Positions 1 to 64,000 of a stretch of 64,000 nt of DNA are shown piece after piece. This stretch comes from Naegleria gruberi (lineage: Eukaryota), in NCBI GenBank assembly GCA_000004985.1, contig GG738849.1; one strand, written 5' to 3'. A model generated the notes under the pieces. The model worked only from the letters and a program-made list of their open reading frames with translations. It was not told the origin of the DNA and made no database searches. Each line of letters starts with the position of its first letter. Within the stretch, counting starts at the first letter, position 1. Both the position numbers and the translations under genes were made by a program.

Positions 1-113
1 ATTAACAAAGCACAACAACCTTCCACCACTATTGCATTACCAATTCCGATACTCTTTTAAATTATAGTAAACGTACAAGTGTTGGATCAGGTCTTGACCC
101 AACACTACTTTCC

Positions 114-348
114 TCATGATCCTCCAAAACAATTTGGACCTTGTTTAGGTGGTCCTTTCACTCTTCCAATTGTTTTTCCTCCCGATCCTGAATAACCTCC
201 AGATTGACCACCTTTGGATCCCTTGTTTTGTGGATTGAGTGAAGAGAAGAACAAGACAAGGAAGGATATAAATGCAGCCCACCAATACTTGATGGTTCCT
301 ATCAATCCCCTAGATGATTGAATTTTACCACTACTGTCAATATACATT
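114..348 (-). CDS. Hypothetical small single-pass membrane protein with a Gly-rich tail. Start is assumed at the ATG near 348.
   Basis: ORF track 114..491; first ATG gives ~78 aa containing one hydrophobic helix (WWAAFISFLVLFFSSL) and a GGxSGG tail; no recognisable family. Confidence 0.2.
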
Positions 349-543
349 TTCCGAAGATCAGTTGTTGTATTGATAGTGAAGCGACAAAGAATGATCCCTT
401 GGACAAAATTACGTATTTTTTTTCTATTTTTAAATTTTATTTTTGATTTTAAATTAAACACACATAAAGTTTTGATTAAGAAATTTTGCATTTGTTTTTA
501 TTCTCATAGATTATGATATAAATGTTAATTTTTTGAAAAATAT

Positions 544-3500
544 TTAATTGGTATTGTTGAAATTTCGTTGTAATAAAAGTAAGGAATCATAACTCTTTAC
601 ACTCTTCATGGTGCTAATCTTTTCATTATCTTTTGGAATCTGGAATGGTTTTTGTTGATCTTTGTACAAGGCACTATTTACAGGGAGGGGAGAATAAATA
701 CCCAAATCTTCGCTGTCTCTTCGTGGAGAAAGGAGGAGGGGAGTGAGGCCACTTGTACTACCCTTTCTTTCCTTAAAATGTGGTTGATTTGAATGGTAGA
801 CTTCATTATTTACAGGGCTAGAGCTGGAATTTTCCATTCTCTTTAGGATGAATCGGTGGAATTCATCAACAAATCTTTCCTGTCTTCTATTCTCAATAAC
901 TCTGGTACCACGAGCAAGTTTGACAGCTTCCATAGCTTTGGCAGAGTCTAACAAGAGTGGTTGACGAAGTAATAGTACACAACTAGCAAGAGTACCTGAT
1001 CTTCCCAAACCAGAAACACTCTAAAAATTGTTTGTAAAAATTCAAAGCAAATATACAACATACCACAATTACAACATCTTCACCTTTCTTATCCAATGCT
1101 TCCTTAATCCATTCACACAATAGCAGTGTGTAATTCATTGGAGGAGGATGTCTTTGTTGGACTGGTAACATTCTTGTTTCTATACCCAAATTAGTTGCCT
1201 CTCTCAACAAGTTACCAGAGAGGTGTTCCAATTCGTCTTGTGTACTTAAAACAACGAGCTTTTTAACATTATTCTTTTGTAACACTTTCAAATCATTGAC
1301 CATAACACCACCATGTGAAGGACGACCAGGAATGATTGAGATACCAAGTCTTCCATACTTTTTCTTTTTTGGAGTTGCACCATTTTCTGAGTTTTGAGTA
1401 TTGTTAATTTCTCTCTTTTCAGCTGCTTGTTGATCGAGCATCTTTAAATTAATCCAATCAATGTGGTACTTGTCATTTCTGAATGCCTTTCTTTCAATCT
1501 TTTGAGCCAGAGCACATGCTGTTGCAAGGGCCCAAGCTCTTTGATAAAGAGTTAAAGAGTTCAATGTTGCCATATGAAGAGTGTATCTAAGAAGAACAAT
1601 ATCTAATTGAACTGGGTTACGATCTCCTCGGACCAATCTCTTTGTAATGCTTCTCAATTCAGCAACAGTCTCCCAAGCTCTCTTGAGCTTCTCTGATTTC
1701 AAACCAGGAAGTGTTGGAGGTAATGGTTCAGCCAAGTCTTTGACAGAAACAAGTTCCTTAGTGATTAATAAAGCCTCTTCGAGTTCCTTTTCATTTTCCA
1801 ATACAGTATACTCAAAGAGAACATCAGTCTCAAACTTGACCACATCTTTCAATATGTGAGTTCTCTCTGTATATTCAAAATCTATGAGCCATACATTTTC
1901 ATTGCTGTCTAGAATTACATTTCTTCCATTCAAATCGCCATGTACAAATGAAACGTAGTGGAATGATTTTGCTAAATATCCTTGCTTGATCTTTGGAATG
2001 GAATCTCTCAAAAAGTGTACAATATTCCTCACTCTAAATCCTCCTGGGAATATCAAATACTTTTCTTCACCATGAATTGTTGGCATTGTAACGGTTGAAC
2101 TAGAGCTATTGGTAAATACATTGGTACCATTTGAGGTTGATGTTGCAGAGATGGGTGTTGAGATTTCCTCAACATCCGAAACAGTAGGAGAATTATCTTG
2201 GGTAAGTTTTGGAACTTGTCTTGGCTCAAAGAATGAGCAATCTCTCAGTTCTGCAAACATTTTAAGTGTTCGATCTCGGACAGCATCTGGATTATCTGTT
2301 CCTCCAGTATGCCAGGCCCAGCCCTTTCCATTGAAATCATACGTTTCGAACAAGTCAATTTGTTCCAAAACTGCTGCATCATAGAATCTTCCCAAAACGC
2401 CATAAAAAACTCGATGGAGAACAGATTTGATAGTTTGCATACTTCCTCCACTAATGTACAACTCTCTGAATGAGCCTGCTGATGGTGTCTTGGGTTGCTT
2501 CTTACTTGCAAATGGAGAGAGTGGTGATTTAGGAGAAAGTAAATCTGAATCTGATGAATATTGAAAATCATCCTCAAACATGGAAGCATATGCAAATTTG
2601 ATACCAGCTCTATCTTTCAATTCAGTAAAACCACGAATTTGAGGAGCATTATTACCTAAAATTTCCTCAACCTTTTCAAAATTGACTCTTTCTCTTGTGA
2701 TGGGACCTCTCCTTCCTATTTTCAAAATTGAAGTTGCTTGAACATGTCCCATACTATCCTTTGAGTTGACTTTAAATACCCATGAGCCTGAATACCCTCC
2801 TGAAAGAGGAGTAAACATTACATCAGTGCTATCATGGTACAATAAACAAATAATTTCCTTATCTACATCCGAGATTTTGTTAATATCATCACCCAGAGTT
2901 TTCCAATGAATACATGGAATAATACGATGCTCCTCGATTGACTCGTTTGCATCATCTAGTTCCATATCATTATCAGAGGATGGTATTGACAAGTCAAATG
3001 ATGTTGAAGTGGGAGATGGTGATATTTGTTTGAAGAAAAAGGCTCCACTACTCACAATGGAACTACTAGGAGTCTTTTTCCACCAAAATGGTATCAGCCA
3101 TTCTTGAAAGTCACATAAACTGTAAAATATTGAAACACTAAAGTACCTTTCTAATTGTTGTAAGCTAGCAAAGTGTTGATGTCTGGAACGACTTGCTGTC
3201 AAGGCACTACAAGTACCAAGTATTTGAGCAAACCTTCTATATCTTGTGAAGAGCTCATAAAATAAATATTGAATTGTTGATTCTGTCCATACACCAATAG
3301 CTCCAATTTTAACATTGAGCTTTTTTTGAGTACCATTTGTTAAATTTTCTTGGTCGAGTTGTTTTTGTTTTTTCTGAATTGCGTTCTGTATTTTTTCTTC
3401 TAGATCTGTATTGAAAAATGCATTAACACTTGTAATGTTTACATAGGATTCATTCTCACGATTGGGCACATCTTTATCCAAATTTAATACCAAGTTGGCA

Positions 3501-4825
3501 CCTGATGTTCCCTTAACAGAAAATAACCCATTACAAATATACTTGTCAGGAGAATCATCCTCACTAGTGGAGTCTGTCTTTTTACAAACCAAGTGATCAA
3601 TTTCATTCCAAAAACGAACATGAATTATTTCTAAATGAGCTGATGATTGTCTTCTGGCCCAATTCATAAAGTTTTTCAGTGGACCACTTTTATAATCACT
3701 TCCTAATAAACGTTGGCTTTCAGGTTTGCCAACATGCATAAATGTGCTCGAGTCAAAATCGAGAGAGCCCGAGTAATTTGTTCCCACTTGTTCAGGAAAC
3801 TTTCCTATAAAATCATTTTGTAAACAATTCGTAATTAATATACTAAAATCCTCAATATCCGAATTTTCCAAATTATTGTTATTTGAATTTTGTTCATAGA
3901 TATGTTGTGATTTGGAAGTTGAACTTTCCAACAATGAATTATTGGCCATAATATTATTATTATACCTTGATAAACTTTCCGATAATGAATTATTAACAAA
4001 TTTCAATAGTGATTGATTTGTTATAGTAGCTGCTGTATTACTATTTTTTGAATATTGGTGATGATTGCCTTCTCGTTGCTGTTCTTGTCTACTAGAAAAA
4101 AAGTCTTTTTCACCCATTAACGGCGATTCATTTTTTTGATTCGTTGGTGTTGGTGTGTTGTTATGGTGAACATTCTTGATTGGAGCAGATGTTTGAAAAT
4201 TCAACAAGTTTTCATCTCCGTCCGACATTTGTGTGAGTTGTTTGGAGTTTAATACACAGTATTGGTCCTTCTCACTCAATGAATGAGGAGGATTGAGAAG
4301 AGAAGAAGTATTGAATGATGCTGTTGCTGCGGTAAAATTTGTTAGATTGGAAGAATTAATTGTGCTCTCGAGGTGATTATTTGGTTGTATTGAATGTGGT
4401 TGTTGTTGCTGATTGAACATCCAACGAGTGCCGTGTTGTCTTAAATTAATGCTGCTACTACTATTGCTCTTATTACTTCTTTCCGATGATGAGAGAGATC
4501 GATGATGAAATATATTATTGTGATGAGGTGTTGTTGAGATGGTTGGAGTGAGGCAATCATGATTGTAGTTGTTAGTTGGTGGCAGTGGTTCAGATATTCT
4601 ACGGAAAGAAGGGGAACCATTTGTATGATGATGCTTACTTGGTGATGATGATGATGTTTTAGATTCAACACTTGTGGTAGCAAAGAGTTTTGTTTGTTGT
4701 TCTTTCATGACACTTATTTTCAATGATTCTTTCTGAGCTTTTCCAATACTATGTGTTTGGAAATGATTTATTAGAGATGATGACATTGGATTCTCTTGTG
4801 GTTTCTGTTGATGAAGGTTTTGCAT
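544..4825 (-). CDS. Large low-complexity protein with an aminoglycoside-phosphotransferase/actin-fragmin-kinase-like domain and a C-terminal PTP/DSP-like domain. Two exons, with a putative 43-nt intron at 1021..1063.
   Basis: ORF 983..4825 has a true ATG at 4823-4825. The kinase-like motif is 'FVHGDLNGRNVIL...VWLIDFEYT' (APH/choline-kinase-like Brenner and DFE motifs). The downstream ORF 544..1008 carries a PTP loop 'GLGRSGT' plus 'AVKLARGTRVIENRRQ'. It joins in frame through a GTATGT...TTTTAG intron. The junction predicts 'VVIV|SVSGLGRSGT', a Ser where the catalytic Cys is expected. Confidence 0.55.
1021..1063 (-). other. Putative intron (GTATGT...TTTTAG, 43 nt) joining the kinase-like ORF to the PTP-loop exon.
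   Basis: Minus-strand donor gtatgt at 1063..1058 and acceptor ag at 1022..1021. The frame is preserved (exon 1 phase 0, exon 2 'agt gtt tct ggt ttg gga aga'). Confidence 0.4.
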
Positions 4826-5195
4826 GTTTTTTCTTCTGTTCTAGTAGGTGATGATTCTTCAACTGTTGTTGATCTGGGAAGGAAGTCCTGATTCAACGAT
4901 TGACAGATGAATTTGCAACATTTGTATTATTTATTAATTACAATCTTTATCTTATTTCTGTAAACAATTTCTTAAAGTAGAGTTTCATGTTTCTGATGTA
5001 TTTGAAATCGACTTTACAGTTTAGTTGTTCAACAATTTTCATTTATTGGAAATTATTAAACTAAAACCAAAGCATACTCAAATTTAATTTTCAATTTTTA
5101 TAACTCTTTTAACTAGTTTTATTAAATCATATTACCATATTTTATAACATTTTATTATTAATAAATATTTCTTTTTGAATTCTAACCACAAAAAA
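4826..5195. promoter_or_regulatory. Divergent intergenic region between the APH-kinase-like gene (-) and the DEPDC5 homolog (+).
   Basis: About 370 bp with A/T homopolymer runs ('ttttataactcttttaactagttttattaaatcatattaccatattttataacattttattattaataaatatttctttttg') between two divergent ATGs. Confidence 0.4.
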
Positions 5196-8100
5196 ATGAA
5201 ATTACACAACCGAAGAATTAAACCTGCTGGAAGTGGATTAATTTCAGCCGTGGACAAGAATGCATCCACTGGGAATTTATTGGCACCACCACAACAACAA
5301 AATTCATCAAGGAGTGCTTCACCATCGTCAAACAATGTCGGAGCAGGAAATTTTAATACACCATCATCGAGTTATAGAAAATGTTTATTGATGGTCCATG
5401 AGAAGGATTTTAGTGATCAGGAAATATTAATTAATGGAAAAGCAATTACGTGGCTTCAAATAGGAGATATTTTGGAAATTTCTCAACCAAAGACGCCACC
5501 TTCTAATGAACATAATGCTACTACTTCATCATCACCAGTTTCTTCATCAGTGAATATTAATAGTGCCTCAACACCAATTGATATTTCTGGTGTTGCCACT
5601 CAGAATTATTCGGATTTATCCTTCTCTCCTTTTTCTTCATATAAATCACCAGCAAAAGCATCAACACCACCAACAGGGGCAAGTTTTAAACAAGCACCTT
5701 CAGTGGGGAATGTTACAAGTAATGCACAACAACAACAACCACAACCTAGTTTTACCTCCTCAGCAAGTAATCCAAAGACATTTATTGTAAAAGTAACTTC
5801 TCTAGATGCACAAAAAGGTGTTCCCTATTTGAGCATTTCAAAAAACATTGCAGACGTTTTTGATTTTCAATCGAGAAAGGATGTTTATGTTCGAGTAATA
5901 CCAAAAGAAAGTGCCATGTTGGACTATGCTGTTTTTTCTATTCGGGATCACTTTCTTTCCAGATCAGATATGTGGAGATTTGGATTATATTTGAATGATA
6001 CTAGTGTTTATGAATCAAAAACTTTAACATGGCATGGTGGTATCAGAGTCCAAGTAAAGGAACTCATGAAAGAAACAACTGGAAAAGTGTCATCAGGAAT
6101 AATAGTTTATGGTCATACCAAGATAACATATCGTTCAAATTCAGCTGTAATATATTGGTTATTCCAAATGAGTAGAGAAATGTGGGAATATGACGAGTAT
6201 GGTAACTTGATTTTTGAAAGAGTTATTAATGGATTTATTAAAACAGTTTTTGATAGATGGAGAGAAGTTGGTGTTAACCACTCACTATCAATAGTATTCT
6301 TTTCGAGACACTACATAACAGAAGAGGACAAGGATAATTTTGAAGAGACGAGAAATGAAGAGGATCATATGGCATCCTTAGGAAATAGAACAAATATTAA
6401 TCATTCTATTATTGGATCTAAAGATGGAAAACGATATGTAGATTTTTACAAAGTAGTTGATTGTACTGAAACTCAAAGAATACGATCACAAGAAATCAGA
6501 ATTCTTTTAAAGAAGGAATTTTTAGAATTTGAAAATATGGTAAAAGGTATAGCAGAAAAGGAAAGAGTAGTATTGCAAAATTCATCGGCAGCAGATAGTA
6601 ATTTTATGGAAGCTATTAATTTAGTTTTAAACAGTTATGACAAGTATTACATTAATCGTGATCTTACTAGAACAGGCCAAGTTATTCTTTTGGTATCACC
6701 AGGTAGTGGAATGTTTGATGTACAAATACCAGTTTTGGGTAAGATTACTACCAAAAGGTTGATGGATGTTGGTTTATCAGTTGACCTTATTGCCCATTCT
6801 GTTCCCCCACTTCACTCGGTACCTATTTTCAGGTATAAAAAGAAAGAAGTTGGAGTTTCTAATAACCAAGAATCACCTCATTTGAAGGAATATACATATT
6901 ATAGATCTCCTGATTGGATCAATATTACATTTTACAGAGAAAATTATTTCAAGAATGATATTTGTATAGATCATGAGGATTGTGAATGCACAGATAGCGC
7001 CAGTAATCTCTTCCTCCCAGTTTCTAAAATGCCTAATTTAGAAACGCTTCCAACCAACATTCCACTATTTGAAAAATACTGGACTAACTTTAATTCAATT
7101 AATAGCAATTCTCATCATACCAATAACTCGAGTGGAAGTATTGCAGAATTGTGTCGTCAACATGATGAACAAGTTTTCAAAATCTTCCAACAATCTCGTC
7201 AAACCTCCCACTACCAAACATCTTCCCTTTCCAATATTTCCCACATATCTAAAAAGACAAGCCTCTCATCACACGACCTTATTCATGGAACACCAACAAA
7301 GCAGAGAGAGGAAAGGTCCATAATTTCCGACTCGAGTCCAAAGAATCCCCACATTATCAATCACCACCTGGAAGAATTGAAACAATCTGAACACATTTCA
7401 GGACTGCCCAGCAGTGGTAGCAGTGTTGGATTTGAATCATCTTTTGATACCAATCATCAGAATGACTTCAATGGATCAACACCAAGTAATAATGCATCTA
7501 CAAATACTCCTCAACACGGAGGTTCTCATTCAACTCATCATCTTCCAATCACTCATAATTCTGCCAGTTCAATGGTAAATATGGGCAGTGCAAATAGTGG
7601 TGTTCTGCGACGTTCACCACATTCTGGAACACCATTCATGGCTGAACTAGCTGAAAGACACAAGGCCAAAGAATTGTTCTACATGAAACTGTTCAATCCA
7701 TTCCATATGGATTCCGAAACCTTATCAAGCCCAGGCTCACTTCAAAACAACAATCAACAAAACACTTTCCACAGAAAGAGATGGGGTCACTTACATCCAA
7801 GTTCAGGTCTCAGACCAACCCAAAAATCAGAATATATCAAACATTTTCTTCTCAATGTTAACTGGCAAGGTGTTTCAGAACCTGCCTGTTTACCAATTAC
7901 CACAGATTATTGGCCTGAGTCTGCCCTTAAGATTTTGAATGATTTTGATTTGCACACACATACCATTACTGATACCAATAATATTTACAAAAGTATTTCA
8001 ACCCTTGTGAGAGAATTAGTTTGTCAAAGATTACATCAAGGTTTCCAATTATTTAATGATGATTTACCCAAAGATCCTCTCAGTAACCAACCAATTATAA

Positions 8101-9792
8101 TAACACCTTTGCCAACTCGTAATGATGATACAGATAATACTTCTTCTTCACTGCGATAACACTGAAAAGTCTGATGCATCCAATAATATGGAAGCTGATA
8201 ATATTTCAACTATATCCACTGGATCAAACAATTCTGAACTCTCAACTCAATCAAAGAGAGGAAGAGGAGGAAGAGCTCTCAGAGGAGGAAGAGGTGTCAA
8301 TGCTGCTGCAATGAGAAGAAGGCCACCAACAACCAATACTTCTAACAGCACATCAGAAACAACAGTAACACACGAATCTTCATCAAAACAAAAGGTAAAA
8401 CCTCAAAAGATGGAATATTGTCTTTCTTCAGCAAATCAATTCCACAAAATAACCTACAATCCAAATATTTCCAACATGGTTACAATTGATCGTTATGTTC
8501 CTAAGGTTGCTAAAAGTGCAGACAAACCATCATCAACTACAAGTAGTGGAACCAATAGCTCATCCAATAATAGTTCCTCTACAACACTAGTCAATGATGC
8601 TGATCCATTTAATAATGCTAGATCCACTTACACTTATAGATACATGCTTTGGAATCCAACTTTGAAGAGCTATGAATCCAGAGTTACCAGATTCAATTCA
8701 GCAGTTGACTATAATTGGAATAAGTTGGATTACTTGATTTGTGGTGATCACAATCAAATGACAGACGAACTGCACAACAGATCCCTTCAATTCCACATTG
8801 TGCCAATCAACAACTCTAACAAGAACTTGTTTGCCTCTCAAACTCAATTATTTGGAGCTTTCAATAATAATTCTAGTTTACAGGTGCTTGGTGGTTCTAA
8901 CAACAATTCTAGTAGTGATTTATTCTCACAAGCTTCTAACAGCTCTAATGAATACACCAAGAGATTGGAAAACTTTAAGAAATTTAAAGATGCAATTGTA
9001 AATAGGTCATTTAGGGGAATGGATGGAGATAATGTTGATGTTTCACTTATTGGAGATGAGAGCTCAACTAACCAAATACCATCCAACAGCTCTGCTAAAA
9101 CAGCCAAACTTCAATTTGTCCCACAAGAAGGAGGAATTGATGACAACAGTCGTGTGGAGTGGTTAAATATTGTATATAAGGCATCTTACCATCCTGCAGA
9201 ATTTTGGTCGTTTAAGGTACAATGGCTTGTCTGTACAGCTGCCCTCATTGATGAATTTTTACAGACATTGGCCAGAAGAGCCAGGCAATTAGGATTTGCA
9301 ATGATTCAAACTCCAGCTGAAATTGATAGCTATACAAACTTTGTTCATGCCTCAAAACAAGCTGCAGATAGATTGTTACATGGCAATTATAAAACAGGAG
9401 GTCTAGATCCATTGGAGAATGTACATCCTTTCAGAAGTTATGTCAGAATACCAATTACCTCAATAGAGGCAATGTATTCTATTAGAAATGCCATTTGTGA
9501 ACCTCCTCTTAATTTTATTCCAGACTCTTTCCACAGAAAGAATTCAAAGAGATTTATTCACATCAGTGGTTGCATTATTTTACATATTGATGCTATTAAG
9601 GGCTCTGATACTGCCCTAATTACTTGGATAGACAATCCATTCCAAACTTTTGATTTGAATGTTGCCAATTCAGTCGACCAAAATGATATACTCAACACTT
9701 TGAGAAAACTTGTATTCTCGGAGGCATCAGGAGCAGGCAAGTTCACTTTACAACTAACTCCTGGAAGTAATCCTTTTGAATATTCCCAATAG
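5196..9792 (+). CDS. DEPDC5/Iml1 homolog (GATOR1 subunit). The coding sequence is split into two overlapping ORFs (5175..8159 frame 0 and 8122..9792 frame +1), implying a short intron or a 1-nt frameshift near 8119..8195.
   Basis: The N-terminal region aligns by eye with the human DEPDC5 Iml1 domain ('DMWRFGLYL...VIYWLFQMSREMWEYDEYGNLIFERVINGFIKTVFDRW...SIVFFSRHY' vs 'GDMWRLKKS...[35 protein letters not shown]...VVLFSRTFY'). Total length of about 1530 aa matches DEPDC5. A GTAATG...GGAAG candidate intron (8119..8194, 76 nt) would restore the frame but is not AT-rich. Confidence 0.6.
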
Positions 9793-9852
9793 TGCAATGA
9801 CTCAATTTCTCAAGTTGTACAACTATTCAAGAATAAATACGAAATAAATTAT

Positions 9853-12459
9853 TTATTTTCTTTTGTGTTTTCTTTCTGAGACTTGTTGGAATGCAAAATT
9901 ACTATCTTCCCAATCTTCTGGATTTTGCTTCTTTCTTATCTTTTTAGTTTTACCAGCATCTAATGCTCTATCATATTCATCCCTCCCAAAGACTTTTGGT
10001 GCAATAACTTTTTCATTGAAAATCTTTTGTTGCTTTGCCTTTTCTTGAGTTTCCTCATCATCCCAAACATCTACATCCTCAGAGTATTGAGAGCTAGCAC
10101 CCTTAAAGAGTTGATTGGCAGATATCTTGACGGATTGTGTTGTTGGCTCTTCAGATGTTTCATTATCGCTGCCTGATTGATCTGATTCATAGTCATCGAA
10201 CTTTCTCTTTTGACCCTTCTTTTCAAAGACATCTGTTTTAGTTTGACTTGGCGAGAATATTGGAGAATCAGAAGTGTAATTATCGAGAGAGAATGGATTT
10301 TGTGGTTTTCCATCGTCTCCATTTAAAGTTTTGATCGGCGTAGAAGGAACATTAACTCGAAATAATTTTTCAGTAGAAACGATATTCTTCTTAAGACCAT
10401 CCAAGTGATTCTTATTGACCCACATTGCTTCAATATTAGATGAAGAGGAAGAAGAGAGAGTAATTGGTGAGAGCAAACCTCCAACACCTCTCATAATATT
10501 GATAGGTGGAACTGATCTCATAGATTTAAGGACTTGAAGTTTTTGAGGTGTCAACTTTTCAAGAATATCAATTCTAATTGGAGCATAGAAAGGACTTGGT
10601 GGTTCTAGTTTTGAAGGAGGTGTAGTAAGCTTGGCAGATGTTGAGGTAGTCTTAGGAATGGAAAGGTTTGTTGGTTTCTTTGAATCGCTAGCTTTTTCTT
10701 CATTGGTCGTGGCAGATGTATTATTTGTATCGATAATTGTGGTAGTAGTACTAGTTGGTTGTTTAGATTGGTTTGATTGTTTTTTACGAATGACTGATTC
10801 TTTTTCATCGTCATCTTCCATCTTGTCATCAGATGAGCCTGTTGCTGGACTGGATGATGTTGAGCTTGGTGATTGAATTTCTTGCCACTTTTTGACAGAT
10901 TCCTTGAAAATTGCAGTACACTTATCAGACTTGAAATCATCCATATTTCTCGAGTAAAATAACATGTAAGCTTGTTGACCAAGTGCTGTATTTTGACTGA
11001 CTTGAGTGACAGAACTATCATCCATTCTATACCAAATACCATTACTATTTTTCACAAATGAGTAATAGTGACCAGAACTAGAGGACCCTCCAGAGTGTAC
11101 AAGAACACCATATAAACTGTAACGAGCAACAGTATTCTTATTGCTCATGTATGGGGAAATATCGAGGGTGTCTTCGTATGAAATCTTTTTGCTAACCTTC
11201 TTTCCGAAAATGTTAAAACGTTTGAGTTGGAGAATTAAATTAATTGGAGCCTCGTGAATTGTAAGCTTTTTAGAAGCTGTGACATAGGTATTAGTTTTTG
11301 GACACTTGTACTTGTTCTTTCCATCCAATCTGTCAGGAGTAATATAATTTTGGAATGATTTTTCAACTGATGTACAATTATTGAGTTGAAGTTCAATATC
11401 AATAAATGCGTCATACTTGTTGGAAATGTAATTTGTTTCCATAGTCTTAATTTGGCTTCTCAAATAGCCACCAAAAACTTGATGAACAGGATTAGTTTCC
11501 AATACTATATTATCCATCTTTCCCTTATATTTCTCTACGATAGCATTCTCCATCTTGTCAAGTAATTGAACAATAAACTCGTGTGCATCTTCTTGATACC
11601 CCAAAACAAATCCACCAATACCTTTCAAATGTTTGGCAATAAAACCAGGAGAAACAACATTAGATCTTGAAGATCTACCAGAAGATGTTTCATTTCCTAA
11701 AAACATTTCTCTTGCAAGGAGTGACATGGCATCAAGTGCATTGAACTTTTTCGATTGTTCTCCAATCTTTCTAGAAAGTAAAAAGTTTCTCAAAGCAGGT
11801 GTGTACATCAAGCATTGAAGTGCAGCATTCATGAAACAAGTATTTCCAAGATTTTGTAAACCAGGTCCAATCTTTTTAATTTCTGTCCAACTATTCAAAG
11901 AAATAATCTTTTCACGAGGAATGAGGAACATATTTGGAGGATCCAATTCCTTGTTATGTTCAATATCATCACCCTTTTTTGCTTCTGGTGTTGCAGATGA
12001 TGATGTTGATGATTTTGATGTGTGCTTTTCTGAATTTTCTTTTGAATTATCTGCTTGGTGGTCATAAACAAAAACATTCGTGGAAGTGCCATTAATTGGT
12101 TTCATCTTTGAAAAAACATTTTCATAATTGTCAGGAAGTTGTGCCTTCACAAATGAAATTCGTTGTTCAATTATCTCCGATGATCCTTTTAATAGTGCTT
12201 TTAATTGTTCATTATTTTCAATATCATCATCACCTTCTGTGTCTTTTTGATATCTTTTAACTTCTCTTTCATCCTCACTATCATCAGAAACTTCTCCTTT
12301 TCTACTACCATTCTTTGTAAAGACTCGTTTTCTTTTAGTTTCCTCCGAGCTATTGTTGTGGTTGCCATTCAATGTTGTTTCTTGTTGTTGCTGGCTGGCC
12401 CGTTTGAACATCTTTCTTGGCTGATGTTTTCCCGCTGCGTTAGGTGCTCGACCGCTCAT
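9853..12459 (-). CDS. Ubiquitin carboxyl-terminal hydrolase (USP/UBP family deubiquitinase).
   Basis: Cys box 'GLQNLGNTCFMNAALQCL' and His box 'GHYYSFVKNSNGIWYRMDDSSV'; true ATG at 12457-12459; single 868-aa ORF. Confidence 0.8.
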   Translation of the reverse strand: MSGRAPNAAGKHQPRKMFKRASQQQQETTLNGNHNNSSEETKRKRVFTKNGSRKGEVSDDSEDEREVKRYQKDTEGDDDIENNEQLKALLKGSSEIIEQRISFVKAQLPDNYENVFSKMKPINGTSTNVFVYDHQADNSKENSEKHTSKSSTSSSATPEAKKGDDIEHNKELDPPNMFLIPREKIISLNSWTEIKKIGPGLQNLGNTCFMNAALQCLMYTPALRNFLLSRKIGEQSKKFNALDAMSLLAREMFLGNETSSGRSSRSNVVSPGFIAKHLKGIGGFVLGYQEDAHEFIVQLLDKMENAIVEKYKGKMDNIVLETNPVHQVFGGYLRSQIKTMETNYISNKYDAFIDIELQLNNCTSVEKSFQNYITPDRLDGKNKYKCPKTNTYVTASKKLTIHEAPINLILQLKRFNIFGKKVSKKISYEDTLDISPYMSNKNTVARYSLYGVLVHSGGSSSSGHYYSFVKNSNGIWYRMDDSSVTQVSQNTALGQQAYMLFYSRNMDDFKSDKCTAIFKESVKKWQEIQSPSSTSSSPATGSSDDKMEDDDEKESVIRKKQSNQSKQPTSTTTTIIDTNNTSATTNEEKASDSKKPTNLSIPKTTSTSAKLTTPPSKLEPPSPFYAPIRIDILEKLTPQKLQVLKSMRSVPPINIMRGVGGLLSPITLSSSSSSNIEAMWVNKNHLDGLKKNIVSTEKLFRVNVPSTPIKTLNGDDGKPQNPFSLDNYTSDSPIFSPSQTKTDVFEKKGQKRKFDDYESDQSGSDNETSEEPTTQSVKISANQLFKGASSQYSEDVDVWDDEETQEKAKQQKIFNEKVIAPKVFGRDEYDRALDAGKTKKIRKKQNPEDWEDSNFAFQQVSERKHKRK

Positions 12460-12917
12460 TTTTTTGGCTTCAACTCAATAACAAAGATGAAAGAGTTTCA
12501 ATTGAGTTTCAATCCAATAATGAGAATGTTGCTGTATTGTTTGGATGATATTATCTAGGGTAATATTCTGAATTCAGGATAACAATTAGTAAAAAAATAA
12601 CATGAACTAATTTTTATATTTAAAAGCATGATAAATTATTTCAATGAATAGAAGAAGAATTATTTTTCATGTTAACCTTAAGCCAAATTCATATTCCTTC
12701 TAATAATTTCAAGTATAGCTTTCTATCCTTGTAATCAATCAGTCACTTTTTATCTCGAATGGAACATCTCTCAATCTCAATCTATTGAAATGTCTCTTCA
12801 ATCCAACACACTGCAATGTAAGATTGTGACTGCTTGCTGAGTTTTGCTCGTAGTAAAACACCAAGAAGCATCCAAAAAATCGTAGTGGCCATTTTAGTGC
12901 TATCAAAACCTAAAAAA
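12460..12917. promoter_or_regulatory. Divergent intergenic region between the USP deubiquitinase (-) and pkaR (+).
   Basis: About 460 bp AT-rich spacer flanked by true ATGs at 12459 (minus strand) and 12918 (plus strand). Confidence 0.4.
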
Positions 12918-14402
12918 ATGTTCAATTCTTTCCAAGCTGGCACTCAACAAGGCAGGGCTACTGCTTCAACTCAAGGAAACTTCCAAGTCGCTGATTTGCA
13001 ACAATATCTTCAAGAGAAACGTGTCGAAGATTTGTTTGTTAGCTTGATGCAAGCAATATGTCTGGAACGTCCTGCAAATGTTGTTACCTTCCTCCAACAA
13101 AAGTTACAACAAATTGAAGGATTTGCTTCCGGTGGTAGTGTTATACAACAACAACCAACTTTAATACAACCACAATCACAACAACAACCAATTCAACAAA
13201 CACAACAACCAAAACAAACTGCTAAATCTCCTACTACACAACCTCCTCAAGCTAAGTCTTCAATTTCTTTTGAAAATACTACAGCACAAATTCCACCAGC
13301 TAAAAATCCATCTCCATTCAGTTGGGCTAGTGGTAGTACTGCTTTGGAAGAATCTCGTCCAGTTGAAAAACCAACACCAAAGGAAAGTTCTCAAGGTGTC
13401 CGATTCCAAACATCATCATCAGAACCTGAAGGAATTGATTGGAACGAAAGCGAAAATCGTAGAAGAAGATATTCAATTTCCGTACCAAGAAGAAGAGGTG
13501 TTAGTAGTGAATCTTTAAGTGATTCTAAACCACTCACTGCTGAAGATTTACCTGTGCACAAAAAGACTCCAGATGAAATTCAAAAGCTTAAAGAAGCCCT
13601 TTCATCAAATGCTCTTTTCATGTCTTTGGAAACTGAAGATTTAAAGGTTATTCTCGATGCCATGTTTGAAGTTTCTGCAAAACAAGGTGATAATATTATT
13701 CGTCAAGGTGATGAACAAGGTGATTTATTCTATGTTCTTTACAGTGGTGAATGTGAAGCAATCAAAAAGACTGGCAATGAAGAAAAAGTTGTTAAGGAAT
13801 ATCAAGCAGGTGATGCATTTGGTGAATTAGCTCTTATTTATGGTACACCAAGAGCTGCTACTGTTCGTGCCAAGTCTGATTGTAAACTCTATGCTATTAA
13901 TCGTATTACATTCCGTCGTATTGTTATGATGAATACCAAACGTAAACGTGAAATGTATGAAGACTTTTTGAAACGTGTTCCGCTTTTGGAGACTTTGACT
14001 GACTATGAAAGAATGACTGTTGCTGATGCTCTAGTTCAAGAAACCTATAATCCAGAATCTGATAAGGGACGTTATATTATTAAGCAAGGTGATCGAGGTG
14101 ATGCTTTCTATATTGTTATTGAAGGTGAAGTTGCTGTCAAGAAGAGACTCAATCCTTCTGATGAGTCATCTGAAGAAATTGAATTGACAAGACTTAGCGT
14201 TGGTGATTACTTTGGTGAAATTGCCTTATTAACTGATCAACCTCGTCAAGCTAGTGTTGTCATTCCAGATGATGTTGAAGAAACTGTTAAATTTGTCAAG
14301 CTTAATAGAAAAGATTTCAAGAATCTTCTCGGACCTTGTGAAGAGATCTTGAAGAGAAATATGAGACTTTACAATCAATATGTTACTGCTTCTCAAATAT
14401 AA
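12918..14402 (+). CDS. pkaR: cAMP-dependent protein kinase regulatory subunit (PKA-R) with a long Q/P-rich N-terminal extension.
   Basis: Two cNMP-binding domains carry the canonical 'FGELALIYGTPRAATVRA' and 'YFGEIALLTDQPRQASVV' motifs, plus an 'RRRGVSSE'-type inhibitor site. There is strong similarity to dictyostelid PkaR over the C-terminal 300 aa. The A-rich context 'aaaaaaATG' is at 12918. Confidence 0.85.
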   Translation: MFNSFQAGTQQGRATASTQGNFQVADLQQYLQEKRVEDLFVSLMQAICLERPANVVTFLQQKLQQIEGFASGGSVIQQQPTLIQPQSQQQPIQQTQQPKQTAKSPTTQPPQAKSSISFENTTAQIPPAKNPSPFSWASGSTALEESRPVEKPTPKESSQGVRFQTSSSEPEGIDWNESENRRRRYSISVPRRRGVSSESLSDSKPLTAEDLPVHKKTPDEIQKLKEALSSNALFMSLETEDLKVILDAMFEVSAKQGDNIIRQGDEQGDLFYVLYSGECEAIKKTGNEEKVVKEYQAGDAFGELALIYGTPRAATVRAKSDCKLYAINRITFRRIVMMNTKRKREMYEDFLKRVPLLETLTDYERMTVADALVQETYNPESDKGRYIIKQGDRGDAFYIVIEGEVAVKKRLNPSDESSEEIELTRLSVGDYFGEIALLTDQPRQASVVIPDDVEETVKFVKLNRKDFKNLLGPCEEILKRNMRLYNQYVTASQI

Positions 14403-14593
14403 GAATATTCTTTGGATAACAATTTTTAACTACATTCTAACTGCTCAACAAAACACATGTAAACTTAATGTAAAAAATAGCTAAGTAAACAACTAAAAAC
14501 ATCTCTGATTCTTTTCAAATATTTCAAAATAATATCAACAACGTCATCACTCCCCAACCTGTGTATTGTAGCAAGCAAAAATAAAAATTAAAA

Positions 14594-16480
14594 ATGAGTC
14601 AACTGAATGATGATGCTTCACCAGTGATGCACTCATCACAAAGTAGTTCTTCTGTTGGAGACCCTGAATTGGGTCAACCTACCAGTAGAAGCACAAGTGT
14701 TGCAACATCTACATCTACACAAAAACGAGGTGTGCAAACTTTTGTTGAAAACCAATCTTTTAATGCTTCTATTACGGAACCGGTTGGTAATTATACAAAA
14801 ACAACAAAAAGTTCAACCTCCAACCTGGCATCCTTCCTCAGAAGAAATAGAAAATTAATAGGATTTATAGTATTATTATTTATTTGCTTTTTGGTGTTTT
14901 TGTTTGTGAAATTTGATATTTTACATTTCTCTCCTGATAAACAAGTTGAATCGGAGCATATCGATTTAATAGATCCTCTTGACGATACGGCATCTGTAGA
15001 TAGAGATGACCATACAATAATTCCTTCATCCAAACCATCTTGGAAGAGGCCAGAATTAATGACCATCGACGATTACCAAAGTGATTTTATGAGTGACAGT
15101 GCAAACGAAAAAAGAAAGGCTGTAAGAGATGCATTCATTCACGCATTCAAAGGATATGAAAATGTTTGGGGAAAGGATGAATATAAACCAATCAGCAAGA
15201 GTTTCCACAATTGGATTCAAAATTCTAATGGTTTTGGTATGACACTGATTGATTCACTTGATACAATGGTTATCATGGGTTTGAAACAACAATATGAAAA
15301 ATCATTGAATTATATTAAGAATGACATGCCTTCATTTTCAACAATTAATGGTGGAATTAGTGTTTTTGAAACAACTATTCGTGTTGTTGGAGGTTTTGTG
15401 AGTGCGTATGATTTGACAAAGGAAAAGATCTTCCTCGAAAAAGCCAAAGATATGGCTGACAGATTACTTCCTGCCTTCTCTTCGCCAACTGGTATTCCAT
15501 ATTCGGAAATTAACTTGAGAACTGGTGAGAAGAAAACTTTCGCCTGGGCTGGTAATTGTTGTCCTCTCAGTGAGTTTGGTACTCTTCAATTGGAATTCAG
15601 AAGATTGAGTGAATTGACTGGTGATGAAAAATATAACAAATTAGTTACTAAGATTATGGATGTCATGTTTAAGAATAAGCCAGCCAATGCCTTGTATCCA
15701 ATCAAATTCCATCCTGATAATGGAAATTGGTGCTCCAATCATGTCTCATTGGGTGCTTTGGGTGATTCATTCTATGAATATTTATTGAAACAATGGTTGT
15801 TGAATAGAGGAACAAAGGGTGCTGAGAGGTATCGTGAACTCTATTTGGAAACTGTTAAAGGAATATTTGATCACATGGTTATCAAATCCAATCAAGGCTA
15901 TACCTATGTTGCTGAGTACAATGGCTCTCCATTCCACAAGGTTGACCATTTGGCATGTTTTGCAGCTGGTATGTTTGCATTGGGTGGTTATTTCAATATT
16001 TCCACTCCTGAATCCCCAATCTCAAATAAGCGTCAAATTGAAGTTGGTGCTGAATTCACAAGAACATGTTATGAAACTTATGCTCAAATGCCTTCAGGAA
16101 TTGGACCAGAAACTTTCCACTTTGATCCATCAAGTGGAAGATTCAGGCCTGGTGTCTCTACTTATTTATTAAGACCAGAAACAGTTGAAAGTATTTTCAT
16201 CATGTACAGAGTTACTGGTGATGAAAAGTACAGAGAATGGGGATGGAAGATTTTCCAAGCAATTGAATCAAAATGCAAAATTGCTTCTGGTGGTTACAGT
16301 GGCTTGCACAATGTAGGTGTTGCTAACCCTACTCAAGATGATTTCCAACAATCATTCTTCTTGGCTGAAACATTGAAATATCTCTATTTATTATTCTCTC
16401 CAAAACATATCATTCCAATTGACAAGTTTGTTTTCAATACTGAAGCTCACCCAATTCGTGTTACTCCAACCAATCATTAA
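14594..16480 (+). CDS. Class I alpha-1,2-mannosidase (glycoside hydrolase family 47), type II membrane topology.
   Basis: N-terminal TM 'LIGFIVLLFICFLVFLFV'; GH47 motifs 'VFETTIRVVGGFVSAYDL', 'GALGDSFYEYLLKQW', 'HLACFAAGMFALGG', 'LRPETVESIFIMYRVTGDEKYREWGW'. Confidence 0.85.
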   Translation: MSQLNDDASPVMHSSQSSSSVGDPELGQPTSRSTSVATSTSTQKRGVQTFVENQSFNASITEPVGNYTKTTKSSTSNLASFLRRNRKLIGFIVLLFICFLVFLFVKFDILHFSPDKQVESEHIDLIDPLDDTASVDRDDHTIIPSSKPSWKRPELMTIDDYQSDFMSDSANEKRKAVRDAFIHAFKGYENVWGKDEYKPISKSFHNWIQNSNGFGMTLIDSLDTMVIMGLKQQYEKSLNYIKNDMPSFSTINGGISVFETTIRVVGGFVSAYDLTKEKIFLEKAKDMADRLLPAFSSPTGIPYSEINLRTGEKKTFAWAGNCCPLSEFGTLQLEFRRLSELTGDEKYNKLVTKIMDVMFKNKPANALYPIKFHPDNGNWCSNHVSLGALGDSFYEYLLKQWLLNRGTKGAERYRELYLETVKGIFDHMVIKSNQGYTYVAEYNGSPFHKVDHLACFAAGMFALGGYFNISTPESPISNKRQIEVGAEFTRTCYETYAQMPSGIGPETFHFDPSSGRFRPGVSTYLLRPETVESIFIMYRVTGDEKYREWGWKIFQAIESKCKIASGGYSGLHNVGVANPTQDDFQQSFFLAETLKYLYLLFSPKHIIPIDKFVFNTEAHPIRVTPTNH

Positions 16481-16853
16481 ATTTATACTTCCTTCTATTA
16501 TTTAATTTCTTACTCTAAAGATATTATTTCCTTCTTACTGATACGTGCAATCATCATTGAATTAGAACATCATGAGGAAGTGAATGGTAATCTTCTCTCA
16601 CTGTTACACAGGCAGGAACAAATCAATGTCCAAAGTTCCTCCTTCGTTCTTCCCACATTAAAAAAAAGTTCAAGAGTTCAGTCTTCATCCAACAAAGAGA
16701 GAAGACACATTGTTTTTGCTAAAACAACATTCGCGACATCATATTTTCAATCCTTTAAAGTAGAGATTGACTTTATTATTGTGTGGATCGGAAATCTTGT
16801 CTATCAATTTAGATCATCATCATCATATGGAATTATCATTAAATTAATTAAAC

Positions 16854-19800
16854 ATGAAATCAAATAGTTCGGATGACTCTCCCACAACAGCAATTGCATC
16901 AAATATAATGGAATCAGTCAGACAACATCCTTCCATATCCCTAACTACAAGTAACAATGGTGGTATTCAAAATCAATTATCAACCTCGTTAACGAACAAT
17001 AATTCTAACACTTTATCTCCACTTAAGAGAAATAATATGTTTTGTAGCACTGCTTTCGAAAGTAGTGGATCGGGTGATGGTGATTTATTTGACTTTGAGT
17101 TAAGATCATCAAAGATGAAATCAACAACATCAACCCCAACAACACCTGTAACTTCGAATGTATGTTTTTAAAGATGATGATCATTATTAACGTTTTTAAT
17201 ATGCTTTCTAGACAAGGAACAATATGAACTTTCCAATTAGTAGCAGCACCAATCCAATTATTAATAATCAACAAGTAGATGTTACAATTGATCATCAACC
17301 AAACAAAGAAGCAAAAGATGAATCTGATTATGGTGTTAACATATCTGATACATCATCAACAATGACTTCTTTGGAACCATTAGGAGCAATCATTTTTGAA
17401 CAAAATTCAATTGAGGAACTGAGTTTTGAAGGAAAACAATTAAATGATGAAACCTTTCTGAGGGGTGTTACATTGAATATCGACAAGGGAGTCATTATTA
17501 ATTTACAAAATCAATTACAAAATCATTTACAACAGTATTCTTTGAACACAGCAAGACCTATTGCAGCAGATGAGTAAGTTTAATTTCAAAATTAATTTCA
17601 AAACTAATTTCAAAAGCCCTCAACAATATCATCTCAGAGCTTTACAGAATGTAAAGGAATTGAATCTGTCTGAAAATCAATTATACAGATTTCCTTTCAG
17701 TCTATTCTTCCTCAATTTACCGTCATCACTTTTATCATTAGGAAGCCCTCAACATAGGAAGAATAATGACTTATTACTTCCAAATATTACAAAATTGGAT
17801 ATTTCTCGAAATATTCTCAAAGTGTCAAGAATAGAATCAATTTTAAAGAAACAAAAGAATTTTGAAAAGATTCTGGAAAAGGAAAGAAAGGAATATTTGA
17901 AAGGAGAATCTAGTTCATCACATCGTAAAGTCTCATTGTCATTATTTAAAAATCAGGAAAATAAGGATTCTAATCTATCTGAGGAAGATCATAGGTCTTA
18001 CAGATATGAAAGTCTGAAGGAACTCAAGATGAACTTTAATCAGCTGAAAGTATATCCTCTCTTTGTTCACACTTTCTTCCCAAGACTGGCCAAATTAGAT
18101 TTAAGTTTCAATCATTTGAATTCTGAGAGTATTGAACTTTCTGAGAATAGAAACTCTAAAAGCTTACAAACCATGTTCGAAAAGGAGAGAGGAGTCAAGC
18201 AAAAAAAGTTGGGACTTTTCAATAGAAAGAATCAACACAACAATGATAATAGTCCTCCAAACTTTCTTTCTGTTCACTCTGGTTCTGATGTTGAGACAAG
18301 TCCTGTTGTCAGCAATATACCTACAAACGAAATATGGTCACCAAATACATCGGCAAATGTAGATGAAAAAATTTTCACAAAATCCCACAGTAATCCTATT
18401 AATCCTAACACTCGATTTTTTGAGGCTGGAACTTCAGATCCCTCATTAACAGAGTTAGATTTGTCTAGTAATTTGTTCAAAAATTTCCCCATTTCTCTCA
18501 AGCTTAGGAATTTGAGAATTTTAAAACTCAATAAGAATGTGCAAATGAATCCTATGGCTGAGAAATCGAATATTGGTGATGTGTCAAAGAAGGAAATGAA
18601 ATTGTTGGCTGAAAGTTCAGAAAAGGGCTTTGATTTTGATTCAGACCTTCATAGAGTATGCAAAGACAATTTACCTAATCTGGAATATTTGGAAATGGTT
18701 GATTGCAAATTTGTTACATTCCCTTCCAATATCTTGTGTATAGAACCATTGAAAACCTTGATTTTTGATAAGAATCCATTTGGTGCTGGAAGTTTGCAAC
18801 ACAGAAGTCAGCAAATCGTGCAAAAGGTTAAAATATTATCAAAAGACAAGAATACATCACCAAATATTCTCGAAAAAATCAGTGATGACAGCGATATTAA
18901 CGATTCCTTATTGAGAGGATTCCCAGATCTTACTCAAATTGGATCCAAGTTTAGTATTGGTCTTACAAAATTGTCTGTAAATAGTTGTAGATTGAACCTA
19001 GAGCAAGATTTACCTAGAATTCTCAAATTTTTACCTACACTCAAGTGCCTTAAAGCAAGTAATAACTTATTCAAGGGAAAGATTGATTCTACTTTTGAAG
19101 TTTATTCAAATATTGAAGATTTGGACCTTTCTAATAACTACCTCCAAGGTTTTTCCTTCAATATTTTCCCAAATGCCAAGTTAATTAATTTGGAAAACAA
19201 TAAGATTTGTGAGGAAATAACATGGATTCCTAATTCTATTATCTCCTTCAACTTGCAAAATAACCTATTCTCTGGAGATTTAGAAAAGATTATTTCTAAA
19301 TGTACAGGCCTAGAGGAATTAATTGTTTCTAAAAACAATTTTACATCACTTCCACTAATTGATAATTTCCCATTGTTGAGAAGTTATAAGGTTTCTGAAA
19401 ATAAGATCAGTCTCTCACAATTCCCATTATTGGCCAGTAATAATTTCGACATGAATAACTTGGAAGCAGTTGAAATTGCAAACCATGGCATTCTAGATAT
19501 TCCTTCCGAGTTCTTTACTAGATGTTCCAATGTCAGCGTTCTTGACTTGTCCAGTAATTTTATCAGAAGTATTCCTAGCGAAATAGCAAGACTCACAAAA
19601 TTGACTCACCTCTACTTGAAGTATAACGAAATCTCTGATTTGGTCGAGGAAAGTTTTATGACATTGGCAAGTCTTAAATATATTGAAGCAAAGCAAAATT
19701 CAAAGAGGGTATCCCAACTCATAGAATCAGATAGTAACTTGCATAAATGGCTTGTTGACCACTCGATTGATATTTCAGAGAATAGTTTTAAAGAGCCTGA

Positions 19801-20320
19801 CCTCATTGAACCAACCTTATATCTAGGATGTAAACAATCCTCCTCTCATTACTCTACCTTAAAGAATATTGGTATTACTCACATTTTAACAATAGCAAGT
19901 GAATTCAATCCAAGATTTCATGACAGAGAGTACTCATCACTGCCAGATTTTACAGAAAAATTATCTTTCATAGAATCAAGTCACGAGTTTGTCACAAAAC
20001 ATGTGAAAATGAAGGAAACTCAGAATACAGATCTAATTGCTACTTTTGAAGAATGCTTACCTTTCATTGAAGAGGGTACAGATCAGTCTCAAGGTCCCAG
20101 AAAGATTCTCATTCACTGTCATGTTGGTATCAATAGAAGTGCCAGTATTGTGATAATGTATTTGATGAAGAAGAATCAATGGACTCTCAATGAAAGTTTA
20201 AAATTTGTAAGAGACAAGAGACCTATAGTTCTTCCAATGCCCGAGTTTGTTAAACAATTGAAACAGTACAATATCCAATTGAGAAAGGAAAGAAAAAAGG
20301 ATTCTGGGGTTGGTTTTTGA
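16854..20320 (+). CDS. MAP-kinase-phosphatase-like protein with leucine-rich repeats and a C-terminal dual-specificity phosphatase domain (dictyostelid 'mpl' type). Three exons: 16854..17159, 17212..17573 and 17617..20320.
   Basis: LRRs ('LDLSSNLFKNFP', 'LDLSNNYLQGF', 'LDLSSNFIRSIPSEI'); DSP signature 'VLIHCHVGINRSASIVIMYLM'. The three ORFs 16854..17171, 17224..17577 and 17561..20320 join in frame through a GTATGT...TTTCTAG intron (17160..17211) and a GTAAGT...AAAAG intron (17574..17616). Confidence 0.75.
17160..17211 (+). other. Intron 1 of the mpl-like gene (52 nt, GTATGT...TTTCTAG).
   Basis: Canonical donor and acceptor; joins phase-0 exons 'TPVTSN|TRNNMNFP'. Confidence 0.6.
17574..17616 (+). 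other. Intron 2 of the mpl-like gene (43 nt, GTAAGT...CAAAAG).
   Basis: The donor follows 'GA' (phase 2) and the acceptor restores 'GAC CCT CAA CAA TAT', in frame with the 919-aa ORF. Confidence 0.55.
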
Positions 20321-20612
20321 ATGTTGAGTTCTTGTGAATTATCCAAAGGTTATTTATCAAATAAATAATATGAGATGACTAAAAGTTAACGAGTTCTATA
20401 AAAATCATTGAAATTATTTTCAAATTTGGTGAGAAATAGAATTTTTAGTATCTAAAACATTTGGTGATTTTGTTAAATTACAAAACTGAAATATCAAATT
20501 AGTTTCCTTATTCGATTTCTATTTCAGTAAATCATTCCCCTGTATTTTTTATAATTAAACAGATTTACTCAACTATTAACTTTATTCCAATTTAATTATA
20601 TTACATGTAAAA

Positions 20613-21080
20613 TTATTTAACCTTGGGAGCAATGAAATATCCAGCCTTAACATCCAAAGTATTTCCTTGAATTAAATTCTTTCTTCTTGCTATAGATTCA
20701 GCTTCTGATGTATTCGTTGTCGGAATGTCCTCTCTCCATCTATTATTTCTCTCCTTATAAAATTGCATTGGTGAATACATTGGAATTGTCTCGGAAGGTA
20801 CTTTTGCTTGTTGTAAAATATCCAAACAAAGTACAATATTATTTACATCCTTTGTTAGTTTTTCCAATTGATTTTCCTCTTTAATTGAAACTCTAGATAA
20901 GAGACAAAGTTTGTTGATTTGTTCCTTTGAAATGATTGAATTTTTTGTCGACAGTGCCGAGTCATCATTTACTCTCATCAATTGTGCTATTGAAAAACAA
21001 CTCTCTGGCATGGATCCGCTAGCTTTAAGTTGACTCAGTGTTTTTCCTCTCAAATGTGTTAATACTCTACTTGCAGACAT
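20613..21080 (-). CDS. Small, probably mitochondrial protein, GatC-like (Glu-tRNA(Gln) amidotransferase subunit C-like).
   Basis: 'LLSRVSIKEENQLEKLTKDVNNIVLCLDILQQAKVPSETIPMYSP' fits the GatC consensus (LARLxLxxEE...IL.YV.QL..VDT.GVEP). True ATG at 21078-21080. Divergently arranged, only about 46 nt from the PIG-M ATG. Confidence 0.4.
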   Translation of the reverse strand: MSASRVLTHLRGKTLSQLKASGSMPESCFSIAQLMRVNDDSALSTKNSIISKEQINKLCLLSRVSIKEENQLEKLTKDVNNIVLCLDILQQAKVPSETIPMYSPMQFYKERNNRWREDIPTTNTSEAESIARRKNLIQGNTLDVKAGYFIAPKVK

Positions 21081-21126
21081 TTTTTATATTTCTTACTAAT
21101 ATTTAAATAATATTCAATATATAAAA
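21081..21126. promoter_or_regulatory. 46-bp bidirectional intergenic spacer between the divergent GatC-like and PIG-M start codons.
   Basis: ATG of the minus-strand gene at 21078-21080 and ATG of the plus-strand gene at 21127-21129; the spacer 'tttttatatttcttactaatatttaaataatattcaatatataaaa' is more than 85% A+T. Confidence 0.45.
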
Positions 21127-22586
21127 ATGTCAATACATTCAGAAACCAAATCACCATCATCATCATCGGAACATTCGGCACCATCTTCAATTAAAAACTC
21201 GAATGAATTAACTATTAAACAAGAAGGAAATGTTAAAAAATCATTCATCTTGGGATTTTTAATTAGAATGATTGTAATATTATATAGTATTTGGCATGAT
21301 AGTACATGTATGTTGTTTTGATTTGATACTAGTAATATATAATAGAATTATTTGTTAATTTCTTCAGTCGAGGTTAAATATACAGATGTGGATTACCAAG
21401 TATTTTCCGATGCAGCACAATTTGTTGTGGAGGGAGAATCACCATTCAAAAGAGGAACCTACAGGTATACACCACTCTTGTATGTGTTTTTAAAAATCAT
21501 TCATCATTAGAGTATTTTAATTATTATCAAATTTATAATAGGAGTTTCATGATGATTCCAAATATTTTGATTCATCCAATATTTGGAAAATTAATATTTT
21601 GTGCTGTGGATTTACTTGTTTCTTGGATTGTTTTTCAATTACTAAATTCGAATTTTCACAGATTTTATTCGAAAAATAATAGTGGAAATAATTTTAGTCT
21701 CCTCCTTACTAATTGTACAATTTTATTCAATCCAATTCTGATTAATGTATCTACGAGAGGAAATGCAGATCAATGTATTGTATTACTAGTTCTATTATCA
21801 TTATATGCTCTTGATAAGAAAAGATTACTCGAATCGAGTATATGGTTTGGTCTGGCTGTGCATTTCAAAATTTATCCAATCATTTACTTGCCAACCATTC
21901 TAATTTATTTATGGTATAGTGTTGACTATTTAATGTCAATTAAGGAAAAAATCAAAGCTTGTGTGTTATATTGTTTAATAAGTGGAACTGTATGCCTCTC
22001 TCTCATTGGAATATTTTACTTTATTTATGGATTTGAGTTTTTATACGAATCTTATTTATATCATGCAGTGAGAAGTGATAATAGACATAATTTTTCAATT
22101 TACTTTTATTATCTCTATTTGGGAGGAGCTAATGGAGCTGATAAGGGTTCAAGATTGATTTCACTTCTTGCCTTCTTACCTCAATTTATTTCACTCTTGG
22201 CTCTCTCATGGAAAACCAATAGGAAGAATCTCTTCAATACCATATTTACACAGACATTCCTATTTGTAATGTTCAATAAGGTGTGCACAGTTCAGTATTT
22301 TGTATGGTACATTTCATTATTTGGATTTACTTTACAAGCATTTTTCTATGAGAGAATGAATCGTGAAACACGCTCCAAATCCTTGACTATCCTTATTTTG
22401 TGTATTGTATTTTGGTTTATTGGACAAGGTGTTTGGTTATCAAATGCTTATAGATTGGAATTTTTAGGAGAAAACTCCTTCTTTTCAATCTGGTTGAGTG
22501 GTCTTTTCTTTTTCATTATTAATGCCTGCATTGCCATTGTATTTAGACCAGTCAATGAAAAGATCCATAATAATAAAACAGATTAG
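21127..22586 (+). CDS. GPI mannosyltransferase I (PIG-M). Three exons: 21127..21307, 21368..21479 and 21542..22586.
   Basis: The exon 2 translation '[38 protein letters not shown]' carries the PIG-M DXD motif. The multi-TM body matches human PIG-M ('[19 protein letters not shown]...[18 protein letters not shown]...[20 protein letters not shown]...[13 protein letters not shown]'). Introns are GTATGT...TTCTTCAG (21308..21367) and GTATGTG...ATAATAG (21480..21541). Confidence 0.85.
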
Positions 22587-22869
22587 CATTGTTGTATGCT
22601 GAACAAATAAACACTCTATGTTGTCGACAAGGTTGAAATGCAAAATCGAATTGCTATTGCCATTCACAAAGCAAAATGAAACCTCTTTATGTTACTCAGT
22701 CCAAACAAATCATTGCAAAGGCTTTTTTTAAAAAATATGAAAACATTGTAGCGCGGATCGTTTAAACAAGCAATTAAAGTACCTCATCTCAACTCTCTAC
22801 CAACAATAATCAAAATAGCATTGAAAAGAGGAGCGTTTGCAGCAAAACAATATTACATTTGAAATTTAA

Positions 22870-25188
22870 ATGATGAATTCCCCTAGTAAAATTGAAGATA
22901 CACCTCCATCTACAAGATTGGACGGAACAGACATCAAATTAGAGCCTTTACATCTTTCTTCGACAGAGGAGAATGATGTTTCATCCCAATCCTCTCAGTT
23001 GACAACAAATTCTGACCCTAATTCTATAACCTCTCCGACAACATCTAGTAGTGATTCCCTTCCATCTCCTACCACCTCTATAATTCCGACCATTATTCAT
23101 CAAACAATTCATCATCAATTTTTAGATATTCTACATTTGCCCGAAGAACTTCAAATTTATATTATTCAATTTTGCACACCTCTAGAGCGTTTTCAGGTTA
23201 TTTGCAGAATTTCTAAACACTTCTATAATCTTATTTTCTCCCATAAAGGTTGGAGTTGTGTTGTTGGTTCCATGACCTCTCCTCACATCAAGGACATTTC
23301 AAGTTGCATTTTCGATTGTGCTTGGTTTTCGAAAAAGAAAAAACTTCACACCCTTGCTGTAGGTCTCTCTAGTAGTACAAGTGGTGAAGTCACTGCCTCA
23401 GCAAGTGTAGGTAGAAGGAGGAGAGCCATTCTTCAAGCAAGACTTCCATCCAACAATGGTGATGGTGAACAACAAGAAATTGTCATTAATAAGGACAAAT
23501 CCGACGAAACAATTGAAAATTTATTTAGCAAATGCAATTTTGAACACATTGAAGTGAATTGCTCGACAGTACCTAGCACTAGACTTTTGCTAAGCTATGC
23601 AAAAGAATACTGTAAATATTTAAAAACATTGATATTTGGTTACAATTACCACGTAGATATTAAGGATTTAATAGAGAACATCTTGATTCCATTTTCTAAT
23701 CAATTGGAAAATTTACATTTTAGCTTTCAATGGGATTCTTCAATCATTTACAATGGTCAGGACACCTTAAAACCAACAAGCTCTCCTGTTCAAGACCTAA
23801 ACGTGAAACCTCAACTCTTATTCTCTCCAAAGGGCATTCCATTCTTTGCATCTCCTCAATCCAAAAAAACGGAAGAAAAGCCAAAACCGGCCACTATTAG
23901 TCAATTACCAATTGTGGACTGCTTTACTCCTTCTTTCGAGTTGACCAAACTTAAAATACTGGATATTTTTATTGGCAACTCTTCTGCCATAGCCAAGCAG
24001 TTCTTTATCAAAGTATGCCAATCCTCTCCTAACTTGAGAGTTTGTAAATTGAAAGGAGACATTCAAATAGAAATGCTATTATCCCTTTCTAAATTTTGTA
24101 GATATTTGGAAGTTTTAATTCTGTACAATACCGGTAAAGAGAAGTTAACAGATGAGTCAATAAGTGACATGTTAAAAATTGGAGGGGCTTTCAACATGTC
24201 ATTACGAGTTTTATCCCTGTCATGTCCTTCATTAACACTCAGATCTATTGCACTGATAACAAAGTTTTGTAAAAATTTACAATACTTTGCCATATCAAGT
24301 CTAGATATTAAGAGGGAATCAAATAATGACTATATGACTTTCCACAAACTCGAGCAACTTAAAGTCCTTAAAGTCAAAGATGAAATGAATCATGCAAACT
24401 GGCTATCAGACAGACTACTAAAATGTCTATCAAGTGACATTGAATATATTCAGGTACCTGTACCAACTGATGAATCAGATGTTACATTCACTCTTTCAAG
24501 TGAAGAGATTTCCTTTAAAAAACTCAAAAATTTGAGGCTAACACAGATTAATTCAGAAACTTTTCCAAATTTTTTCCTGGGAGGATGTGCCAACAATCTT
24601 CAAGAGCTCTATTTGGAGTTTGATAATACTCAATGTAGCATGTTGAATCAATTGAAATTATTTGTTCCACAACTGGTAAATTTGACCACACTCACCTTGG
24701 AAATGTCAGAATTTGATTCCACTCTTTTCACCATACTATCACACCTTCCCAACTTACGTAGGCTTTACATAAAGACTCGAGGAAATATTGAAAAGTATGA
24801 AGCTGAAAATGGATGGAAACTCAAAAGATTAATGAATTTGGATACCCTTGTAATTAATAGTGCTTCAATATCCCAATTTTTCACAGAAGATTTTATCATT
24901 TCTCTTAACAATCTAGTAATGATTTGGCTTGCTTGTCCAGTAAATTGCAAGGCAATCATTGATCATGAAGAATTATCTGAAGAGGATAAGCTGAATATTT
25001 CAGTGGAAAATGTCATTAGATGTTGTGACCAGTATATTCACGATCATTTCGATGAATTATCTCAAGAGGAAAAATTGGAAATGAAGAAGGAAATCAAACA
25101 CAGACTAATGGGTGACACTCAATACGAATACAAGTTTATTAGTCCTAAACCTAATATACTAATGCAAAAACATTTTTGCACATTTTAA
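22870..25188 (+). CDS. F-box-like / leucine-rich-repeat protein (hypothetical).
   Basis: F-box-like segment 'LPEELQIYIIQFCTPLERFQVICRISKHFYNLIF', followed by degenerate LRR-like repeats and an S/T-rich N-terminus; single 772-aa ORF. Confidence 0.4.
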   Translation: MMNSPSKIEDTPPSTRLDGTDIKLEPLHLSSTEENDVSSQSSQLTTNSDPNSITSPTTSSSDSLPSPTTSIIPTIIHQTIHHQFLDILHLPEELQIYIIQFCTPLERFQVICRISKHFYNLIFSHKGWSCVVGSMTSPHIKDISSCIFDCAWFSKKKKLHTLAVGLSSSTSGEVTASASVGRRRRAILQARLPSNNGDGEQQEIVINKDKSDETIENLFSKCNFEHIEVNCSTVPSTRLLLSYAKEYCKYLKTLIFGYNYHVDIKDLIENILIPFSNQLENLHFSFQWDSSIIYNGQDTLKPTSSPVQDLNVKPQLLFSPKGIPFFASPQSKKTEEKPKPATISQLPIVDCFTPSFELTKLKILDIFIGNSSAIAKQFFIKVCQSSPNLRVCKLKGDIQIEMLLSLSKFCRYLEVLILYNTGKEKLTDESISDMLKIGGAFNMSLRVLSLSCPSLTLRSIALITKFCKNLQYFAISSLDIKRESNNDYMTFHKLEQLKVLKVKDEMNHANWLSDRLLKCLSSDIEYIQVPVPTDESDVTFTLSSEEISFKKLKNLRLTQINSETFPNFFLGGCANNLQELYLEFDNTQCSMLNQLKLFVPQLVNLTTLTLEMSEFDSTLFTILSHLPNLRRLYIKTRGNIEKYEAENGWKLKRLMNLDTLVINSASISQFFTEDFIISLNNLVMIWLACPVNCKAIIDHEELSEEDKLNISVENVIRCCDQYIHDHFDELSQEEKLEMKKEIKHRLMGDTQYEYKFISPKPNILMQKHFCTF

Positions 25189-25251
25189 TAAAGGATTGAG
25201 TGTTCTTTCAATGCTTTGTAAACAATAATTGCCAAATTTAAACAAAAAAAA

Positions 25252-26482
25252 ATGTCTTCAAGCACCGAACCAACAACATCTTCATCAAACTCGGAACAAT
25301 CACTGTATGCAAATTCTGTTAATGATGACAATAATGCATATAAAAGAGTGGAAAAAAGCTATAGAAAACACTTTGTTCCAAACAAGCATGGGAAAATGGT
25401 TGGTAGGTTTATTTGGAATAGTTTCGGTTGTAACACAAATAGAGGCCGATTATCCAGACACAACTAATGTGATTGATTTTCATAATTTGGAAAATAATAC
25501 CCCTGAAAATTTACAAGTTTTGGAACAAGTACAACTTCCTAGTACTGAAATGGATATGAAACATTTTGAAACGGCTTTGGAAAAGTATAATAATTATTTT
25601 GCTAATGATGAACATTTAAAGTCAACCATGTCATTTACAAAGGAAGAACTTTTAAGCAAAAAGATTTATACCTTTAAAGGATATCCTGGTTTTTATGTTA
25701 TTAAAGATTTAATGACACCAGAAAAACAAATCTATTGGATAAAGCAAGCACTAGAAACCTATCCAAATCCACCAAATATTACCAATCACACAATGAAAAA
25801 CGGAGAAATCTTGGATATTTTCAAGAGAAGTGTTGAAGGGGATGAATCTGCAAAGAACTATCTTAAAAAATTGGCTTGGTGCACTCTTGGATATCAATAT
25901 GAGGTGAGTTTTTGGATGATTTTCAAAAATTTACAAGTTGGATTTGTTAAAACAATTTAGTGGACTACAAGAAAATATCACAAGGATAAATTTGTTCAAT
26001 TCCCACATGATATTGGAAATTTCTGTGACCTCATTGCTTGCCAATGTAATTATGGCCCATACAAGCCAGAGGCAGCCATTGTCAATTTCTACTCAAAGGA
26101 CAGACTTATGGGAGGTCATGTTGATGATGCTGAATATGAAATGACCAAACCAATCATCAGTTTGAGTATTGGATCAAAATCAATTTTTTTGCTTGGAGGT
26201 GAAACAAGAGATACTGAACCAAAGGCTATTTTCTTGGAATCTGGTGATTGTATGATTATGGGAGGAAGAGCAAGATATTGCTTCCATGGTATTGCTAGAA
26301 TTCTCAAAGATACTATTCCAGAATATCTTCAAACTAAGTTCGTCGATCCAAAATATAAAATCTATGCTGAATATATGGAAAGAGACATGATGAGAATTAA
26401 TATTAATGCAAGACAAGTTTTTGTCGATGAAGAACAGAAGCAAGATTTTGATACTAATGGTCCTGTAACATCATCTCAATAA
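25252..26482 (+). CDS. AlkB-family Fe(II)/2-oxoglutarate dioxygenase (ALKBH1-like). Three exons: ~25252..25402, ~25443..25903 and 25961..26482.
   Basis: 'SYRKHFVPNKHG', 'VIDF', 'KGYPGFYVIKDLMTPEKQIYWIKQALETYPNPPN', 'LAWCTLGYQYE|WTTRKY' and 'GPYKPEAAIVNFYSKDRLMGGHVDDAEYEMTKPIISLSIGSKSIFLLGG...GDCMIMGGRARYCFHGI' parallel human ALKBH1, including the HxD...H iron ligands. A GTGAGT...ATTTAG intron lies at 25904..25960. The first intron (about 25403..25442, GTAGGT...AAATAG) is less certain. Confidence 0.75.
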
Positions 26483-26561
26483 ATTTTTCAAAGTTTGTTT
26501 TTTGCCGCCAATTTTTAATAAGCGCCAAAACCAACCGTATTACATTTTAGAATCAAAAAAA

Positions 26562-28316
26562 ATGTATTCCGTTCATCGTCACAGAAAGATGCTTGATGAT
26601 GCTCGAAATAAGGAGGAGCAGAGCAAGGTTATCATGAGAAATCCATCACCCAAGAAATCATTGTTTTCTCCTCCTCCTATTTATGCCCAAGATAAGTTTA
26701 AGGAACCTCCAACAAGTTTGAGGAATCAGCTTCCCGAGGAAACACCAAGAAATTACATTTTGGAAGATTTTAAAAAATCGTTCAAAGTACCTCCGAGGAC
26801 ACCACTTGCTGACACTCAGCACTTTATCCTCAACAAGTATAAAAACATTCATAGATCTAAATTTTCGGAAAATCATGACACTTTAACCAATGATATGCTC
26901 AATGCTGCAGAAACTGTAAGCAGGGTTTTGGAACAGTGTGATCCCGATGATGAAAAATATAATATTAGAATACTTTTGGAGGAATTGAATAGACTTGATA
27001 TTCAACAAAAGAAAAGGAAAAGTCTTGTTCCAATGAATCCAATATCCTACACTAAAAAGGAAAATAAGAAAAACATGGAATCAACAACACGAGAAAATCT
27101 AGAGTATTCTTCATATTCTCCTGCAAATAGGAATTTGGAATCTTTTAGTAGCTTTTCAATGAAAAGACCAGGCTCTGCCCCGAGTTGTAGACAACATTCA
27201 GTAGCCAGTGTACCAGTATCAGTTTCGAGAACATTGATAAGTAATAACTCTCAATACTTGTCATCTGTAATGCCTTCGAAATGTGTAAATAATTTTGTGG
27301 CAAATAGGCCAAGCTCAGCATCAAGACCGAGTTCTGCCAAACGTCCATCTAGTGTAGCCCATGTAAGGTACCTTACTGAAGGAAGAGTACCCCCAACTGA
27401 CATTTGGGATTGTGAAGAAGAGAAAAATGCAAAAGAACAACAATTGAACGAAATGTTGTACGATCTAGTTTGTGAGTATCACTATCTTAAAGAGAAGGGA
27501 AAGGAAGAAACTGAGAAGGAAAAGAAAGAATACCAAGAAATGAAAATTAACTTTCAACGAATTTATCCACTCATTAAGAAACATTTCCAAACCTATTTTG
27601 CATCGAGGAAGGAAATTAAGTGGAACGATCAAAAAGTAATACAACTTAACAAGGATATTGAAGATATAGCTCTTGAGGAGCAAATTAGAGATAGAGTTGA
27701 ACAAGAACATATGGATTTTCTAACTAAAAAGCTCAAAGTCAACCAGATTAGAAAATCCTTCAAAGCTCAAAGACAGCACAACTTTTTAAAGAGAGTAGTT
27801 GTTAATGATCCTAGAGCCTTGTCTCAACTGCAGAGATTGTGTACAGATGAGAGTCTTGATGAAGCTTTGAATGAGGAGGTAGAAGACTGGGAAAACGCAG
27901 ACTATTACGATATGAATGATTATGGGAGACCTTCATTTGAGATACCCAAAATTGATCTTACAAAAACAAAGAAAAAGTCTGTCGATCTTACCTCAGTTGG
28001 TGGGCAGACTGCAAGGGTTGGTACCCCGACTATTACGACCAATGACAGAAATGCTCATCTGAAATACATGAGACTAATGACACCAGAAGCAACTCAAACT
28101 TTGAGAAATAGTGCAACTCCTGATGCTTCTACCTATAGACCATCATCCAGACCTCTCAGTTTAAAACGTCCATCATCTAGCCAAAAGCAAAGAACCCCTC
28201 CTGGATTTGAGGAATTGGACAAACGAACTGAGATTTCAATGAAAAATCCGTTGAACGAAATTCATGATTTTGAAAAGAGAATGGTAGAGGCAAAAAAGAA
28301 GAATTCCAAGTGGTGA
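26562..28316 (+). CDS. Hypothetical S/P/K-rich protein with coiled-coil segments.
   Basis: Long ORF with coding-like composition and no recognisable catalytic motifs; repeated 'RPSSA/KRPSS' phospho-site-like motifs. Confidence 0.35.
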   Translation: MYSVHRHRKMLDDARNKEEQSKVIMRNPSPKKSLFSPPPIYAQDKFKEPPTSLRNQLPEETPRNYILEDFKKSFKVPPRTPLADTQHFILNKYKNIHRSKFSENHDTLTNDMLNAAETVSRVLEQCDPDDEKYNIRILLEELNRLDIQQKKRKSLVPMNPISYTKKENKKNMESTTRENLEYSSYSPANRNLESFSSFSMKRPGSAPSCRQHSVASVPVSVSRTLISNNSQYLSSVMPSKCVNNFVANRPSSASRPSSAKRPSSVAHVRYLTEGRVPPTDIWDCEEEKNAKEQQLNEMLYDLVCEYHYLKEKGKEETEKEKKEYQEMKINFQRIYPLIKKHFQTYFASRKEIKWNDQKVIQLNKDIEDIALEEQIRDRVEQEHMDFLTKKLKVNQIRKSFKAQRQHNFLKRVVVNDPRALSQLQRLCTDESLDEALNEEVEDWENADYYDMNDYGRPSFEIPKIDLTKTKKKSVDLTSVGGQTARVGTPTITTNDRNAHLKYMRLMTPEATQTLRNSATPDASTYRPSSRPLSLKRPSSSQKQRTPPGFEELDKRTEISMKNPLNEIHDFEKRMVEAKKKNSKW

Positions 28317-29009
28317 ATAAGTTGTTAGGAATGAATTATGATGTGGAAATATTTGGAAATGATGGAACAGGTTCTGAAAGTGAATTAACTCTACCAGAGG
28401 AGTTTTTTAATAATAATTGAAGATCCAACAATATTTATTTAGTCAGTAAAGATGTTCAGGTTATGTTCATCCATTGCAACTAAAAACATTAGTGATTGTC
28501 ATGATATTTCAAAAAATCTTATTACTCGAGTTTTACAAAGATTTCTAGTTATTAAACAACACGTTTTAATTGCCAATTTTCAAAGATATTGAATTCCTTT
28601 TTAATACTAAACCAAACTTCCATTAGAAAATTGTGAAATACATTGATGCAAAACACTTAAGGAACTCTCCAAATGACAAGTCCTTTTATGTACCTTTTGT
28701 CGCTGAGGTCCAAATTAATAGTTTGTATCGGCTTCATAAAAATCGCTTTCTTGAAAAATCCAACAGAAAAAAAAATTGATCTACTTGCAACAGTACAACC
28801 ACCAACAACATAAACAACAACTACGGAAACAACAACCCGAGAGGACTTTGAAGATTTGAATTTTCATCATCACTTATTCCGTGTGTGTGCTTTTGTGTAG
28901 ATCGACATTTCTGCTTCATTTGCCACATTATTTGTATATAAGCCTTCATATATTTTCATCAATCCAGTAAATAATAATAATAATACAACAGAAATTGACC
29001 CAATTTAAA

Positions 29010-30614
29010 ATGCAAAAGGAATCATCAACAGCAATCTACTCTAATATTGGTGGAGCAATGAAGAGACCACTCAGTAAACAACAATTACAACCACTGCGCT
29101 ACCAAGAAGAACCTCTACTCTCCCTTCTTTCATTCTCCCATCAACAACATTCTGATCTTTTACCACCTCCCCAAATCAAGAGAGTTAAATCAAGCTCTCA
29201 CCTTACTCCATTTTACCTCTCCGAGACCTTTTCCTTTACCCCAGTTTTGACCACTCCGCCAACTCCAATCACTAACATCCCTACTAACCAAACCAATTGT
29301 CAGGTTATTAATGCACTTACCTCTCACCCAATTGAAATTAGTGAATTTCAAAAACCATTATCTCCACATCACCACCAATTTTGCCCACACCACCATGATT
29401 TTATTATGAATAATAAGATTATGGACATGTCATCCGAGCCAACCATAGAAACAATTCTTAGCAGAATCAGATATAACAAGGAATTGAAGAGGCTTGTCTT
29501 GAATTTTGAAGGATTACACGTTTGTAAGAGAGAACATATTAGAAACGTTCGTGATAGCATTGAAGGTGTGGTACTGGCCTACCACCCAAATGAACCAGTC
29601 AAGGTTCAATGTATTGTAAACTATGACAATTACGTTATTGATGATCATCTTATGGATGAATATACCGAATCAGTTGTAGTATATCTACAAAAATATTATG
29701 ATAGTATTGAGCGATTCACTACAAACAACTTCCTTCAAGAGCAGGTTAAAAAGTTAGAAACGGCACTCACAAGATATAGGAAATCTTCCATCATATCTCC
29801 AAAAGTTAATGTTGGAAAGAGAATTGTAGGCTCTAGATATGTAATTCAAGACTTGTTGGGTGTTGGCACTTATGGTAGAGTTAGCTTGGCACAAGATAGA
29901 GAGAGTGGAGATCTAGTAGCTATTAAGGAACTCTCCAAACACAAGGTTAACTCTATTGGAATTATGGACTGGGTCAGAAGAGAAATCCAAATACTGAAAA
30001 CCCTTGGAAAACATCCACTTATTTGTACTTTATTTGATGTAATAGAAACAGAAGAAACAATATTCCTCATTATGGAATATGTAGAAAATGGTGCAATTGA
30101 AACTCCCTATGACGAACATCAACAATTCCCAGAAGAGACCTGTAGAAAATATTTCAAACAAATGACAGATGCTCTTGATTATATCCACAATGTACATAAC
30201 GTTTGTCATAGAGATTTTCAATTGTCCAATGTATGTCTAGATAAGAATAGTAATGTCAAGGTGTGTGACTTTGGCGTTGCTGACTTTTTTACCATGAAAG
30301 AAAAGTCTCACCAACTTTTTGTTGGCAATAGCAATTATAGTTCACCGGAAATGTTAATGAAAAAGCCATACTACGGTCCTGAAATTGATGTCTACATGCT
30401 TGGTGTCTGTTTGTACAAAATGATGACTGGCTTTTTACCTTTCAGAAATGCACAAGCTAAATTGATGGGTTGCATGACTGTTCCTCTCGAAGAAGAGGAA
30501 GATATGAGTGATGACGCTAAAGATTTAATAAGAAAGTTATTGGAACCAGAGCCTGAAAAGAGAATCACTATTCGTCAAATTAAGCAACATCCATTTTATT
30601 TGCGTTCTGAATAA
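29010..30614 (+). CDS. Ser/Thr protein-kinase-like protein with an atypical catalytic loop ('HRDFQLSN').
   Basis: Gly loop 'LGVGTYGRV', 'LVAIKEL', 'HRDFQLSNVCLD', 'VCDFGVADF' and 'SPEML' are present. The catalytic-loop Lys is replaced by Gln. Confidence 0.65.
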   Translation: MQKESSTAIYSNIGGAMKRPLSKQQLQPLRYQEEPLLSLLSFSHQQHSDLLPPPQIKRVKSSSHLTPFYLSETFSFTPVLTTPPTPITNIPTNQTNCQVINALTSHPIEISEFQKPLSPHHHQFCPHHHDFIMNNKIMDMSSEPTIETILSRIRYNKELKRLVLNFEGLHVCKREHIRNVRDSIEGVVLAYHPNEPVKVQCIVNYDNYVIDDHLMDEYTESVVVYLQKYYDSIERFTTNNFLQEQVKKLETALTRYRKSSIISPKVNVGKRIVGSRYVIQDLLGVGTYGRVSLAQDRESGDLVAIKELSKHKVNSIGIMDWVRREIQILKTLGKHPLICTLFDVIETEETIFLIMEYVENGAIETPYDEHQQFPEETCRKYFKQMTDALDYIHNVHNVCHRDFQLSNVCLDKNSNVKVCDFGVADFFTMKEKSHQLFVGNSNYSSPEMLMKKPYYGPEIDVYMLGVCLYKMMTGFLPFRNAQAKLMGCMTVPLEEEEDMSDDAKDLIRKLLEPEPEKRITIRQIKQHPFYLRSE

Positions 30615-30695
30615 AAAAGTTCAAATCTTAAAATTTCTAAAGGAGTCTTTGCAAATTGGATTTACTTTAACAAGGTTCTTCTGAATCTGGTGAAA

Positions 30696-33600
30696 CTAAT
30701 TTTTTTTAATAGTTTTCTTGATAGTTGTAAGAGTGGAAAGTATGGAATCAAAACTTGGTCTAATTTCAGGTTCCGACCAGCACTTTTTCATCAACAATAC
30801 AAACAAGAAAATAACAGAGGAAAGTGCTTCTGGTTTGACACCTTCTTTTTCTGGGTTGTGATAAATACTTATCCATCTCTTACATTGATCTCTATTATTG
30901 AAAGGAATGAGTGGTCTAATTCCATGAATGATATATCTGGCTAGCTCTGTACCATTTCTATTGTTGAGTAATGAATAAATCTTCAAATCCTCTGATTGAT
31001 TGCTATCAGAATCGGTGAAATAGCTTGGATCTACACGTTTAGATATTGAGTATGGAACAGTTTCGAATAGAATTTCATACATGATAATTGCAAAACTGAA
31101 AACATCAATTTTTGCATCAATTGGAAGACCTTGCAATACTTCAGGGCTAGACCACAAGAGTGTACCAACATTGCCAACCAATTCATCAGATGTATTCTCC
31201 ATCGATGAAGTACTGAGACCAAAATCACAAACCTTACATTCACCATTCGATCCAATCAAGACATTACCTGGTTTCAAATCTCTGTGAATAATTGATGAGG
31301 AATGCAAATAGGCCATACCCTTACAAATATCCATCATGATTGAAACTTTTTGTTTGAATTTGAGCATAATCTTTCCCTTGACTGCATTGGAAATTAATCC
31401 ATCCAAGGAGCCACTTGGCATCCATTCAGTAACAAGGAATTTCTCTCTCTCGGTTACACTCACTCCAAAGAATGCTACTATATTAGGATGTCTGAGTTGA
31501 CTGAGCAAACTGGCCTCCTTTTCGAATGAGGTATCATCACTGCTGTATTTCACCTTCTTTATGGCAACCTCAACACCTCTCCATTCTCCTTTAAATACTA
31601 CACCTCCACCTCCTTCTGCAACTCTTGTCAGGAACTTTAAATCCTCCATATGAATAATATAACTAACATCCTTAAATGTGATTGCATCGGAATTAATAAA
31701 TTGAAAGTCCAACAATCTCTTTTGTAATTCAATTTCATTCTTTTCCTTTGTTTTCAACAATTCGAGGTTTCTTCTCAATTTCAAAACACCCTTTGCGATA
31801 CCAATAGTAACTCCAAAACCAATTAACAAGGATAAAATAGATGCTGAAATAACAATAATTGCAATGAAAAGGTGAGTATTGTCAACGTTGCAATATTCTC
31901 CCATATTGGTCCACAAGTGATCTATATCTGTAGGACAACTACAAACAGTTGAAACCTTCTTGGAGCTATCGAATAGACATGTTCCCTCTCCTCCACACAA
32001 AAATGGTACAGTTGCTGACAAGATGTTTTCTCCACATATTGGTGTTGAACATTGTTGAGAAAAACTCTCCTGAATACTTGTTGTAAATTCAAAAAATGCA
32101 ATGAAATACACATCACGATACAGTGATCTTCCAGGCGAGAAGGTATCTGTCATTCTCAACTCTTTTCCATCCAAAAAAGTAGTATTTGATGAAAATTTGT
32201 AAGAAATTAACATTATCAATCTATTGGATGAGTATGGCATGAGTTCAATAAAAACTCTATTAGATAACAAAGTGCTGCGTAAATGTGAATTTTTCTCTTC
32301 CATTCTGTCAATATCAATCATATAAATCATGGCTTTTGGTCTATCCAAATAGTACAAATGGCCATCATCTGAGAATTCTGCTGCATTTCCTATTTGGTAA
32401 GTGTGTCTGGTTACATTAATATTCAAAAGTCGTTTCTCCTTCAAATCAAATGAAAAGATCATACTACCAGGTCCAGGATCCAATGATACATTTCCAATAG
32501 TGCCACTATAAAAACCATATCCATAGAGTTTTCCATTGTAAACTCTTGCTCTATTGATACCCATTCTCGGTGGGCTTTCCGATAATGTATCATAGAATCG
32601 TGTACTATTTAAATTGATAATTGATGAGAAATTTACAGAAATAATCCCAATTCTCGAAAGAGAAGAGCTAGCATAGTCTAACTTGAACACGTAAAATGCA
32701 GCCATAATTCCACTCTGGATCTCATCATAGGAAATTCCATTAATTTTCAAATTGGCTCTACTACCAAATGCTGAAAACATTAAATAATTATCAATAACAC
32801 GTAGGTAATCAAAATATGGACAAGCTTCATAAACACATTCCAAATTCAAATCAAATAAATGATTAACAGTAAAACTAGGTTCATTATACTCATATTGGAA
32901 TACTGTAACAATAGGAGCATATTTAACTTGAGAATAGACTGGATTAGTTGTAAGATTCATTCTAGTTTCATATGTTGATCTTTCTCTGTGAATAATCAAG
33001 TAATTTTCATAGAGAGTAATTATATTCTTATACGTTTGTTTTCTACTCAATCTATAATCCAAGGATGATGATATAAAGGTATCATTGCCAATTTTAATTG
33101 ACATGAATACCAACTGTTTATACTCTATAGTTTCCCTAGGAAATGAAAAAAATATGACATTATCTTTCTGTATGAAACTTGGATCTCCCAATAATTCATT
33201 TGTAATATTTGTCTTGGCATGCCATGTTATACGTCCAGTGGAAATATCAAAAGTACCAACTACAAGTGTAGATGCCAAATTTGATGTCTTGGCAGCATCT
33301 AGAATACTCTCACATCCAATCTTTAAGTGATTCATTCTACTCATAAATGTTAAAAACACAATTTCATTACTATTCAATTTGTTAACTTGAAAAAGTATGG
33401 GTTGATCATTTCTCAAATAATATCTAAATGATCCCATTGCCGAAAGTTTATATTCATTATCATAAGCAGCCTGTTGATGATCACTATTTAATAAATTAGT
33501 TAATTCCACTTTTAATTTTGCTTTCAAATTATCCTCATGATGATGATGTAAATGATTGTTGATAGAATTAATATTGGCCGATAATGTACAATTTACAATA

Positions 33601-33800
33601 CCAAAACTTTCAAAAGTTAAAAGAATAAGTATGGTTGTGATGAAAATTATTAATAAATTAATTATCCTTCTTTTATGTTGATGTGTTGATGATAATAGAT
33701 TTAATATATTATTATTATTAATATTATTATTACTATTATTAATATTACTATTATTACTCCATGAATGTAGTAGTAATTGTTGCTGTTGTAGATTGGACAT
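30696..33800 (-). CDS. Receptor-like tyrosine-kinase-like (TKL) protein kinase. It has an N-terminal poly-N segment with a signal/anchor helix, an ectodomain of about 650 aa with an EGF-like Cys cluster, a TM helix and a cytoplasmic kinase domain.
   Basis: Hydrophobic helices 'IINLLIIFITTILILLTFESFGI' and 'LFIAIIVISASILSLLIGFGVTIGIA'; Cys cluster 'CSTPICGENILSATVPFLCGGEGTCLFDSSKKVSTVCSCP'; kinase motifs 'GGGGVVFKGEWRGVEVAIKKV', 'HRDLKPGNVLI', 'VCDFGLS', 'SPEVL'. Confidence 0.75.
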   Translation of the reverse strand: MSNLQQQQLLLHSWSNNSNINNSNNNINNNNILNLLSSTHQHKRRIINLLIIFITTILILLTFESFGIVNCTLSANINSINNHLHHHHEDNLKAKLKVELTNLLNSDHQQAAYDNEYKLSAMGSFRYYLRNDQPILFQVNKLNSNEIVFLTFMSRMNHLKIGCESILDAAKTSNLASTLVVGTFDISTGRITWHAKTNITNELLGDPSFIQKDNVIFFSFPRETIEYKQLVFMSIKIGNDTFISSSLDYRLSRKQTYKNIITLYENYLIIHRERSTYETRMNLTTNPVYSQVKYAPIVTVFQYEYNEPSFTVNHLFDLNLECVYEACPYFDYLRVIDNYLMFSAFGSRANLKINGISYDEIQSGIMAAFYVFKLDYASSSLSRIGIISVNFSSIINLNSTRFYDTLSESPPRMGINRARVYNGKLYGYGFYSGTIGNVSLDPGPGSMIFSFDLKEKRLLNINVTRHTYQIGNAAEFSDDGHLYYLDRPKAMIYMIDIDRMEEKNSHLRSTLLSNRVFIELMPYSSNRLIMLISYKFSSNTTFLDGKELRMTDTFSPGRSLYRDVYFIAFFEFTTSIQESFSQQCSTPICGENILSATVPFLCGGEGTCLFDSSKKVSTVCSCPTDIDHLWTNMGEYCNVDNTHLFIAIIVISASILSLLIGFGVTIGIAKGVLKLRRNLELLKTKEKNEIELQKRLLDFQFINSDAITFKDVSYIIHMEDLKFLTRVAEGGGGVVFKGEWRGVEVAIKKVKYSSDDTSFEKEASLLSQLRHPNIVAFFGVSVTEREKFLVTEWMPSGSLDGLISNAVKGKIMLKFKQKVSIMMDICKGMAYLHSSSIIHRDLKPGNVLIGSNGECKVCDFGLSTSSMENTSDELVGNVGTLLWSSPEVLQGLPIDAKIDVFSFAIIMYEILFETVPYSISKRVDPSYFTDSDSNQSEDLKIYSLLNNRNGTELARYIIHGIRPLIPFNNRDQCKRWISIYHNPEKEGVKPEALSSVIFLFVLLMKKCWSEPEIRPSFDSILSTLTTIKKTIKKN
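33655..33790 (-). repeat. (AAT/ATT)n-rich microsatellite-like tract encoding the poly-Asn N-terminus of the receptor kinase.
   Basis: 'attattattaatattattattactattattaatattactattattactcc' reads on the minus strand as 'NNSNINNSNNNINNNNILN'. Confidence 0.7.
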
Positions 33801-34084
33801 TTTCCTCGAATTTTAAATTCCAATCAAGTTAAAAATTATTATAGTAATCGGAGTGATAATGTTTAGATTCAATTTTTTACAGGTTGAATTGAAACTTTGA
33901 TAAAAGTATTGAGACAAGGTGGTATTAGATAACAAAATATACTTTATTGAAAAAGAAATCAAGTTAGCAAAAAGTTTGTGAGCCTGTTAGAAAATTAAAT
34001 CAGCTTGAATCGAATATATAGTTTGGATTGAAATACTCATTTTCTTTACTGTACACTTGTGTAAAATTTGGAATGTAGACGAGG

Positions 34085-35526
34085 TTACTTCGTCGTATGC
34101 TTAATGACCACCCAAATTACTGCTAATACTAAAACAAAAAGGGAAATTAATTTTAAAAGATCTGCATTTTTGGTTCCACTTACTTCATTCTTTGATGAAC
34201 GATTTTCAACAGTTGACTTGGGGTTTGTTCTGTCAAATTTTGAGTTTTTAGAATCTTCTTGCTTGGAGTTGCAGGATGAAGGTTTTTCTTGACTTGTCAA
34301 AATTTCATCTTCTGAAGTTGGTGAATCTATTTGATTGTATGGAGTTTGAGATTGTAATCTATTACGTGAACTGTTCAAATGGAAACCTCTTCCAATAACG
34401 AAACCACCACTCACACGACCAATTGAATGACCAGCACTGTATAAGGATTTTTGTTTGTTTTCAGGATTGTTTGCTGCAGTGGATGTAGACATACTCTTTG
34501 CTTGTTCATCCTTGATAATTTCAGATTCAACTTGCTCCAATGAGAGAGGAGGTAATAAATCTGAGGCAGTAACCATATGGGCAGGATTTGAAAGTGGAGA
34601 CAGCAACTTTGGCAAGGAAGGAGAGAATGAAGGAGAATTCAATGAAGGAGATGAAGGTGGAGAGAATGAAGTAAATCTGACTTGAGTTTTAAGTGCTTTG
34701 AGGACTGACTTTTTGATATTTTCCTTCTCGTTATACTTTTTAACACCTCTGTTGGCTTGATATTCAATTGTTGTTGTCTTGTCAATTTCTACACTCTGCA
34801 AAATCTTTCTAATTTTTCTCATTACAAATTGAATATGCTTTCTGTCAAGCATGCATCCGTTCCAAATTTGAATTGCATCATAAGGTCTTTCTACTACTCA
34901 ATACAATACCACTCACTTCATACTTGTCAGTAAAATGTTTTTCTCCTATAATTGCCAATACAATTTCATTCCATGTTTCCTTTCTCGTCTCCTTGTGATG
35001 TGTTTGAATTACCCAACGACCACCTTCAATATTCTAAAGTTTCATATTAAAAAATTGGCGAAATAATTGATATTAGAATATTGGAAAAGGATGATTGTTT
35101 TCAACTTACCCTTGGATCTTCGTAGAGTGGTTTTATGTGTGATTTGAACAATCTAATATTGAGATAGGAAGGCATCTTGTTGTATGATAGATTGATATTA
35201 TTCCAATATCTCCAAAACTCTTCAATAGTATCAAATGCTCCAACTTGTTTGATAGATTGTTCATAATCTTCAGGTGAGGCTCCTTGTTTGAAACCTTGAT
35301 CATAGTAAATAGTCCACTTATTTCTGAGAAGATGTGTTGAACTCAATGGAGATTGATCTCCTAAATTATCATCAACGAGATCCTCTTCATCTGTATCTTG
35401 TGCTTCATCATCACTATAAAGTAATGATGGTGAAGAGGAAGGCTGAAGTACATCAGGAGTGGTTATTCTTTGGAAGTGTTCATCAGAATACAATTGTGAA
35501 TCATCTTCCTCGTCATGTTCTAACAT
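34085..35526 (-). CDS. eIF4E-family cap-binding protein with a long Ser/Pro-rich C-terminal extension ending in a hydrophobic tail. It has a 76-nt intron at 35034..35109 and an apparent +1 frameshift near 34881-34883. It may be a pseudogene.
   Basis: 'RNKWTIYY...FDTIEEFWRYWNNI...LRLFKSHIKPLYEDPR|NIEGGRWVIQ...WNEIVLAIIGEKHFTDKYEVSGIVLSSRK' then, in frame +1, 'YDAIQIWNGCMLDRKHIQFVMRKIRKIL...IEYQANR'. This tracks human eIF4E ('QNRWALWFF...FDTVEDFWALYNHI...YSLFKDGIEPMWEDEKN...GGRWLITL...GESFDDYSDDVCGAVVNVRAKGDKIAIW...IGYQSHAD'). One extra T disrupts continuity. The C-terminus ends in 'LLKLISLFVLVLAVIWVVIKHTTK'. Confidence 0.6.
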
Positions 35527-36532
35527 TTCAAACCATGACTTTGGTGATGTTGGTGTTGATATTGTACTACCATTGAGTTTGGGAGAAGAAAGACCAACCT
35601 CAACTCTTTCCTTCAATTGTTTTTTCTATTAACATGATTATTAAATAACGGAACATTGGTAGATGAAATTATCAATTATTATTTTGTTTCATCAAATCGA
35701 ACCATAAAGGTCATGGATGGAATATCAATATCCACAAGAAGAAGCAGAATATAATATTCAATATCATACAAGAGTTTCAAATCAGCAAACTACTCCTACA
35801 ATACCGAAGGTGTAGTCATTTGCTTATTTTATTTGTATGTGTAATGATGATAGTGAAAATGAAGATAAAAAAAGGTGACTCGGTTTCAAACTCCTATTCA
35901 GTGTTGTTCCTAGCCAAAAAGTTCTGTTGCTGTTGTTGATGATATGAAGAAGAAGCAAAATTTGAAGAAGAAAACTCTCTATGTCTTGACTCGTTCTTTT
36001 TCTTTTTTATCGGATGAAAAAAGAAAACTACAAGAGTTTAATGATCAGCAATAAGAAAAACTTTGATTATTTTGTGTATTTTACTAAATTATAATCGAGA
36101 TTGTTGTAATCATCACCATTTTGTGTGGAAAAAGAGATATAATCCATTGTTATTGTAGTGAAGGGAATAATGACGAGAAAGTATATTGAGGGTAAATCAT
36201 GCTGAATAACATTACTCAACAACCAACTCACTCTACTATAACATTAAGACAGTCAGCTAAAACGATATACAGTGTAATGTGAGCACTTTACTGTAATAAG
36301 CTAGATACAGGAGCGAAAATGTCCATGACTATTTTAATCATGTCCTTGTTGAATCTTTTGTGGTGTAAAAAATAAACTTGGCCATGGTGTGTTGTAGGTG
36401 GTGACACAACCGTATTGAAATTTTGAAGATTACATTCTATTCCTATTAGCTTTTATTCGAAATGATCTTTCAATAATTTGAATTTTCAAATAAAATCCAA
36501 AATTCAATTAAAAAATCAAAAAATCAAAAAAA

Positions 36533-38383
36533 ATGCAAAGAATCACAGAAAGAACTAACTTTATCACCCGAGACATTGATGTAGTCGGAGATGTTGATGG
36601 TATGGTTCGTTTACTCCGAACAAGTGATGCACAAATGTTTTGTGGATATGAAGATTTTCCATCATGTTTTGATGAGGATTGTTTGGGTGCTTTGGAAAAA
36701 ATTTCCCTCCGAATGAAACTCTGTATGCAAGATAGATTAAATGGAGTGAGAGGAAGTGTTGTTATGAGTGGTTGTGGAACAAGTGGTAGAATTGCCTATT
36801 TTTGTTCAAAGAATTATAATTATTGTTTTAGAAAAGTATTTTCTGATAGGATTGATAATGATGAATGCTTTCAATTTATTATTGCTGGTGGAGTGAATGC
36901 TCTTGTTTCACCACAGGAAGCTGCTGAGGATAAACCAGATATTGGAGCAAGAGATTTGGTAAATGTCATTTCGAATACTAAAACTGAGAGAGGATTATTT
37001 ATTGGTATTACTTGTGGATTTTCTGCTGGTTATGTAGCTGGTCAAGTGATGCAATTGAGTGAGGATAAGAGTCTTGGTTTTGATTCTGTTTTATTTGGGT
37101 TTAATCCAAAGGAGTTGGCTAGGGATAGTCCAATTGAAGGATGGAGGGATGGAAATATTTCTTTCAAGGACGTAATTGAAAATGTGGAAAAGAACCAATC
37201 GAGAGAGGATGAATTTTTCTTTTTGAATCCAATTGTTGGACCAGAATCTATCACGGGTTCTACAAGAATGAAGGGTGGAAGTGCAACCAAATTTCTGCTT
37301 GATGTTGCCTTCTCTTCAGCCATTATGAGTATTCTGGATGAAAAGAAGAAGATTAGAGACAATATCATTCAAGTACTCTCTGGTTTTGAGCATACTGTGA
37401 GAAGTACATATGATTTTTCTAGTAATACCTTTTCAACAAATAGTCTCAAATCCATTACTCCAACCATTGAAATGGCAGCAAATAGTTTAAAGAATGGTAA
37501 CCTAGATGAAAGAAACGAGGATCAAATGGGCCATATTTATTACATTGGTGCTGAAAATGCTGGAATTTTGGGATTTATTGATTCTTCAGAGTGTGTACCA
37601 ACTTATGGTGCTCATCCTAATGATGTTAGAGGATTTATCAAAAAGGGATGGAACGATGTCTTTACCCATCACAATCAAGATATCAATAGTGATTTTGAAC
37701 AAAAGGGATCAAGTTTTGGCATTTCCTATGATTTCTTCAAACAAAATATTTTACATACAGTCAATTCTAGGGATTCGGTCTTCTTTTTGGCAATTGAACA
37801 ATGTATAGATGAAGAAACTCTTGCTGACATGAAGGAAATCCTAAATACGGTCAAGGAAAGAGGGGCCTCTGTCTGCTGGATTCTTGTAACCACAAAAGGT
37901 AATAATTCATTGTACCAGACCGTATCTGAATTGGGATCCCCAATATTGCACCATGCGCTTGACTCGCTTGGTCCAGTACCTTTCTTATATGGTTATGCAG
38001 AGCTTAGTATGAAACTTTTTTTGAATGCCATTACAACTGGTGCTCACGTATTGAAGGGTATGACATTTGGAAATAGAATGATCAATCTCAAAGTTAGTAA
38101 TAACAAACTATTTTATAGGGCTATTAATATTGTCAGTTCGATAATGAATGTAACTGAAGAGCTTGCAGAGAAATGTGTATTGAGAGCCATCTACAATGAT
38201 TCAACTCCAGAAAGTAACCTCGTCTCACTTCACATTAGTCATGCTATCAAGATGAATAAGGTAGTTCCTGTTGCCCTCTTGCTTGCTTCTTCAGGTGGTA
38301 CCTTGACTGTGGAACAAGCTAGAGAAATGTTAGCCAAAGACCCGGTGGTTAGGCAAGTAATTCTAAAGGAAAAGAAGAATTAA
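36533..38383 (+). CDS. Glucokinase regulatory protein (GCKR) homolog; double SIS-domain, MurQ-related protein.
   Basis: 'VVMSGCGTSGRIAYF', 'FNPKELARDSPIEGW', 'LNPIVGPESITGSTRMKGGSATKFLLD', 'GAHPNDVRGF' and 'TTGAHVLKGMTFGNRMINLKVSNNKLFYRAI' match human GCKR ('LSGGGTSGRMAFL', 'FNPVSMARNDPIEDW', 'LNPAIGPEGLSGSSRMKGGSATKILLE', 'GADFRDVRGF', 'STGAHVLLGKI...LRISNSKLFWRAL'). The length (616 aa) is the same as GCKR. Confidence 0.8.
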   Translation: MQRITERTNFITRDIDVVGDVDGMVRLLRTSDAQMFCGYEDFPSCFDEDCLGALEKISLRMKLCMQDRLNGVRGSVVMSGCGTSGRIAYFCSKNYNYCFRKVFSDRIDNDECFQFIIAGGVNALVSPQEAAEDKPDIGARDLVNVISNTKTERGLFIGITCGFSAGYVAGQVMQLSEDKSLGFDSVLFGFNPKELARDSPIEGWRDGNISFKDVIENVEKNQSREDEFFFLNPIVGPESITGSTRMKGGSATKFLLDVAFSSAIMSILDEKKKIRDNIIQVLSGFEHTVRSTYDFSSNTFSTNSLKSITPTIEMAANSLKNGNLDERNEDQMGHIYYIGAENAGILGFIDSSECVPTYGAHPNDVRGFIKKGWNDVFTHHNQDINSDFEQKGSSFGISYDFFKQNILHTVNSRDSVFFLAIEQCIDEETLADMKEILNTVKERGASVCWILVTTKGNNSLYQTVSELGSPILHHALDSLGPVPFLYGYAELSMKLFLNAITTGAHVLKGMTFGNRMINLKVSNNKLFYRAINIVSSIMNVTEELAEKCVLRAIYNDSTPESNLVSLHISHAIKMNKVVPVALLLASSGGTLTVEQAREMLAKDPVVRQVILKEKKN

Positions 38384-41300
38384 TTGTCATCTGCAAGTGA
38401 AGTAGTAGAAATTAAAGAAACATCACTATCATCTTCTTGATCTACATTTTGGAAAATCTCTGAAATACTCATTTGTTGTCTCTTGTATTTTTCTCCAAGT
38501 GTATGTAGAGATCTTTCAAAATCAAGTCTCAATTTCTGCTCAACTTCAGAGAACTTATCGAGTGCTTCCTCTTCCAAGGTTGCTAATTTGGAGAAAGCTA
38601 CCTTTTGGTTATTGAGTTGTAGATCTTTGAGGAGGGTCAACTCTCCTTTCAACTTAACAATCTTGCCACGTACTTCAGGTAGTAATGAAGTCAAAGATTG
38701 AATATTGCGCTTCAATTGAAGATTTTCTTTCTCAATCTTTTCAATAAGTGATTTGTCGCTACTATTTCTATCAGTTTTTATCTTGACTTGACTTCTCAAA
38801 TCTTCAATCATGAGTTCATAGTAGTGGGCCTTGCTTTGAGTTTCATCTAGTTCTCTTCTTAAGCTTTGGTTTGAAGTATTTAACTCTGACACTCTTGACA
38901 TGGTATAATCTGAAGGAAGAGAGGAAGCATTCAATTTTCTCAACTCTTGTTCTCCTTGTTCGTAATCTTTGAGCATTTCATCCCTCTCTTTTTGGAGCAT
39001 ATTCAAGTTCTTTGTCAATATGATCATTTCCTTTTCTTGTTGTTTCAAATTTTCTTTCAAGGATTTAATCTCCTCATTACGTTGTTCAACTTGTTGTCTG
39101 AGCTTATCATTTTCTGCTTCCTTTTCTCCCAAAAAGTTATTGTTTTGTTTTGATAGTCTGTGGAGTTTGAGTTTCAAGTCTTCAATTTCTTGATTTCTCT
39201 CTGATAACAACTCCTCCAATTCGGATACATGGGTTGTTTTGTCCTTCTCATATCTTGATCTAAGCTCATTAACTTGTAAGGAGTGTAAGTCTCGTAAATC
39301 GGCTATCTTGGATTCTGCTGTTGATTCAACTTCTTTCAAGTTTTTAGCAAAATCTCCCTTCAAAGTCTCCATTTCTTTTAACAGCTTGTCACACCTGCCC
39401 TTCAATGATTCGTTCAAAACCTCAAGAGATTCAATTTGTTTTTTCAAATTTTCAATATTTTGAATATAGGAGATGTTCTTCTCCTTGGATGTCTCAATTT
39501 CTTGAGTGAGTGATTCATTCTTCTTCTTCAAAGAATCACAACTAATGTTGAGAGAATCTTTGATTTGTTGGAGATTTCCATTCTGTTCCTTGAGTGATTG
39601 ATTAAGTTTCTCTATAGAATCAATAGTACGAGTTTGATGTTCAATATCTTTCTTGAGCGAATCATTGGTTTGTTTGAGAGTTTCATTTGATTGGGTTGCA
39701 AAGTCAAGATTCGTTTTCAATTCGCCATTGTTTTTCTTCAAATTTTCAATATTCTCCTTCAGGTCTTCAATACTATTCTTTAGCGATTCATTTGTTTGTT
39801 TGAGGGTTTCTCCCATATGTCTTTGCTTTTCTCCTTCCAATTTAGCAATCTCTTTAGTGTGCTCTCTGACTTCTTCCAATTCTTTTTGAACCAGTCTTGT
39901 TTCAGCCTCCTTCTTTTCAATTTGTCTCTTGGATTCCAACTGAGAAAGTTTCAACTCATCAATAAATTGATCCTTTTCGAACATAATCTTCTTTTGCTCC
40001 TTAATTGTTGCCTTGTATGTTGAGATGTCCAGTTCTTGTTCTTCAACTTGTCTTTGGAGTTCTGAAATAATTTTCTGCTTGTCATTAATGGCTTTTTCAA
40101 CATCCCTAACCCGTGATTCTGTATCAGTTGAAGTATTTTTGATCATTTCCAATTCTCTCTCCACAGCTCTCTTTGATCTTTCTAGAGTTGAGAGGTTTTC
40201 CATACATCTTTCAATTTCTTCCTCCTTCTCCTTCAATCTTTCTTGCCATTCTGTAAGTTGTAAGGAGAATGTTGAAGTATCTTTTTCTTTCTTTCCCTTT
40301 ACATTCTCTAACACAAGTTCTAATTCTTCAATTCTTGAAATAGTGTTATGGTTTTCAGATGTCAACCTTTCTATTTGAGATTTAAGTTGAGTAATTAATG
40401 AGGATTTGGATTCATCTTCTTCCTTCAATTCCTCAATTTCTCTGAGCAATTTAGTGCATTTAATTCCTAAATCTCTATGCTCTTTTGACAATTCCTCGTA
40501 TTCTTGTTGTTTTTCTTCAACTTCTTTCTTAAATTGTTTAAGCTTGTCATTTCTGTCTCTATTTTCTTGCTCCAAGCTCTCAACATTATTTCCCTTTGAT
40601 TCAATTATTTCCTTATACTTTTCAATAACAGATTGCTTTTCTTGGATCACTTTGGATAAACTTTCAGACTCTTGTTGAGCCTTTCTTACAGATTCTTTAA
40701 AATTTTCTTTGATTTCTTCCACTTCAGCAGCAAGAATTTCCTTCTCTTTTTGATACAATTTTTGGCTAGAAGAAGTTTCCAACTTGACCTTGTGGAGTTG
40801 TAACAGTTCTTGAGAGAGCAAGTCATTATTGGCCTGTGTTGTCTTTACCTTTTCTCTCAAGTTTGAATTCAACTTGGCTAATTCATCGCACATATCAACT
40901 ATTGCTTTAAATTTCAAAGATTGTGAGCTTGGTGATAATGTTCCAATCTTTTGCTTGAATAAAGAACTCTTTTCCAAATAGGTGCTATCGTGAATTGATA
41001 ACTCTATTTCGTGTAGGACTTTCTTGCTCAAATCAAGCTCCTTGGTCAGGGATTGGTTCATATTAATAGTGTTTCCTAGATTTTCCTCTAATTTTCTCTC
41101 TCTTTCTATCGATTCCTTTAACAATTGCTTCAACTTCTCCACGTCAGCACTTTTGATTCTGAAAAGAGCAGCCTCTTCCTTAGATTCCATAATCTCTTTT
41201 TCCCTTGCATCGTGAGTTTCTTTCAATCGCTGAATTTGAGCTCCCAGTTGTGTAATATGATTCTTAAGATCATCAATTTCTTTTTGATATTCTCCAGACA

Positions 41301-42265
41301 TTTTTTTTCTAATTCTACTTCTTTCCTTTTCAATAATTTTCTCAATCATCTTTTGAGTAATTTCGGTATCTTCTTCCTGATTCTTGGTCATTTGCTCAAT
41401 TGCTTTTTGAAGTCTTACTATATCCTCTTCTGCCGAAAAGAGTGTCTTTGATACTCTATCCTTTTCTTTTGATACATTCTCTAGTTCAGATTCTTTTTGT
41501 TCCAGCTCTCTCTTTGCAAAATCTCTTTCGCTTTCTAGAATTTTACTTTTTCTTTCGGCATCGATCTTGTCTGTAATATGTTTTTCTATTTGTGAATTCT
41601 TATCTGAAACTATTTTATCGAGTTTGGATTCTAAGTAATTCAAAGTTTCTAAAAAGTTCTTTTGATCAGTCGCAGAGTTTCCATAAGAGCCTTGTTTTAA
41701 AACAGTCAAATATCTTTTGATTGTATACAAGGTATAGTCTTCGGAAACCAAAGGTTCTTCTGATATGAAAGTTAGAATTCTACTCTAATGAAATAATATA
41801 TTACTTACCCTCCTTTGGTGATAACAGCAAAGGCGATTGATGACTTGCAATGCTCCTTGAAGCAGTACTTTGGAGATCTTTCAATTCGCGAGTTAGACCC
41901 TCAATTTCCTTCTTTTGTTGTTTGATTTTCTTTTTGAGTTTGTCTTCATCCTTAGAATTCGAACCACTACTACCACTGGATTTTGTTGAACTCTCCAATG
42001 AAGAGGTTAATGTATTTAATTTTGATTTTAATTTTGAAAGTCGTTCGCTATTATAATTGCTGTATTTAGAGTCTATAAAAGAAACAACTTTTGATGCAGG
42101 ATTGTGTTCCATTACCTTAACATCCTCAATTACACCTTGGTCCGTTACTCTAACACTTGTTGAGGCCACCTTCTTTCCACCATGATAAAAGTGATGGTGT
42201 TCGTGGGTGACTTGGTGAGGGTTTTCGCCCATTTTTTTATTTTTATTTAAAATTTTAAGCGGCAT
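38380..42265 (-). CDS. Giant coiled-coil protein (about 1290 aa, E/K/L/Q-rich, myosin-tail/interaptin-like). Two exons joined by a 49-nt intron (41760..41808).
   Basis: Continuous heptad-type sequence over the 1123-aa ORF 38380..41751. The upstream ORF 41801..42265 ('...KKIKQQKKEIEGLTRELKDLQ...SPKE') joins in frame via GTAAGT...CATATCAG ('SPKE|EEPLVSEDYTLYT'). ATGs lie at 42265 and 42232. Confidence 0.6.
39450..39880 (-). repeat. Imperfect internal tandem repeats (about 125-130 nt) within the coiled-coil gene, encoding '...NESLK..N..L...IE.LK' units.
   Basis: Recurrent 'gattcattggtttgtttgagagtttc' / 'gattcatttgtttgtttgagggtttc' / 'tgattcattcttcttcttcaa' blocks on the forward strand; the protein shows 'LKQTNDSLKKDIE', 'LKQTNESLKNSIEDLKENIENLKK', 'NQSLKEQNGNLQQIKDSLN'. 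Confidence 0.5.
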
Positions 42266-42377
42266 TTGTAAATTTTTGGAGGGAATTTAAATTGAATACA
42301 AATGGCGGGAGTTCAAAATTTTATTATCAAACCATCGTTCGCTTCCAACAATAATATTCTCATATTTTCTATTGTAA

Positions 42378-44877
42378 CTACAAGTAATATTGTTTCTTGT
42401 TGAGATTTTTGTGAGGACTTTTAGAAATGTTCGATTGACCATGTAAAAATGCTACCTTGTGAGCTAATATACAAGGTACAGGAACACTCGAAATTCCCAA
42501 ACGATTATAATACAAGTGACACAATTGGTACGATATATTCTGATAGAATACCTTATTAAATCCACTCCCATTTTCCAAAACCTTATACCTTGTTGGAGTT
42601 GCTGTTCCCTGAAACGAATCAACATGATGAGATTGAAGAAAGAATGACATTTCGTTTGGATCTGATGTCAGAATATCACCATCTAGAACTGTTCCTGGTT
42701 TCAAATTACCAAAATTGTTTCCATTTAGCCCAGCATATATTCTATTATTGATTCGTTTAAGTACAAGAATGAAATTGAGTGGAATAGAGTTGTATTCTTT
42801 GCAAACTTGTTGGATGGCTAATATCTCCTGATTGTAAATGTGATCTTCTTGCCCTGAACCTACACCATCTCTATAGAAAATAATATGTGTTGGAGAAGTT
42901 TTGTTCTCATTCATGAAATTCTCAATTGCATTCCTCATTAGATTTTTGATATTTTCAACCAACTCAACTCCTGGCTTCTGGACTTGGATTTGAGAATAGT
43001 ATGCGCATACCTTTGAATCGTAGGATGATACGAAACCAACGAGAGAGGATTTACTTCGATGGTAAACTTCACCTGAATGATTAACATCCATTCCGACAAT
43101 CATGGTATGTGGTTTCATTGGAATTGATGTCATCCAAGGAATTCCTCCAAGTTTAGCATTCATTTCAATTGTGATATTCTTCAAAATAGATGATTTTTTT
43201 TCAGAGATAGCAATGTTCCTCTCAGTAATGCATTGGCTAGGAATTCCCATATCTACAATGGTTTTTTCTTTCAAGGTATGGTATTCGGTACTTGTTTTGT
43301 TTTTAGTTATCATGAGAATGAATGAGATTGGGTAAGAATTTCTAATAGTATCAGTGAGATCTTTTTTTGAAACATGAGGAACATATTGTTGAAAGACATA
43401 GTTCATATTGGATGTTTCTAAATTCATTTGAGAACAAAACTGTTGCAACTTGTTGCAAAAGTCAACCAAATCTTTTGATTTTGTACCTTGATGAAGAACC
43501 AATACGCGTTCAAGAGATTTGCATTCGAACATGTTACTATTATTTTCAATTTTGAACATTCCTCTTTCTTTTTCAATTTTAACTTTTCCTCCAATTTTAA
43601 TGGAACAATCTTCAAGTGATTCCGTTTGCACTTGAATCATTTTTGGGACAATAGATATACCCTACTTATCCAGCTCTAATTTGAACTCTGAATGTTCCAA
43701 ACATTCGCGTTGATTGTTTAAAGTTTCTCTAATTCTGTCATTTGGTGGTTTTTTAGTGACAGAGGCAATTTTCTGCATTGTGGTAAAATTACTTCTCATA
43801 TCCTGACTTATTCCTGTCAATAGACACAACGAAGGAATATAGTATTCAACCTTTCCATTCCTCTTGTTAATATGTTTAAGTAAGGGTTGTTTCAAATCAA
43901 CGTCTTCACCATATTGTGTATTGTAATATTCTGCGAATGTAATTTCCTTTCCTTGAAAATTGAATGTTGACACAGGACTCATATCAAATTCAACACTTTC
44001 AATATAAATAGTTTTCTTTCTGTAAGTCAAGTAAACAATAGAATTTCCAAATTCTCTCTTGATTTTCGTTTGGGCAGAACGTTCTCCAAACTGTTCAATA
44101 ATCTTTTTCATTTGGCTTAAAACAGTATCTGTTCTCATAGTTTTATAAATTGGCTCAACTAGGAGAGCAAGGCCTTTAGAGGTGGTACAGGTTGAGCTTA
44201 GAGTTCCTCCCAATATTTGAAGCCCACAATCATGAATAGTTGTTTTGGTCTCTTCATTGTAAAAGTTTCTTCCAATTCTTGTTAGATTCAACTTGGCTTG
44301 AGCGTTCTTAAGGACAGAGTTGACGAATTGTACAAAGTCCTTTCCAGAATTTGAAACAGTAATGGTTGTTGCCAGCGTGATTGAAACAGTGTACACAATA
44401 TTTCCAATAGAACACGTCTTTTCTAAGTGTTTCTTTTGAGGTGGAAGAATTGAGTTGAGAGAGTATAAAATTGACCCACTCTGTAAGAAGTCAATTAGAA
44501 AGTCACTTAAAGCCTGCTTTACAATCCTATTAGCAAGGTATTTGTTTTCAATTTGCGGACTAATGTTAACATGGTACTGATAAATTGAAGTGTGCTTTCA
44601 ATTCAATTGGGAACATGTTGATTACATCCTTTCCCTTTCCCAAATTAAAATAATCAACAACTGGAATTTGGGACAAGGGTTGGCTAGGTGAATTTGAGGA
44701 GAATTGATTTGTTTTCTTATGATGTTGGTTGTGTGGCTTCTTGTCAGAGTTATAGGCTTTGTACTTGGTTCCTTGTGATAACATTTTTTCTTGTTGTGTT
44801 TTCTTCCATTTTGCAATTCCCAACCCAAAAATAACAATGTTGGGAAGTCTGGAAGATATGTTGAGTTGGGAAAGCAA
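42378..44877 (-). CDS. Piwi-like Argonaute protein (PAZ plus PIWI domains). The PAZ-containing exon (43665..~44571) and the PIWI-containing ORF (42378..43640) are in the same frame, separated by one in-frame TAG (43662..43664) plus 21 nt. An upstream exon lies at about 44621..44877 with an intron at about 44572..44620.
   Basis: PAZ-like 'FNFQGKEITFAEYYNTQYGEDVDLKQPLLKHINKRNGKVEYYIPSLCLLTG'. PIWI motifs 'IIFYRDGVGSGQ', 'GTATPTRYKVL', 'LCHLYYNRLGISSVPVPCILAHKVAFL'. 'MIVGMDVNH' is the first catalytic Asp. Frame arithmetic: (44396-42378+1) is divisible by 3. The GTAATC...TTTATCAG intron joins 'NLGKGKD|YHVNISPQ'. Confidence 0.7.
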
Positions 44878-44922
44878 ACAGGTCCTTATTTAATTGTTCA
44901 ACTTACTTTGAAAGATAATAAT

Positions 44923-46756
44923 TTATTTGAAAACTTGTGATATCACACCAAGTCCCTTTGTTGTTCCTTCACGGAAGATTAATCGTTCACCAACTCTGAG
45001 ATATTCAGGTCTGAACAGGAATCTAAATTTGACTTTAGCCTTTTCACCTGTTCTTAGAGATTCATTATCGTTAATCTTTACAAGTTTAGCAGATTGTCTA
45101 ATACAATTACAATGTATAACTGGTTGATAATTTTCCTTAATAGTGGTACTATGATACAATACGAGAATATCAGCTTCAAATTCCCAAACAGCTTTTGGTT
45201 CTTCTTCGTCTACAATAACCATTCCCTTTCTAATTCCGGAACGTCTTTCTTTTTTCAATGCAAAACTTGCTTGTTGACCAGCATGAACTCTTTTCACGTT
45301 GACTCTCTTACAATGAATACTCTTAATTACGACACTTCTGAAATGTCCGTTGCTATCTGGTCCTAGCATTAGTTTGTCATTTACAGAAATACTTCCACTT
45401 TGTACAATACCAGAAACAACTGTACCAACACCACTGACAAAGAAGGTTTGATCAATGACATATTGTGCTGGTTTGTCAATTAATGATTCCCAATCTTTTC
45501 TAATTGGTAACAGATTGAGGAACTTATGCAAGAGTTGCAGATTTTCACCAGTTACTGAACTCATCAAGAACATTGGACAAATTCTGTCACTTGCTAAATT
45601 TTTGGCACAAGTCAGAACATCGTCATCATTCTTGACATGATATGGTAACTTTCTAACTCCAGGAAGTTTAAGAATTTTGTGAATGGTTTCAATAGTTTGT
45701 TTGAGAATATTTTCTGGACAAATGTCAACCTTAGTAATGCAGAAAAACATTGGAATCTTGAGAGCCAGACACAATCCGATATGTTCCTTGGTCATCTATA
45801 GTCATTGTTAGCATTCAAAAATAATTTTAAAAACTTACCTTTGTGACACCCATGTTACTACCAACACATAGGAGAGCATAATCTGGTCCTGTTGTCATAC
45901 CAAAAACGGTTGTTTTCAAGTACTTTTCGTGTCCAGCAAGGTCAATAAATGTACAAACTTTTGATGACTTATCAATAATATCTTTCCATGAAGGAGACTG
46001 TAAGTTTGAGTAATTTACAGTGTCACCTTTAGAATCAAATCCCATAATTTGATGACTGATACTAGAAGTTCTTCCTGTTGTCAATTCGTGCTTGTGGACA
46101 AAAACATTAGAACGAGCTAATCCTCTACCATTGTCAAGTTGTCCATGTGTCAGCACACCAATAAGTGTTGATTTTCCAGAGTCAACATTACCACAAACTG
46201 CAATATTTACATTCAAATATTCTTCTTCTCCGAATCTTCTTACAAGCACTTCAGCAACCCATCTCTTTTCTTCTGGATTGGTTATAGTAGCAGCTTGCTT
46301 CTTATTCTTTTTACCTTCGGAGGATACTTGCTTTTCACAAATAACTGAAACAGTGGCTTGTAACTCGATGGCCATCTTTTCAATATTTCCTAGTGTTTCT
46401 CTGTATTCTTCCTCAACTAATCCCAATGGATAGCCATCATCGTTGATTCCTATTTCATAGATGGCTTCACCTTGTCCTTCAGATAAACGATAGGACATTT
46501 GGGTAACAAGATGTTTAAATCTATCTTCTGACAATCCTACTAACTTCCATTTGTATTCTACATTTCCATCATCACTTTCCTTGGATAATATTTCATTAGA
46601 TGCCAAAAGTGATTTTTCTTCAATTAATTCCTTATCTTGCTCTAAATTGATAACTTGTTTATGTTCTGTACCAGAAGAAGAAGAAGCTTTTGTAGTAGTA
46701 GTGGCACCATTAACACTCTCTGTTGTTGATGGTATGGGATCTTTAGTCTCTGACAT
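44923..46756 (-). CDS. GTP-binding protein 1 (GTPBP1/AGP-1 family translational GTPase). Two exons with a 43-nt intron (45796..45838).
   Basis: 'EGQGEAIYEIGINDDGYPLGL', G1 'AVCGNVDSGKSTLIGVL', G3 'IDLAGHEKY', 'SNMGVTK|MTKEHIGLCLALKIPMFFCITKVDICP' across a GTAAGT...CTATAG intron, and a beta-barrel domain 2 'VSGVGTVVSGIVQSG'. Confidence 0.8.
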
Positions 46757-47209
46757 TTTTCTTTAATATATATTGTGTGATGATGAATAATACAATGTAT
46801 TATTATTTTACTTAATCAAAGTGGTGGTGGGAACTGGTGAGTTAAAAATAAAATTAAACTTGAAGTTTTCTTTGGGTGTGATTTGGAAAAATTTGTATGA
46901 AACCTTTTCGCTGCTACTCAAAAATCGCTAAATGGTCTGTTGCGAATAACAAGTTTGAAAAGTTTTTTTTAAAGTTTTATTTTGGTGGTGCATTTTGAAA
47001 ATGCTTTCATCACATTAAATTGAAGCAAAAGAAGAACATGCTGAGAGAGGTGCACGATTGAAATGGCACAGATGAGTGATACCCATGTGTAGTCATAGGC
47101 TGATGGTGGAGGTGGATTACATTTGCTTGTTGCACTACCCATGCAATTTTCTTGTCGTATTATAATTGTGATGATTGGTGATGGGTTGACTGAGTAATAG
47201 GGCGTTATA

Positions 47210-50200
47210 TTATTGTAATAGATTTTGTTGACTGCTACCACTTTGGAGGGAAATATCAGATTCTGAACGACCAACTAGTCTACTAAAGGTTCTTGGATCG
47301 ACTGCTCTGGTTGGTAGTGATTGACTTGATGAAGAGACATCAGATTCCAATTTAATTTCATTTTCATCGACGAAAACTACTGCCTTATCACTCTTCTGCT
47401 TGGAGCTTGAAGAATTGGAGTCTTCTTCCTTCTTACTGAGATTTCCATTTGAATCAACAAAGGTTGGCTCGACTGGAATTGGTAAACCACGATCCATTAA
47501 TTCCACATCCCATAATCTATTATCATCATATTCGTCCAAGTCAACATCCAAAGATTCTCCTTCAATCTTCTTCAAATATTTAACGAAACGTTCCCATAAT
47601 TTAACCATTCCTTTCTTGAGTCTGATTTTGAGTGGAGCTTTTGTGGTTGTTTGTGGAACTGGTGTTTCAGATGGAATGTCAACTATAGTTGTGGCCGACT
47701 TTTCGGTGAGCTCTACTTGAGTAGTTTGAGATTTGGAGTTTTCTTCTTTGAGTTCAATATCATTGGAGGAGAGGAATGAATTATTGACACCAGCAGACAA
47801 TATGGCCTTTTGATTCTTTTGCTTTTCAGCGAGTTGCTTCTTGATTCTTCTATCTGCCAAATATTGAGATAAAAAGTCGAGAGCAATAAGTAAAATAATA
47901 GCTGCAGAACTGATTATAACAGATATAATACACAAATAACCAAGTGCTGAGCCTGTTGCTTCGTCTGGGAACTCATTGACATAGAAGAGCAATCCAGAGA
48001 AGAGTAAAAACTCAGTTGACAAGAGGACAATATACTCCATAACATTGTGGAATACTCTTCTGTATGGAACGTGATGGGTTTGCAAAATGAATGAAATGAA
48101 AATCACAAACATGGTGAAGAGAATGACAATAATTGGCCATGTGGAGAAGAAGATGATGGCTGCAGAGATGGCTAACTTTCTCAAAATTACAATAATTTCC
48201 CAGAACAATCTTCCATTTCTGAAACGAACGAACAAGAAACGGAATCTTGCATAAAATTTGTAACTCTTGGTAGCATCGTTCTTCTTCCAAATAATGTAAG
48301 CAAATAGGGCAATAGTTCCCAATCCAAAGAAGATGAATGTCAATAAGGCAAATGAAAAGTAGACCCACCAAGTATTCTCAAAACAATAAAGAGTGGTGTC
48401 AGCACTCACATAAAATCTCTTGACACCCTGATCCAAAACCTCTCTACAATCAAATATTTCAGCTGCCTTTGTAATAACAAAGACATAACTAAAACTAATC
48501 ACCACAATGAAAGTGTGAATAAATTTGTCACCATAGGCAATAATTTCTCTCTTGGATCTTGGAGTAAGGAAGTATCTCAAAATGTCTCTTCTAATTCCCT
48601 TCATAATTTTAATGAAAATATTCTTATGTTCAATGTTGAACCATTCGACAACCTTTGGATGTTTTCTTATGGCAGCTATGAACGGCAATTTGGAAAGAGT
48701 AACAGTTCTTAAGCATTCCAAACCAAATACAATAATCAGTAACACTGAGATGAATACAGGCATGGCAATGGTAAGACCCCACTTGAGTCCATATGTAATA
48801 ATCTCAATACATTCTGGAACGACTGATATTATTCAATTGAATTATTTTCTTAGGTTAAACAATTAAGATAATGATACTTACAAATATCAAGATTAAGATT
48901 GAAAAATTTCAAAGTGTCAAATGCCTGTTGTAAACTGTCAGGCCATTCAAAATTATACACTGTAAAAACGGCAATAATTTGGAAATAGCTGATAGCAATA
49001 CTAGCACTAGACAAGTGAGAAACCTTCAATTGAGCAAACTTGAACAAAACCAAAGCAATAATAATTACAACTGCAACAACAATCAAGAAACGCAATTGAA
49101 CATCAGTATTACACTCCTTACAAATGTCACCACTCTTAAAATACAATCCAGTAACACATGAAACGCATTTGATACCAGAATAACCTGTAGCACATCTACC
49201 TGCCAAAGTTAAATTACCAGGACATCTCAATTCTGCATTTGGTTCATCACATTTTACAATGACAATTTTTCCATTCTGAATTTTGGTTGTCTCTGCATCC
49301 CACCAATAGCCAGGTAATGGTTTTGGAAGAGAGGAGCCACCTTCACATGTTGCTCCAGTTGGGCATGGCCAACATTCAGCAGTTAGAATATCACTATCAT
49401 TTCTTCTGTAATAGCCCTTTTCACAGTCACAATTGAATTGAGAGCTTGATCCTGCAGAGAGGGTGGTTTTGAAAGCACCACATGAAACACATTTGGATTG
49501 AGCTGTCAAATTGTTATAACTTCCAACTTCACAAGGAATACAACTAAAGAAACCTTCTAATGGTTTATATTGGCCAATTGGACATTCAGTGCACGATTTT
49601 TCATAATCCTCAGCAGTGAAACCAACTGGACAAGCTTTAATAAAGATTGGATCTTTAGCATAGGCATATTGATAATTATTGCTATATTTTTGTACGAAAT
49701 TCAATGTGTGTGAATAATTTGAAAAAAACAACCTCTACTTACTATGACACTGAAACCTTGGCATATCCATCAGGATGTGAAGGACTTGTGCAATTAATTG
49801 CATAATCTTCCAAAAATAAACATTCCTCAGAGGATGTAAAATCTCCCAATTTGAAATAAATCTTTTCACTTGAACTGAACTTGGCTCCGGTTGACTTTGC
49901 TCTTACAGTTACCATATCACCACCTTTGGCTTCAATTTCTAATGGACTGACAGAATCAACAATTGGATTTTCAAATAATTCAAATAAAAATCCATCACTT
50001 CTCAAATTAGTTGTTGTTTCCAAGTAGATTTTGAAATTGGTCTTGTCTGGGAATGAGATTCTGGAATTGAATGGTCTAACATTGTAACTATCAATAAGTG
50101 ATTTTAAATCAGCTGCATTACATATACATCTGAATTCTGTACTAGATAGTCCAGAAGTAGCAGTATAATTTACACGAATGTTGGTATCAATTGAATACTC

Positions 50201-53096
50201 AAGCACACATCTCACAACATCAGTGGTAATACCTTTGAGAGTAACAGTGAAATATCCAACACCTTTAGAATCATCTGTTGGATTAATTGGTGCTCTACTT
50301 GGAATGGCTTGAACAATAACAGGTACTTCAGATTCTCTGACTGTAATCAAATAATCATTACCATCTTTCTTTGGATTATAAACACCAAATCCAAATGAAC
50401 CATCAAATGAAATACTGACATTGAATTTGAGTGGTAACAAGATACCAGAAGTGAAAACATTTGGAGAGGTACATCTGATTTCTGTTGAACTAAATCCAGA
50501 ACAATCAGAAAGGAATGAAATGGAACCAGTACTTTCTTGAAGAGCCAATTGTTCTTGAATTGATCTCTTTTGAATTTTAGTAGAGGCACTTCTGATATGT
50601 TGTCTATAGTTCTTTCTTGACATTTTGGCTAAAATTGATCTGGTATTAATTGAGTTTTGTTGATCTACTACAGTAAATTTGATCTTGATAGTTTCTGACA
50701 TTGGGAAGTTTGTACCAATAATTCTGAATTTGGATTCAACAGGTGAGATTGTATCATCTGAATATCCTGCTGGAATTGCTGTATTATTGACACCTAGATT
50801 GTACTGTTCAAACTTTGTTAATGAAATTTCACTTGGAATAATAACATTCAATCTTCTCACTCCATGATCTGTACTAAATGTTCCCAATTTACCATCAAAT
50901 GACAATTTCAAAATATATGTACCAGAAGCTGAAATGGTATTAGCAGAAACAGTTGAGAGAGCTAATTGTTTTGCATTGACATAGGTGGCTGTTCCCTCAT
51001 ATTGATCAATTAATTCTTGTCCAGTAGCAGGATCAATTTCTATCCATTTGTAATAAATTGTATTGCCTGGAGTTGGTTTTCCAAAACTATTGGAAGAGGT
51101 AAATATGGAAATTGCCACTTGATTCATACTATCCAAAAGAATAGTATCTGGATAAATTGTCTTGACAACTAGTGGTGGCATGAGTGAGAAACTATTACTA
51201 GTCCAATAAGCAATTGGCTGAGAAGTCTCATCTTTGGTAATTGCAATACCTACACGAATGTCACAATTAGCTAAGCAATCAAGAGGTGCAATTGTATCAG
51301 CTTGAGCCAAAGTACATGCACACAAAACATTCATTTTAGGCACCTGGTAAAAACTTTGCATATCACAAGAAATTCCATTCTTTCCAGCTTGAGAAATGTA
51401 TGAATAGGAACAAGAGATGATAAAAGCATTATTCAATATATTTGAGGTCGACAAGTAGAAGGTATAATTGAAGAGGGAAGGTACATAAATTTCCTCAATA
51501 TCTACAACATTGATTTTCAGATTGGAATAGACAGGACCATCTTTAAACTTGAAGGAGTACATGGCAGTAGGTGAATTAATTTGTGCTGTCAAGTACTGCC
51601 CATAGAGAATCTTTGGATTACCAACAATGGAGCCTGAACCAAGTGATTTCTGCTCTTGAAGACTTGCTGCCATAGTTGGAGTTCTCAAATAAAAATTTAA
51701 TTCCTGAGGAGGTGTAAACAAGTACTCAAAAGTTGAAGGACAAGGACATGATAATATTCTAGCATCACTTGCCAACCAATTACATGCCAATGAGTAGGGA
51801 GAATTTTTAACCTCCAACTCGAATAAACTCAATCTAACACTATTATTAGTGACCTCTCTGTAGAAATTGGTTTCTTGTGGAATGGTGAGTGTGAAATTAT
51901 TGAGTCCAAAAATTGAGCAGAAACTAGTACCATCATAATTAATAGTTGGTGGTACATTGAAATCATAAATATTCAGGTCCATATTGACAAATTGTGAATC
52001 AGCTCCTCCTTGTGAATATCCAACACTGGTTTTTCCATTCTTATAGGCACTATCTGAGCATGTAATTGTTGCCTTAACCAAAGTTTCAGAAACAATTGTA
52101 ACTTGAGAGCTAGAACTGTCTTTAAATAATTCAGAACTTTGGAAAATTGTTCCACAAATTTTCACAGTCAATGAATTGGTAGGAGAGAATAAGTAGCCAG
52201 ATGATGTAGAGTCTATTGAAAAGGTCAGTGTTGTAACTTCATTAAAACGGATTAGTGTTGGTGAAACCTTAATATTGGCACCTGAAATTGAATTGTAAAA
52301 TAAAATACCATCAGTTACAGGAACTGTAGTTGGACTTGCAGAGTTTGAATCCAAAACAACTTCAAAATCAATTTTTTTGTATCTATTTAAAGAATCATAA
52401 GAAGTCAATTGAAGCATACTTTGTGTATCTGAAGCAGGAATTGTAAAGTGATAAGAATTTGCACTTTTTGTTATGGAAAATGAATAAATTGGTGCAATTG
52501 AAGATCTGATACTATTTGACATTTTGTCAAAAAACATTGAAAATGTTGAAAATGAAATACTTGATGGATAATATTTCAATTCAAATTGTTGAGCAATATC
52601 TGTTCTGAGTTCTCTTCCATTAGGTGAAATGTACAAGTCAGAAATTACAACAAATGAATCAATTTCACTCGAAATTGTTTCACTCCCATTAACAATTGTT
52701 AAATTACAAAAACCAGTACCTCCAATCACAACAGTTAAAGAATTTTCACTATCAAAAACACAACCCGAAACATCCAATCTATCCGAAGTGCCTGTAACAG
52801 TGCTACAACCACACTTACTACCAATCGGATAGGTATTTTTCAAGTTGATGAAACGAGTAGTTGATGAATCGGATGATGGATAGTACAGAAATATTCTATT
52901 ATTTTCATCAAAGTCTGTTGTTAATATAGTTATATTCGAAATATAATGTTAATCCGATGACATGATTAGAACAAATTATTGATGAGATCCATTGATATGA
53001 TTAGACAACTTACTATAGGTTTCTTGTTGGTGTGTAAAGGAGAGTAAAATAAAAAGCAAAACTGAAAATAACAGTGTCAGTTTCAGACGTGTCATG
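47210..53096 (-). CDS. Large multi-pass membrane protein of about 1900 aa. It has a signal peptide, a roughly 1000-aa beta-rich ectodomain (IPT/TIG-like repeats), a Cys-rich GCC2/GCC3- or EGF-like module, about 8-9 TM helices and an acidic/Ser-rich cytoplasmic tail. Four exons: 53014..53096, 49743..52914, 48882..49681 and 47210..48823.
   Basis: Exon 1 'MTRLKLTLLFSVLLFILLSFTHQQETY' (cleavable signal). Introns are GTAAGT...AACAACAG (52915..53013), GTAAGT...AAATATAG (49682..49742) and GTAAGT...AATATCAG (48824..48881), all frame-consistent with ORFs 49742..52843, 48850..49731 and 47210..48763. The Cys module is 'CTECPIGQYKPLEGFFSCIPCEVGSYNNLTAQSKCVSCGAF...CWPCPTGATCEGG'. There are multiple hydrophobic helices after 'FLIVVAVVIIIALVLF'. 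Confidence 0.65.
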
Positions 53097-53349
53097 TTGA
53101 TGTGTATTTTGTTTTGAATATTATTATGACTCTTCTATTTCAAGGTGGAAAAATCTTGTTTCATCAACACTTTGGGTACGGTTGAAAGGACCAATCACGG
53201 TTGAATAATAATCAATTACAATTTCCTCCTTATTTTACATCAAAGTTCTACTAAACTTCCACTATGAATACGCCATTAATTGGTTTCAACATTGACATTA
53301 AATTGAGAAGTAGGGTTTTTAACTATAAGAGAAATAAAAAGAGAAATGT

Positions 53350-54939
53350 TTATTCCATATTGTTGTGTTGATGACGATGGGTGTAGTTTGTACTTGAAGA
53401 CTTTTTAGCAGTGAATTTATATTGAGCTGCAAATACATCTGATGGAATATCCTTTGCTCCTTCACGATATAAAACTTCTACAGTCCTTGATGTTGGACTG
53501 AATGGGAATGATTCAAGTAATGAAAATGCTTTCCAATCTTGATTAAATCGTAAATATGTTGCCAACATGGTATTATAAAGACGTTCTCTAAGGGATTCAT
53601 CTTGAATCTTGTCACGGAATCGGAAAAATACTCTCTCAGCTTCATTGAGATTACCAGTTATTGTGTATGCATAAATGATTTGATAGGCAGAATTTGAACC
53701 TCCTGTTTTGTCTATTATTATTCTTTCCAATTCTTTCAGTTCATTAAGCTTTTTTGAATCTGCAAGAGCAATCAATAAAATTCTATAAGAATTGATTGGA
53801 ATTTCATATCCATCCTTTAACAATTCAACATAGTAGTGATAGACCTTATCTAATTGGTTCTTGTTAAAGTAATAATAGAATAAGAATGAATAAATGGAAA
53901 CTGAAGGTTTAACCTTATCCTTTCTCATATGACTGAATAAAAATGAAATTAAATCATTTCTATCTTGATTACAGGCAGCAGAAATTAAAATTGTATATGT
54001 TGAGGTCATTCTCTTAATACCCATATCAGGCATTTCATGGAAGAAACGAAGTGCCAAATCAATATTATTGTTTTTAACGTGATGATTAAGAATTGGAGCA
54101 AAGATATCGGCTGTCAAGTGCTTTGAACCTTGCAATTTGACAGTAATTTCGTGAGCTTTTTCCATCATACCTACATTGACATAGGCATAAACAAGGGAAG
54201 ACCAGTGTCTACCATTTGGATTTTGTAATCTAGAAAAGAGAGCTTCAACTTTTTCAATATCCTTCATTCTTGCATAAAGTGTAATTCCTGTATGGATAAT
54301 ATTTTCGTTATTATTATCCTTAACATTTTCAAAAATCTCTAATGCTTCCTTGATACATCCTCTTTCTTCATAAAACTTCATCAAAACTCCATAAACTGAT
54401 GATCTTGGCAATTGTTTGATTGATTTAATATTGTCAAATAAATGTTCTTCTGAAACTCTACGATTAAAGATACATAAATCTGATAATTGTTTAAATACTT
54501 CCGATTGTAATTCAGGTGAAGCATCTTCTTGTCCATTCTTCTTGACATATTCTAAAATCTCGTTTAATACTTTAACGTTTGGAGTAAATGTATTGGTGTG
54601 TTTAATGGCAGAATCAAATATAGCTGTTTTTAATTCATTAATAGATGATTCTTTAGAAACTTCCTCTAGAAGAAAATCATCAACAAAAACATCTCCGATA
54701 GTAGGAGCTGGTGTTGTTGGTAAAGAAGTTTCTGTAGTACTATTTGTTATTGCTTCAACTTCCTCACTAATTGGTGTGGTGCTATTGTTCATTCCTCTCA
54801 TAATAGTGTGATATTTGTTATTAGTAGATGAAACAAAGCAACTTTGAGTGCTTTTGGAAAAATTCATGAATTTATATTGTGGTAGAGCACCTCTCATCAC
54901 AACTTTGGAGACAATTCTTGGTAATTGTGACGCTCTCAT
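53350..54939 (-). CDS. Pentatricopeptide/TPR-like repeat protein, probably mitochondrial.
   Basis: Repeated 35-aa helical-hairpin units ('YNTMLATYLRFNQDWKAFSLLESF', 'IIYAYTITGNLNEAERVFFRF', 'YTILISAACNQDRNDLISFLFSHM'); N-terminus is presequence-like; true ATG at 54937-54939. Confidence 0.5.
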   Translation of the reverse strand: MRASQLPRIVSKVVMRGALPQYKFMNFSKSTQSCFVSSTNNKYHTIMRGMNNSTTPISEEVEAITNSTTETSLPTTPAPTIGDVFVDDFLLEEVSKESSINELKTAIFDSAIKHTNTFTPNVKVLNEILEYVKKNGQEDASPELQSEVFKQLSDLCIFNRRVSEEHLFDNIKSIKQLPRSSVYGVLMKFYEERGCIKEALEIFENVKDNNNENIIHTGITLYARMKDIEKVEALFSRLQNPNGRHWSSLVYAYVNVGMMEKAHEITVKLQGSKHLTADIFAPILNHHVKNNNIDLALRFFHEMPDMGIKRMTSTYTILISAACNQDRNDLISFLFSHMRKDKVKPSVSIYSFLFYYYFNKNQLDKVYHYYVELLKDGYEIPINSYRILLIALADSKKLNELKELERIIIDKTGGSNSAYQIIYAYTITGNLNEAERVFFRFRDKIQDESLRERLYNTMLATYLRFNQDWKAFSLLESFPFSPTSRTVEVLYREGAKDIPSDVFAAQYKFTAKKSSSTNYTHRHQHNNME

Positions 54940-55097
54940 TTTTTTTGAAAATCAAATTCTAAAATTGATTGAACAATAAATAATTATTCGACATTCAATG
55001 AATTGGGAGCAATAACAAGTTCTTTGTAAATAATTGGAAAATCAAGAAAAGATAATATTTTTAATAGAATGCAATGATTGGATTTCTTGATTTTTCA

Positions 55098-56776
55098 TTA
55101 GTAGTCTTGGGATGATTCGAGTAATTCTCTTTTCATTCTATTAATGTCCTCAATAGAGAACCCTTCATTCTCATCCTCCCTCTCTTCTTCCAATGACGAG
55201 TTTGGTGAATGAGCTTGAATCCTTGAATTTTCTCGTTTCTTATTTTGTGAAGCTCTCTTCACTTTGCTTGTCTTTTTCCAGTAAGCATTGTAAATGTCAT
55301 TCAATAATCCCCAAATTGTGTCATAATCTCCTGAAATAACTTCTTTCGTGGACCACAAGAAACGAAGCTCAATTGTCTTGTTATCCCTTAATACTGAAAA
55401 CACCCGTTCCAAATTATTGTGCATGGCCGCAGTAGTTTGAGGAAGTCTGCTAATTCCTTTCATTTTTCCCTCTCCTTCAATTCGAGCAACTATTTCTGCA
55501 AATTTTAAGCCAGTCCTCAAATCATTTTCGCATTGAATGTTTGAATTGAATTCGATACCTAAATCGTATTCAATCCACCGGGCAATATGTTTAAATTTCT
55601 CCATAGAGTTCTCGTCTAAAATTTGTGGCTCATTATTCTTTTGTACAAATGATTTTCTCTCTGCTCTCATTGGCTGCTCTACTTGCTGATGAGTTACCTC
55701 AGGTTCCTCCTCTTCCTCTCGATCCACATTTGGTTTCCTTGTAGGAATGAAAATTCGTTTGCTTTGGGTATGTCCACTTGTTTTTGAACTGGTTTTGGTT
55801 GCGAAGTAATTGCAAGATCTTCAGTGTTGGTTTGGGAATTGTAGAGTGGAGCAGAGACTGGTGCACTTGGTTGATTGGAAGAAACATTCTTGATATTTAG
55901 TTTTGGAATGGAAGTAGTTGGTTTAAAAGGCAAGTTCGATTTTCTTGGTTTGTTTGCTGATACTTGTCGATTCTTCCAGTCCAAGTCCAGATTTCTTCTA
56001 TTATCCAATTCCCCCAGGAATCTTGTCCTTGTAGATTCTTCATCTGCAATAAGAGATTCCTTTTTAATATACACTGATCTCATTACTGGACCAATAGAGG
56101 GCCTTCTATCAATATCCATATCCCCATTTGAATCGGATTCCAATACATTAAGGGGTTGAGATTTTTTCATATCATTCATTTGATTTCTCCTTGATGTATT
56201 ATTATTAATTGGTGGATCGTCTTCCCACGACACCTTAGGTTTTGTTGACTGTTTTTCTTGTTCCTGTTTCTTGCTTGTTGTATCCAATATTTCGTCCTGC
56301 TGTGGTTGATGATTTGATTTTGATGAACTAAAACTTTGACGTTGTTTCTCCAATTCTACTTGATTTTCGAAGTGTTCTTTGAGGAATCCCACTGATATAA
56401 CAGTTCTAATCGGAGGTGTACACTGAGGTCTCCTCCTTTCTCTTCCTATTAATTTGTGGTAAAATCCAGAGAAGGTAGTATTTAGGGAAGAATTGGTAGT
56501 ATTGATAGTTGATTGTACATTGTGAAACCTTGAAGAAGAAATTACTTCTTCCTCTTCATCCTCTGAGGATTCTGTATTTTCTGTATTAGGTTGTGCATTT
56601 GTTGATTTATCAACTTGTTGAAATGAAGGAAGGGAAGATGGATCACGATAAATAGAGGGATTTGCAAACTTTGATTTGAGGGCTGTTATTCCGTTCTGTG
56701 TCGATGAATTATTGCCAAGCACAATTATTTTGCCCTTAGAAAAACTCGTGCTCGAACCAAGATGAGCAGTTTTCAT
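55098..56776 (-). CDS. Hypothetical S/T-rich protein with a C-terminal calponin-homology-like domain. Two overlapping ORFs (55694..56800 and 55098..55727) in different frames, so either a frameshift or two tightly packed genes.
   Basis: The C-terminal ORF 'EKFKHIARWIEYDLGIEF...LRTGLKFAEIVARIEG...NLERVFSVLRDNKTIELRF...DTIWGLLNDIYNAYWKK' resembles Hook/SPEF-type CH domains. The upstream ORF stops 23 nt before the first ATG of the downstream ORF, on the same strand. Confidence 0.3.
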
Positions 56777-57145
56777 ATTCTTTTTTGTGATGATTTTCAA
56801 AATTACGAGTAACGTTCAAATGTTGTGGCTTCTCTGTTTAGTAAGTTCTTAATGGGAAAATTCACTGCTGTGAAGATGGTGCTATTTGTCTGGTACCCAA
56901 ATCAAATTTAAGCAAACAGGTCATGAATTCCTCATATTTATCTATTGAAAAATGTTCCATTGGAAATAATTCTTCTTTTATTGAGGTTTTTTAATAGTTA
57001 TGTACACAACAATTTTAGGCGCCAAATAATTAAAAAACATGGGATTGCATTAAAATCGTAACTTAATCAATTAAAAAAAACATCAACACACTTTTCCGCA
57101 CCAACTGATTAGAGTGTTGTATTTTTGCTGTTGCTGTTGTATTTA

Positions 57146-58593
57146 AATTCGGAAATGAAGAGAAGATTATTAAAAGTAGTGGAGCATGATCCCGATACTA
57201 ACAAGGATGAGTTGGAATATCGTAAAATCTTGATGGAATTCCAAAAAAAGAGCAAGGAATGTGAGAATGATTCTGCTGGGGATATGTTGAGCAAATTTGG
57301 ATTGGATGAAAATTACAAGATTATCAGTCCAAAATATGGTGTGGTTTATACAAAAATTAAATATGGATTGTTTATAATTGTTGGCTTTGCATTGAGTTTG
57401 ATTTATCAATCAAACATGAAATATTTCAATCCAATATTGAAGAAAACTGGCGTTTATGCTGGTGAGGAGGACGTTCCAGTGATAATACACTTTTTATCCT
57501 TGTCATTGACAGTAAGTTGACCACACATTAATAGGATCCTTGAATGAGTTTAATTTTTCTCAAACTTAAATAGTTATTTTTTGGATTTCATGCTTTATTG
57601 TGCTCTCCACTTTTGGGATCAAAACATAGAAATAAGAATGATTACCAGAACAAGTATTTTTTGGGTTTCAAGATTCCATTATTTGTTATTTGCTTGATAG
57701 CTCCATATTTCATTGTACCAGAGTTTGTGATTAATGTTCATGTTTACATTTCAAAATATGTCATGTTCTTCTACTTGTTTTTGAGTACAATATTTATCAT
57801 TGATTTTGCTTACCGTTGGAGTAGAGCTTGGCATGATGAAGATGATTGGAGATGGGATACTTGTTTGATTTCTATTTCGTGTGTATTTATTATTTTGTCA
57901 CTTGCCATCTATGGTGTCTCTTTCGTAAGTATCAAGTAGAATTTACCATCGTTATCGACCATTACAATAGTTTAATAGTGGATTTAAGAATTCTGGATGT
58001 CTCCTCAATTTTTATGTTACTGCCTTTACATGCTTATTGTCACTAATTTTACTAATTTCATCCCTTTTCACAGAGCATGCCTCCTTATTTAGTGGAAGTA
58101 TGATTACATTCTATATTGCAATCACTTCTCTCAATGTATTAATGAGCAAACCAATGCCAGAAAAACAATGCTCATTCTCCAATACTTATCCTGTAACTAT
58201 TGCTGTAAGTAGTGGTTTTACTAGTTGTGTATTAAGTGAAATATTTGTTATTTATTCGAATAGGCCATGGTATTTGCTCTCTTCTCAATCATGTATAGTG
58301 CCATTTATTCCACTACTGGTCTCCAATTCCTGGCCCACTTTTTATGGTACGGTGAAGAGCCAGAGGAAGATGAGGAACATGACTTTGTTAAGGATGATAA
58401 GGCTCTCAATAATAGTTACTTCTTCTATCATTCCTTCTTGACAGTTTGCAGTTTTTACTTGACAAACTTTTTCCAACAATATCAAGGATGGAATGAGCTT
58501 GGAATTCAGGCATTCCTCTTACTTTTCACAATGGCTCTTTATGGATGGTCCTTATTGGCCCCATACGTATTGTATTGGAGAAGATTTGACTAA
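57146..58593 (+). CDS. Serine incorporator (SERINC/TMS1) family membrane protein. Four exons: 57146..57511, 57574..57924, 58076..58204 and 58264..58593.
   Basis: 'KHRNKNDYQNKYFLGFKIPLFVICLIAPYFIVPEFVINVHVYISKYVMFFYLFLSTIFIIDFAYRWSRAW' parallels SERINC ('HNGFWFFKF...ILIQLVLLIDFAHSWNESW'). The C-terminus 'NNSYFFYHSFLTVCSFYLTNFFQQY...WSLLAPYVLYWRRFD' parallels the SERINC end ('[25 protein letters not shown]...WTLVAPLVLTNRDFD'). Introns are GTAAGT...AAATAG (57512..57573), GTAAGT...CACAGAG (57925..58075) and GTAAGT...TCGAATAG (58205..58263). The N-terminal exon assignment is less certain. Confidence 0.65.
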
Positions 58594-58666
58594 TTTTCTA
58601 GATTTGCAATTCACTCAATATAACTTACAATAAAAAAGGAATGTTTTTATAGACTTTAAATGATTA

Positions 58667-60020
58667 TTAATCAAAGAATTTACCATCAAAAGTATCAAAC
58701 CAACCCGATTGAATTCCAGCAAGAGTTCTCAGCATGAACCATCTAGCTGGCTGTATATTACATAATGGACCCATTACTATGTCTCTCATATACGAAACTG
58801 AATGAAAGTTGCTTTGGAAGAATGGTGTTAAAATTCTTGAAGCTAATCTATAACCAATTACATGGCTCATTCTTTTATCTCTATACTCGGCCAGAGCTTG
58901 TTTGAGAGAATAATTGGATTGAGCTTGTTTCGAATAGAGAGGCGTCTTTTCGAGACACTGATTCAAAACATGAGCATCCACAAAAGCCAATGAACATCCT
59001 TGTCCCAATTGAGGTGAGGTTCCATGACAATAATCTCCAATAGTTACAACTCTATCAGTTACCCAATTATCAGGTGACATTTGAACATCATTATAAGTTG
59101 CATAGGTCAATTGATCCTTTGAAGTAATTTGAGAAATGAATGGTTCAAGCGAGGGCCAAAAATCAACCAAAGATTGTTTCCACTCCATAAAATCAATTCC
59201 ATCTCTACTTAATTTTTGGAATTCCATATAATCCTTCTGTGTCAAACTCCAAAATATACTCACTAGATTATCCTTAGGTGATGAAATGCATTTTCCAATT
59301 GGTAATAATCCTGACATTTTGTTGGCATTTCTGTATTTTTGATAGAGGGTTCTATCATTGGAGTATCCAGTGTTATCAATTGCATTTCCCCATAAACTTC
59401 CAAATTCATAAGGTTTGGCCAATCTATTTTCAAAATTACCCAATTTGGAATGTGTTCCAGTGGAAATAATTACCATATCATAATACTGATCCAACAATTC
59501 ATGTTTTCCTTCTGGAGTTTTAAAGTATAATCTTGCCGAATCTTGATTCTCCTCAATCTTACAAACTTCCATACCACATTTAACATTAATATTAGGAATA
59601 TTCGAAACTTGATTAAATAAAAGTTCAAAAAGTGTGCCTCTATGTATTCCCAGTCCATAATATCCTTCTCCCAGATATTTATACTGTAAATCTAGAACAC
59701 ATTTATGGACTTGTTGTGAAAATTTCCATGGTTTTCCAAAATGACGATCCGTATGACCGTACAATCGATCAATTCTTTGTCCATACTCGAGAGCTGATTC
59801 CAATAAACCCAATTCTTTCATTACTCTCATACCAGTTGGTTGGAGGAGAATGCCAGATCCAATTGGTTTGGCCATTGGAAATTTTTCGAAAATATCAATG
59901 GAGTGTCCCACTATTTTGTTGGATGATTAGATGATATTATTTCAACAACAACATACGCTTTGATGCAAAGAGACTGAAAGCGGGTCCCGCTGTGCCAAAA
60001 CCAATCACAGCTATTTTCAT
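58667..60020 (-). CDS. FAD-dependent monooxygenase (PHBH-fold aromatic hydroxylase family). Two exons with a 46-nt intron (59911..59956).
   Basis: Exon 1 'MKIAVIGFGTAGPAFSL' (GxGxxG dinucleotide-binding fold) joins via GTATGT...AAAATAG to ORF 58667..59911. That ORF carries 'GDYCHGTSPQLGQGCSLAFVDAHVL' (the GD.AH...GQG motif of flavin monooxygenases). Confidence 0.65.
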
Positions 60021-60133
60021 TTTTTTAAAATTGATTTTGCTGTGTTATCTGGAGTGGAAGTATTGACATTATGATAATATTATTGAACTTGGTTCAATGT
60101 TTAAATTTTGATTGAATTACAATATAATAAAAT

Positions 60134-61000
60134 TTACTTTCTCATTAACTTTTTCAATAATCTGTAAATACTTGGAGTAATAGCCAAAGTAACAGCCATT
60201 CTCAAAGGTTCAGTAAATTTAGTCAAAACCCAAGCAACACCGGCATTGGCATACATTTCTGATTTATCCAAATCAGACATGTCAATAAGCTTATCAAGTC
60301 CACTACTATGCAACCATTGTAAAACATCCTTAGTTGCGAAAACTCCTTGTTGTAATAAGAGGAAAATTGTACCTAAAACCAAAAAGTAAATACCAAAATA
60401 AATTACAATACCCAAAGCACCGTATTGCTTGACAAATCTCTTAATCTTGGCAAATACTGTTTCTTGGGATCTGATTTCTTGTTCAGTTGTTTGTAAAACG
60501 TATAATTCTTGATTTGGTGACATTTTAACATTTAATTTCTTTCCAATATCTTCCCTTGTTGGCTTTGGTTCGAATGGAATTTTATGAATAATTCCTTTAT
60601 AATCAGCTTGCATTTCTCTAATTTCATCACCAACAACTGGTTGTCTATCAATTCTACAAACAATTTCATTATCCTCTACTGGATCTCCTTCAACTTTTAA
60701 CCATTCAATAATAACATTGGAATTTTTTACAACATCTTCAGGTGTTTTTACAGTAATATATTTTGTTTCGGAAAGTTCTGGATCAACAGCTTTATGAATC
60801 ATACTATTCACTGTACTAAATGAACGATTAATTGTTGTTCCACTAAAAGTAGTACTACCATTATTATTAATAATATTATCAGATAATGAATTGAATTTTC
60901 TAGAATTAATTGATGATGATTGTCTCATAGACAAGGCAGTGGTCAAAGCCTTTCCCAATGTACGTCTATTTCTACTACTACTCAATACTACTCTATTCAT
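60134..61000 (-). CDS. Mitochondrial FAM210/DUF1279-family protein with an N-terminal lipoyl/biotinyl-like hybrid-barrel segment that lacks the modified Lys.
   Basis: 'KIKRFVKQYGALGIVIYFGIYFLVLGTIFLLLQQG' is the DUF1279 pattern. 'VIIEWLKVEGDPVEDNEIVCRIDRQPVV...YKGIIHKI' resembles a lipoyl domain, with DRQ in place of DKA. The N-terminus is S/T/N-rich and presequence-like. Confidence 0.4.
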   Translation of the reverse strand: MNRVVLSSSRNRRTLGKALTTALSMRQSSSINSRKFNSLSDNIINNNGSTTFSGTTINRSFSTVNSMIHKAVDPELSETKYITVKTPEDVVKNSNVIIEWLKVEGDPVEDNEIVCRIDRQPVVGDEIREMQADYKGIIHKIPFEPKPTREDIGKKLNVKMSPNQELYVLQTTEQEIRSQETVFAKIKRFVKQYGALGIVIYFGIYFLVLGTIFLLLQQGVFATKDVLQWLHSSGLDKLIDMSDLDKSEMYANAGVAWVLTKFTEPLRMAVTLAITPSIYRLLKKLMRK

Positions 61001-61361
61001 CGTTTAACGTGATTATTATATATGATTTAATAAATTAATCCTTCTCTCTCTCACTTGTAATAATTAATCAATCGCTCACAGGGTACCGAAAGGACTCCTC
61101 AATGATAATGATGAAAATTGTCTAATTTTTTATTAATTTTGAAAAAGCATAATTGAAAGATCCTCCCCATCACTGCCATTCGTGAGGAATATTTTGATTG
61201 TGCTTCCGTAACAAGTTCGAATTATGTTATTTGTTTGCTGCTTCTTGATGTGAGCAGCGGTGTTTGCAATGTAACCTAATCAATTTTCGAAATTATTTTG
61301 ATTGGAAGAGTAGTATTGTGTCATCTTCCATTAACTTGAGAATTATCCAATAAATAATATA

Positions 61362-61775
61362 TTATTGTTGAGTGGTAGTGGTAGCCTCGGAGGATGAGCA
61401 TTCTTCAGAAGTGGATGGTTTCTTCTTTCTAGCTGCTCTTCTTTCCAAACTTTCAATTTGTTCATCAATACCCTTGATGTTCATACTAGCATCAAGATTT
61501 GTTTCAACTTGCTTTTTGTTTAATCTGAGTTTGAATCCATCATCTTCATTTTCTTTAACTCCTTGCACTACGGAAGCAACAATGAAGGTTGCTGTTTGGT
61601 TGGCATCGGAAACGAGTTGTGTAATTCTGTTGGCATCCTTTTCAAATCTATTCTTTTCAAATTCTGTTCTGATTTGTCGGAGTGAAAGTTTGAGCATTCT
61701 AGTATCTTTATCAAAAACAATTCTGCTTGCTCTTAAGAGTTGTCTGTATGCTTGAAGGGAAGGGGTTACGGACAT
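61362..61775 (-). CDS. LYR-motif protein, LYRM7/Mzm1-like (complex III Rieske-protein chaperone).
   Basis: 'LQAYRQLLRASRIVFDKDTRMLKLSLRQIRTEFEKNR' is the Complex1_LYR signature and is similar to MZM1L ('[37 protein letters not shown]'); 137 aa. Confidence 0.55.
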   Translation of the reverse strand: MSVTPSLQAYRQLLRASRIVFDKDTRMLKLSLRQIRTEFEKNRFEKDANRITQLVSDANQTATFIVASVVQGVKENEDDGFKLRLNKKQVETNLDASMNIKGIDEQIESLERRAARKKKPSTSEECSSSEATTTTQQ

Positions 61776-61899
61776 TTTTTATTTGATTTTACAATTAATT
61801 TCATAATGAATTTAATAATTTTACAATTAATACAATGCATTCGATTGCTTTTGAATGTGTACCAAATGAATTTTTAATCCAAAATATTTTGGAAAGGTC

Positions 61900-62706
61900 T
61901 TAAAATCCATTGAATTTAGTCGAACCTCTTCCTCTCACATAATCAGATGAGTCTCTATTTTCATATCTGTGTGATGATGAATAATTATTCCTAGAATGGT
62001 CACCATATGGCCTATACCTGTCGTCATATCTATAGACACGTCCAGTGGTTGGTGGTGCATTTCGTTTTGGTGATGAGCTATCTTGTTTTTCTCTATTGTC
62101 TTGCTTCTTCTTTTTATCCTTCTTTTGTTTCTTTTTCAGTTTCAACTCTCCACAATTAATAATGACTATCTCTTCAAGTGGTGTATTATCTTCATTGACT
62201 TTGACCTTTTCAATCTGTTTTATAATATTCATTCCTTCAATAACCCTTCCAAAAACAACATGCTTGTTATCCAAATAATCCAATTCAGATGACATTGTAA
62301 TGAAGAATTGAGATCCTACAGTATTTGGACCAGCGTTCGCAGCAGAAAGTAATCCAGCCCGAGAATGCTTCAAAATAAAGTTTTCATCTTCCATCATTCC
62401 ACCATAAATTGATTCTCCTCCTCGTCCATTAAAATCAGAAAAATCTCCACCTTGAATAATAAATTCAGGTACCACCCGATGGAAAATACTTCCTTTAAAA
62501 TGTAATGGTTTTTTAGTTTCCACTCCGATACCTTTTTCTCCAGTGCAAAGACATCTAAAATTTTCTGCTGTTCTTGGACAAATATGTTTGTATAATTTAA
62601 ATATTATTCTTCCGATCTTTTCATCTCCTATTACAATATCAAAAAAAACTCTTGGGTTTTTTATGTGTTTGGATAGGAGTGGATTTTTGGTTGATGATTT
62701 TGGCAT
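61900..62706 (-). CDS. Cyclophilin-type peptidyl-prolyl cis-trans isomerase with a K/R/S-rich C-terminal tail.
   Basis: 'PRVFFDIVIGDEKIGRIIFKLY', 'FHRVVPEFIIQGGDF', 'GGESIYGG' and 'GPNTVGSQFFIT' are canonical cyclophilin motifs; the tail is 'KKKQKKDKKKKQDNREKQDSSSPKR...'. Confidence 0.85.
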   Translation of the reverse strand: MPKSSTKNPLLSKHIKNPRVFFDIVIGDEKIGRIIFKLYKHICPRTAENFRCLCTGEKGIGVETKKPLHFKGSIFHRVVPEFIIQGGDFSDFNGRGGESIYGGMMEDENFILKHSRAGLLSAANAGPNTVGSQFFITMSSELDYLDNKHVVFGRVIEGMNIIKQIEKVKVNEDNTPLEEIVIINCGELKLKKKQKKDKKKKQDNREKQDSSSPKRNAPPTTGRVYRYDDRYRPYGDHSRNNYSSSHRYENRDSSDYVRGRGSTKFNGF

Positions 62707-63145
62707 TTTTTTATTATTTAAAATAATTATTATTTAAATCATCAATGCTCAATTAATCTATTTTTACGTTGATGTTAGGAAATTGTGGAAAGAGGGCAAA
62801 ATAAAGGAGTGTCTTGCTATGTTTTTAGAGAAGCCTAATACATTCGATGCCTCTTTTCTGTTGTACAAGAAAGTATAGTGCCGAAGAACATATCAAAATA
62901 TTGGAATCAATACCGTATTCAAATCATCTTAGCCACAATTTTATCATTACAAAGAAGCTCCATTGATGCAGAATTGTATGTGAAGGATCCATCATCAATG
63001 ATTTATGTATCAAAAGATGATGATTTGAAAAAACTTTCACCTCTGTCCATCCAATTAATTTTGGGAACCATAAGGCTTGTGAGTTGTTGGAATATATGAA
63101 GAATGTAAAAATGGATGCAATAATATTCCTAGTATTGATAACATT

Positions 63146-64000
63146 TTGCACAGAAAAAAACTACTCATGGAAGGAATTGATATGCATAAAAAGATCATGG
63201 AATATAAGATAGAATCCTTAAAGGTTGACAATGCACTGATGAACTTTTATACGAAATGTGAAATGCCAGATGAAGCATTAGAAATTTTTGACCACCTCAA
63301 AAGTGAAAAGAAACCAATTGATATTATAACATGGACTTGTACTATTCAAGCTTACATGTCCAAAAATCAAGTTTCAAAAGCTATGTCCTTACTCTCAGAA
63401 ATTCAATTATATCAAACCCCTGACCCAATATTGTTTTCAACAGTATTACATATTTGTGCTGAAAATAGGTTGATTGAAGAAGGACAGGAAATTCATCAAA
63501 GAATTAACAAATTGAAAAAGCAGAATATCATTTTAGACAATGCACTGATGAATTTTTATACGAAATGTGGAATGCCAGAAAAAGCATTAGAAATATTTGA
63601 AAAACTCAAAAGTGAAAAGAAGCCAATGGAGGTCATGATATGGAACTGTGCAATTCAAGCTCTTGGTGAACAAAAGAAGGCCATTGAGGCATTTTCTCTT
63701 TTCAAAGAAATGGAAAGTAATAGCATAATTCCAACTGAGATTACATTTAATATCTTGTTAAATATTTGTGCTGAAAATAAGTTGATTGAGGAAAGGACAG
63801 GAAATTCATCAAAGAATCAAAAAATTGAAAAAGCAGAATATCATTTTAGACAATGCATTGATGAATTTTTATACTAAATGTAAAATGCCAGATGAAGCAT
63901 TAGAAATATTTGAACAACTCAAAAATGAAAAGAAACCAATTGATATTATAACATGGACTTGTGCTATTCAAGCTCTTGTACAAAAGAAATGCATTGATGA
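63146..64000 (+). CDS. PLS-like pentatricopeptide repeat protein built from tandem DNA repeats of about 315 nt; 3' partial at the window edge. A frameshift lies at about 63790 in the third repeat, after which the ORF ends at 63877 and the repeat continues in another frame.
   Basis: 'DNALMNFYTKCEMPDEALEIFDHLKSEKKPIDIITWTCTIQAYMS...KAMSLLSEIQL...PDPILFSTVLHICAENRLIEEGQEIHQRI' then a near-identical second unit 'DNALMNFYTKCGMPEKALEIFEKLKSEKKPMEVMIWNCAIQALGEQ...'. This architecture mirrors plant PLS PPRs ('ALIDMYAKCG...A..VF..M..KDVVSWNAMI.GY...EAL.LF..M...G..PD..TF..VL.AC.H.GLV.EG'). Nucleotide units 63223-63540, 63538-63850 and 63848-64000 are more than 85% identical. Confidence 0.6.
63181..64000 (+). 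repeat. Tandem nucleotide repeat (period about 315 nt, at least 2.6 copies, continuing beyond the window) encoding the PPR triplets.
   Basis: Direct comparison of 63223..63345, 63539..63661 and 63850..63972: 'gacaatgcactgatgaa(c/t)ttttatac(g/t)aaatgt(g/a)(a/g)aatgccaga...' is conserved nearly base for base. Confidence 0.8.

What the first reader, a model, noticed from the sequence alone, without database searches (positions are those of the whole stretch)
983..1100. APH/actin-fragmin-kinase-like protein fused to a PTP-like domain whose predicted splice yields Ser in place of the catalytic Cys
The C-terminal domain has the PTP-loop 'GLGRSGT' and flanking DSP-like helices. With the only frame-consistent GT...AG intron (1021..1063), the active-site context reads 'VVIV-SVSGLGRSGT', giving SX5R instead of CX5R. 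That would be a natural pseudophosphatase or substrate-trap domain attached to an atypical kinase-like domain. If the splice is instead unconventional, a 'VVIVVCC' reading could retain a Cys.
Basis: inference. Interest (0 to 1): 0.5.

Follow-up and report, generated by a model that had tools for sequence, protein, structure and literature searches.

The report
Kinase fused to a dead phosphatase
A Naegleria gruberi gene encodes a bacterial-type kinase joined to a phosphatase-like domain whose essential cysteine is a serine; every eukaryotic relative I could check shares this change and bacterial relatives do not, so it is a conserved inactive phosphatase and not a splicing artefact.

Summary
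On the minus strand, exon 1 (4825..1064) ends in ...GEDVVIV. A 43-nt GTATGT...TTTTAG intron (1063..1021) follows, and exon 2 starts with AGT, giving VVIV-SVSGLGRSGT. The spliced 1412-aa product is identical to Naegleria gruberi XP_002681824.1 (NAEGRDRAFT_63037, "predicted protein"). The Ser does not depend on the splice. The Willaertia magna orthologue is an intronless ORF encoding VVIVSMSGLGRSGT, and Acrasis, Percolomonas, Heterolobosea BB2, Luapelamoeba and five eukaryotic metagenome contigs also encode Ser there.

Among 63 representative domains of this family, 45 have Cys (42 as HC, 44 with the general-acid Asp). One has Gly. Seventeen have Ser, none with the adjacent His and only three with the Asp.

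Best reading: a conserved pseudophosphatase, with HC replaced by VS much as MK-STYX has FS, that keeps the phosphate-binding loop and probably binds phospho-ligands next to an active kinase. It is a new member of a known kind, and interest is modest.

The parts
1064..4825 (-). Exon 1 of NAEGRDRAFT_63037 (aa 1-1254), from ATG at 4825 to ...GTA ATT GTG (V-I-V) at 1064
   Evidence: The spliced model is identical to XP_002681824.1.
1021..1063 (-). 43-nt phase-0 intron, GTATGT...TTTTAG. It must be removed to reach the conserved C-terminal 158 residues. If retained, the ORF stops at 985-983.
   Evidence: The junction aligns without a gap to the intronless Willaertia orthologue. The intron is retained in the ORF-style call P0019 from a near-identical strain.
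544..1020 (-). Exon 2 (aa 1255-1412 plus stop TAA at 546-544)
1018..1020 (-). AGT codon = Ser1255, at the position of the PTP nucleophile Cys. It is the first codon of exon 2.
   Evidence: It aligns to the C->S position of KAP 1fpz and SsoPTP 2dxp. Bacterial homologues have Cys there.
991..1020 (-). P-loop SVSGLGRSGT (aa 1255-1264). The GLGR part, including the phosphate-binding Arg1261, is invariant across the family.
   Evidence: Invariant columns G140 L141 G142 R143 in alignment A1; table
1142..1168 (-). Loop LPVQQRHPP (aa 1220-1228), equivalent to the general-acid loop 'LPILDQ.VP' of bacterial homologues. The Asp is replaced by Gln.
829..1363 (-). KAP/CDKN3-like PTP-fold domain (aa ~1155-1318), interrupted by the intron
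1451..2968 (-). TCAD9 kinase-like domain (aa ~620-1125) with two disordered inserts. Catalytic loop HGDLNGRN is at 1942-1919, IDFEY at 1885-1871 and the beta3 Lys (SILKIG) at 2731-2714.
3101..3874 (-). Degenerate isochorismatase/nicotinamidase-like domain (aa ~318-575) shared with the bacterial homologues
   Evidence: Alignment. Bacterial homologues carry PF00857. The family profile hits isochorismatase 3hb7 at E=1.8e-7. The window protein alone gives no Pfam PF00857 hit.
3875..4825 (-). Low-complexity N-terminal extension (aa 1-317), poorly conserved
   Evidence: 26% identity to Willaertia over a partial alignment
547..828 (-). C-terminal tail (aa 1319-1412), divergent except for short conserved islands (IYSPLP at 699-682, VKSYDSLL at 600-577)

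Best explanation
The C-terminal domain of N. gruberi NAEGRDRAFT_63037 is a KAP/CDKN3-like PTP-fold domain that has lost Cys-dependent catalysis. The nucleophile Cys is Ser1255, the adjacent His is Val, and the general-acid Asp is Gln. It keeps the phosphate-binding cradle (GLGR-S-G, including the invariant Arg) and is held under purifying selection.

Shown: the sequence, the splice, the fold, the replaced residues and their distribution across relatives.

Inferred: the domain no longer hydrolyses phosphoesters and instead acts as a non-catalytic phospho-ligand binding ('reader' or 'trap') module. It sits next to a TCAD9 kinase domain whose catalytic motifs are intact. On this reading the bacterial ancestor's writer-plus-eraser pair has become a writer-plus-reader. 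The ligand could be the kinase's own product, an autophosphorylation site, or possibly the conserved YSP-containing C-tail.

The three-domain protein (isochorismatase-like, TCAD9, PTP) is of bacterial type and was probably acquired horizontally by eukaryotes.
For: Sequence and splice:
- The model equals XP_002681824.1, and the junction aligns gap-free to the intronless Willaertia ORF.
- Ser is encoded contiguously, with no intron, in Willaertia (TCC), Acrasis (AGT) and the metagenome contigs L006, L009, L010, L011 and L012.
- Ser is also present in transcriptome-derived proteins of Percolomonas, Luapelamoeba and Heterolobosea BB2.

Family-wide pattern:
- 45 of 63 domains have Cys (42 as HC), and 44 of those 45 keep the Asp.
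- 17 of 63 have Ser. None of these has His at -1, and only three sequences (two lineages) keep the Asp.
- Every Ser form whose origin could be checked is eukaryotic.
- The one HC form whose origin I checked, P0009 from a Leptospiraceae MAG, is bacterial by both name and gene neighbourhood.

Fold:
- The KAP and SsoPTP entries matched are themselves engineered C->S forms, and their Ser aligns with Ser1255.

Conservation:
- The PTP domain is 68% identical to Willaertia. The isochorismatase-like domain is 69%, the kinase 79-83%, and the tails 26-36%.
- GLGR, PGR and RG.R are invariant.

Kinase: HGD...N...D plus the beta3 Lys and alphaC Glu are conserved.

Precedent: human MK-STYX has IFSTQGISRS (HC replaced by FS), is inactive, and becomes active when HC is restored (PMC2873733).
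Against: - The junction rests on the public gene model plus homology.
- Loss of activity and phospho-ligand binding are inferred from residues, not measured.
- The P-loop also changed Gly to Ser at -1 (HC.GGLGR became VS.SGLGR), which could alter the pocket.
- The kinase's substrate is unknown. Its structural neighbours are small-molecule and peptide kinases, so a protein phospho-site 'reader' role is speculative.
- The bacterial homologue examined sits in no informative operon, and PADLOC finds nothing.
- Only one HC form was checked for origin; that the rest are bacterial is assumed from their length and lack of low-complexity regions.
Confidence: 0.68

Rival explanations
1. The dead PTP domain binds no phospho-ligand at all. 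It survives only as a structural or allosteric partner of the kinase domain, for example as a docking or autoinhibitory module.
For: The two-domain AF2 model is a single confident body (pTM 0.78). Three catalytic residues are lost together. Gly to Ser at -1 of the P-loop may narrow the pocket.
Against: The phosphate-binding GLGR(S/T)G, including the Arg, is invariant in all 17 Ser forms and across the whole family. That is hard to explain if the pocket were unused.
Confidence: 0.2
2. The domain is still a hydrolase or transferase, using Ser1255 or another residue as nucleophile on some phospho- or other anionic substrate.
For: Ser specifically (not Gly, Ala or Asp) is kept in all 17 eukaryotic forms, through both codon families (AGT and TCN). 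This suggests selection for the hydroxyl itself.
Against: Engineered C->S PTPs such as KAP C140S and SsoPTP C96S are used as inactive substrate traps (PDB entries). The His that lowers the nucleophile pKa and the general-acid Asp are also gone. MK-STYX with FS is inactive (PMC2873733). From my own knowledge, no PTP-fold enzyme with a Ser nucleophile is known.
Confidence: 0.06
3. The real mRNA uses a non-canonical junction or is edited, so that a Cys ('VVIVVC-VSGLGRS') precedes the P-loop and the phosphatase is active.
For: Two TGT codons lie just inside the intron's 5' end. Junctions TT..AG (1058-1019) or GT..GA (1059-1020) would give CX5R.
Against: These junctions are non-canonical and add one residue relative to every orthologue. 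Orthologues without an intron encode Ser directly. The His and Asp would still be missing. In the near-identical strain one of those TGT codons is TTT (VVCF instead of VVCC), as expected for unconstrained intron sequence.
Confidence: 0.02
4. The C-terminal part is a decaying remnant or a gene-model artefact. The true protein ends in the retained intron, as in the ORF-style call P0019.
For: A public ORF call (P0019, 1274 aa) ends ...VVIVVCFIFALNFYKQFLECFWFGKIRYSC.
Against: Exon 2 encodes about 65 further residues of a confidently folded PTP domain (pLDDT >90). This part is well conserved with Willaertia, the PTP domain as a whole being 68% identical. P0019 comes from a metagenome-type gene caller that cannot splice.
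Confidence: 0.01

Closest known systems
KAP / CDKN3 (kinase-associated phosphatase; PDB 1fpz, 1fq1; Pfam PF05706)
   Different: KAP is a stand-alone active HCX5R enzyme that removes the activating phosphate from CDK2. Here the domain is fused to a non-CDK, APH-like kinase and naturally carries the Ser that was engineered into the KAP crystal form. The window protein alone scores below the Pfam CDKN3 cut-off (15.2 against 20.7 bits).
MK-STYX/STYXL1 and STYX (DSP-family pseudophosphatases)
   Different: The lineage is unrelated (KAP/SsoPTP-like, of bacterial origin, not MKP-like). The domain is fused in cis to a kinase-like domain and an isochorismatase-like domain, and it has additionally lost the general-acid Asp. 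No binding partner is known.
Bacterial isochorismatase-like, TCAD9 and DSP-PTP proteins (for example P0009, Leptospiraceae MAG; Pfam PF00857+PF19974+PF22784/PF22785)
   Same: They share the three-domain order and align end to end (33-48% identity per domain). The kinase motifs are the same, as are the PGR, GLGR and RG.R motifs of the PTP domain.
   Different: The bacterial forms have HC.GGLGR and the 'P.xDQ' Asp, so they are presumably active phosphatases. They also lack the low-complexity N-terminus, the inserts and the C-tail.
APH-type small-molecule and peptide kinases (LxmK 9dk1, APH 3csv, corramycin kinase 8agy, MTR kinase 2olc, FN3K, choline kinase)
   Different: Sequence identity is only 10-17%. 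No sequence-level PDB hit covers the kinase part among the 60 best matches shown. The substrate is unknown.
Actin-fragmin kinase
   Same: Both belong to the broad protein-kinase-like fold (from my own knowledge).

Membership tests
Active Cys-based PTP/DSP superfamily | Nucleophilic Cys in the (I/V)HCX5R(S/T) signature | tested here: not met
   The sequence is IV-S-VSGLG-R-S. Ser1255 (AGT, 1020-1018) aligns to the Cys position.
Active Cys-based PTP/DSP superfamily | P-loop Arg and the Gly-rich phosphate cradle | tested here: met
   GLGR is invariant in A1.
Active Cys-based PTP/DSP superfamily | General-acid Asp on the loop preceding the P-loop | tested here: not met
   LPVQQRHPP here against bacterial LPILDQ.VP.
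Active Cys-based PTP/DSP superfamily | PTP alpha/beta fold | tested here: met
   AF2 pLDDT 91.8. KAP, SsoPTP, Tk-PTP and PTPMT1 are the top hits.
Pseudophosphatase (STYX-type: PTP fold, catalytically dead, retained under selection) | PTP fold with the catalytic nucleophile replaced | tested here: met
Pseudophosphatase (STYX-type: PTP fold, catalytically dead, retained under selection) | The replacement is conserved among orthologues and the domain is under constraint (not a decaying gene) | tested here: met
   17 Ser forms across several eukaryotic lineages. The PTP domain is 68% identical to Willaertia, against 26-36% in the tails.
Pseudophosphatase (STYX-type: PTP fold, catalytically dead, retained under selection) | Lack of phosphatase activity, with binding of a phospho-ligand or partner | not testable with these tools
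   This needs recombinant protein assays.
TCAD9 (Pfam PF19974), protein-kinase-like | Score above the Pfam gathering cut-off | tested here: met
   132.7 bits against a cut-off of 40, E=2.6e-38.
TCAD9 (Pfam PF19974), protein-kinase-like | Kinase catalytic residues (beta3 Lys, alphaC Glu, HxD...N, DF-type Asp) | tested here: met
   K83 and E93 are nearly invariant. H343, G344, D345, N350 and D363 are invariant. All are present in the window protein.
TCAD9 (Pfam PF19974), protein-kinase-like | Association with a 'ternary' conflict-system operon, as the family name implies | tested here: not met
   The eukaryotic gene stands among ordinary eukaryotic genes. The one bacterial neighbourhood examined shows no such system. 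PADLOC finds nothing.
CDKN3/KAP (Pfam PF05706) | Score above the Pfam gathering cut-off | tested here: not met
   15.2 bits against a cut-off of 20.7 for the window protein. The family profile nevertheless hits KAP at E=8.7e-33 and KAP is the best fold match. It is therefore a related domain and not a CDKN3 orthologue.
Actin-fragmin kinase (Pfam PF09192) | Any sequence or preferential structural match | tested here: not met
   No hit.
Isochorismatase/nicotinamidase (Pfam PF00857) | Pfam match and the catalytic Asp-Lys-Cys triad | tested here: not met
   The window protein gives no hit at E<=0.1. Homology is visible only through the bacterial homologues and the family profile (3hb7 at E=1.8e-7). 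By eye, the nucleophile position reads GVWTEST here and GVWTEAK in bacteria.

The most novel reading that the evidence does not exclude
Several eukaryotic lineages inherited or exchanged a bacterial three-domain 'sensor, kinase, phosphatase' protein. These include Heterolobosea, an amoebozoan and at least one GC-rich lineage. In every eukaryotic copy the eraser was converted to a Ser-containing, His- and mostly Asp-less domain. Ser is maintained through both codon families, which implies selection for the hydroxyl. This could mark an undescribed writer-reader signalling module in which the dead KAP-like domain clamps the kinase's own phospho-product. Less likely, it could mark a PTP-fold domain with new Ser-based chemistry.
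Probability: 0.2. Interest if true: 0.55.

Novelty: new member of a known kind. Interest (0 to 1): 0.3.

Why it matters
It gives a domain-level reading to a N. gruberi 'predicted protein': a degenerate isochorismatase-like domain, an apparently active APH-like TCAD9 kinase, and a KAP-like pseudophosphatase.

It also shows a split within one protein family. Forms with Cys include the one bacterial homologue I checked, and every Ser form I could trace is eukaryotic. That is a natural experiment on how an enzyme pair, kinase plus phosphatase, is rewired after transfer into eukaryotes.

It adds a protist example, of bacterial origin, to the pseudophosphatases, which are otherwise known mostly from animals.

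The gene model itself is not new and no function is demonstrated, so the finding is mainly of interest to specialists in pseudoenzymes and protist signalling.

Tried and rejected
- **Other junctions.** I enumerated every donor/acceptor pair around 1000-1085. No canonical pair gives Cys, so the 'VVIVVCC' reading is rejected.
- **Paralogues in the window.** tblastn found only the gene itself.
- **Defence-system membership.** PADLOC gave nothing and NCBIfam only sub-threshold kinase or PTP fragments. The bacterial neighbourhood of P0009 shows no conserved system.
- **Literature.** 'TCAD9' appears in the text only as a Pfam/KINtaro family name, and the eLife 2020 ternary-systems paper does not use the term in its main text. 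Searches for Naegleria with pseudophosphatase or phosphatome found nothing on this gene.
- **tRNA scan.** No tRNAs in the window.
- **NJ tree of kinase C-lobe plus PTP.** The known eukaryotic Ser forms group together, with a second Ser cluster (P0047, P0048, P0094). The tree is crude, and fragments (P0157, P0084, P0053) are misplaced with zero-length branches. I therefore do not use it to count conversion events.
- **A second intron example.** I looked at the IML1/DEPDC5 ORF break (8122-8159) and saw no clear GT..AG there.

Full report
**What is in the sequence**

The feature lies on the minus strand. A long ORF starting at ATG 4825 reads ...LDKKGEDVVIV up to base 1064. It then runs into GTATGTTGTATATTTGCTTTGAATTTTTACAAACAATTTTTAG (1063..1021, 43 nt). 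A different frame resumes at 1020 with AGT GTT TCT GGT TTG GGA AGA TCA GGT ACT, that is SVSGLGRSGT, and continues to TAA at 546-544. Removing the 43-nt intron joins the two frames and gives a 1412-aa protein with the motif VVIV-SVSGLGRSGT, which is SX5R(S) instead of CX5R(S).

**Is the splice right?**

Three lines of evidence say yes.

- The spliced product is identical, residue for residue, to the public Naegleria gruberi protein XP_002681824.1 / EFC49080.1 / D2V2L1_NAEGR (NAEGRDRAFT_63037, 'predicted protein'). This also identifies the window as N. gruberi. The neighbouring genes are ordinary eukaryotic ones: IML1/DEPDC5, a UCH protease, a cNMP-binding protein, a GH47 mannosidase, an LRR-DSP phosphatase and a protein kinase.
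- The closest orthologue is from Willaertia magna (P0001, 68% identity over the queried kinase-PTP region). It is encoded by a single uninterrupted 3429-nt ORF. Its DNA reads GTT ATT GTT TCC ATG TCA GGC TTA GGA AGA = VIV-S-MSGLGR. The N. gruberi junction aligns to it without any gap (GEDVVIVSVSGLGRSGTLASCVLL against GENVVIVSMSGLGRSGTLASCVLL).
- I enumerated all junctions that keep GLGRSGT in frame. All four give Ser, because the AGT codon is the first codon of exon 2. A Cys in the nucleophile position needs non-canonical junctions (TT..AG 1058-1019, GT..GA 1059-1020 and similar), and these add a residue relative to every orthologue.

A near-identical strain is represented by an ORF-style call that reads through the intron (P0019, ending ...VVIVVCFIFALNFYKQFLECFWFGKIRYSC). 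It differs from the window inside the intron (VVCF against VVCC), as expected for non-coding sequence. I had no N. gruberi transcript data.

**What the domains are**

- **N-terminal domain.** Upstream (aa ~318-575) is a degenerate isochorismatase/nicotinamidase-like domain. It is recognisable through the bacterial homologues, which carry PF00857, and through the family profile (3hb7 at E=1.8e-7).

**The family-wide pattern**

Homology searches recover a mostly bacterial-type family of about 770-790-aa proteins with the same three domains, plus a smaller set of eukaryotic members. I aligned 63 representative PTP domains.

| Residue at nucleophile position | Count | Notes |
|---|---|---|
| Cys | 45 | 42 as 'HC'; 44 of 45 keep the general-acid Asp ('P.xDQ') |
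| Gly | 1 | 'HG' (P0081) |
| Ser | 17 | Includes the window. None has His at -1. Asp is kept in three sequences from two lineages: Percolomonas ('PITDH') and Heterolobosea BB2 ('FIDH'). |

Every Ser form whose origin could be checked is eukaryotic:

- N. gruberi, Willaertia magna and Acrasis kona, from genomes.
- Percolomonas sp. WS, Heterolobosea sp. BB2 and the amoebozoan Luapelamoeba hula, from transcriptomes, so Ser is present at the mRNA level.
- Contigs whose neighbours are RhoGEF, myosin-TH1 and SH3 (L009), PH (L010), Sec23, Stealth, PET117 and VPS51 (L011, GC 61%), and NDUFA12 and a mitochondrial carrier (L012).

The one HC form whose origin I checked (P0009) is named as a Leptospiraceae MAG protein and sits among bacterial genes. 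The other HC forms were not checked individually.

In N. gruberi and Willaertia the Asp is Gln (LPVQQRHPP and LPILQRHPP). So three catalytic residues (His, Cys, Asp) are lost together, while GLGR with the phosphate-binding Arg stays invariant, as do the PGR and RG.R motifs. The domain is not decaying. It is 68% identical between Naegleria and Willaertia, like the isochorismatase-like domain (69%) and far above the tails (26-36%).

**How it most likely works**

Shown: the domain has a PTP fold with Ser for Cys, Val for His and Gln for Asp. The P-loop and Arg are retained, the domain is under constraint, and the adjacent kinase core is intact.

Established knowledge: the Cys thiolate is the obligatory nucleophile of PTP-fold phosphatases, and C->S mutants are standard inactive substrate traps. 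KAP C140S bound to phospho-CDK2 (1fq1) is itself among the hits. Human MK-STYX carries the same kind of replacement (HC to FS, IFSTQGISRS), is inactive, and becomes active when HC is restored (PMC2873733). One eukaryotic relative here (P0047) even has IFSLSGLGRS.

Inference: the N. gruberi domain is a pseudophosphatase that still binds a phosphorylated or anionic ligand. It converts the ancestral kinase-plus-phosphatase pair into a kinase plus a phospho-binding module. The ligand is unknown. Candidates are the kinase's product, an autophosphorylation site, or the conserved YSP and KSYD islands of the C-tail.

Rivals:
- A purely structural or allosteric role with an unused pocket. This is argued against by the invariant GLGR.
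- Residual or new Ser-based catalysis. This is argued against by the loss of His and Asp and by precedent, though the persistence of Ser through both codon families is notable.
- A non-canonical splice that restores Cys, which I reject.
- An artefact or truncated gene, which I reject.

**Comparison with what is known, and novelty**

The domain works like STYX or MK-STYX-type pseudophosphatases. By descent it is a KAP/SsoPTP-like domain of the bacterial TCAD9-PTP family. It fails the defining Cys and Asp tests for an active PTP. It also scores below the Pfam cut-off for CDKN3, so it is a relative and not an orthologue of KAP.

The gene model is already public, and the families (TCAD9, DSP-PTP variants) are in Pfam. 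I found no paper that discusses this protein or the split between Cys and Ser forms. I therefore rate it a new member of a known kind, with modest interest. The most interesting residue of the analysis is the consistent Ser in all traceable eukaryotic copies. The Ser codon is AGT in Naegleria, Acrasis and P0004, but TCC, TCA or TCT in Willaertia, P0002, P0005, P0047 and P0048. This points either to repeated C->S events or to Ser being specifically selected.

Noticed in passing
window 1018-1020 (-); L001 ~5959; L002 ~5311; L006, L009, L010, L011, L012: The Ser codon at the former Cys position belongs to different codon families even in close relatives. It is AGT in N. gruberi, Acrasis and P0004, and TCC, TCA or TCT in Willaertia, P0002, P0005, P0047 and P0048. 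Both classes are one step from a Cys codon. Either C->S happened more than once, or Ser was kept through a two-step codon switch.
   Followed up: partly
window 1021-1063 (-): The 43-nt intron sits exactly at the codon boundary before the substituted residue and appears specific to the N. gruberi lineage. It is absent from the intronless Willaertia gene, from Acrasis, and from the 79%-identical metagenome fragment P0036. It is present in the near-identical strain behind P0019.
   Followed up: partly
window 3101-3874 (-), aa 318-575: The N-terminal isochorismatase/nicotinamidase-like domain looks catalytically degenerate in the whole family: the nucleophile position reads GVWTEAK in bacteria and GVWTEST here. 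N. gruberi has further lost the bacterial 'RDWH' and 'GPHC' motifs. It may be a ligand-sensing domain.
   Followed up: partly
window 577-600 and 682-699 (-): Short conserved islands sit in the otherwise divergent C-terminal tail: (I/M/L)YSP.P and (V/M)KSYD(S/C)LL. They are shared by N. gruberi, the fragment P0036 and Willaertia, and could be phosphorylation or docking motifs.
   Followed up: no
window 17561-20320 (+): A separate LRR plus DSP phosphatase gene has an intact HCHVGINRS active site. It is an active-type DSP in the same window, for contrast.
   Followed up: partly
window 5175-9792 (+): An IML1/DEPDC5-like gene is split into two overlapping ORFs (5175-8159 and 8122-9792) with a frame change near 8122-8159. 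No obvious GT..AG intron is visible there, so it could be a small intron, a frameshift or an assembly error.
   Followed up: partly
P0081 (327-aa fragment; motif at residues ~265-278): One family member that keeps the His and the Asp has 'HG' (Gly in place of Cys, as in STYX). This suggests occasional nucleophile loss outside the Ser group as well.
   Followed up: no
P0019 (ENA contig, 1274 aa): A public ORF-style protein call for a near-identical Naegleria strain reads through the intron and so lacks the P-loop and the C-terminal 158 residues. It also differs from the window protein by indels in the low-complexity N-terminus.
   Followed up: partly
L011 (GCA_040384145.1, GC 61%) and L012: A second, divergent group of Ser-containing homologues (P0047, P0048, and the fragment P0094 of unknown origin) lies on eukaryotic contigs of very different base composition from Heterolobosea (P0047 and P0048 checked). 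The family is therefore spread over distant eukaryotes.
   Followed up: partly

What the first reader, a model, noticed from the sequence alone, without database searches (positions are those of the whole stretch)
34860..34900. eIF4E-family gene with a +1 frameshift inside the conserved core, plus an unusual tail-anchor-like C-terminus
Alignment by eye to human eIF4E is continuous through '...GEKHFTDKYEVSGIVLSSRK'. It then resumes as 'YDAIQIWNGCMLDRKH...IEYQANR' only after shifting frame by one nucleotide at 'acc tTa tga tgc' (forward 34881-34883). No intron can account for this, since there is no GT donor and the shift sits inside a conserved beta-strand. After the eIF4E fold the protein would continue about 200 aa through S/P-rich sequence and end in the hydrophobic segment 'LLKLISLFVLVLAVIWVVIKHTTK*'. 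An eIF4E is not expected to have this tail-anchor architecture.
Basis: partly seen in the sequence, partly recalled or inferred. Interest (0 to 1): 0.5.

Follow-up and report, generated by a model that had tools for sequence, protein, structure and literature searches.

The report
Frameshifted tail-anchored eIF4E gene, Naegleria
The window is Naegleria gruberi, and the gene is a conserved membrane-anchored relative of the cap-binding factor eIF4E whose reference sequence carries one extra T, most likely a sequence error or a very recent lab-strain lesion, which the public annotation hides with an invented intron and a false fusion to the neighbouring kinase.

Summary
On the minus strand the eIF4E domain reads to ACC TTA TGA (stop 34880-34878) and continues only in the +1 frame. 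One T of the doublet 34883-34882 is extra.

The organism is Naegleria gruberi NEG-M, not a dictyostelid. Five relatives read ...SSRKTYDAIQIW... without a shift: N. fowleri, N. lovaniensis, Willaertia magna, another Naegleria species, and an N. gruberi-complex metagenome contig with ACC TAT GAT.

Against that contig, the 90 codons after the shift show 32 synonymous and 0 non-synonymous differences. The downstream frame is therefore under strong purifying selection. The extra T is a consensus error or a very recent allele, not an old pseudogene. Nothing supports programmed frameshifting.

The reference protein XP_002681827.1 masks the shift with an invented 121-nt intron that deletes 40 core residues. 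It also splices past the membrane tail into the neighbouring kinase.

The C-terminal hydrophobic anchor is real and conserved. It recurs in eIF4E-domain proteins of Heterolobosea, Amoebozoa (including a dictyostelid) and a ciliate: 22 of the 30 closest cluster representatives have it. I found no description of such tail-anchored eIF4E proteins in the searchable literature. Read-level data could not be checked.

The parts
35805..35819 (-). Exon 1 (MTTPS)
   Evidence: Matches residues 1-5 of reference model P0273. Homologous to N. lovaniensis exon 1, MNSPSVLL, followed by an intron at the same position before KKQ.
35626..35804 (-). Intron 1 (179 nt, GTATTG...AATAG), phase 0
   Evidence: The intron position is conserved in N. 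lovaniensis (53 nt) and Willaertia (80 nt).
35110..35625 (-). Exon 2: acidic/Ser-rich N-terminal extension plus the first half of the eIF4E core (KKQLKERVE...KPLYEDPR)
   Evidence: The same ORF occurs on ENA contig L022, which is 97.4% identical.
35034..35109 (-). Intron 2 (76 nt, GTAAGT...TTTAG), phase 0
   Evidence: The position after EDP[KR] is conserved in L001, L002 and L023.
34884..35033 (-). Exon 3 before the shift (NIEGGRW...GIVLSSRKT)
   Evidence: Against L023: 21 synonymous and 3 non-synonymous differences in 50 codons.
34882..34883 (-). TT doublet, one T of which is extra relative to all relatives (ACC-T-TAT versus ACC TAT / ACA TAT). This is the +1 frameshift.
34878..34880 (-). Premature in-frame TGA created by the extra T
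34085..34882 (-). Exon 3 after the shift, in the +1 frame: YDAIQIWNGC... through the rest of the eIF4E core, the S/P-rich linker and the tail anchor, to TAA
   Evidence: In the first 90 codons there are 32 synonymous and 0 non-synonymous differences against L023.
34793..35328 (-). eIF4E (PF01652) domain. It spans intron 2 and the frameshift.
   Evidence: Pfam 4e-38, profile 2-150/158. The best solved relative is 4EHP, 2.5e-25. The model matches eIF4E/4EHP with TM-score (target-normalised) 0.73-0.79.
34160..34792 (-). Linker of about 210 residues, predicted disordered and Ser/Pro-rich, with conserved islands (TSFSPPSSPS, SPLSNPA.M, GFV[IV]GRGFHLNS)
   Evidence: Alignment invariants. pLDDT below 50 for residues 266-459.
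34103..34159 (-). C-terminal hydrophobic segment LLKLISLFVLVLAVIWVVI (candidate tail-anchor transmembrane helix), followed by KHTTK*
   Evidence: Conserved in N. fowleri, N. lovaniensis, Willaertia, Acrasis and P0124. Predicted as a helix over residues 459-486 with pLDDT 75-89.
34796..34916 (-). 121-nt 'intron' of reference model XP_002681827.1 (GTGAGT...TTGCAG). Judged an annotation artefact that masks the frameshift.
   Evidence: It removes 40 conserved codons and truncates the Pfam match to profile 2-103/158. Orthologs have no intron here.
33534..34183 (-). 650-nt 'intron' of the reference model. It skips the tail anchor, the stop codon, the intergenic DNA and the kinase N-terminus, fusing two genes. 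Judged an artefact.
   Evidence: The tail is conserved as coding sequence in relatives.
30696..33800 (-). Neighbouring receptor-like Ser/Thr kinase gene with its own ATG and N-terminal hydrophobic segment. It is not part of the eIF4E-like gene.

Best explanation
The locus (35819-34085, minus strand, three exons) is the N. gruberi ortholog of a conserved, tail-anchored eIF4E-family protein. The corrected protein is 492 aa.

The reference sequence carries one non-ancestral extra T in the doublet 34883-34882. This shifts the frame inside a core beta-hairpin and creates a TGA. Most likely it is an error of the draft consensus, or an indel carried by only one haplotype that the consensus happened to pick up, in a gene that is intact and functional in the organism. 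It is not an expression mechanism. Gene prediction then rescued an open frame by inventing a 121-nt GT-AG intron, and read on through a 650-nt false intron into the next gene. The result is the public chimera 'serine/threonine protein kinase' XP_002681827.1.

Inferred function of the real protein, not shown here:
- A cytosol-facing eIF4E/4EHP-like cap-binding domain. Both cap-stacking positions are Tyr. E103, R157, W166 and the dorsal W73 are retained.
- A disordered linker of about 210 residues holds this domain on an organelle membrane through a C-terminal transmembrane helix, inserted post-translationally.
- The protein would thus place capped mRNAs or 4E-binding partners at that membrane.
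For: Shown:
- The neighbouring gene is 100% identical to N. gruberi NAEGRDRAFT_78308, and all exons of P0273 map exactly to the window.
- The IF4E domain is continuous only across the shift.
- N. fowleri, N. lovaniensis, W. magna, P0124/P0274 and L023 all read SSRKTYDAIQIW with no shift. At the DNA level they have ACA TAT or ACC TAT where the window has ACC T TAT.
- Synteny and the three-exon structure are conserved.
- After the shift, the window differs from L023 by 32 synonymous and 0 non-synonymous changes in 90 codons. At neutrality roughly 120 non-synonymous differences would be expected (pS 0.568 x 213.7 sites), so any inactivation covers less than about 2.5% of the divergence path (plus inference).
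- The post-shift segment of N. gruberi is no more diverged from Willaertia (73%) than those of N. fowleri and N. lovaniensis (67-68%).
- The reference model's intron truncates the IF4E match from profile 2-150 (131 bits) to 2-103 (97.5 bits).
- The tail is conserved and predicted helical.
- 22 of the 30 closest cluster representatives carry a C-terminal hydrophobic anchor, against 13 of the next 116 (Fisher p=5e-11). Named members come from Acrasis, Thecamoeba, Mastigella, Pelomyxa, Protostelium, Sappinia, Cavostelium, Paramoeba, Polysphondylium and the ciliate Muranothrix.
Against: - No reads, traces, ESTs or RNA-seq of NEG-M could be inspected, so a consensus error cannot be separated from a genuine allele.
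- The only near-identical independent contig, L022 (97.4% identity), ends at about window 35014 and does not reach the site.
- Consensus indels are uncommon in a Sanger assembly of about 8x coverage. That coverage figure is from my own knowledge, not checked here.
- Membrane insertion and cap binding are inferred from sequence only.
- The Naegleria hydrophobic core is short, 14-19 residues.
- W102 is Tyr in the Naegleria and Willaertia members and Leu in the Acrasis-like metagenome member P0127, so cap affinity may be weak or lost.
- The structure model is of low to medium confidence: core pLDDT 50-74 from an alignment of 4 sequences.
Confidence: 0.55

Rival explanations
1. The extra T is real in strain NEG-M: a very recent loss-of-function frameshift, fixed or heterozygous, in a clonal laboratory strain long kept in axenic culture. 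NEG-M would then make only a truncated, non-functional eIF4E fragment of 228 residues from this allele.
For: - The sequence as given has the shift, and the reference annotation was built on the same base.
- Naegleria is described as mainly a heterozygous diploid with ploidy changes and loss of heterozygosity in culture (PMC9928731), so a null allele could be tolerated.
- There are no secondary lesions, which fits a very recent event.
Against: - The gene is under very strong purifying selection (0 non-synonymous changes in 90 codons) and is conserved across the genus and beyond. Null alleles should therefore be rare.
- No second defect is present.
- This cannot be told apart from a sequencing error without reads.
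Confidence: 0.37
2. Programmed +1 ribosomal frameshifting at UUA-UGA-U, as in antizyme (UCC-UGA-U) or RF2. The ribosome would skip the U of the stop codon and read GAU, giving ...RKTL-DAIQIW..., the same length as in the orthologs.
For: The shift falls exactly on an in-frame UGA followed by U. Reading +1 at the stop restores a full-length protein aligned without a gap. The downstream frame is under selection.
Against: - The site is not conserved. All five relatives, including one from the N. gruberi complex, encode the protein in a single frame.
- By inspection, UUA cannot re-pair with UAU in the +1 frame.
- There is no stable RNA structure 3' of the site: z = 0.17, and 108 of 200 shuffles fold at least as well.
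- The product would replace the Tyr found in every Naegleria and Willaertia relative with Leu.
Confidence: 0.03
3. The reference annotation is right. Positions 34916-34796 are a genuine, newly formed 121-nt intron, and the gene is a natural fusion of an eIF4E-like protein with a kinase.
For: - Both boundaries look canonical (GTGAGT...TTTTGCAG), and the length (3n+1) restores the frame.
- The public model XP_002681827.1 exists.
Against: - The 'intron' encodes 40 residues that are identical or conserved in all relatives. The 29 codons of its post-shift part lie within the 90 codons that show no non-synonymous change.
- Orthologs have no intron there.
- Removing it takes out core strands, including R157 and W166, and truncates the Pfam match.
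- The 650-nt second intron is 3.6 to 8.6 times longer than the gene's two real introns (179 and 76 nt) and deletes a conserved tail, a stop codon and the kinase's own start.
- In N. lovaniensis and Willaertia the downstream neighbour is a separate HAD-hydrolase gene, not a kinase.
Confidence: 0.02

Closest known systems
eIF4E type 2 / 4EHP (human EIF4E2; PDB 2jgb, 5nvk)
   Same: - It is the best solved-structure relative by sequence: E=2.5e-25, aligned without a gap across the frameshift site.
- It is a top structural match, with TM-score (target-normalised) 0.73-0.79.
- Tyr stands at the W56-equivalent cap-stacking position, as in 4EHP Tyr78.
- The E103, R157 and W166 equivalents and the dorsal Trp (W73) are retained.
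   Different: - The W43 equivalent stays Trp, whereas class II eIF4Es have Tyr, Phe or Leu there.
- The second stacking residue (W102, 4EHP W124) is Tyr in Naegleria and Willaertia.
- The K162 equivalent is Ala.
- There is an acidic N-terminal extension of about 95 residues, and a C-terminal extension of about 230 residues ending in a hydrophobic anchor. 4EHP is a soluble protein of 245 residues (length from my own knowledge).
Canonical eIF4E-1 (human EIF4E; PDB 1ipb, 1ej1)
   Same: Same Pfam family and fold. The GGRW, FW(73), ED(103) and IW(166) motifs are conserved.
   Different: About 27-30% identity. Both cap-sandwich Trp residues are replaced by Tyr. The protein has a tail anchor and a long linker. 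Nothing here suggests it is the general initiation factor.
Tail-anchored proteins (a class defined by topology, for example Sec61beta, cytochrome b5, Fis1)
   Same: - A single hydrophobic helix lies 5 residues from the C-terminus in the window protein, and 0-19 residues from it across the subfamily.
- There is no N-terminal signal sequence and no other hydrophobic segment: the maximum hydropathy elsewhere is 0.4-0.8 in the three annotated orthologs.
- The C-terminal flank is basic (KHTTK).
   Different: The cargo domain is a cap-binding fold, which I did not find described for any tail-anchored protein. The target membrane is unknown. The hydrophobic core is short in Naegleria.
Antizyme / RF2-type programmed +1 frameshift sites
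   Same: A shift of +1 located at an in-frame UGA followed by U.
   Different: No conservation of the site, no slippery P-site codon and no stimulatory RNA structure. This is a resemblance of position only.

Membership tests
eIF4E family (Pfam PF01652) | Sequence match to the family profile above the curated threshold, over the whole domain | tested here: met
   131.1 bits against a cut-off of 28.7, profile 2-150/158, one stretch across the corrected shift.
eIF4E family (Pfam PF01652) | Cupped-hand alpha/beta fold (curved beta-sheet backed by helices) | tested here: met
   The AF2 core shows the expected alternation of strands and helices. Foldseek against PDB gives eIF4E/4EHP at E about 1e-13, TM-score (target-normalised) 0.73-0.79 over about 175 columns. 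Caveat: core pLDDT is only 50-74.
eIF4E family (Pfam PF01652) | Aromatic cap sandwich (human W56 and W102) plus E103 | tested here: inconclusive
   W56 is replaced by Tyr in all Heterolobosea. W102 is Tyr in Naegleria and Willaertia, Leu in P0127 and Trp in Acrasis. E103 is invariant. Aromatic character is kept but Trp is lost. Cap binding was not measured.
eIF4E family (Pfam PF01652) | Phosphate-contacting R157 and K162, and W166 | tested here: inconclusive
   R157 and W166 are invariant. The K162 position is Ala or Ser.
eIF4E family (Pfam PF01652) | Binding of m7G cap | not testable with these tools
   Needs an m7GTP pull-down or fluorescence titration.
Class II eIF4E (4EHP), by the Joshi et al. 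2005 residue criteria (from my own knowledge) | W43 replaced by Tyr/Phe/Leu and W56 replaced by Tyr/Phe | tested here: not met
   The W43 equivalent is Trp (NKW), while W56 is Tyr. Only one of the two criteria is met, although 4EHP is the closest solved sequence.
Tail-anchored membrane protein | A single hydrophobic helix within about 40 residues of the C-terminus, and no signal peptide or other transmembrane segment | tested here: met
   Hydropathy 2.96 over 19 residues, ending 5 residues from the C-terminus. Hydropathy elsewhere is at most 0.84 in the orthologs. Predicted helix 459-486.
Tail-anchored membrane protein | Post-translational membrane insertion with the N-terminal domain in the cytosol | not testable with these tools
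   Needs localisation or fractionation experiments.
Programmed +1 ribosomal frameshift | The shift site is conserved in orthologs | tested here: not met
   Five relatives are in a single frame.
Programmed +1 ribosomal frameshift | Stimulatory elements: a slow A-site codon, a shift-prone P-site codon and a 3' RNA structure | tested here: not met
   A UGA in the A-site is present. UUA to UAU re-pairing is poor (by inspection). The fold 3' of the site has z=0.17.
Spliceosomal intron (reference model's 34916-34796) | GT-AG boundaries | tested here: met
   GTGAGT...TTGCAG.
Spliceosomal intron (reference model's 34916-34796) | The sequence is free of coding constraint, and the intron is present in orthologs or supported by transcripts | tested here: not met
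   The segment encodes 40 conserved residues. Its post-shift part has no non-synonymous change. There is no intron in L001, L002 or L023. Transcripts were not available.
Decayed (old) pseudogene | Several disabling mutations, or relaxed dN/dS | tested here: not met
   There is a single lesion. dN/dS is 0 after the shift and 0.011 before it. The N. gruberi branch is not accelerated.

The most novel reading that the evidence does not exclude
The frameshift is trivial, but the gene belongs to an apparently undescribed and widespread protist subfamily of tail-anchored eIF4E/4EHP-like proteins, found in Heterolobosea, many Amoebozoa including dictyostelids, and at least one ciliate. These proteins would tether a cap-binding or 4E-partner-binding domain to an organelle membrane through a long disordered linker. 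That would be a dedicated device for membrane-localised translation or repression. Some members (Acrasis type) carry a canonical 4E-binding motif, YDRExL-phi, immediately before the anchor, which hints at cis or trans regulation at the membrane. Separately, a newly evolved +1 programmed frameshift at UUA-UGA-U is not strictly excluded (about 0.03).
Probability: 0.4. Interest if true: 0.7.

Novelty: new variant of a known kind. Interest (0 to 1): 0.42.

Why it matters
There are two practical consequences for annotation and comparative genomics.
- The public N. gruberi protein XP_002681827.1 (EFC49083.1, UniProt D2V2M3) is a chimera of two unrelated genes. It contains a damaged eIF4E domain and no membrane tail.
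- Comparative studies built on the published proteome can therefore miscount this gene. The Naegleria pangenome, for example, reports 599 genes absent from N. gruberi (PMC9928731).

Biologically, eIF4E-family proteins are treated as soluble factors. A conserved subfamily with a C-terminal membrane anchor, present in several protist supergroups, would give a directly testable handle on how capped mRNAs are positioned or silenced at organelle surfaces. The family includes genetically tractable dictyostelids.

Tried and rejected
- Exact look-up of the neighbouring GKRP-like protein found no contig. The organism was identified by homology search instead.
- The first homology search with the full conceptual protein returned only three orthologs and missed the N. 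gruberi fragments, probably because low-complexity S/P words swamped the candidate list. The exhaustive HMMER search recovered them.
- A last homology search with the clean 120-residue core found only P0125. No other public protein crosses the site at 90% identity or more.
- ENA contig L022, 97.4% identical to NEG-M, was fetched as an independent check of the T, but it ends at about 35014, roughly 130 nt short.
- The metagenome scan gave only distant relatives (29-51% identity). It was useful for the architecture but not for the T.
- An intron explanation was considered in detail. Donors GTGAGT (34916) and GTAAGT (34183) exist, but using them deletes conserved coding sequence. Splicing at 34183 to the nearby TTTAG would leave only 'Y*' (by inspection).
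- Programmed frameshifting: no 3' structure and no conservation of the site.
- RNA editing was rejected on prior knowledge. The only editing I know of in Heterolobosea is mitochondrial C-to-U, not nuclear deletion.
- Literature searches for tail-anchored or transmembrane eIF4E found nothing relevant.
- The N. gruberi genome paper is not in the held library.
Full report
**1. What is in the sequence**

The gene lies on the minus strand. After a GTAAGT...TTTAG intron (35109-35034), exon 3 starts at 35033. It reads NIEGGRWVIQTHHKETRKETWNEIVLAIIGEKHFTDKYEVSGIVLSSRKTL and then meets TGA at 34880-34878. The same frame has 20 stops over the rest of the exon.

From TAT at 34882-34880 the +1 frame is open for 265 codons. 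It reads YDAIQIWNGCMLDRK... and ends ...LLKLISLFVLVLAVIWVVIKHTTK* with TAA at 34087-34085.

With the two frames joined, Pfam IF4E matches as a single stretch covering profile positions 2-150 of 158 (E=4e-38, 131 bits). The alignment to human 4EHP runs without a gap over GIVLSSRKTYDAIQIWN / GAVVSVRFQEDIISIWN.

An AlphaFold model is weak overall (mean pLDDT 41.7; core 50-74). It places strands at residues 212-220 and 224-230 on either side of the shift. Its core superposes on eIF4E and 4EHP structures with TM-score (target-normalised) 0.73-0.79.

**2. The organism and the public annotation**

The adjacent gene at 36533-38383 is 100% identical to NAEGRDRAFT_78308 of Naegleria gruberi. The window is therefore N. 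gruberi NEG-M, a heterolobosean and not a dictyostelid.

An exact-cluster look-up showed that the exon-2 ORF clusters with XP_002681827.1 / EFC49083.1, named 'serine/threonine protein kinase', 1365 aa. Mapping that protein onto the window gives these exons:
- 35819-35805
- 35625-35110
- 35033-34917
- 34795-34184
- 33533-30699

The model removes 34916-34796 as an 'intron' (121 nt = 3n+1, GTGAGT...TTGCAG). This restores the frame at the cost of 40 core residues, VSGIVLSSRKTYDAIQIWNGCMLDRKHIQFVMRKIRKILQ. It then splices from GTAAGT at 34183 over 650 nt into the middle of the next gene. That second splice skips the hydrophobic tail, the stop codon, the intergenic DNA and the kinase's own ATG (33800) and N-terminal hydrophobic segment.

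In this model the IF4E match shrinks to profile 2-103 (97.5 bits). The intron built on it is a prediction artefact.

**3. Relatives**

Orthologs in N. fowleri, N. lovaniensis and Willaertia magna are 53-64% identical overall. All read ...VLSSRKTYDAIQIWNGCMLDR... in a single frame, and all end in a homologous hydrophobic tail.

N. lovaniensis keeps the GKRP-like neighbour. N. lovaniensis and Willaertia both share the three-exon structure: a tiny exon 1, an intron before KKQ, an intron after EDP[KR], and an uninterrupted exon 3 running to the tail.

At the DNA level they have AGA AAA ACA TAT GAY where the window has AGA AAG ACC T TAT GAT.

The exhaustive HMMER search added three items:
- P0124/P0274, from another Naegleria species, which is continuous and has the same tail.
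- P0125, on ENA metagenome contig L023.
- P0126, which is identical to the window's exon-2 ORF and lies on ENA contig L022.

L023 is about 80% identical to the window in DNA yet almost identical in protein. It reads AGA AAA ACC TAT GAT. The extra base is therefore a T.

**4. How old is the lesion?**

Between the window and L023, the 50 codons before the shift differ by 21 synonymous and 3 non-synonymous changes. The 90 codons after it differ by 32 synonymous and 0 non-synonymous changes.

If the post-shift frame had been neutral over the whole path, about 0.568 x 213.7, or roughly 120, non-synonymous differences would be expected. Observing none puts the 95% Poisson upper bound at 3. Any period of neutrality is thus limited to about 2.5% of the path (inference).

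The post-shift segment of N. gruberi is also no further from Willaertia (73% identity) than those of N. fowleri and N. lovaniensis are (67-68%). There is a single lesion and no second defect. An old pseudogene is excluded.

**5. Programmed frameshift?**

The shift coincides with UGA-U, which superficially resembles the antizyme site. Several observations argue against a programmed event:
- The site is absent from all relatives.
- The P-site codon UUA cannot re-pair in the +1 frame (by inspection).
- The 125 nt downstream fold no better than shuffled sequence (z=0.17).

I give this about 3%.

**6. Error or real allele?**

This is the one question I could not settle. No NEG-M reads, traces or transcripts are reachable with these tools. 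The only near-identical independent contig (L022, 97.4%) stops about 130 nt short of the site. No other public protein crosses the site.

Naegleria is described as a largely heterozygous diploid with culture-associated ploidy changes (PMC9928731), so a tolerated null allele is plausible. Against that, very strong purifying selection makes null alleles rarer. My split is:
- about 55%: consensus error, or an indel on one haplotype, in a functional gene
- about 37%: genuine recent lesion in NEG-M
- about 5%: frameshifting or a real intron, combined

The first two together come to about 92%. In either of those cases it is not an expression mechanism.

**7. The tail anchor**

The tail is part of the protein and is conserved: LKLISLF..AVIW in Naegleria, YLKLFLIFTAAVIL in Willaertia and IRFALVFLSAAML in Acrasis. 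It is the only confidently predicted element outside the core (helix 459-486, pLDDT 75-89). No other hydrophobic segment exists in the protein.

The GTAAGT at 34183 followed by TTTAG is intron-like. Splicing there would leave only 'Y*' and would delete a conserved segment, and orthologs have no intron there (by inspection).

The architecture is not peculiar to Naegleria. Of the 146 best 50%-identity cluster representatives, other than the four Naegleria and Willaertia sequences, 35 have a 17-residue window with Kyte-Doolittle hydropathy of at least 2.0 within the last 45 residues. These are concentrated among the closest relatives: 22 of the top 30, against 13 of the next 116 (Fisher p=5e-11).

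Named members are:
- Acrasis kona KAL0478552.1
- Thecamoeba quadrilineata (two)
- Mastigella eilhardi
- Pelomyxa schiedti KAH3760108.1
- Protostelium nocturnum
- Sappinia pedata
- Cavostelium apophysatum
- Paramoeba atlantica
- Polysphondylium violaceum KAF2077506.1
- the ciliate Muranothrix gubernata

Eight metagenome or metatranscriptome contigs show complete ORFs with the same layout and a stop codon.

One caveat applies. The search profile included the tail, which could slightly favour anchored hits. However, the scoring stretches lie in the domain.

**8. Residue-level reading (human numbering)**

| Position | State in this subfamily |
|---|---|
| W43 | kept |
| W46 | Tyr |
| W56 | Tyr |
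| W73 | kept (Leu in Acrasis) |
| W102 | Tyr in Naegleria and Willaertia; Leu in P0127; Trp in Acrasis and most anchored relatives |
| E103, R157, W166 | invariant |
| K162 | Ala or Ser |

The closest solved sequence is 4EHP, but the class II residue rule (W43 substituted) is not met.

I infer a cap-binding or partner-binding domain of 4EHP-like, probably modest, affinity. It would face the cytosol and be held on a membrane by a disordered linker of about 210 residues. The linker carries conserved linear motifs: TSFSPPSSPS, SPLSNPAxM and GFV[IV]GRGFHLNS. A conserved N-terminal motif, LYSDEHFQRITTPD, is also present. Which membrane is involved, and whether the protein activates or represses translation, is unknown.

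**9. Literature**

Searches of the held library for eIF4E together with tail-anchored, transmembrane, Naegleria or Heterolobosea found no description of such proteins. The same holds for term searches (transmembrane, membrane, tail-anchor, hydrophobic) in the main protist, alveolate and fungal eIF4E surveys. Absence from this library does not prove novelty.

**10. Verdict**

The frameshift is real in the sequence but ordinary in meaning. It is a single non-ancestral T in an otherwise intact and strongly constrained gene, compounded by a misleading public gene model.

The part worth following up is the conserved tail-anchored eIF4E subfamily. It is a new variant of a known kind and can be tested in tractable amoebae.

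Noticed in passing
window 30696-35819 (minus strand): The public N. gruberi model XP_002681827.1 / EFC49083.1 / D2V2M3 ('serine/threonine protein kinase', 1365 aa) is a chimera of the eIF4E-like gene and the downstream receptor-like kinase. It is joined by two invented introns, 34916-34796 and 34183-33534.
   Followed up: yes
window 33534-33800: The kinase ORF has its own ATG at 33800, an Asn-rich N-terminus and a hydrophobic segment (RRIINLLIIFITTILILLTF), all of which the fused reference model discards. A second hydrophobic segment lies before the kinase domain, so it looks like a receptor-type kinase.
   Followed up: partly
P0129 (Acrasis kona) and P0127, C-termini; L002 (Willaertia) tail: The membrane anchor is directly preceded by YDREVWI or YDREALI, a perfect canonical 4E-binding motif (YxxxxL-phi, compare eIF4G YDREFLL). 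Willaertia has DYLKLFLIF, and Naegleria has [LV]LKLISLF without the Tyr. This may be a juxtamembrane 4E-binding motif, or it may be coincidence.
   Followed up: no
window 34160-34792 and 35330-35625 (linker and N-terminal extension): There are short invariant islands inside otherwise fast-evolving, predicted-disordered regions: SWFEM, LYSDEHFQRITTPD, TSFSPPSSPS, SPLSNPAxM and GFV[IV]GRGFHLNS. They look like conserved linear motifs, such as docking or phosphorylation sites.
   Followed up: no
L023 (ENA ERZ4903137 k141_1559042), near the codons for SPL[SK]NPAHM: This relative contig has its own single-base frame change in an A-run (CTTAAAAAATCC versus the window's CTTTCAAATCC). The frame continues as NPAHMMTAGD... 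It is probably metagenome assembly noise, and it shows that single-base indels in such data are common.
   Followed up: partly
L022 (ENA ERZ929261, run ERR1078381, PRJEB11402): This environmental metagenome contig is 97.4% identical to N. gruberi NEG-M over 1296 nt and has an identical exon-2 ORF. A close wild relative of NEG-M is therefore present in that sample, and its reads could settle the extra-T question.
   Followed up: partly
P0156 (Pelomyxa schiedti KAH3760108.1, 1170 aa): It is named 'digestive organ expansion factor', yet it carries an eIF4E domain at residues 259-473 and a C-terminal hydrophobic anchor. This may be another fused or misnamed gene model.
   Followed up: no
window 34132-34183 (minus strand): An intron-like signal (GTAAGT...polypyrimidine...TTTAG) lies inside the sequence that encodes the tail. 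The pyrimidine tract is simply the codons for the Leu/Phe/Val-rich helix. This is a trap for gene predictors.
   Followed up: yes
window 36533-38383 (plus strand): A glucokinase-regulatory-protein-like / MurNAc-6-P etherase-like SIS-domain gene. It is syntenic with the eIF4E-like gene in N. lovaniensis. Among its best-scoring hits are many bacterial homologs (Sumerlaeota, Phycisphaerae).
   Followed up: no

What the first reader, a model, noticed from the sequence alone, without database searches (positions are those of the whole stretch)
43600..43700. Piwi/Argonaute ORF interrupted by a single in-frame TAG between the PAZ and PIWI domains
The PAZ-containing ORF (43662..44396) and the PIWI-containing ORF (42378..43640) are in the same frame. 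They are separated only by TAG (43662-43664) plus 7 sense codons (G I S I V P K) and then ATG. No GT...AG pair of length 3n removes the stop. The options are a sequencing error, a recent nonsense mutation (pseudogene), two separate products (a PAZ-only protein and a PIWI-only protein restarting at the ATG), or stop-codon readthrough. The PIWI part retains 'IIFYRDGVGSGQ' and the first catalytic Asp context, so it is not obviously decayed.
Basis: seen in the sequence. Interest (0 to 1): 0.6.

Follow-up and report, generated by a model that had tools for sequence, protein, structure and literature searches.

The report
Naegleria Piwi gene with premature stop
A small-RNA-guided silencing gene (a Piwi-type Argonaute) of the amoeba Naegleria gruberi is cut short by one stop codon sitting where its relatives have tryptophan; this is most likely a very recent knockout mutation or a base-calling error, so it is an ordinary finding.

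Summary
On the minus strand, one frame carries a PAZ ORF and a PIWI ORF. They are separated only by TAG (43664..43662), seven sense codons and an ATG.

The window is Naegleria gruberi NEG-M, not a dictyostelid. GenBank already annotates the locus as two fragmentary "predicted proteins", one of which ends exactly at this TAG.

Removing a 31-nt intron gives a single 791-codon Piwi-clade gene, colinear with silkworm Siwi (E 1e-90). The TAG aligns with a tryptophan present in 123 of 149 homologs and in N. gruberi's own intact 898-aa paralog. That implies TGG>TAG (W364*).

- **Everything else is intact:** the DEDH slicer tetrad, the Y-K-Q-K 5'-phosphate pocket, the C-terminal YYL and the codon bias of both halves.
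- **TAG is a genuine stop here:** the gene itself ends with TAG.
- **No bypass is apparent:** no plausible intron removes the TAG, its context (UAG-G) is not leaky, and no RNA structure follows it.
- **The gene looks dispensable:** it evolves faster than its paralog.

Best reading: a very young nonsense allele, i.e. a nascent pseudogene of a redundant Piwi paralog (about 0.6). A consensus base error comes second (about 0.25). Recoding or a deliberately split Piwi is unlikely. Reads are needed to decide. Low interest.

The parts
44626..44784 (-). Exon 1 of the Piwi gene (codons 1-53, ATG at 44784). The N-terminus is short and has no RG/RGG repeats.
   Evidence: Frame 0 reads MLSQGTKY...VVDYFNLGKGKD. 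The alignments to Siwi and to the N. gruberi paralog P0165 run across the exon junction.
44595..44625 (-). 31-nt intron (GTAATC...TTGAAAG), phase 0.
   Evidence: Removing it joins the frames and restores ...DYFNLGKGKD|HTSIYQYHVNISPQ..., which is colinear with Siwi NYFTVET-TPKWGLYQYHVDISP and with P0165. Other short GT..AG introns of 32-57 nt occur in the window.
42378..44594 (-). Exon 2 (codons 54-791 plus the terminal TAG at 42380..42378). It contains the in-frame TAG.
   Evidence: It is one continuous frame. The in-frame codon-usage score is the same before and after the TAG (0.139 vs 0.141 nats per codon).
43662..43664 (-). In-frame TAG, codon 364, in the stretch between the Pfam PAZ (214-334) and Piwi (479-774) matches, which I take to be the L2 linker. 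It occupies the column of a conserved Trp.
   Evidence: It aligns with W of Siwi (ELATWSLKL) and PIWIL1 (ELRDWGLSF). The column has W in 123, F in 13 and Y in 6 of 149 homologs. The N. gruberi paralog has W (LGLWGLEIN).
43752..44114 (-). PAZ domain (residues 214-334).
   Evidence: Pfam PF02170, E 1.7e-22. Coordinates.
42432..43319 (-). Piwi domain (residues 479-774).
   Evidence: Pfam PF02171, E 7.7e-70. Coordinates.
43152..43283 (-). MID-domain 5'-phosphate pocket residues Y491, K495, Q507 and K534, all present.
   Evidence: These are invariant columns in alignment A1. Codons verified.
42459..43088 (-). Span holding the slicer tetrad D556 (43088..43086), E597 (42965..42963), D629 (42869..42867) and H765 (42461..42459), all present.
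   Evidence: Invariant or nearly invariant columns in A1. Alignment to Siwi. Codons verified.
43638..43640 (-). ATG (Met372), seven codons after the TAG. It starts the mechanical 420-aa PIWI ORF.
   Evidence: It aligns with L/M/P/V in homologs, so it is an ordinary internal residue and not an evolved start codon.
43662..44138 (-). Public gene model NAEGRDRAFT_78309 (EFC49086.1, 158 aa). This PAZ fragment runs from internal Met206 to the TAG.
   Evidence: P0006 is 100% identical to residues 206-363.
42378..43406 (-). Public gene model NAEGRDRAFT_63051 (EFC49085.1, 342 aa). This PIWI fragment starts at internal Met450.
   Evidence: P0002 is 100% identical to residues 450-791.

Best explanation
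The locus is one two-exon, 791-codon Piwi-clade Argonaute gene of Naegleria gruberi NEG-M. It is a fast-evolving second copy alongside an intact 898-aa paralog elsewhere in the genome. A single G>A transition has turned the conserved tryptophan codon 364 (TGG), between the PAZ and MID-PIWI parts, into TAG.

Translation would stop after the N-L1-PAZ half (363 aa). That product lacks the guide-anchoring MID pocket and the slicer domain, so this copy is non-functional. The lesion is very young: it may be a nascent pseudogene, one null allele of a heterozygous clone, or a mutation fixed in the long-cultured axenic strain. The two 'predicted proteins' in the public annotation are fragments of this one disrupted gene.

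- **Shown:** the gene structure, the position and nature of the stop, the integrity of everything else, the existence of the paralog, and the faster evolution.
- **Inferred:** that the A is really present in the organism's DNA, and that the truncated product is inactive.
For: - **One gene.** It aligns in a single stretch with Siwi 156-899 (E 1e-90) and PIWIL1 (2e-87), against about 1e-38 for Ago-clade proteins. Pfam finds PAZ plus Piwi.
- **TAG sits on a conserved Trp.** The column has W in 123 of 149 homologs, and W in Siwi, PIWIL1, Willaertia and the N. gruberi paralog P0165. TGG to TAG is one transition.
- **TAG is a true stop in this genome.** The gene's own terminator, directly after the universally C-terminal ...YYL, is TAG. 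Several other ORFs in the window also end in TAG.
- **The stop is in the public assembly.** EFC49086.1 ends at K363.
- **The lesion is young.** There is no other stop or frameshift in 2,373 nt. With 4.6% of point substitutions creating stops, neutral divergence since inactivation must be below about 3%, or below about 1% if indels are counted. The DEDH tetrad, the Y-K-Q-K pocket and the C-terminus are intact. Codon bias is equal in both halves.
- **The gene is plausibly dispensable.** The intact paralog P0165 'argonaute [Naegleria gruberi]' is 36% identical. The window copy carries more lineage-specific changes than the paralog: 163 vs 61 with Willaertia as reference, and 100 vs 68, 97 vs 73 and 88 vs 66 with distant outgroups. 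It is the 5th most divergent of 151 Piwi proteins and deviates at 5 of 53 highly conserved columns against a median of 1. No homolog more than 36% identical was found in the searches.
- **Null alleles are plausible.** Naegleria is described as a heterozygous diploid that reproduces mitotically (PMC9928731).
Against: - **No reads could be examined.** No traces or independent assembly of N. gruberi were reachable with these tools. The A at 43663 therefore rests on the reference consensus alone.
- **A single lesion in an otherwise perfect gene is also what a consensus base error looks like.**
- **Every functional residue is retained,** so there is no positive sign of decay after the stop.
- **The faster evolution must largely predate the stop,** because the ORF is still open. 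It shows weaker constraint, not pseudogenisation.
- **The relative-rate test with Willaertia as outgroup may be inflated** if P0165 is Willaertia's ortholog and the window copy is an older paralog. With distant outgroups the excess is only 1.3-1.5-fold (chi2 3.1-6.1).
Confidence: 0.6

Rival explanations
1. Base-calling or assembly error. The organism has TGG, the gene is an intact and functional 791-aa Piwi paralog, and only the reference consensus and its annotation are wrong.
For: There is one lesion in 2,373 nt and everything else is intact: DEDH, Y-K-Q-K, the C-terminal YYL, the intron, and equal codon bias in both halves. The difference from the expected codon is a single base. From my own knowledge, not checked here, the reference is an older Sanger shotgun assembly.
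Against: From general knowledge, consensus substitution errors in multi-fold Sanger assemblies are rare. The other ORF breaks I examined in the window are explained by canonical or plausible short introns and need no errors. The gene shows independent signs of weak constraint and has a redundant paralog, which makes a real knockout unsurprising.
Confidence: 0.25
2. Recoding. The UAG is decoded as, or converted to, a sense codon so that a full-length Piwi is made. This could happen by programmed readthrough, or by A-to-I mRNA editing of UAG to UIG (read as Trp), possibly restricted to one life stage.
For: The stop sits exactly where Trp belongs, which is the signature expected of an editing-corrected stop. 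The downstream 427 codons are fully open and retain all catalytic residues.
Against: The context is UAG-G, and by general knowledge of eukaryotic termination a purine at +4 favours efficient termination. The 126 nt around and after the TAG fold no better than shuffles (z = -0.07). TAG terminates this very gene and other ORFs in the window. No other gene in the window has such a stop. The only RNA editing linked to Naegleria in the paper I read is DYW-type C-to-U editing, presumed mitochondrial (PMC3239186), and that cannot turn UAG into UGG. The intact paralog uses a normal Trp.
Confidence: 0.06
3. A deliberately split Piwi. An N-L1-PAZ protein (363 aa) and an L2-MID-PIWI protein starting at Met372 are both made, by reinitiation or from an internal promoter, and work together. 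This would resemble prokaryotic short Argonautes with separate partner proteins.
For: The break lies between the PAZ and MID-PIWI parts of the protein. An ATG in an A-rich context (AAAAATG, like the gene's own start) follows 21 nt after the stop. The half after the TAG has diverged from the paralog more than the half before it, 33.6% vs 41.3% identity. That ratio of 0.81 is outside the 0.98-1.35 range of all other pairs, so the two halves may be under different constraints.
Against: By general knowledge, eukaryotic ribosomes reinitiate poorly after a 363-codon ORF. The TGGGA core of the calicivirus-type reinitiation (TURBS) motif is not visible in the ~60 nt before the stop (read by eye, not searched). 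A 21-nt spacer leaves no room for a promoter. Met372 is an inherited internal hydrophobic position (L/M/P/V in homologs; M in P0152) and not a new start. The stop replaces a conserved Trp and does not sit in a variable linker residue. No split eukaryotic Piwi is known to me.
Confidence: 0.04
4. An unrecognised intron removes the TAG, so the gene is normal.
For: GT..AG pairs of length 3n spanning the TAG do exist, for example 72 nt (43702..43631), 99 nt (43760..43662), 102 nt (43665..43564) and 162 nt (43792..43631). Introns in this genome can be tiny, and one in-frame intron elsewhere in the window ends in TAG.
Against: Every candidate would delete residues that align in frame with homologs on both sides of the TAG, including the conserved P337-x-x-R motif and the W-G motif. 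Only the 162-nt and longer candidates starting at 43792 have the local GTRA donor, and they delete 54 or more aligned residues. The TAG column itself is homologous to Trp.
Confidence: 0.02

Closest known systems
Naegleria gruberi 'argonaute' (P0165, 898 aa; NCBI/UniRef entry named argonaute [Naegleria gruberi], on a different 381,539-bp scaffold)
   Same: Same genome and same Piwi-clade architecture. It is the window gene's best match, with 36% identity over 773 residues (E 2e-155). The two share lineage peculiarities: both lack the usual G-R after the Trp (VETTVL vs VQTESL) and both have the VD-x-x-QGTATPT insertion. It has Trp at the TAG column.
   Different: P0165 is uninterrupted and carries an RGG-rich N-terminal extension that the window gene lacks. 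It evolves more slowly and is closer to Willaertia (42-44%) than the window copy is (30-31%).
Willaertia magna hypothetical protein KAL9646069.1 (P0003, 858 aa)
   Same: It is a full-length Piwi-clade protein from a related heterolobosean amoeba. It is colinear with the window gene (31% identity, E 7e-104), has Trp at the TAG column and shares the HSGE(I/V) motif.
   Different: It is intact and has an RGG N-terminus. It is probably the ortholog of the other N. gruberi copy (P0165), not of the window gene.
Animal PIWI proteins with solved structures: silkworm Siwi (PDB 5GUH), PIWIL1 (9S0Z), sponge Piwi-A (7KX7), Drosophila Piwi (6KR6)
   Same: The domain order is the same end to end (E 1e-90 to 3e-76). 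The DEDH tetrad, the Y-K-Q-K pocket and the C-terminal ...Y(Y/F)L are all shared.
   Different: Identity is only about 28-30%. The window gene has a stop at the conserved Trp and no N-terminal arginine-rich Tudor-binding region. It has substitutions at five otherwise highly conserved positions (at least 90% in 151 sequences): E308S, Q530E, P684L, W751R and L788Q.
Young unitary or duplicate pseudogenes and segregating nonsense alleles (general class)
   Same: There is a single disabling point mutation in an otherwise intact ORF of a redundant, fast-evolving paralog.
   Different: Neither relaxed selection after the lesion nor loss of expression could be shown here. The allele's presence in the organism is unverified.
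Stop-correcting A-to-I mRNA editing in filamentous fungi (e.g. Fusarium PUK1; recalled from memory, not checked here)
   Same: A genomic TAG stands at a position where the protein needs Trp.
   Different: No evidence of nuclear A-to-I mRNA editing in Naegleria was found. This is a single case in the window, and the paralog encodes Trp normally.

Membership tests
Piwi-clade Argonaute (eukaryotic PIWI subfamily) | N-L1-PAZ-L2-MID-PIWI architecture in one polypeptide-length alignment | tested here: met
   Pfam finds PAZ 214-334 and Piwi 479-774. A single HMMER stretch aligns residues 44-791 to Siwi 156-899.
Piwi-clade Argonaute (eukaryotic PIWI subfamily) | Closer to PIWI-clade than to AGO-clade proteins | tested here: met
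   PIWI-clade structures score E 1e-90 to 1e-72, while AGO1-4 score 1e-38 to 3e-31. The nearest database relatives are Piwi/aubergine-like proteins.
Piwi-clade Argonaute (eukaryotic PIWI subfamily) | Slicer catalytic tetrad D-E-D-H | tested here: met
   D556, E597, D629 and H765 are present at invariant or nearly invariant columns.
Piwi-clade Argonaute (eukaryotic PIWI subfamily) | MID 5'-phosphate pocket Y-K-Q-K and a free C-terminal hydrophobic residue | tested here: met
   Y491, K495, Q507 and K534 are invariant. The protein ends ...KKQYYL at the same final column as all 15 aligned homologs.
Piwi-clade Argonaute (eukaryotic PIWI subfamily) | Uninterrupted reading frame encoding all domains | tested here: not met
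   TAG at codon 364. It is therefore a disrupted member as it stands in the assembly.
Piwi-clade Argonaute (eukaryotic PIWI subfamily) | N-terminal arginine-glycine repeats (methyl-arginine sites for Tudor partners) | tested here: not met
   No RG/RGG occurs in residues 1-43. The repeats are present in the paralog P0165 and in Willaertia P0003. Only 138 nt of upstream intergenic space remain, which leaves no room for a missing exon.
Piwi-clade Argonaute (eukaryotic PIWI subfamily) | Binds 24-31-nt, 3'-2'-O-methylated guide RNAs | not testable with these tools
   This needs small-RNA sequencing or immunoprecipitation.
Pseudogene (young, non-processed) | At least one disabling lesion relative to functional homologs | tested here: met
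   W364*.
Pseudogene (young, non-processed) | Relaxed selection or accumulating further lesions | tested here: inconclusive
   There is no second lesion, and bounds the age. The gene evolves 1.3-2.7 times faster than its paralog, but that acceleration must largely predate the stop. No ortholog close enough for dN/dS was found.
Pseudogene (young, non-processed) | Lesion really present in genomic DNA, and loss of full-length product | not testable with these tools
   No reads, ESTs or proteomics were reachable.
Programmed stop-codon readthrough | Leaky stop context and/or a stimulatory downstream RNA structure | tested here: not met
   The context is UAG-G-GU. The MFE z-score is -0.07 against 200 shuffles.
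Programmed stop-codon readthrough | Stop conserved among orthologs | not testable with these tools
   No orthologs are available. The paralog and 142 of 149 homologs have an aromatic residue at this column.
Variant genetic code (TAG as a sense codon) | In-frame TAGs frequent in genes, and TAG not used as a terminator | tested here: not met
   Long ORFs of up to 1,280 codons contain no TAG. TAG ends several ORFs and this gene itself, directly after the conserved C-terminus.

The most novel reading that the evidence does not exclude
The TAG is real and tolerated because the cell bypasses or exploits it. One possibility is stage-specific conversion of UAG to a Trp codon (A-to-I editing or suppression), so that full-length Piwi is made only in a rarely seen life stage such as the never-observed sexual cycle of Naegleria. 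The other is a naturally split eukaryotic Piwi, with the PAZ part and the MID-PIWI part made as separate polypeptides, echoing prokaryotic short Argonaute systems.
Probability: 0.07. Interest if true: 0.7.

Novelty: new member of a known kind. Interest (0 to 1): 0.2.

Why it matters
The practical value is a correction to the annotation. Two anonymous 'predicted proteins' of the N. gruberi reference (NAEGRDRAFT_78309 and NAEGRDRAFT_63051) are halves of one Piwi-clade gene. N. gruberi therefore has at least two Piwi-clade loci, one intact and one carrying W364*. This matters to anyone cataloguing RNA-silencing machinery in Heterolobosea or planning RNAi in Naegleria.

If the stop is real, it is a snapshot of a redundant Piwi paralog at the moment of loss. 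If it is an error, the species simply has two working Piwi genes. Only the unlikely recoding or split-protein readings would be of wider interest.

Tried and rejected
- **Variant genetic code or ciliate origin.** Tiny introns plus an in-frame TAG first suggested this. I rejected it because ORFs of up to 1,280 codons contain no internal TAA/TAG/TGA, all three stops end ORFs (TAA mostly), and TAG ends this gene.
- **An intron removing the TAG.** I listed all GT/GC..AG and AT..AC pairs of length 3n. All of them delete residues that align with homologs.
- **Readthrough-promoting RNA structure.** None was found.
- **Independent sequence for the locus.** Exact-protein look-ups of the 420-, 342-, 244- and 158-aa products, of a neighbouring gene and of the paralog all returned nothing. 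A degenerate 39-nt DNA pattern allowing TAG or TGG found nothing in the metagenome collection.
- **Word-indexed protein searches with the window protein or a five-sequence profile.** These returned only one or two distant hits. The search seeded with Willaertia was the one that revealed the N. gruberi paralog.
- **dN/dS.** It was not possible, because the closest relative is 36% identical.
- **Literature.** No paper in the searchable library cites either locus tag or accession. The Naegleria pangenome paper mentions RNAi genes, but its held supplements do not list these loci. The 2010 genome paper is not held.
- **Assembly quality.** I asked whether other ORF breaks in the window indicate a poor assembly. 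The ones examined are explained by canonical or plausible short introns.
- **Structure prediction.** I did not run it, because sequence colinearity with solved PIWI structures was already decisive.
Full report
**Observation.** The minus strand reads ...GAG CTG GAT AAG TAG GGT ATA TCT ATT GTC CCA AAA ATG ATT.... TAG lies at 43664..43662, followed by seven sense codons (G I S I V P K) and ATG at 43640. The mechanical ORFs 43662..44396 and 42378..43640 share one frame. Pfam places a PAZ domain upstream and a Piwi domain downstream. In the whole 64-kb window only four stops have at least 100 open codons on both sides. Two of them (16478, 30612) are TAA stops at the ends of long ORFs, and I did not examine the open stretch after them. 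One (25958) is the last three bases of an in-frame 57-nt intron. The fourth is this one, with 311 and 427 open codons.

**Source and existing annotation.** An exhaustive HMMER search found two proteins 100% identical to parts of the conceptual product. They are EFC49086.1 / NAEGRDRAFT_78309 (158 aa, residues 206-363, ending exactly at the TAG) and EFC49085.1 / NAEGRDRAFT_63051 (342 aa, residues 450-791). Both are 'predicted protein [Naegleria gruberi]' on one 850,158-bp scaffold. The window is therefore N. gruberi NEG-M (Heterolobosea), not a dictyostelid. The TAG is in the public reference, and the annotation already treats the locus as two unrelated fragments. No paper in the searchable library mentions either locus.

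**Gene model.**
- The PAZ frame is open upstream to codon 54 but has no start there.
- A different frame carries MLSQGTKY...VVDYFNLGKGKD from ATG 44784.
- Removing a 31-nt GTAATC...GAAAG intron (44625..44595) joins the two frames into ...DYFNLGKGKD|HTSIYQYHVNISPQ....
- That junction matches the hallmark N-domain motif of Siwi (NYFTVET-TPKWGLYQYHVDISP) and of the N. gruberi paralog.
- Comparably short GT..AG introns occur in neighbouring genes: 43 nt with GTAAGT...CTAAC...TAG, 57 nt and a candidate of 32 nt.
- The gene therefore has two exons and 791 codons, and it ends ...KKQYYL-TAG.

**What the protein is.** The conceptual product aligns in one stretch with silkworm Siwi residues 156-899 (E 1e-90), PIWIL1 (2e-87) and other PIWI-clade structures. 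AGO-clade proteins score about 1e-38. The functional residues are all present:
- the slicer tetrad D556/E597/D629/H765;
- the 5'-phosphate pocket Y491/K495/Q507/K534;
- the terminal Leu, which is the last residue in all 15 aligned homologs.

**What the TAG replaces.** In the PDB alignments the TAG column is Trp (Siwi ELATWSLKL, PIWIL1 ELRDWGLSF). In a 151-sequence alignment it is W in 123, F in 13 and Y in 6 of 149 homologs. Trp has one codon, TGG, and TAG is a single G>A transition away. The stop lies at residue 364, between the Pfam PAZ (214-334) and Piwi (479-774) matches, in what I take to be the L2 linker.

**Is the TAG bypassed?**
- *Genetic code.* The code is standard. ORFs of up to 1,280 codons contain no internal stops, all three stop codons end ORFs, and TAG terminates this gene directly after the obligatory C-terminus.
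Every one deletes residues that align in frame with homologs, such as the conserved P-x-x-R and W-G motifs. Most also lack the local GTRA donor.
- *Readthrough.* The context is UAG-G, and the flanking 126 nt fold no better than shuffles (z = -0.07).
- *Reinitiation.* Met372 aligns with L/M/P/V in homologs (M in P0152), so it is an inherited internal residue. Only 21 nt separate the stop from this ATG.
- *Editing.* The only RNA editing linked to Naegleria in what I read is DYW-type C-to-U editing, presumed mitochondrial (PMC3239186). That cannot convert UAG to UGG.

**Evolutionary context.** A search seeded with the Willaertia magna Piwi returned 'argonaute [Naegleria gruberi]' (P0165, 898 aa) on another scaffold.
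- P0165 is the window gene's best match, with 36% identity over 773 residues (E 2e-155).
- The two share lineage-specific features. P0165 has Trp at the TAG column and an RGG-rich N-terminus that the window gene lacks.
- N. gruberi thus has an intact Piwi-clade paralog.
- The window copy has more unique changes than P0165: 163 vs 61 with Willaertia as reference, and 100 vs 68, 97 vs 73 and 88 vs 66 with distant outgroups.
- The window copy is the 5th most divergent of 151 proteins.
- It departs from 5 of 53 highly conserved columns, against a median of 1.
- The half after the TAG is less similar to P0165 (33.6%) than the half before it (41.3%). That ratio is outside the range of all other pairs.
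- This extra divergence cannot be post-stop drift. About 4.6% of point substitutions in this CDS create stops, so even 5% neutral divergence would give about 5 further stops (P = 0.004 of seeing none). None is seen.
- Codon bias is identical on the two sides (0.139 vs 0.141 nats per codon).

Together these results describe a weakly constrained, redundant paralog that was kept open by selection until very recently.

**Conclusion.** The most likely account (about 0.6) is a real, very young nonsense mutation, W364*. It could be a nascent pseudogene, a heterozygous null allele captured by the consensus, or a mutation of the long-cultured axenic strain. Naegleria is described as a heterozygous, mitotically reproducing diploid (PMC9928731). 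A consensus base error (about 0.25) predicts exactly the same sequence picture and cannot be excluded without reads. Recoding (about 0.06), a deliberately split Piwi (about 0.04) and an unrecognised intron (about 0.02) have no positive support.

I could not reach any independent N. gruberi data. Exact-protein look-ups and a degenerate DNA pattern scan all came back empty.

**Assessment.** This is an ordinary finding: a disrupted member of a well-known family. Its value is as an annotation correction and as a note that N. gruberi has at least two Piwi-clade loci. Neighbouring genes are unrelated housekeeping genes and do not form an RNAi cluster: a GTPBP1-like GTPase, a coiled-coil protein, a GKRP-like protein, kinases, PIG-M, PPR proteins and a cyclophilin.

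Noticed in passing
window 25904..25960 (+): There is an in-frame 57-nt intron (GTGAGT...TTTAG) in a gene that reads like an AlkB-type oxygenase (my recollection; no domain search was run on it). Its last three bases are an in-frame TAG followed by TGG (Trp). On raw sequence it mimics a 'single in-frame stop' but is a normal intron (...LGYQYE|WTTRKY...).
   Followed up: partly
window 45796..45838 (-), 55666..55697 (-) and 44595..44625 (-): Very short spliceosomal introns occur: 43 nt with GTAAGT...CTAAC...TAG in a GTPBP1-like GTPase gene, a candidate of 32 nt (GTAACT...AATGAG) joining ORFs 55694..56800 and 55098..55727, and the 31-nt Piwi intron. Introns this small are easily mistaken for frameshifts.
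   Followed up: partly
window 8119..8194 (+), between ORFs 5175..8159 and 8122..9792: The Iml1/DEPDC5 homolog (IML1 N-terminal domains, then DEPDC5_CTD) is split over two overlapping frames in a low-complexity region. A 76-nt GTAATG...GGAAG intron would join them, but this is unverified. A frameshift in the assembly is the alternative.
   Followed up: partly
window 983..4825 (-): A 1,280-aa protein has a strong match to Pfam TCAD9 (Ternary complex associated domain 9, E 1.9e-38). From memory this domain is described mainly from prokaryotic systems, so it is unusual in a eukaryotic gene.
   Followed up: no
window 44784..42378 (-): The window Piwi has only one remaining Trp codon (W540). It has replaced the nearly invariant W751 with Arg and E308 with Ser, and it lacks the RGG-rich N-terminus present in its paralog and in Willaertia. 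These are signs of an atypical or weakly constrained Piwi, independent of the stop.
   Followed up: partly
window 53350..54939 (-) and 63146..63877 (+): The first ORF is a pentatricopeptide-repeat protein by Pfam. The second only looks repeat-like by eye and was not scanned. Naegleria is known for PPR/DYW organellar editing factors, and I did not check whether these carry DYW domains.
   Followed up: no
protein searches: With the Willaertia Piwi as query, no N. fowleri or N. lovaniensis protein appeared at E <= 1e-30, although the N. gruberi paralog did. A 2026 review lists a single Argonaute homolog in N. fowleri (PMC13315211). Piwi-clade genes may be reduced or lost in the pathogenic lineage.
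   Followed up: no

What the first reader, a model, noticed from the sequence alone, without database searches (positions are those of the whole stretch)
47210..53096. Roughly 1900-aa protein combining a secreted beta-rich ectodomain, GCC2/GCC3-like Cys module and an 8-9-helix membrane domain
Four exons with canonical short introns assemble into one product. It has a signal peptide, an ectodomain of about 1050 aa (repetitive beta-strand-rich, Ig/IPT-like by composition), a 'CxxCPxGxY...CxxC' furin/GCC2-GCC3-type module, then 8-9 hydrophobic helices and a long acidic/Ser-rich tail. The layout is reminiscent of adhesion-GPCR or polycystin-type receptors rather than single-pass adhesion proteins. 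There is no GPS/GAIN motif that I can recognise by eye.
Basis: partly seen in the sequence, partly recalled or inferred. Interest (0 to 1): 0.5.

Follow-up and report, generated by a model that had tools for sequence, protein, structure and literature searches.

The report
Naegleria CRMP-type nine-helix surface receptor
This is a real, already annotated (and misnamed) gene of the amoeba Naegleria gruberi; its large sticky-looking outer part sits on the same cysteine-rich stalk and nine-helix membrane core as the CRMP proteins that malaria-type parasites and ciliates use to trigger secretion on contact, so it is an ordinary member of a known but poorly understood family.

Summary
A four-exon minus-strand gene (CDS 53095..47210, GT..AG introns of 99, 61 and 59 nt) encodes an 1888-aa protein identical to N. 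gruberi XP_002681832.1 / UniProt D2V2M9, which is named "probable extracellular nuclease" without any nuclease domain.

The layout is:
- signal peptide;
- about 985 aa of unassigned ectodomain;
- one TIG domain;
- Ephrin_rec_like (formerly GCC2_GCC3) repeats;
- a 10-Cys juxtamembrane module;
- nine TM helices, N-terminus out and C-terminus in;
- a 224-aa acidic/Ser-rich tail with motifs conserved among the Naegleria-type sequences compared.

It is neither a 7TM adhesion GPCR nor a 6/11-TM polycystin. No 7tm, GAIN/GPS, PKD or ion-channel family matches, and a confident model (pLDDT 87) has no solved fold relative.

The Cys module plus 9-TM core is homologous to the core of Toxoplasma CRMPA (hhalign E 1.4e-21) and CRMPB (E 5.9e-13). 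At least 2107 protein clusters share it, among them Naegleria, Acrasis and Anaeramoeba proteins.

The last four helices also show repeated, mostly sub-threshold matches to the fungal "TRP-like" Flc/Pkd2 family (PF06011).

Verdict: a new member of a known kind. Its function is inferred only: contact or ligand sensing coupled to signalling or Ca2+ entry.

The parts
53014..53095 (-). Exon 1 (ATG at 53095). It encodes the signal peptide, aa 1-24 (53024..53095), and the first ectodomain residues.
   Evidence: Splice assembly and translation. Hydropathy peak at aa 4-22. The product is identical to XP_002681832.1.
52915..53013 (-). Intron 1, 99 nt, GTAAGT...AG
   Evidence: Sequence read. The frame is restored only by this splice.
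49743..52914 (-). Exon 2. It encodes the bulk of the ectodomain. Residues 25-1010 (49967..53023, including intron 1) are Ser/Thr-rich, with 23 Cys in aa 28-1090, and have no assigned family. Most of the TIG domain follows.
   Evidence: ORF 49742..52843. Composition. No Pfam family except sub-threshold pAdhesive_15. No PDB sequence match. The N-terminal 430 aa resemble the N-termini of relatives P0013 and P0017 at 21-23% identity.
49669..49966 (-). IPT/TIG domain, aa 1011-1089 (spans intron 2, 49682..49742)
   Evidence: Pfam PF01833, E 4.6e-7 in the whole protein and 2.1e-9 in a fragment. TIG lies directly upstream of Ephrin_rec_like in relatives P0014, P0015, P0031, P0034 and P0023, P0166.
49411..49638 (-). 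Ephrin_rec_like (formerly GCC2_GCC3) Cys-rich repeats, about aa 1100-1175. The best Pfam stretch is 1128-1169; the outer limits are approximate.
   Evidence: Pfam PF07699, E 4.9e-8, two stretches. 31 of 40 family members carry it. The closest solved relatives of the Cys-rich part (this feature and/or the juxtamembrane module) are Chlamydomonas Mst1, thyroglobulin and Eph receptors.
49117..49389 (-). Juxtamembrane Cys module, about aa 1183-1273 (CPxGxxC ... PGYW ... C ... CPG ... C..GY.G..C..C..G.Y ... C..C). Ten Cys are invariant across the family.
   Evidence: Alignment A2. It aligns to the DUF7630-type module of TgCRMPA in hhalign. DUF7630 scores 64.6 bits on TgCRMPA and passes threshold on relatives P0090, P0100 and P0153 and P0002. 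This protein itself gives only a weak DUF7631 hit at 1186-1200.
48823..48881 (-). Intron 3, 59 nt, GTAAGT...AG, inside the TM2-TM3 extracellular loop
47885..49101 (-). Nine-helix membrane domain, aa 1279-1664 (includes intron 3). TM1 1279-1302, TM2 1306-1326, TM3 1362-1396, TM4 1442-1475, TM5 1501-1532, TM6 1559-1576, TM7 1581-1602, TM8 1608-1633, TM9 1639-1664. The TM4-5 loop holds a beta-hairpin with two conserved Cys. The cytosolic TM5-6 segment carries the motif RFxFL..R..FWE....RK. PY....HN.LE lies at TM7-8.
   Evidence: AlphaFold2 model mb5b2e25d39ea, pLDDT 87.3. Loop charges and Cys fit an N-out, C-in topology. Conserved columns. 2107 representative relatives. Homology to TgCRMPA and TgCRMPB.
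47210..47884 (-). Cytoplasmic tail, aa 1665-1888, plus the stop codon. It is acidic and Ser-rich. Conserved motifs are YLKKIEGExLDxDLxEYDxxRLWDVELxDRGLP, NEIKL and VDPxTxSRL..RSxSDxS.
   Evidence: Composition. Alignment with N. lovaniensis P0011 and the close ENA relative P0012.

Best explanation
The gene encodes a member of the CRMP (cysteine repeat modular protein) family in the heterolobosean amoeba Naegleria gruberi.

Shown here:
- A signal peptide is followed by a roughly 1250-aa extracellular part: an unassigned Ser/Thr-rich region, one TIG domain, Ephrin_rec_like repeats and a 10-Cys juxtamembrane module.
- Then comes a nine-helix membrane domain with the N-terminus outside and the C-terminus inside.
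- Last is a 224-aa acidic cytosolic tail with motifs conserved among the three Naegleria-type sequences compared.
- The Cys module plus nine-helix core is a conserved cassette. In other protists it carries quite different ectodomains: beta-helix/PMP repeats, cadherin-like, filamin and many Ephrin_rec_like repeats. One relative has a cytosolic SH3 domain.

Inferred mechanism:
- The variable ectodomain binds a surface or ligand, such as prey bacteria, substratum or other cells.
- The rigid Cys-rich stalk passes that event to the nine-helix core.
- The core signals to the cytoplasm, either through its conserved cytosolic TM5-6 segment and tail, or by itself conducting Ca2+.
- The result would be a local response such as regulated exocytosis, adhesion or phagocytic uptake.

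This rests on two analogies. Toxoplasma and Tetrahymena CRMPs are needed for contact- or stimulus-triggered exocytosis. The faintly related fungal Flc/Pkd2 proteins are implicated in calcium influx and homeostasis, and fission-yeast Pkd2 is reported to be activated by membrane tension.
For: Gene model and identity:
- Exact match to XP_002681832.1.
- Domains found by Pfam: TIG and Ephrin_rec_like.

Nine helices and topology:
- Hydropathy gives nine peaks.
- The AlphaFold2 model has pLDDT 87.3 and pTM 0.74.
- Lys+Arg counts are 1, 10, 7 and 2 in the predicted cytosolic loops against 1, 3, 0 and 0 in the outer loops. Conserved Cys occur only in the outer loops.

Conserved cassette:
- phmmer of aa 1175-1700 aligns from about the CPxG motif to TM9 in more than 100 proteins.
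- Invariant residues are listed in alignment A2.

CRMP homology:
- hhalign of A2 against the TgCRMPA core sequence (from S2 Table of PMC9815656) gives 99.4% probability, E 1.4e-21, over 383 columns from the Cys module to TM8.
- Against TgCRMPB it gives 97.9% probability and E 5.9e-13.
- Direct BLASTP is collinear over 380 columns at 19% identity, E 0.002.
- Pfam DUF7630 hits the TgCRMPA module at 64.6 bits, and family members P0090, P0100 and P0153 above threshold.

Published CRMP features that match:
- A conserved core of two EGF-like domains plus nine TM domains, and Dictyostelium homologues with different ectodomains (PMC9815656).
- N-terminus outside, C-terminus cytosolic, and a role in rhoptry and mucocyst exocytosis (PMC9670195).

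Link to the fungal family:
- PF06011 matches 15 of 40 family members at E <= 1e-3. In the eleven checked individually the match covers profile positions about 270-400, the TM6-9 region, and in four of them it starts further upstream.
- P0100 scores 32.3 bits, above the 28.5-bit cut-off.
- The close Naegleria relatives score E 1.5e-4 and 2.7e-4.
- This protein scores E 0.91 in the same register.
- Fission-yeast Pkd2 is predicted to have an Ig-like outer domain, nine TM helices and a disordered tail.
Against: - No functional data exist for this protein or for any relative outside the alveolates. The role is inferred by analogy across very distant eukaryotes.
- Identity to TgCRMPA is only 16-19%.
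- This protein does not itself reach the Pfam threshold for DUF7630 or PF06011.
- No rhoptry- or mucocyst-type secretory organelle, and none of the alveolate partner proteins, was looked for or found here. The specific exocytosis role may therefore not transfer.
- Most of the ectodomain has no recognised fold, so 'adhesive' is a guess from composition and one TIG domain.
- Localisation at the plasma membrane is assumed.
- Channel activity of the nine-helix fold was not tested here and no solved structure of the fold was found.
Confidence: 0.8

Rival explanations
1. It is an adhesion-GPCR-like receptor. A large adhesive ectodomain would be coupled to a serpentine domain that activates heterotrimeric G proteins.
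For: - The overall look fits: a big modular ectodomain on a multi-pass domain.
- One relative carries the database name 'G protein-coupled receptor-related'.
- PANTHER files TgCRMPa and PfCRMP1 as GPCR-like, according to PMC9670195.
- NCD3G, a family-C GPCR Cys domain, gives weak hits in relatives.
Against: - There are nine helices, not seven.
- No 7tm family and no GPS/GAIN hit appears even at E <= 1.
- Only 190 aa of Cys repeats lie between the TIG domain and TM1, which leaves little room for a GAIN domain of about 320 aa (size from my own knowledge).
- Foldseek gives no significant membrane-domain hit.
- The CRMP authors themselves say CRMPs are not bona fide GPCRs.
Confidence: 0.04
2. It is a polycystin/TRP-type channel or a PKD1-like receptor: a 6-TM pore-loop channel, or an 11-TM receptor with REJ, GPS and PLAT domains.
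For: - The TM6-9 region gives weak hits to the Pfam family named 'TRP' (PF06011), whose fission-yeast member is called Pkd2.
- The best solved relative of the Cys module is Chlamydomonas Mst1. According to PMC10846610, PKD2 is attached to mastigonemes, the extracellular polymers of MST1.
Against: - No PKD_channel, Ion_trans, REJ, PLAT or GPS hit appears.
- A two-pore channel hit in the PDB profile search is insignificant (E 0.04).
[quoted passage not shown] The name does not imply the polycystin fold.
- This protein scores 8.7 bits against a cut-off of 28.5.
Confidence: 0.05
3. It is a secreted or surface nuclease, as the database name 'probable extracellular nuclease' says.
For: Only the name given in NCBI and UniProt.
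Against: - No nuclease family appears in Pfam at E <= 1, either in the whole protein or in overlapping ectodomain fragments.
- The ectodomain has no PDB sequence relative.
- The protein is an integral nine-helix membrane protein.
- The name probably spread from bacterial Ig-repeat proteins; that is my inference.
Confidence: 0.01
4. The nine-helix core is a transporter or membrane-homeostasis factor rather than a signal transducer, and the ectodomain serves only for anchoring or sorting. The yeast Flc proteins, annotated as flavin carriers, would be the model.
For: - There is a distant PF06011 link.
- Flc1 is described as regulating calcium homeostasis and flavin transport (abstract of PMC9600462).
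- Polar residues are conserved within or at the ends of helices: Q in TM2, E and R/K in TM6, H/N/E at TM8.
Against: - The cassette is always joined to large, highly variable, adhesion-type ectodomains, and in one case to a cytosolic SH3 domain. That fits receptors better than housekeeping transporters.
- The experimentally studied CRMPs act in triggered exocytosis.
- No known transporter fold matches.
Confidence: 0.1

Closest known systems
Apicomplexan and ciliate CRMPs (Toxoplasma CRMPA/CRMPB, Plasmodium CRMP1-4, Tetrahymena CRMP1/2)
   Same: - The core cassette is the same: Cys-rich Ephrin_rec_like/EGF-like modules, a juxtamembrane DUF7630-type Cys module and nine TM helices, with N-terminus out and C-terminus in.
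- Shared motifs include F.C...G...L...C in the TM4-5 loop, (R/K)(F/Y)GFL...(F/Y)......WE....RK after TM5, and P(F/Y)....(H/.)..(L/M)E after TM7.
- Profile homology is E 1.4e-21 to TgCRMPA and 5.9e-13 to TgCRMPB.
- The ectodomain is large and variable.
   Different: - The ectodomain has a TIG domain and an unassigned Ser/Thr-rich region. It lacks the Kringle, MAR, C-lectin or thrombospondin-associated parts described for apicomplexan CRMPs.
- Identity is only 16-19%.
- The organism is a free-living discoban amoeba. No alveolate-type rhoptries or mucocysts and no CRMP partner proteins were identified here.
- Heterodimer formation and any role in exocytosis are untested.
Fungal 'TRP-like' Flc/Pkd2 family (Pfam PF06011; S. 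pombe Pkd2, Trp663, Trp1322; S. cerevisiae Flc1-3)
   Same: - The predicted plan is the same: signal peptide, extracellular beta-sandwich domain, nine TM helices and a disordered cytosolic tail.
- The last four or five helices give collinear Pfam matches in 15 of 40 relatives, one of them above threshold.
   Different: - This protein scores only 8.7 bits.
- It has no ML-like/TRP_N outer domain.
- The fungal proteins lack the Cys-rich stalk and the huge ectodomain.
- Homology over TM1-4 is not shown.
Chlamydomonas mastigoneme protein Mst1 (PDB 8tx1, 8wa2)
   Same: It is the best solved relative of the Cys-rich Ephrin_rec_like stalk (profile E 1.8e-41; Foldseek top hit).
   Different: The match covers only the Cys-rich part of the query profile. 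No membrane-domain relative was found in the PDB.
Adhesion GPCRs
   Same: The concept is the same: a modular adhesive ectodomain on a multi-pass membrane domain with a cytosolic tail.
   Different: This protein has nine helices rather than seven, no GAIN/GPS, no family-B 7tm signature and no specific fold match.

Membership tests
CRMP (cysteine repeat modular protein) family | Extracellular Cys-rich modules of the Ephrin_rec_like/GCC2_GCC3 or EGF-like type | tested here: met
   PF07699 at aa 1128-1169, E 4.9e-8, two stretches; E 5.3e-10 in the 600-aa fragment.
CRMP (cysteine repeat modular protein) family | Juxtamembrane Cys module of the DUF7630 type immediately before TM1 | tested here: met
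   DUF7630 scores 64.6 bits on TgCRMPA. This protein's module (aa about 1228-1275) aligns to it within the hhalign match, and all ten Cys are invariant in A2. Caveat: the Pfam model itself does not report this protein at E <= 1. Relatives P0090, P0100, P0153 and P0002 pass threshold.
CRMP (cysteine repeat modular protein) family | Nine C-terminal TM helices, ectodomain outside, tail cytosolic | tested here: met
   Nine helices in the pLDDT-87 model. Positive-inside rule and Cys distribution. The published CRMP description is nine TM domains.
CRMP (cysteine repeat modular protein) family | Sequence homology of the conserved core to bona fide CRMPs | tested here: met
   hhalign of A2 against TgCRMPA gives 99.4% probability and E 1.4e-21; against TgCRMPB 97.9% and E 5.9e-13. 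Pairwise BLASTP gives E 0.002, collinear over 380 columns.
CRMP (cysteine repeat modular protein) family | Heterodimer with a second CRMP paralogue; required for stimulus-triggered exocytosis | not testable with these tools
   N. gruberi has at least one paralogue with the same core (D2VTD0, 5338 aa). Complex prediction and experiments were not possible.
Adhesion GPCR | Seven-helix family-B (secretin/adhesion) membrane domain | tested here: not met
Adhesion GPCR | GAIN domain with a GPS cleavage motif next to TM1 | tested here: not met
   No GPS/GAIN hit. The modelled 190 aa before TM1 are Cys-repeat hairpins only.
Polycystin / TRP channels (PKD2-type, PKD1-type) | Six-helix pore-loop channel domain (PKD_channel/Ion_trans), or 11 helices with REJ, GPS and PLAT | tested here: not met
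Fungal TRP-like Flc/Pkd2 family (PF06011) | PF06011 score at or above the gathering cut-off (28.5 bits) | tested here: not met
   This protein scores 8.7 bits, E 0.91, aa 1540-1680 against profile positions 274-414. As a superfamily link it stays open: 15 of 40 relatives match at E <= 1e-3. Eleven were checked individually and all cover profile positions about 270-400; P0100 scores 32.3 bits.
Fungal TRP-like Flc/Pkd2 family (PF06011) | N-terminal ML-like (TRP_N) lipid-binding domain | tested here: not met
   There is no such Pfam hit in the whole protein or in ectodomain fragments.
Extracellular nuclease (database name) | A nuclease catalytic domain | tested here: not met
   No nuclease family is found. 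The ectodomain has no PDB sequence relative.

The most novel reading that the evidence does not exclude
The CRMP core may be an ancient, pan-eukaryotic nine-helix module rather than an alveolate invention. Here it is seen in Discoba (Naegleria, Acrasis), Metamonada (Anaeramoeba) and Alveolata, and published work adds Amoebozoa. It may form one superfamily with the fungal Flc/Pkd2 'TRP-like' domain. On this reading the Naegleria protein would be a contact- or force-gated Ca2+-permeable receptor-channel that couples recognition of prey or substratum to local exocytosis or phagocytosis. That would give the enigmatic apicomplexan invasion trigger a free-living ancestor and a concrete biophysical mechanism.
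Probability: 0.25. Interest if true: 0.6.

Novelty: new member of a known kind. Interest (0 to 1): 0.3.

Why it matters
[quoted passage not shown] They matter in mosquito stages of Plasmodium, yet how their nine-helix core signals is unknown and no structure exists.

This work shows that a free-living amoeba carries clear relatives with the same core and other ectodomains, and that thousands of related clusters exist. That widens the comparative base for finding what the core does.

The repeated weak matches to the fungal Flc/Pkd2 family suggest a testable idea, Ca2+ entry gated by contact or tension. In practical terms, the public name 'probable extracellular nuclease' for D2V2M9 should be corrected.

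The gene itself is not surprising. It is already annotated, and homologues of CRMPs outside alveolates (Dictyostelium) have been mentioned in print.

Tried and rejected
- Word-index protein search with the full-length protein. It returned only two distant hits and missed even the protein's own cluster, probably swamped by low-complexity words. With core alignment A2 it returned 12 close hits and no named CRMP.
- Looking up the neighbouring gene in the contig index found nothing.
- Single-sequence AlphaFold2 gave a useless model, pLDDT 42. Only the alignment-based job was usable.
- The AlphaFold-database fold library was not available. No direct structural comparison with PfCRMP2, Dictyostelium Q86I19 or S. 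pombe Pkd2 was therefore possible.
- Sequence searches of the PDB found nothing for the core or the ectodomain. The A1 profile hit only Cys-rich proteins.
- An internal-repeat test of the ectodomain with a TIG sub-profile was weak, and fragment-wise Pfam was almost empty. The claim 'many Ig/TIG repeats' stays unproven.
- I could not obtain a fungal PF06011 sequence, so no profile-profile test of the Flc/Pkd2 link was run.
- Literature searches for CRMP together with Naegleria, or CRMP together with TRP, found no paper in the library held.
- Gene neighbourhood was checked and set aside as uninformative. The neighbours are unrelated housekeeping genes.
- A gene-fusion artefact was rejected. The same ectodomain-plus-core layout occurs in full-length relatives P0013 (1845 aa) and P0017 (1666 aa).

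Full report
**What is in the sequence**

The window is AT-rich (GC about 0.29-0.36). Around the finding it shows long minus-strand ORFs separated by short gaps.

Reading the minus strand, I spliced 53095..53014, 52914..49743, 49681..48882 and 48822..47210. The donors are GTAAGT, the acceptors AG, and the introns 99, 61 and 59 nt. This gives a single open frame of 1888 aa ending at a stop at 47210.

That exact sequence is in the public collection as Naegleria gruberi XP_002681832.1 / EFC49088.1 / UniProt D2V2M9, named 'probable extracellular nuclease'. Three neighbouring single-exon ORFs are also exact N. gruberi proteins on an 850,158-bp scaffold.

**Anatomy**

- Hydropathy gives an N-terminal signal-type segment and nine hydrophobic peaks between aa 1274 and 1675.
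- Pfam finds a TIG domain at 1011-1089 and Ephrin_rec_like (PF07699, formerly GCC2_GCC3) at 1128-1169. There are weak hits to DUF7631 (1186-1200) and to PF06011 'TRP' (1540-1680, E 0.91). It finds no 7tm, GPS/GAIN, PKD, REJ, PLAT, ion-channel or nuclease family.
- Residues 25-1010 stay unassigned. Overlapping 220-aa fragments give only a sub-threshold pAdhesive_15 hit. There is no PDB sequence relative. A TIG sub-profile finds only weak internal echoes.
- The tail (aa 1690-1888) is 21% Ser+Thr and 17% Asp+Glu. It carries motifs conserved with N. lovaniensis and a close metagenomic relative: YLKKIEGExLDxDLxEYDxxRLWDVELxDRGLP, NEIKL and VDPxTxSRL..RSxSDxS.

**Relatives**

An exhaustive HMMER search with the exon-4 part of the membrane domain found 2107 representative clusters at E <= 1e-3 and 202 at E <= 1e-10.

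Named examples come from two look-ups. One search gave:
- N. lovaniensis XP_044554623 (76% identity);
- a 5338-aa N. gruberi paralogue, D2VTD0;
- Anaeramoeba flamelloides proteins, variously named 'repeat outer membrane protein', 'G protein-coupled receptor-related' and 'Ephrin receptor-like domain-containing'.

One search gave an Acrasis kona '10 TM domain-containing' protein.

Local phmmer shows that the conserved unit starts at the CPxGxxC motif (about aa 1186) and runs to TM9 in more than 100 proteins.

Core alignment A2 has these conserved features:
- ten invariant Cys before TM1;
- an invariant Gln in TM2;
- a WP ... FNFNxD ... PEC outer loop;
- two invariant Cys in the TM4-5 loop;
- a cytosolic RFxFL..R..FWE....RK segment;
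- PY....HN.LE between TM7 and TM8.

The cassette is joined to very different ectodomains: Ephrin_rec_like arrays, TIG, Chlamydia-PMP/beta-helix repeats, cadherin-like and filamin. In one relative, P0100, it is joined to a cytosolic SH3 domain.

**Structure**

A single-sequence AlphaFold2 run failed, with pLDDT 42. With alignment A1 (40 sequences) the model of aa 1090-1689 reached mean pLDDT 87.3 and pTM 0.74.

The model shows Cys-repeat hairpins, then nine TM helices: 1279-1302, 1306-1326, 1362-1396, 1442-1475, 1501-1532, 1559-1576, 1581-1602, 1608-1633 and 1639-1664. There is a beta-hairpin in the TM4-5 loop.

Loop composition fits an N-out, C-in topology. Lys+Arg counts are 1, 10, 7 and 2 in the predicted inner loops against 1, 3, 0 and 0 in the outer ones. 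The conserved Cys lie only outside.

Foldseek against the PDB gave no hit at E <= 1e-3. Its best hits cover only the Cys module: Chlamydomonas mastigoneme Mst1, 4-1BB, thyroglobulin and Eph receptors. The sequence-profile search agrees, with Mst1 at 1.8e-41.

**What it is**

The layout suggested the CRMPs of Apicomplexa.

PMC9815656 describes CRMPs as having several Cys-rich domains and nine TM domains. It defines a 'conserved core' of two EGF-like domains plus the TM domains, notes Dictyostelium homologues with different ectodomains, and predicts a CRMPA/CRMPB heterodimer.

Its S2 Table gives the TgCRMPA and TgCRMPB core sequences, and I compared them with this family:
- Profile A2 aligns to TgCRMPA with 99.4% probability, E 1.4e-21, over 383 columns from the Cys module to TM8.
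- It aligns to TgCRMPB with 97.9% probability and E 5.9e-13.
- The single-sequence BLASTP alignment is collinear, with E 0.002.
- Pfam DUF7630 marks the TgCRMPA juxtamembrane module at 64.6 bits. It also passes threshold in several members of this family.

Every testable defining feature of CRMPs is met. I therefore file the protein as a CRMP-family member.

**Link to fungal 'TRP-like' proteins**

PF06011 (Flc1-3, S. pombe Pkd2, Aspergillus TrpR) matches 15 of 40 family members at E <= 1e-3. In the eleven checked individually the match covers profile positions about 270-400, that is TM6-9, and in four of them it starts further upstream.
- P0100 exceeds the gathering cut-off, with 32.3 bits against 28.5.
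- The close Naegleria relatives score E 1.5e-4 and 2.7e-4.
- This protein scores E 0.91 in the same register.

S. pombe Pkd2 is predicted to have an Ig-like outer domain, nine TM helices and a disordered tail. This points to a distant relationship of at least the C-terminal helices. I could not obtain fungal sequences for a profile-profile test, so I leave it as inconclusive. No paper in the held library mentions CRMPs together with TRP channels or with Naegleria.

**How it most likely works**

The architecture, topology and family membership are shown. The mechanism is inferred.

In Toxoplasma, CRMPs reach the surface with their N-termini outside. They gather transiently at the exocytic site and are required for rhoptry discharge, but not for assembly of the secretion apparatus. 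Tetrahymena CRMP knockouts fail to discharge mucocysts (PMC9670195).

[quoted passage not shown] Cryptococcus Flc1 controls calcium homeostasis (title of PMC9600462).

The most economical reading has three steps:
1. The variable ectodomain binds a surface or ligand.
2. The disulfide-rich stalk transmits this to the nine-helix core.
3. The core signals inward, through its conserved cytosolic TM5-6 segment and tail motifs or by admitting Ca2+.

For a bacterivorous amoeba, the likely outputs are adhesion, phagocytic uptake or local secretion.

Confidence that the protein is a CRMP-family nine-helix surface protein is about 0.8. Confidence in the specific signalling role is about 0.4.

**Rivals**

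- Adhesion GPCR and true polycystin memberships fail their defining tests.
- The database 'nuclease' name has no support.
- A transporter-like role, by analogy with Flc proteins, cannot be excluded.
- Gene fusion is unlikely, because full-length relatives share the layout.
- The neighbourhood is unrelated housekeeping: a GKRP-like SIS protein, coiled-coil, Piwi, GTPBP-like GTPase, PPR, FAM210 and cyclophilin genes.

**Verdict**

The gene is an already annotated but misnamed member of a known family, so it counts as a new member of a known kind. Interest is modest (0.3). The more interesting open point is the breadth of the CRMP core across eukaryotes and its possible kinship with the fungal Flc/Pkd2 family.

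Noticed in passing
window 47210-53095 (public record D2V2M9 / XP_002681832.1): The public name 'probable extracellular nuclease' has no support. No nuclease domain is present, and the protein is an integral nine-helix membrane protein of the CRMP family.
   Followed up: yes
protein P0100 (relative found; Pfam): One family member combines TIG (weak), Ephrin_rec_like, DUF7630, the nine-helix core (PF06011 at 32.3 bits, above threshold) and a C-terminal cytosolic SH3 domain. This hints that the tail of this family recruits cytoskeletal or signalling partners.
   Followed up: partly
model aa 1090-1278 = window about 49102-49669: The best solved relative of the Cys-rich stalk is Chlamydomonas mastigoneme protein Mst1 (8tx1/8wa2). 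According to PMC10846610, PKD2 is attached to mastigonemes in cilia. The match covers only the Cys-rich part, so it may be no more than a shared building block.
   Followed up: partly
window 42378-44396, minus strand: A Piwi-domain ORF (PF02171, E 1.9e-70) sits at 42378..43640, with a further ORF just upstream at 43662..44396. This is probably a multi-exon Argonaute/Piwi gene.
   Followed up: no
window 44923-46756, minus strand: Two adjacent ORFs (44923..45795 and 45827..46756) together carry an EF-Tu-type GTPase domain plus domains 2 and 3. They look like one GTPBP1/eEF1A-like gene split by a very short intron of about 31 nt.
   Followed up: no
window 36533-38383, plus strand: This ORF is a glucokinase-regulatory-protein-like protein with two SIS domains and a lid domain (D2V2M4, 'AM34').
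   Followed up: no
tool behaviour: The word-indexed protein search missed the query's own cluster and nearly all of the 2107 relatives that the exhaustive HMMER search found. For Ser/Thr/Asn-rich protist proteins its negative results should not be read as absence.
   Followed up: yes
N. lovaniensis relative P0011, core residues about 790-800 (coreset sequence): Its public model lacks the segment YWWDAETT...ELRCPG of the juxtamembrane module and starts at the equivalent of aa 426 of the N. gruberi protein. This is probably an incomplete gene model rather than a real difference.
   Followed up: no
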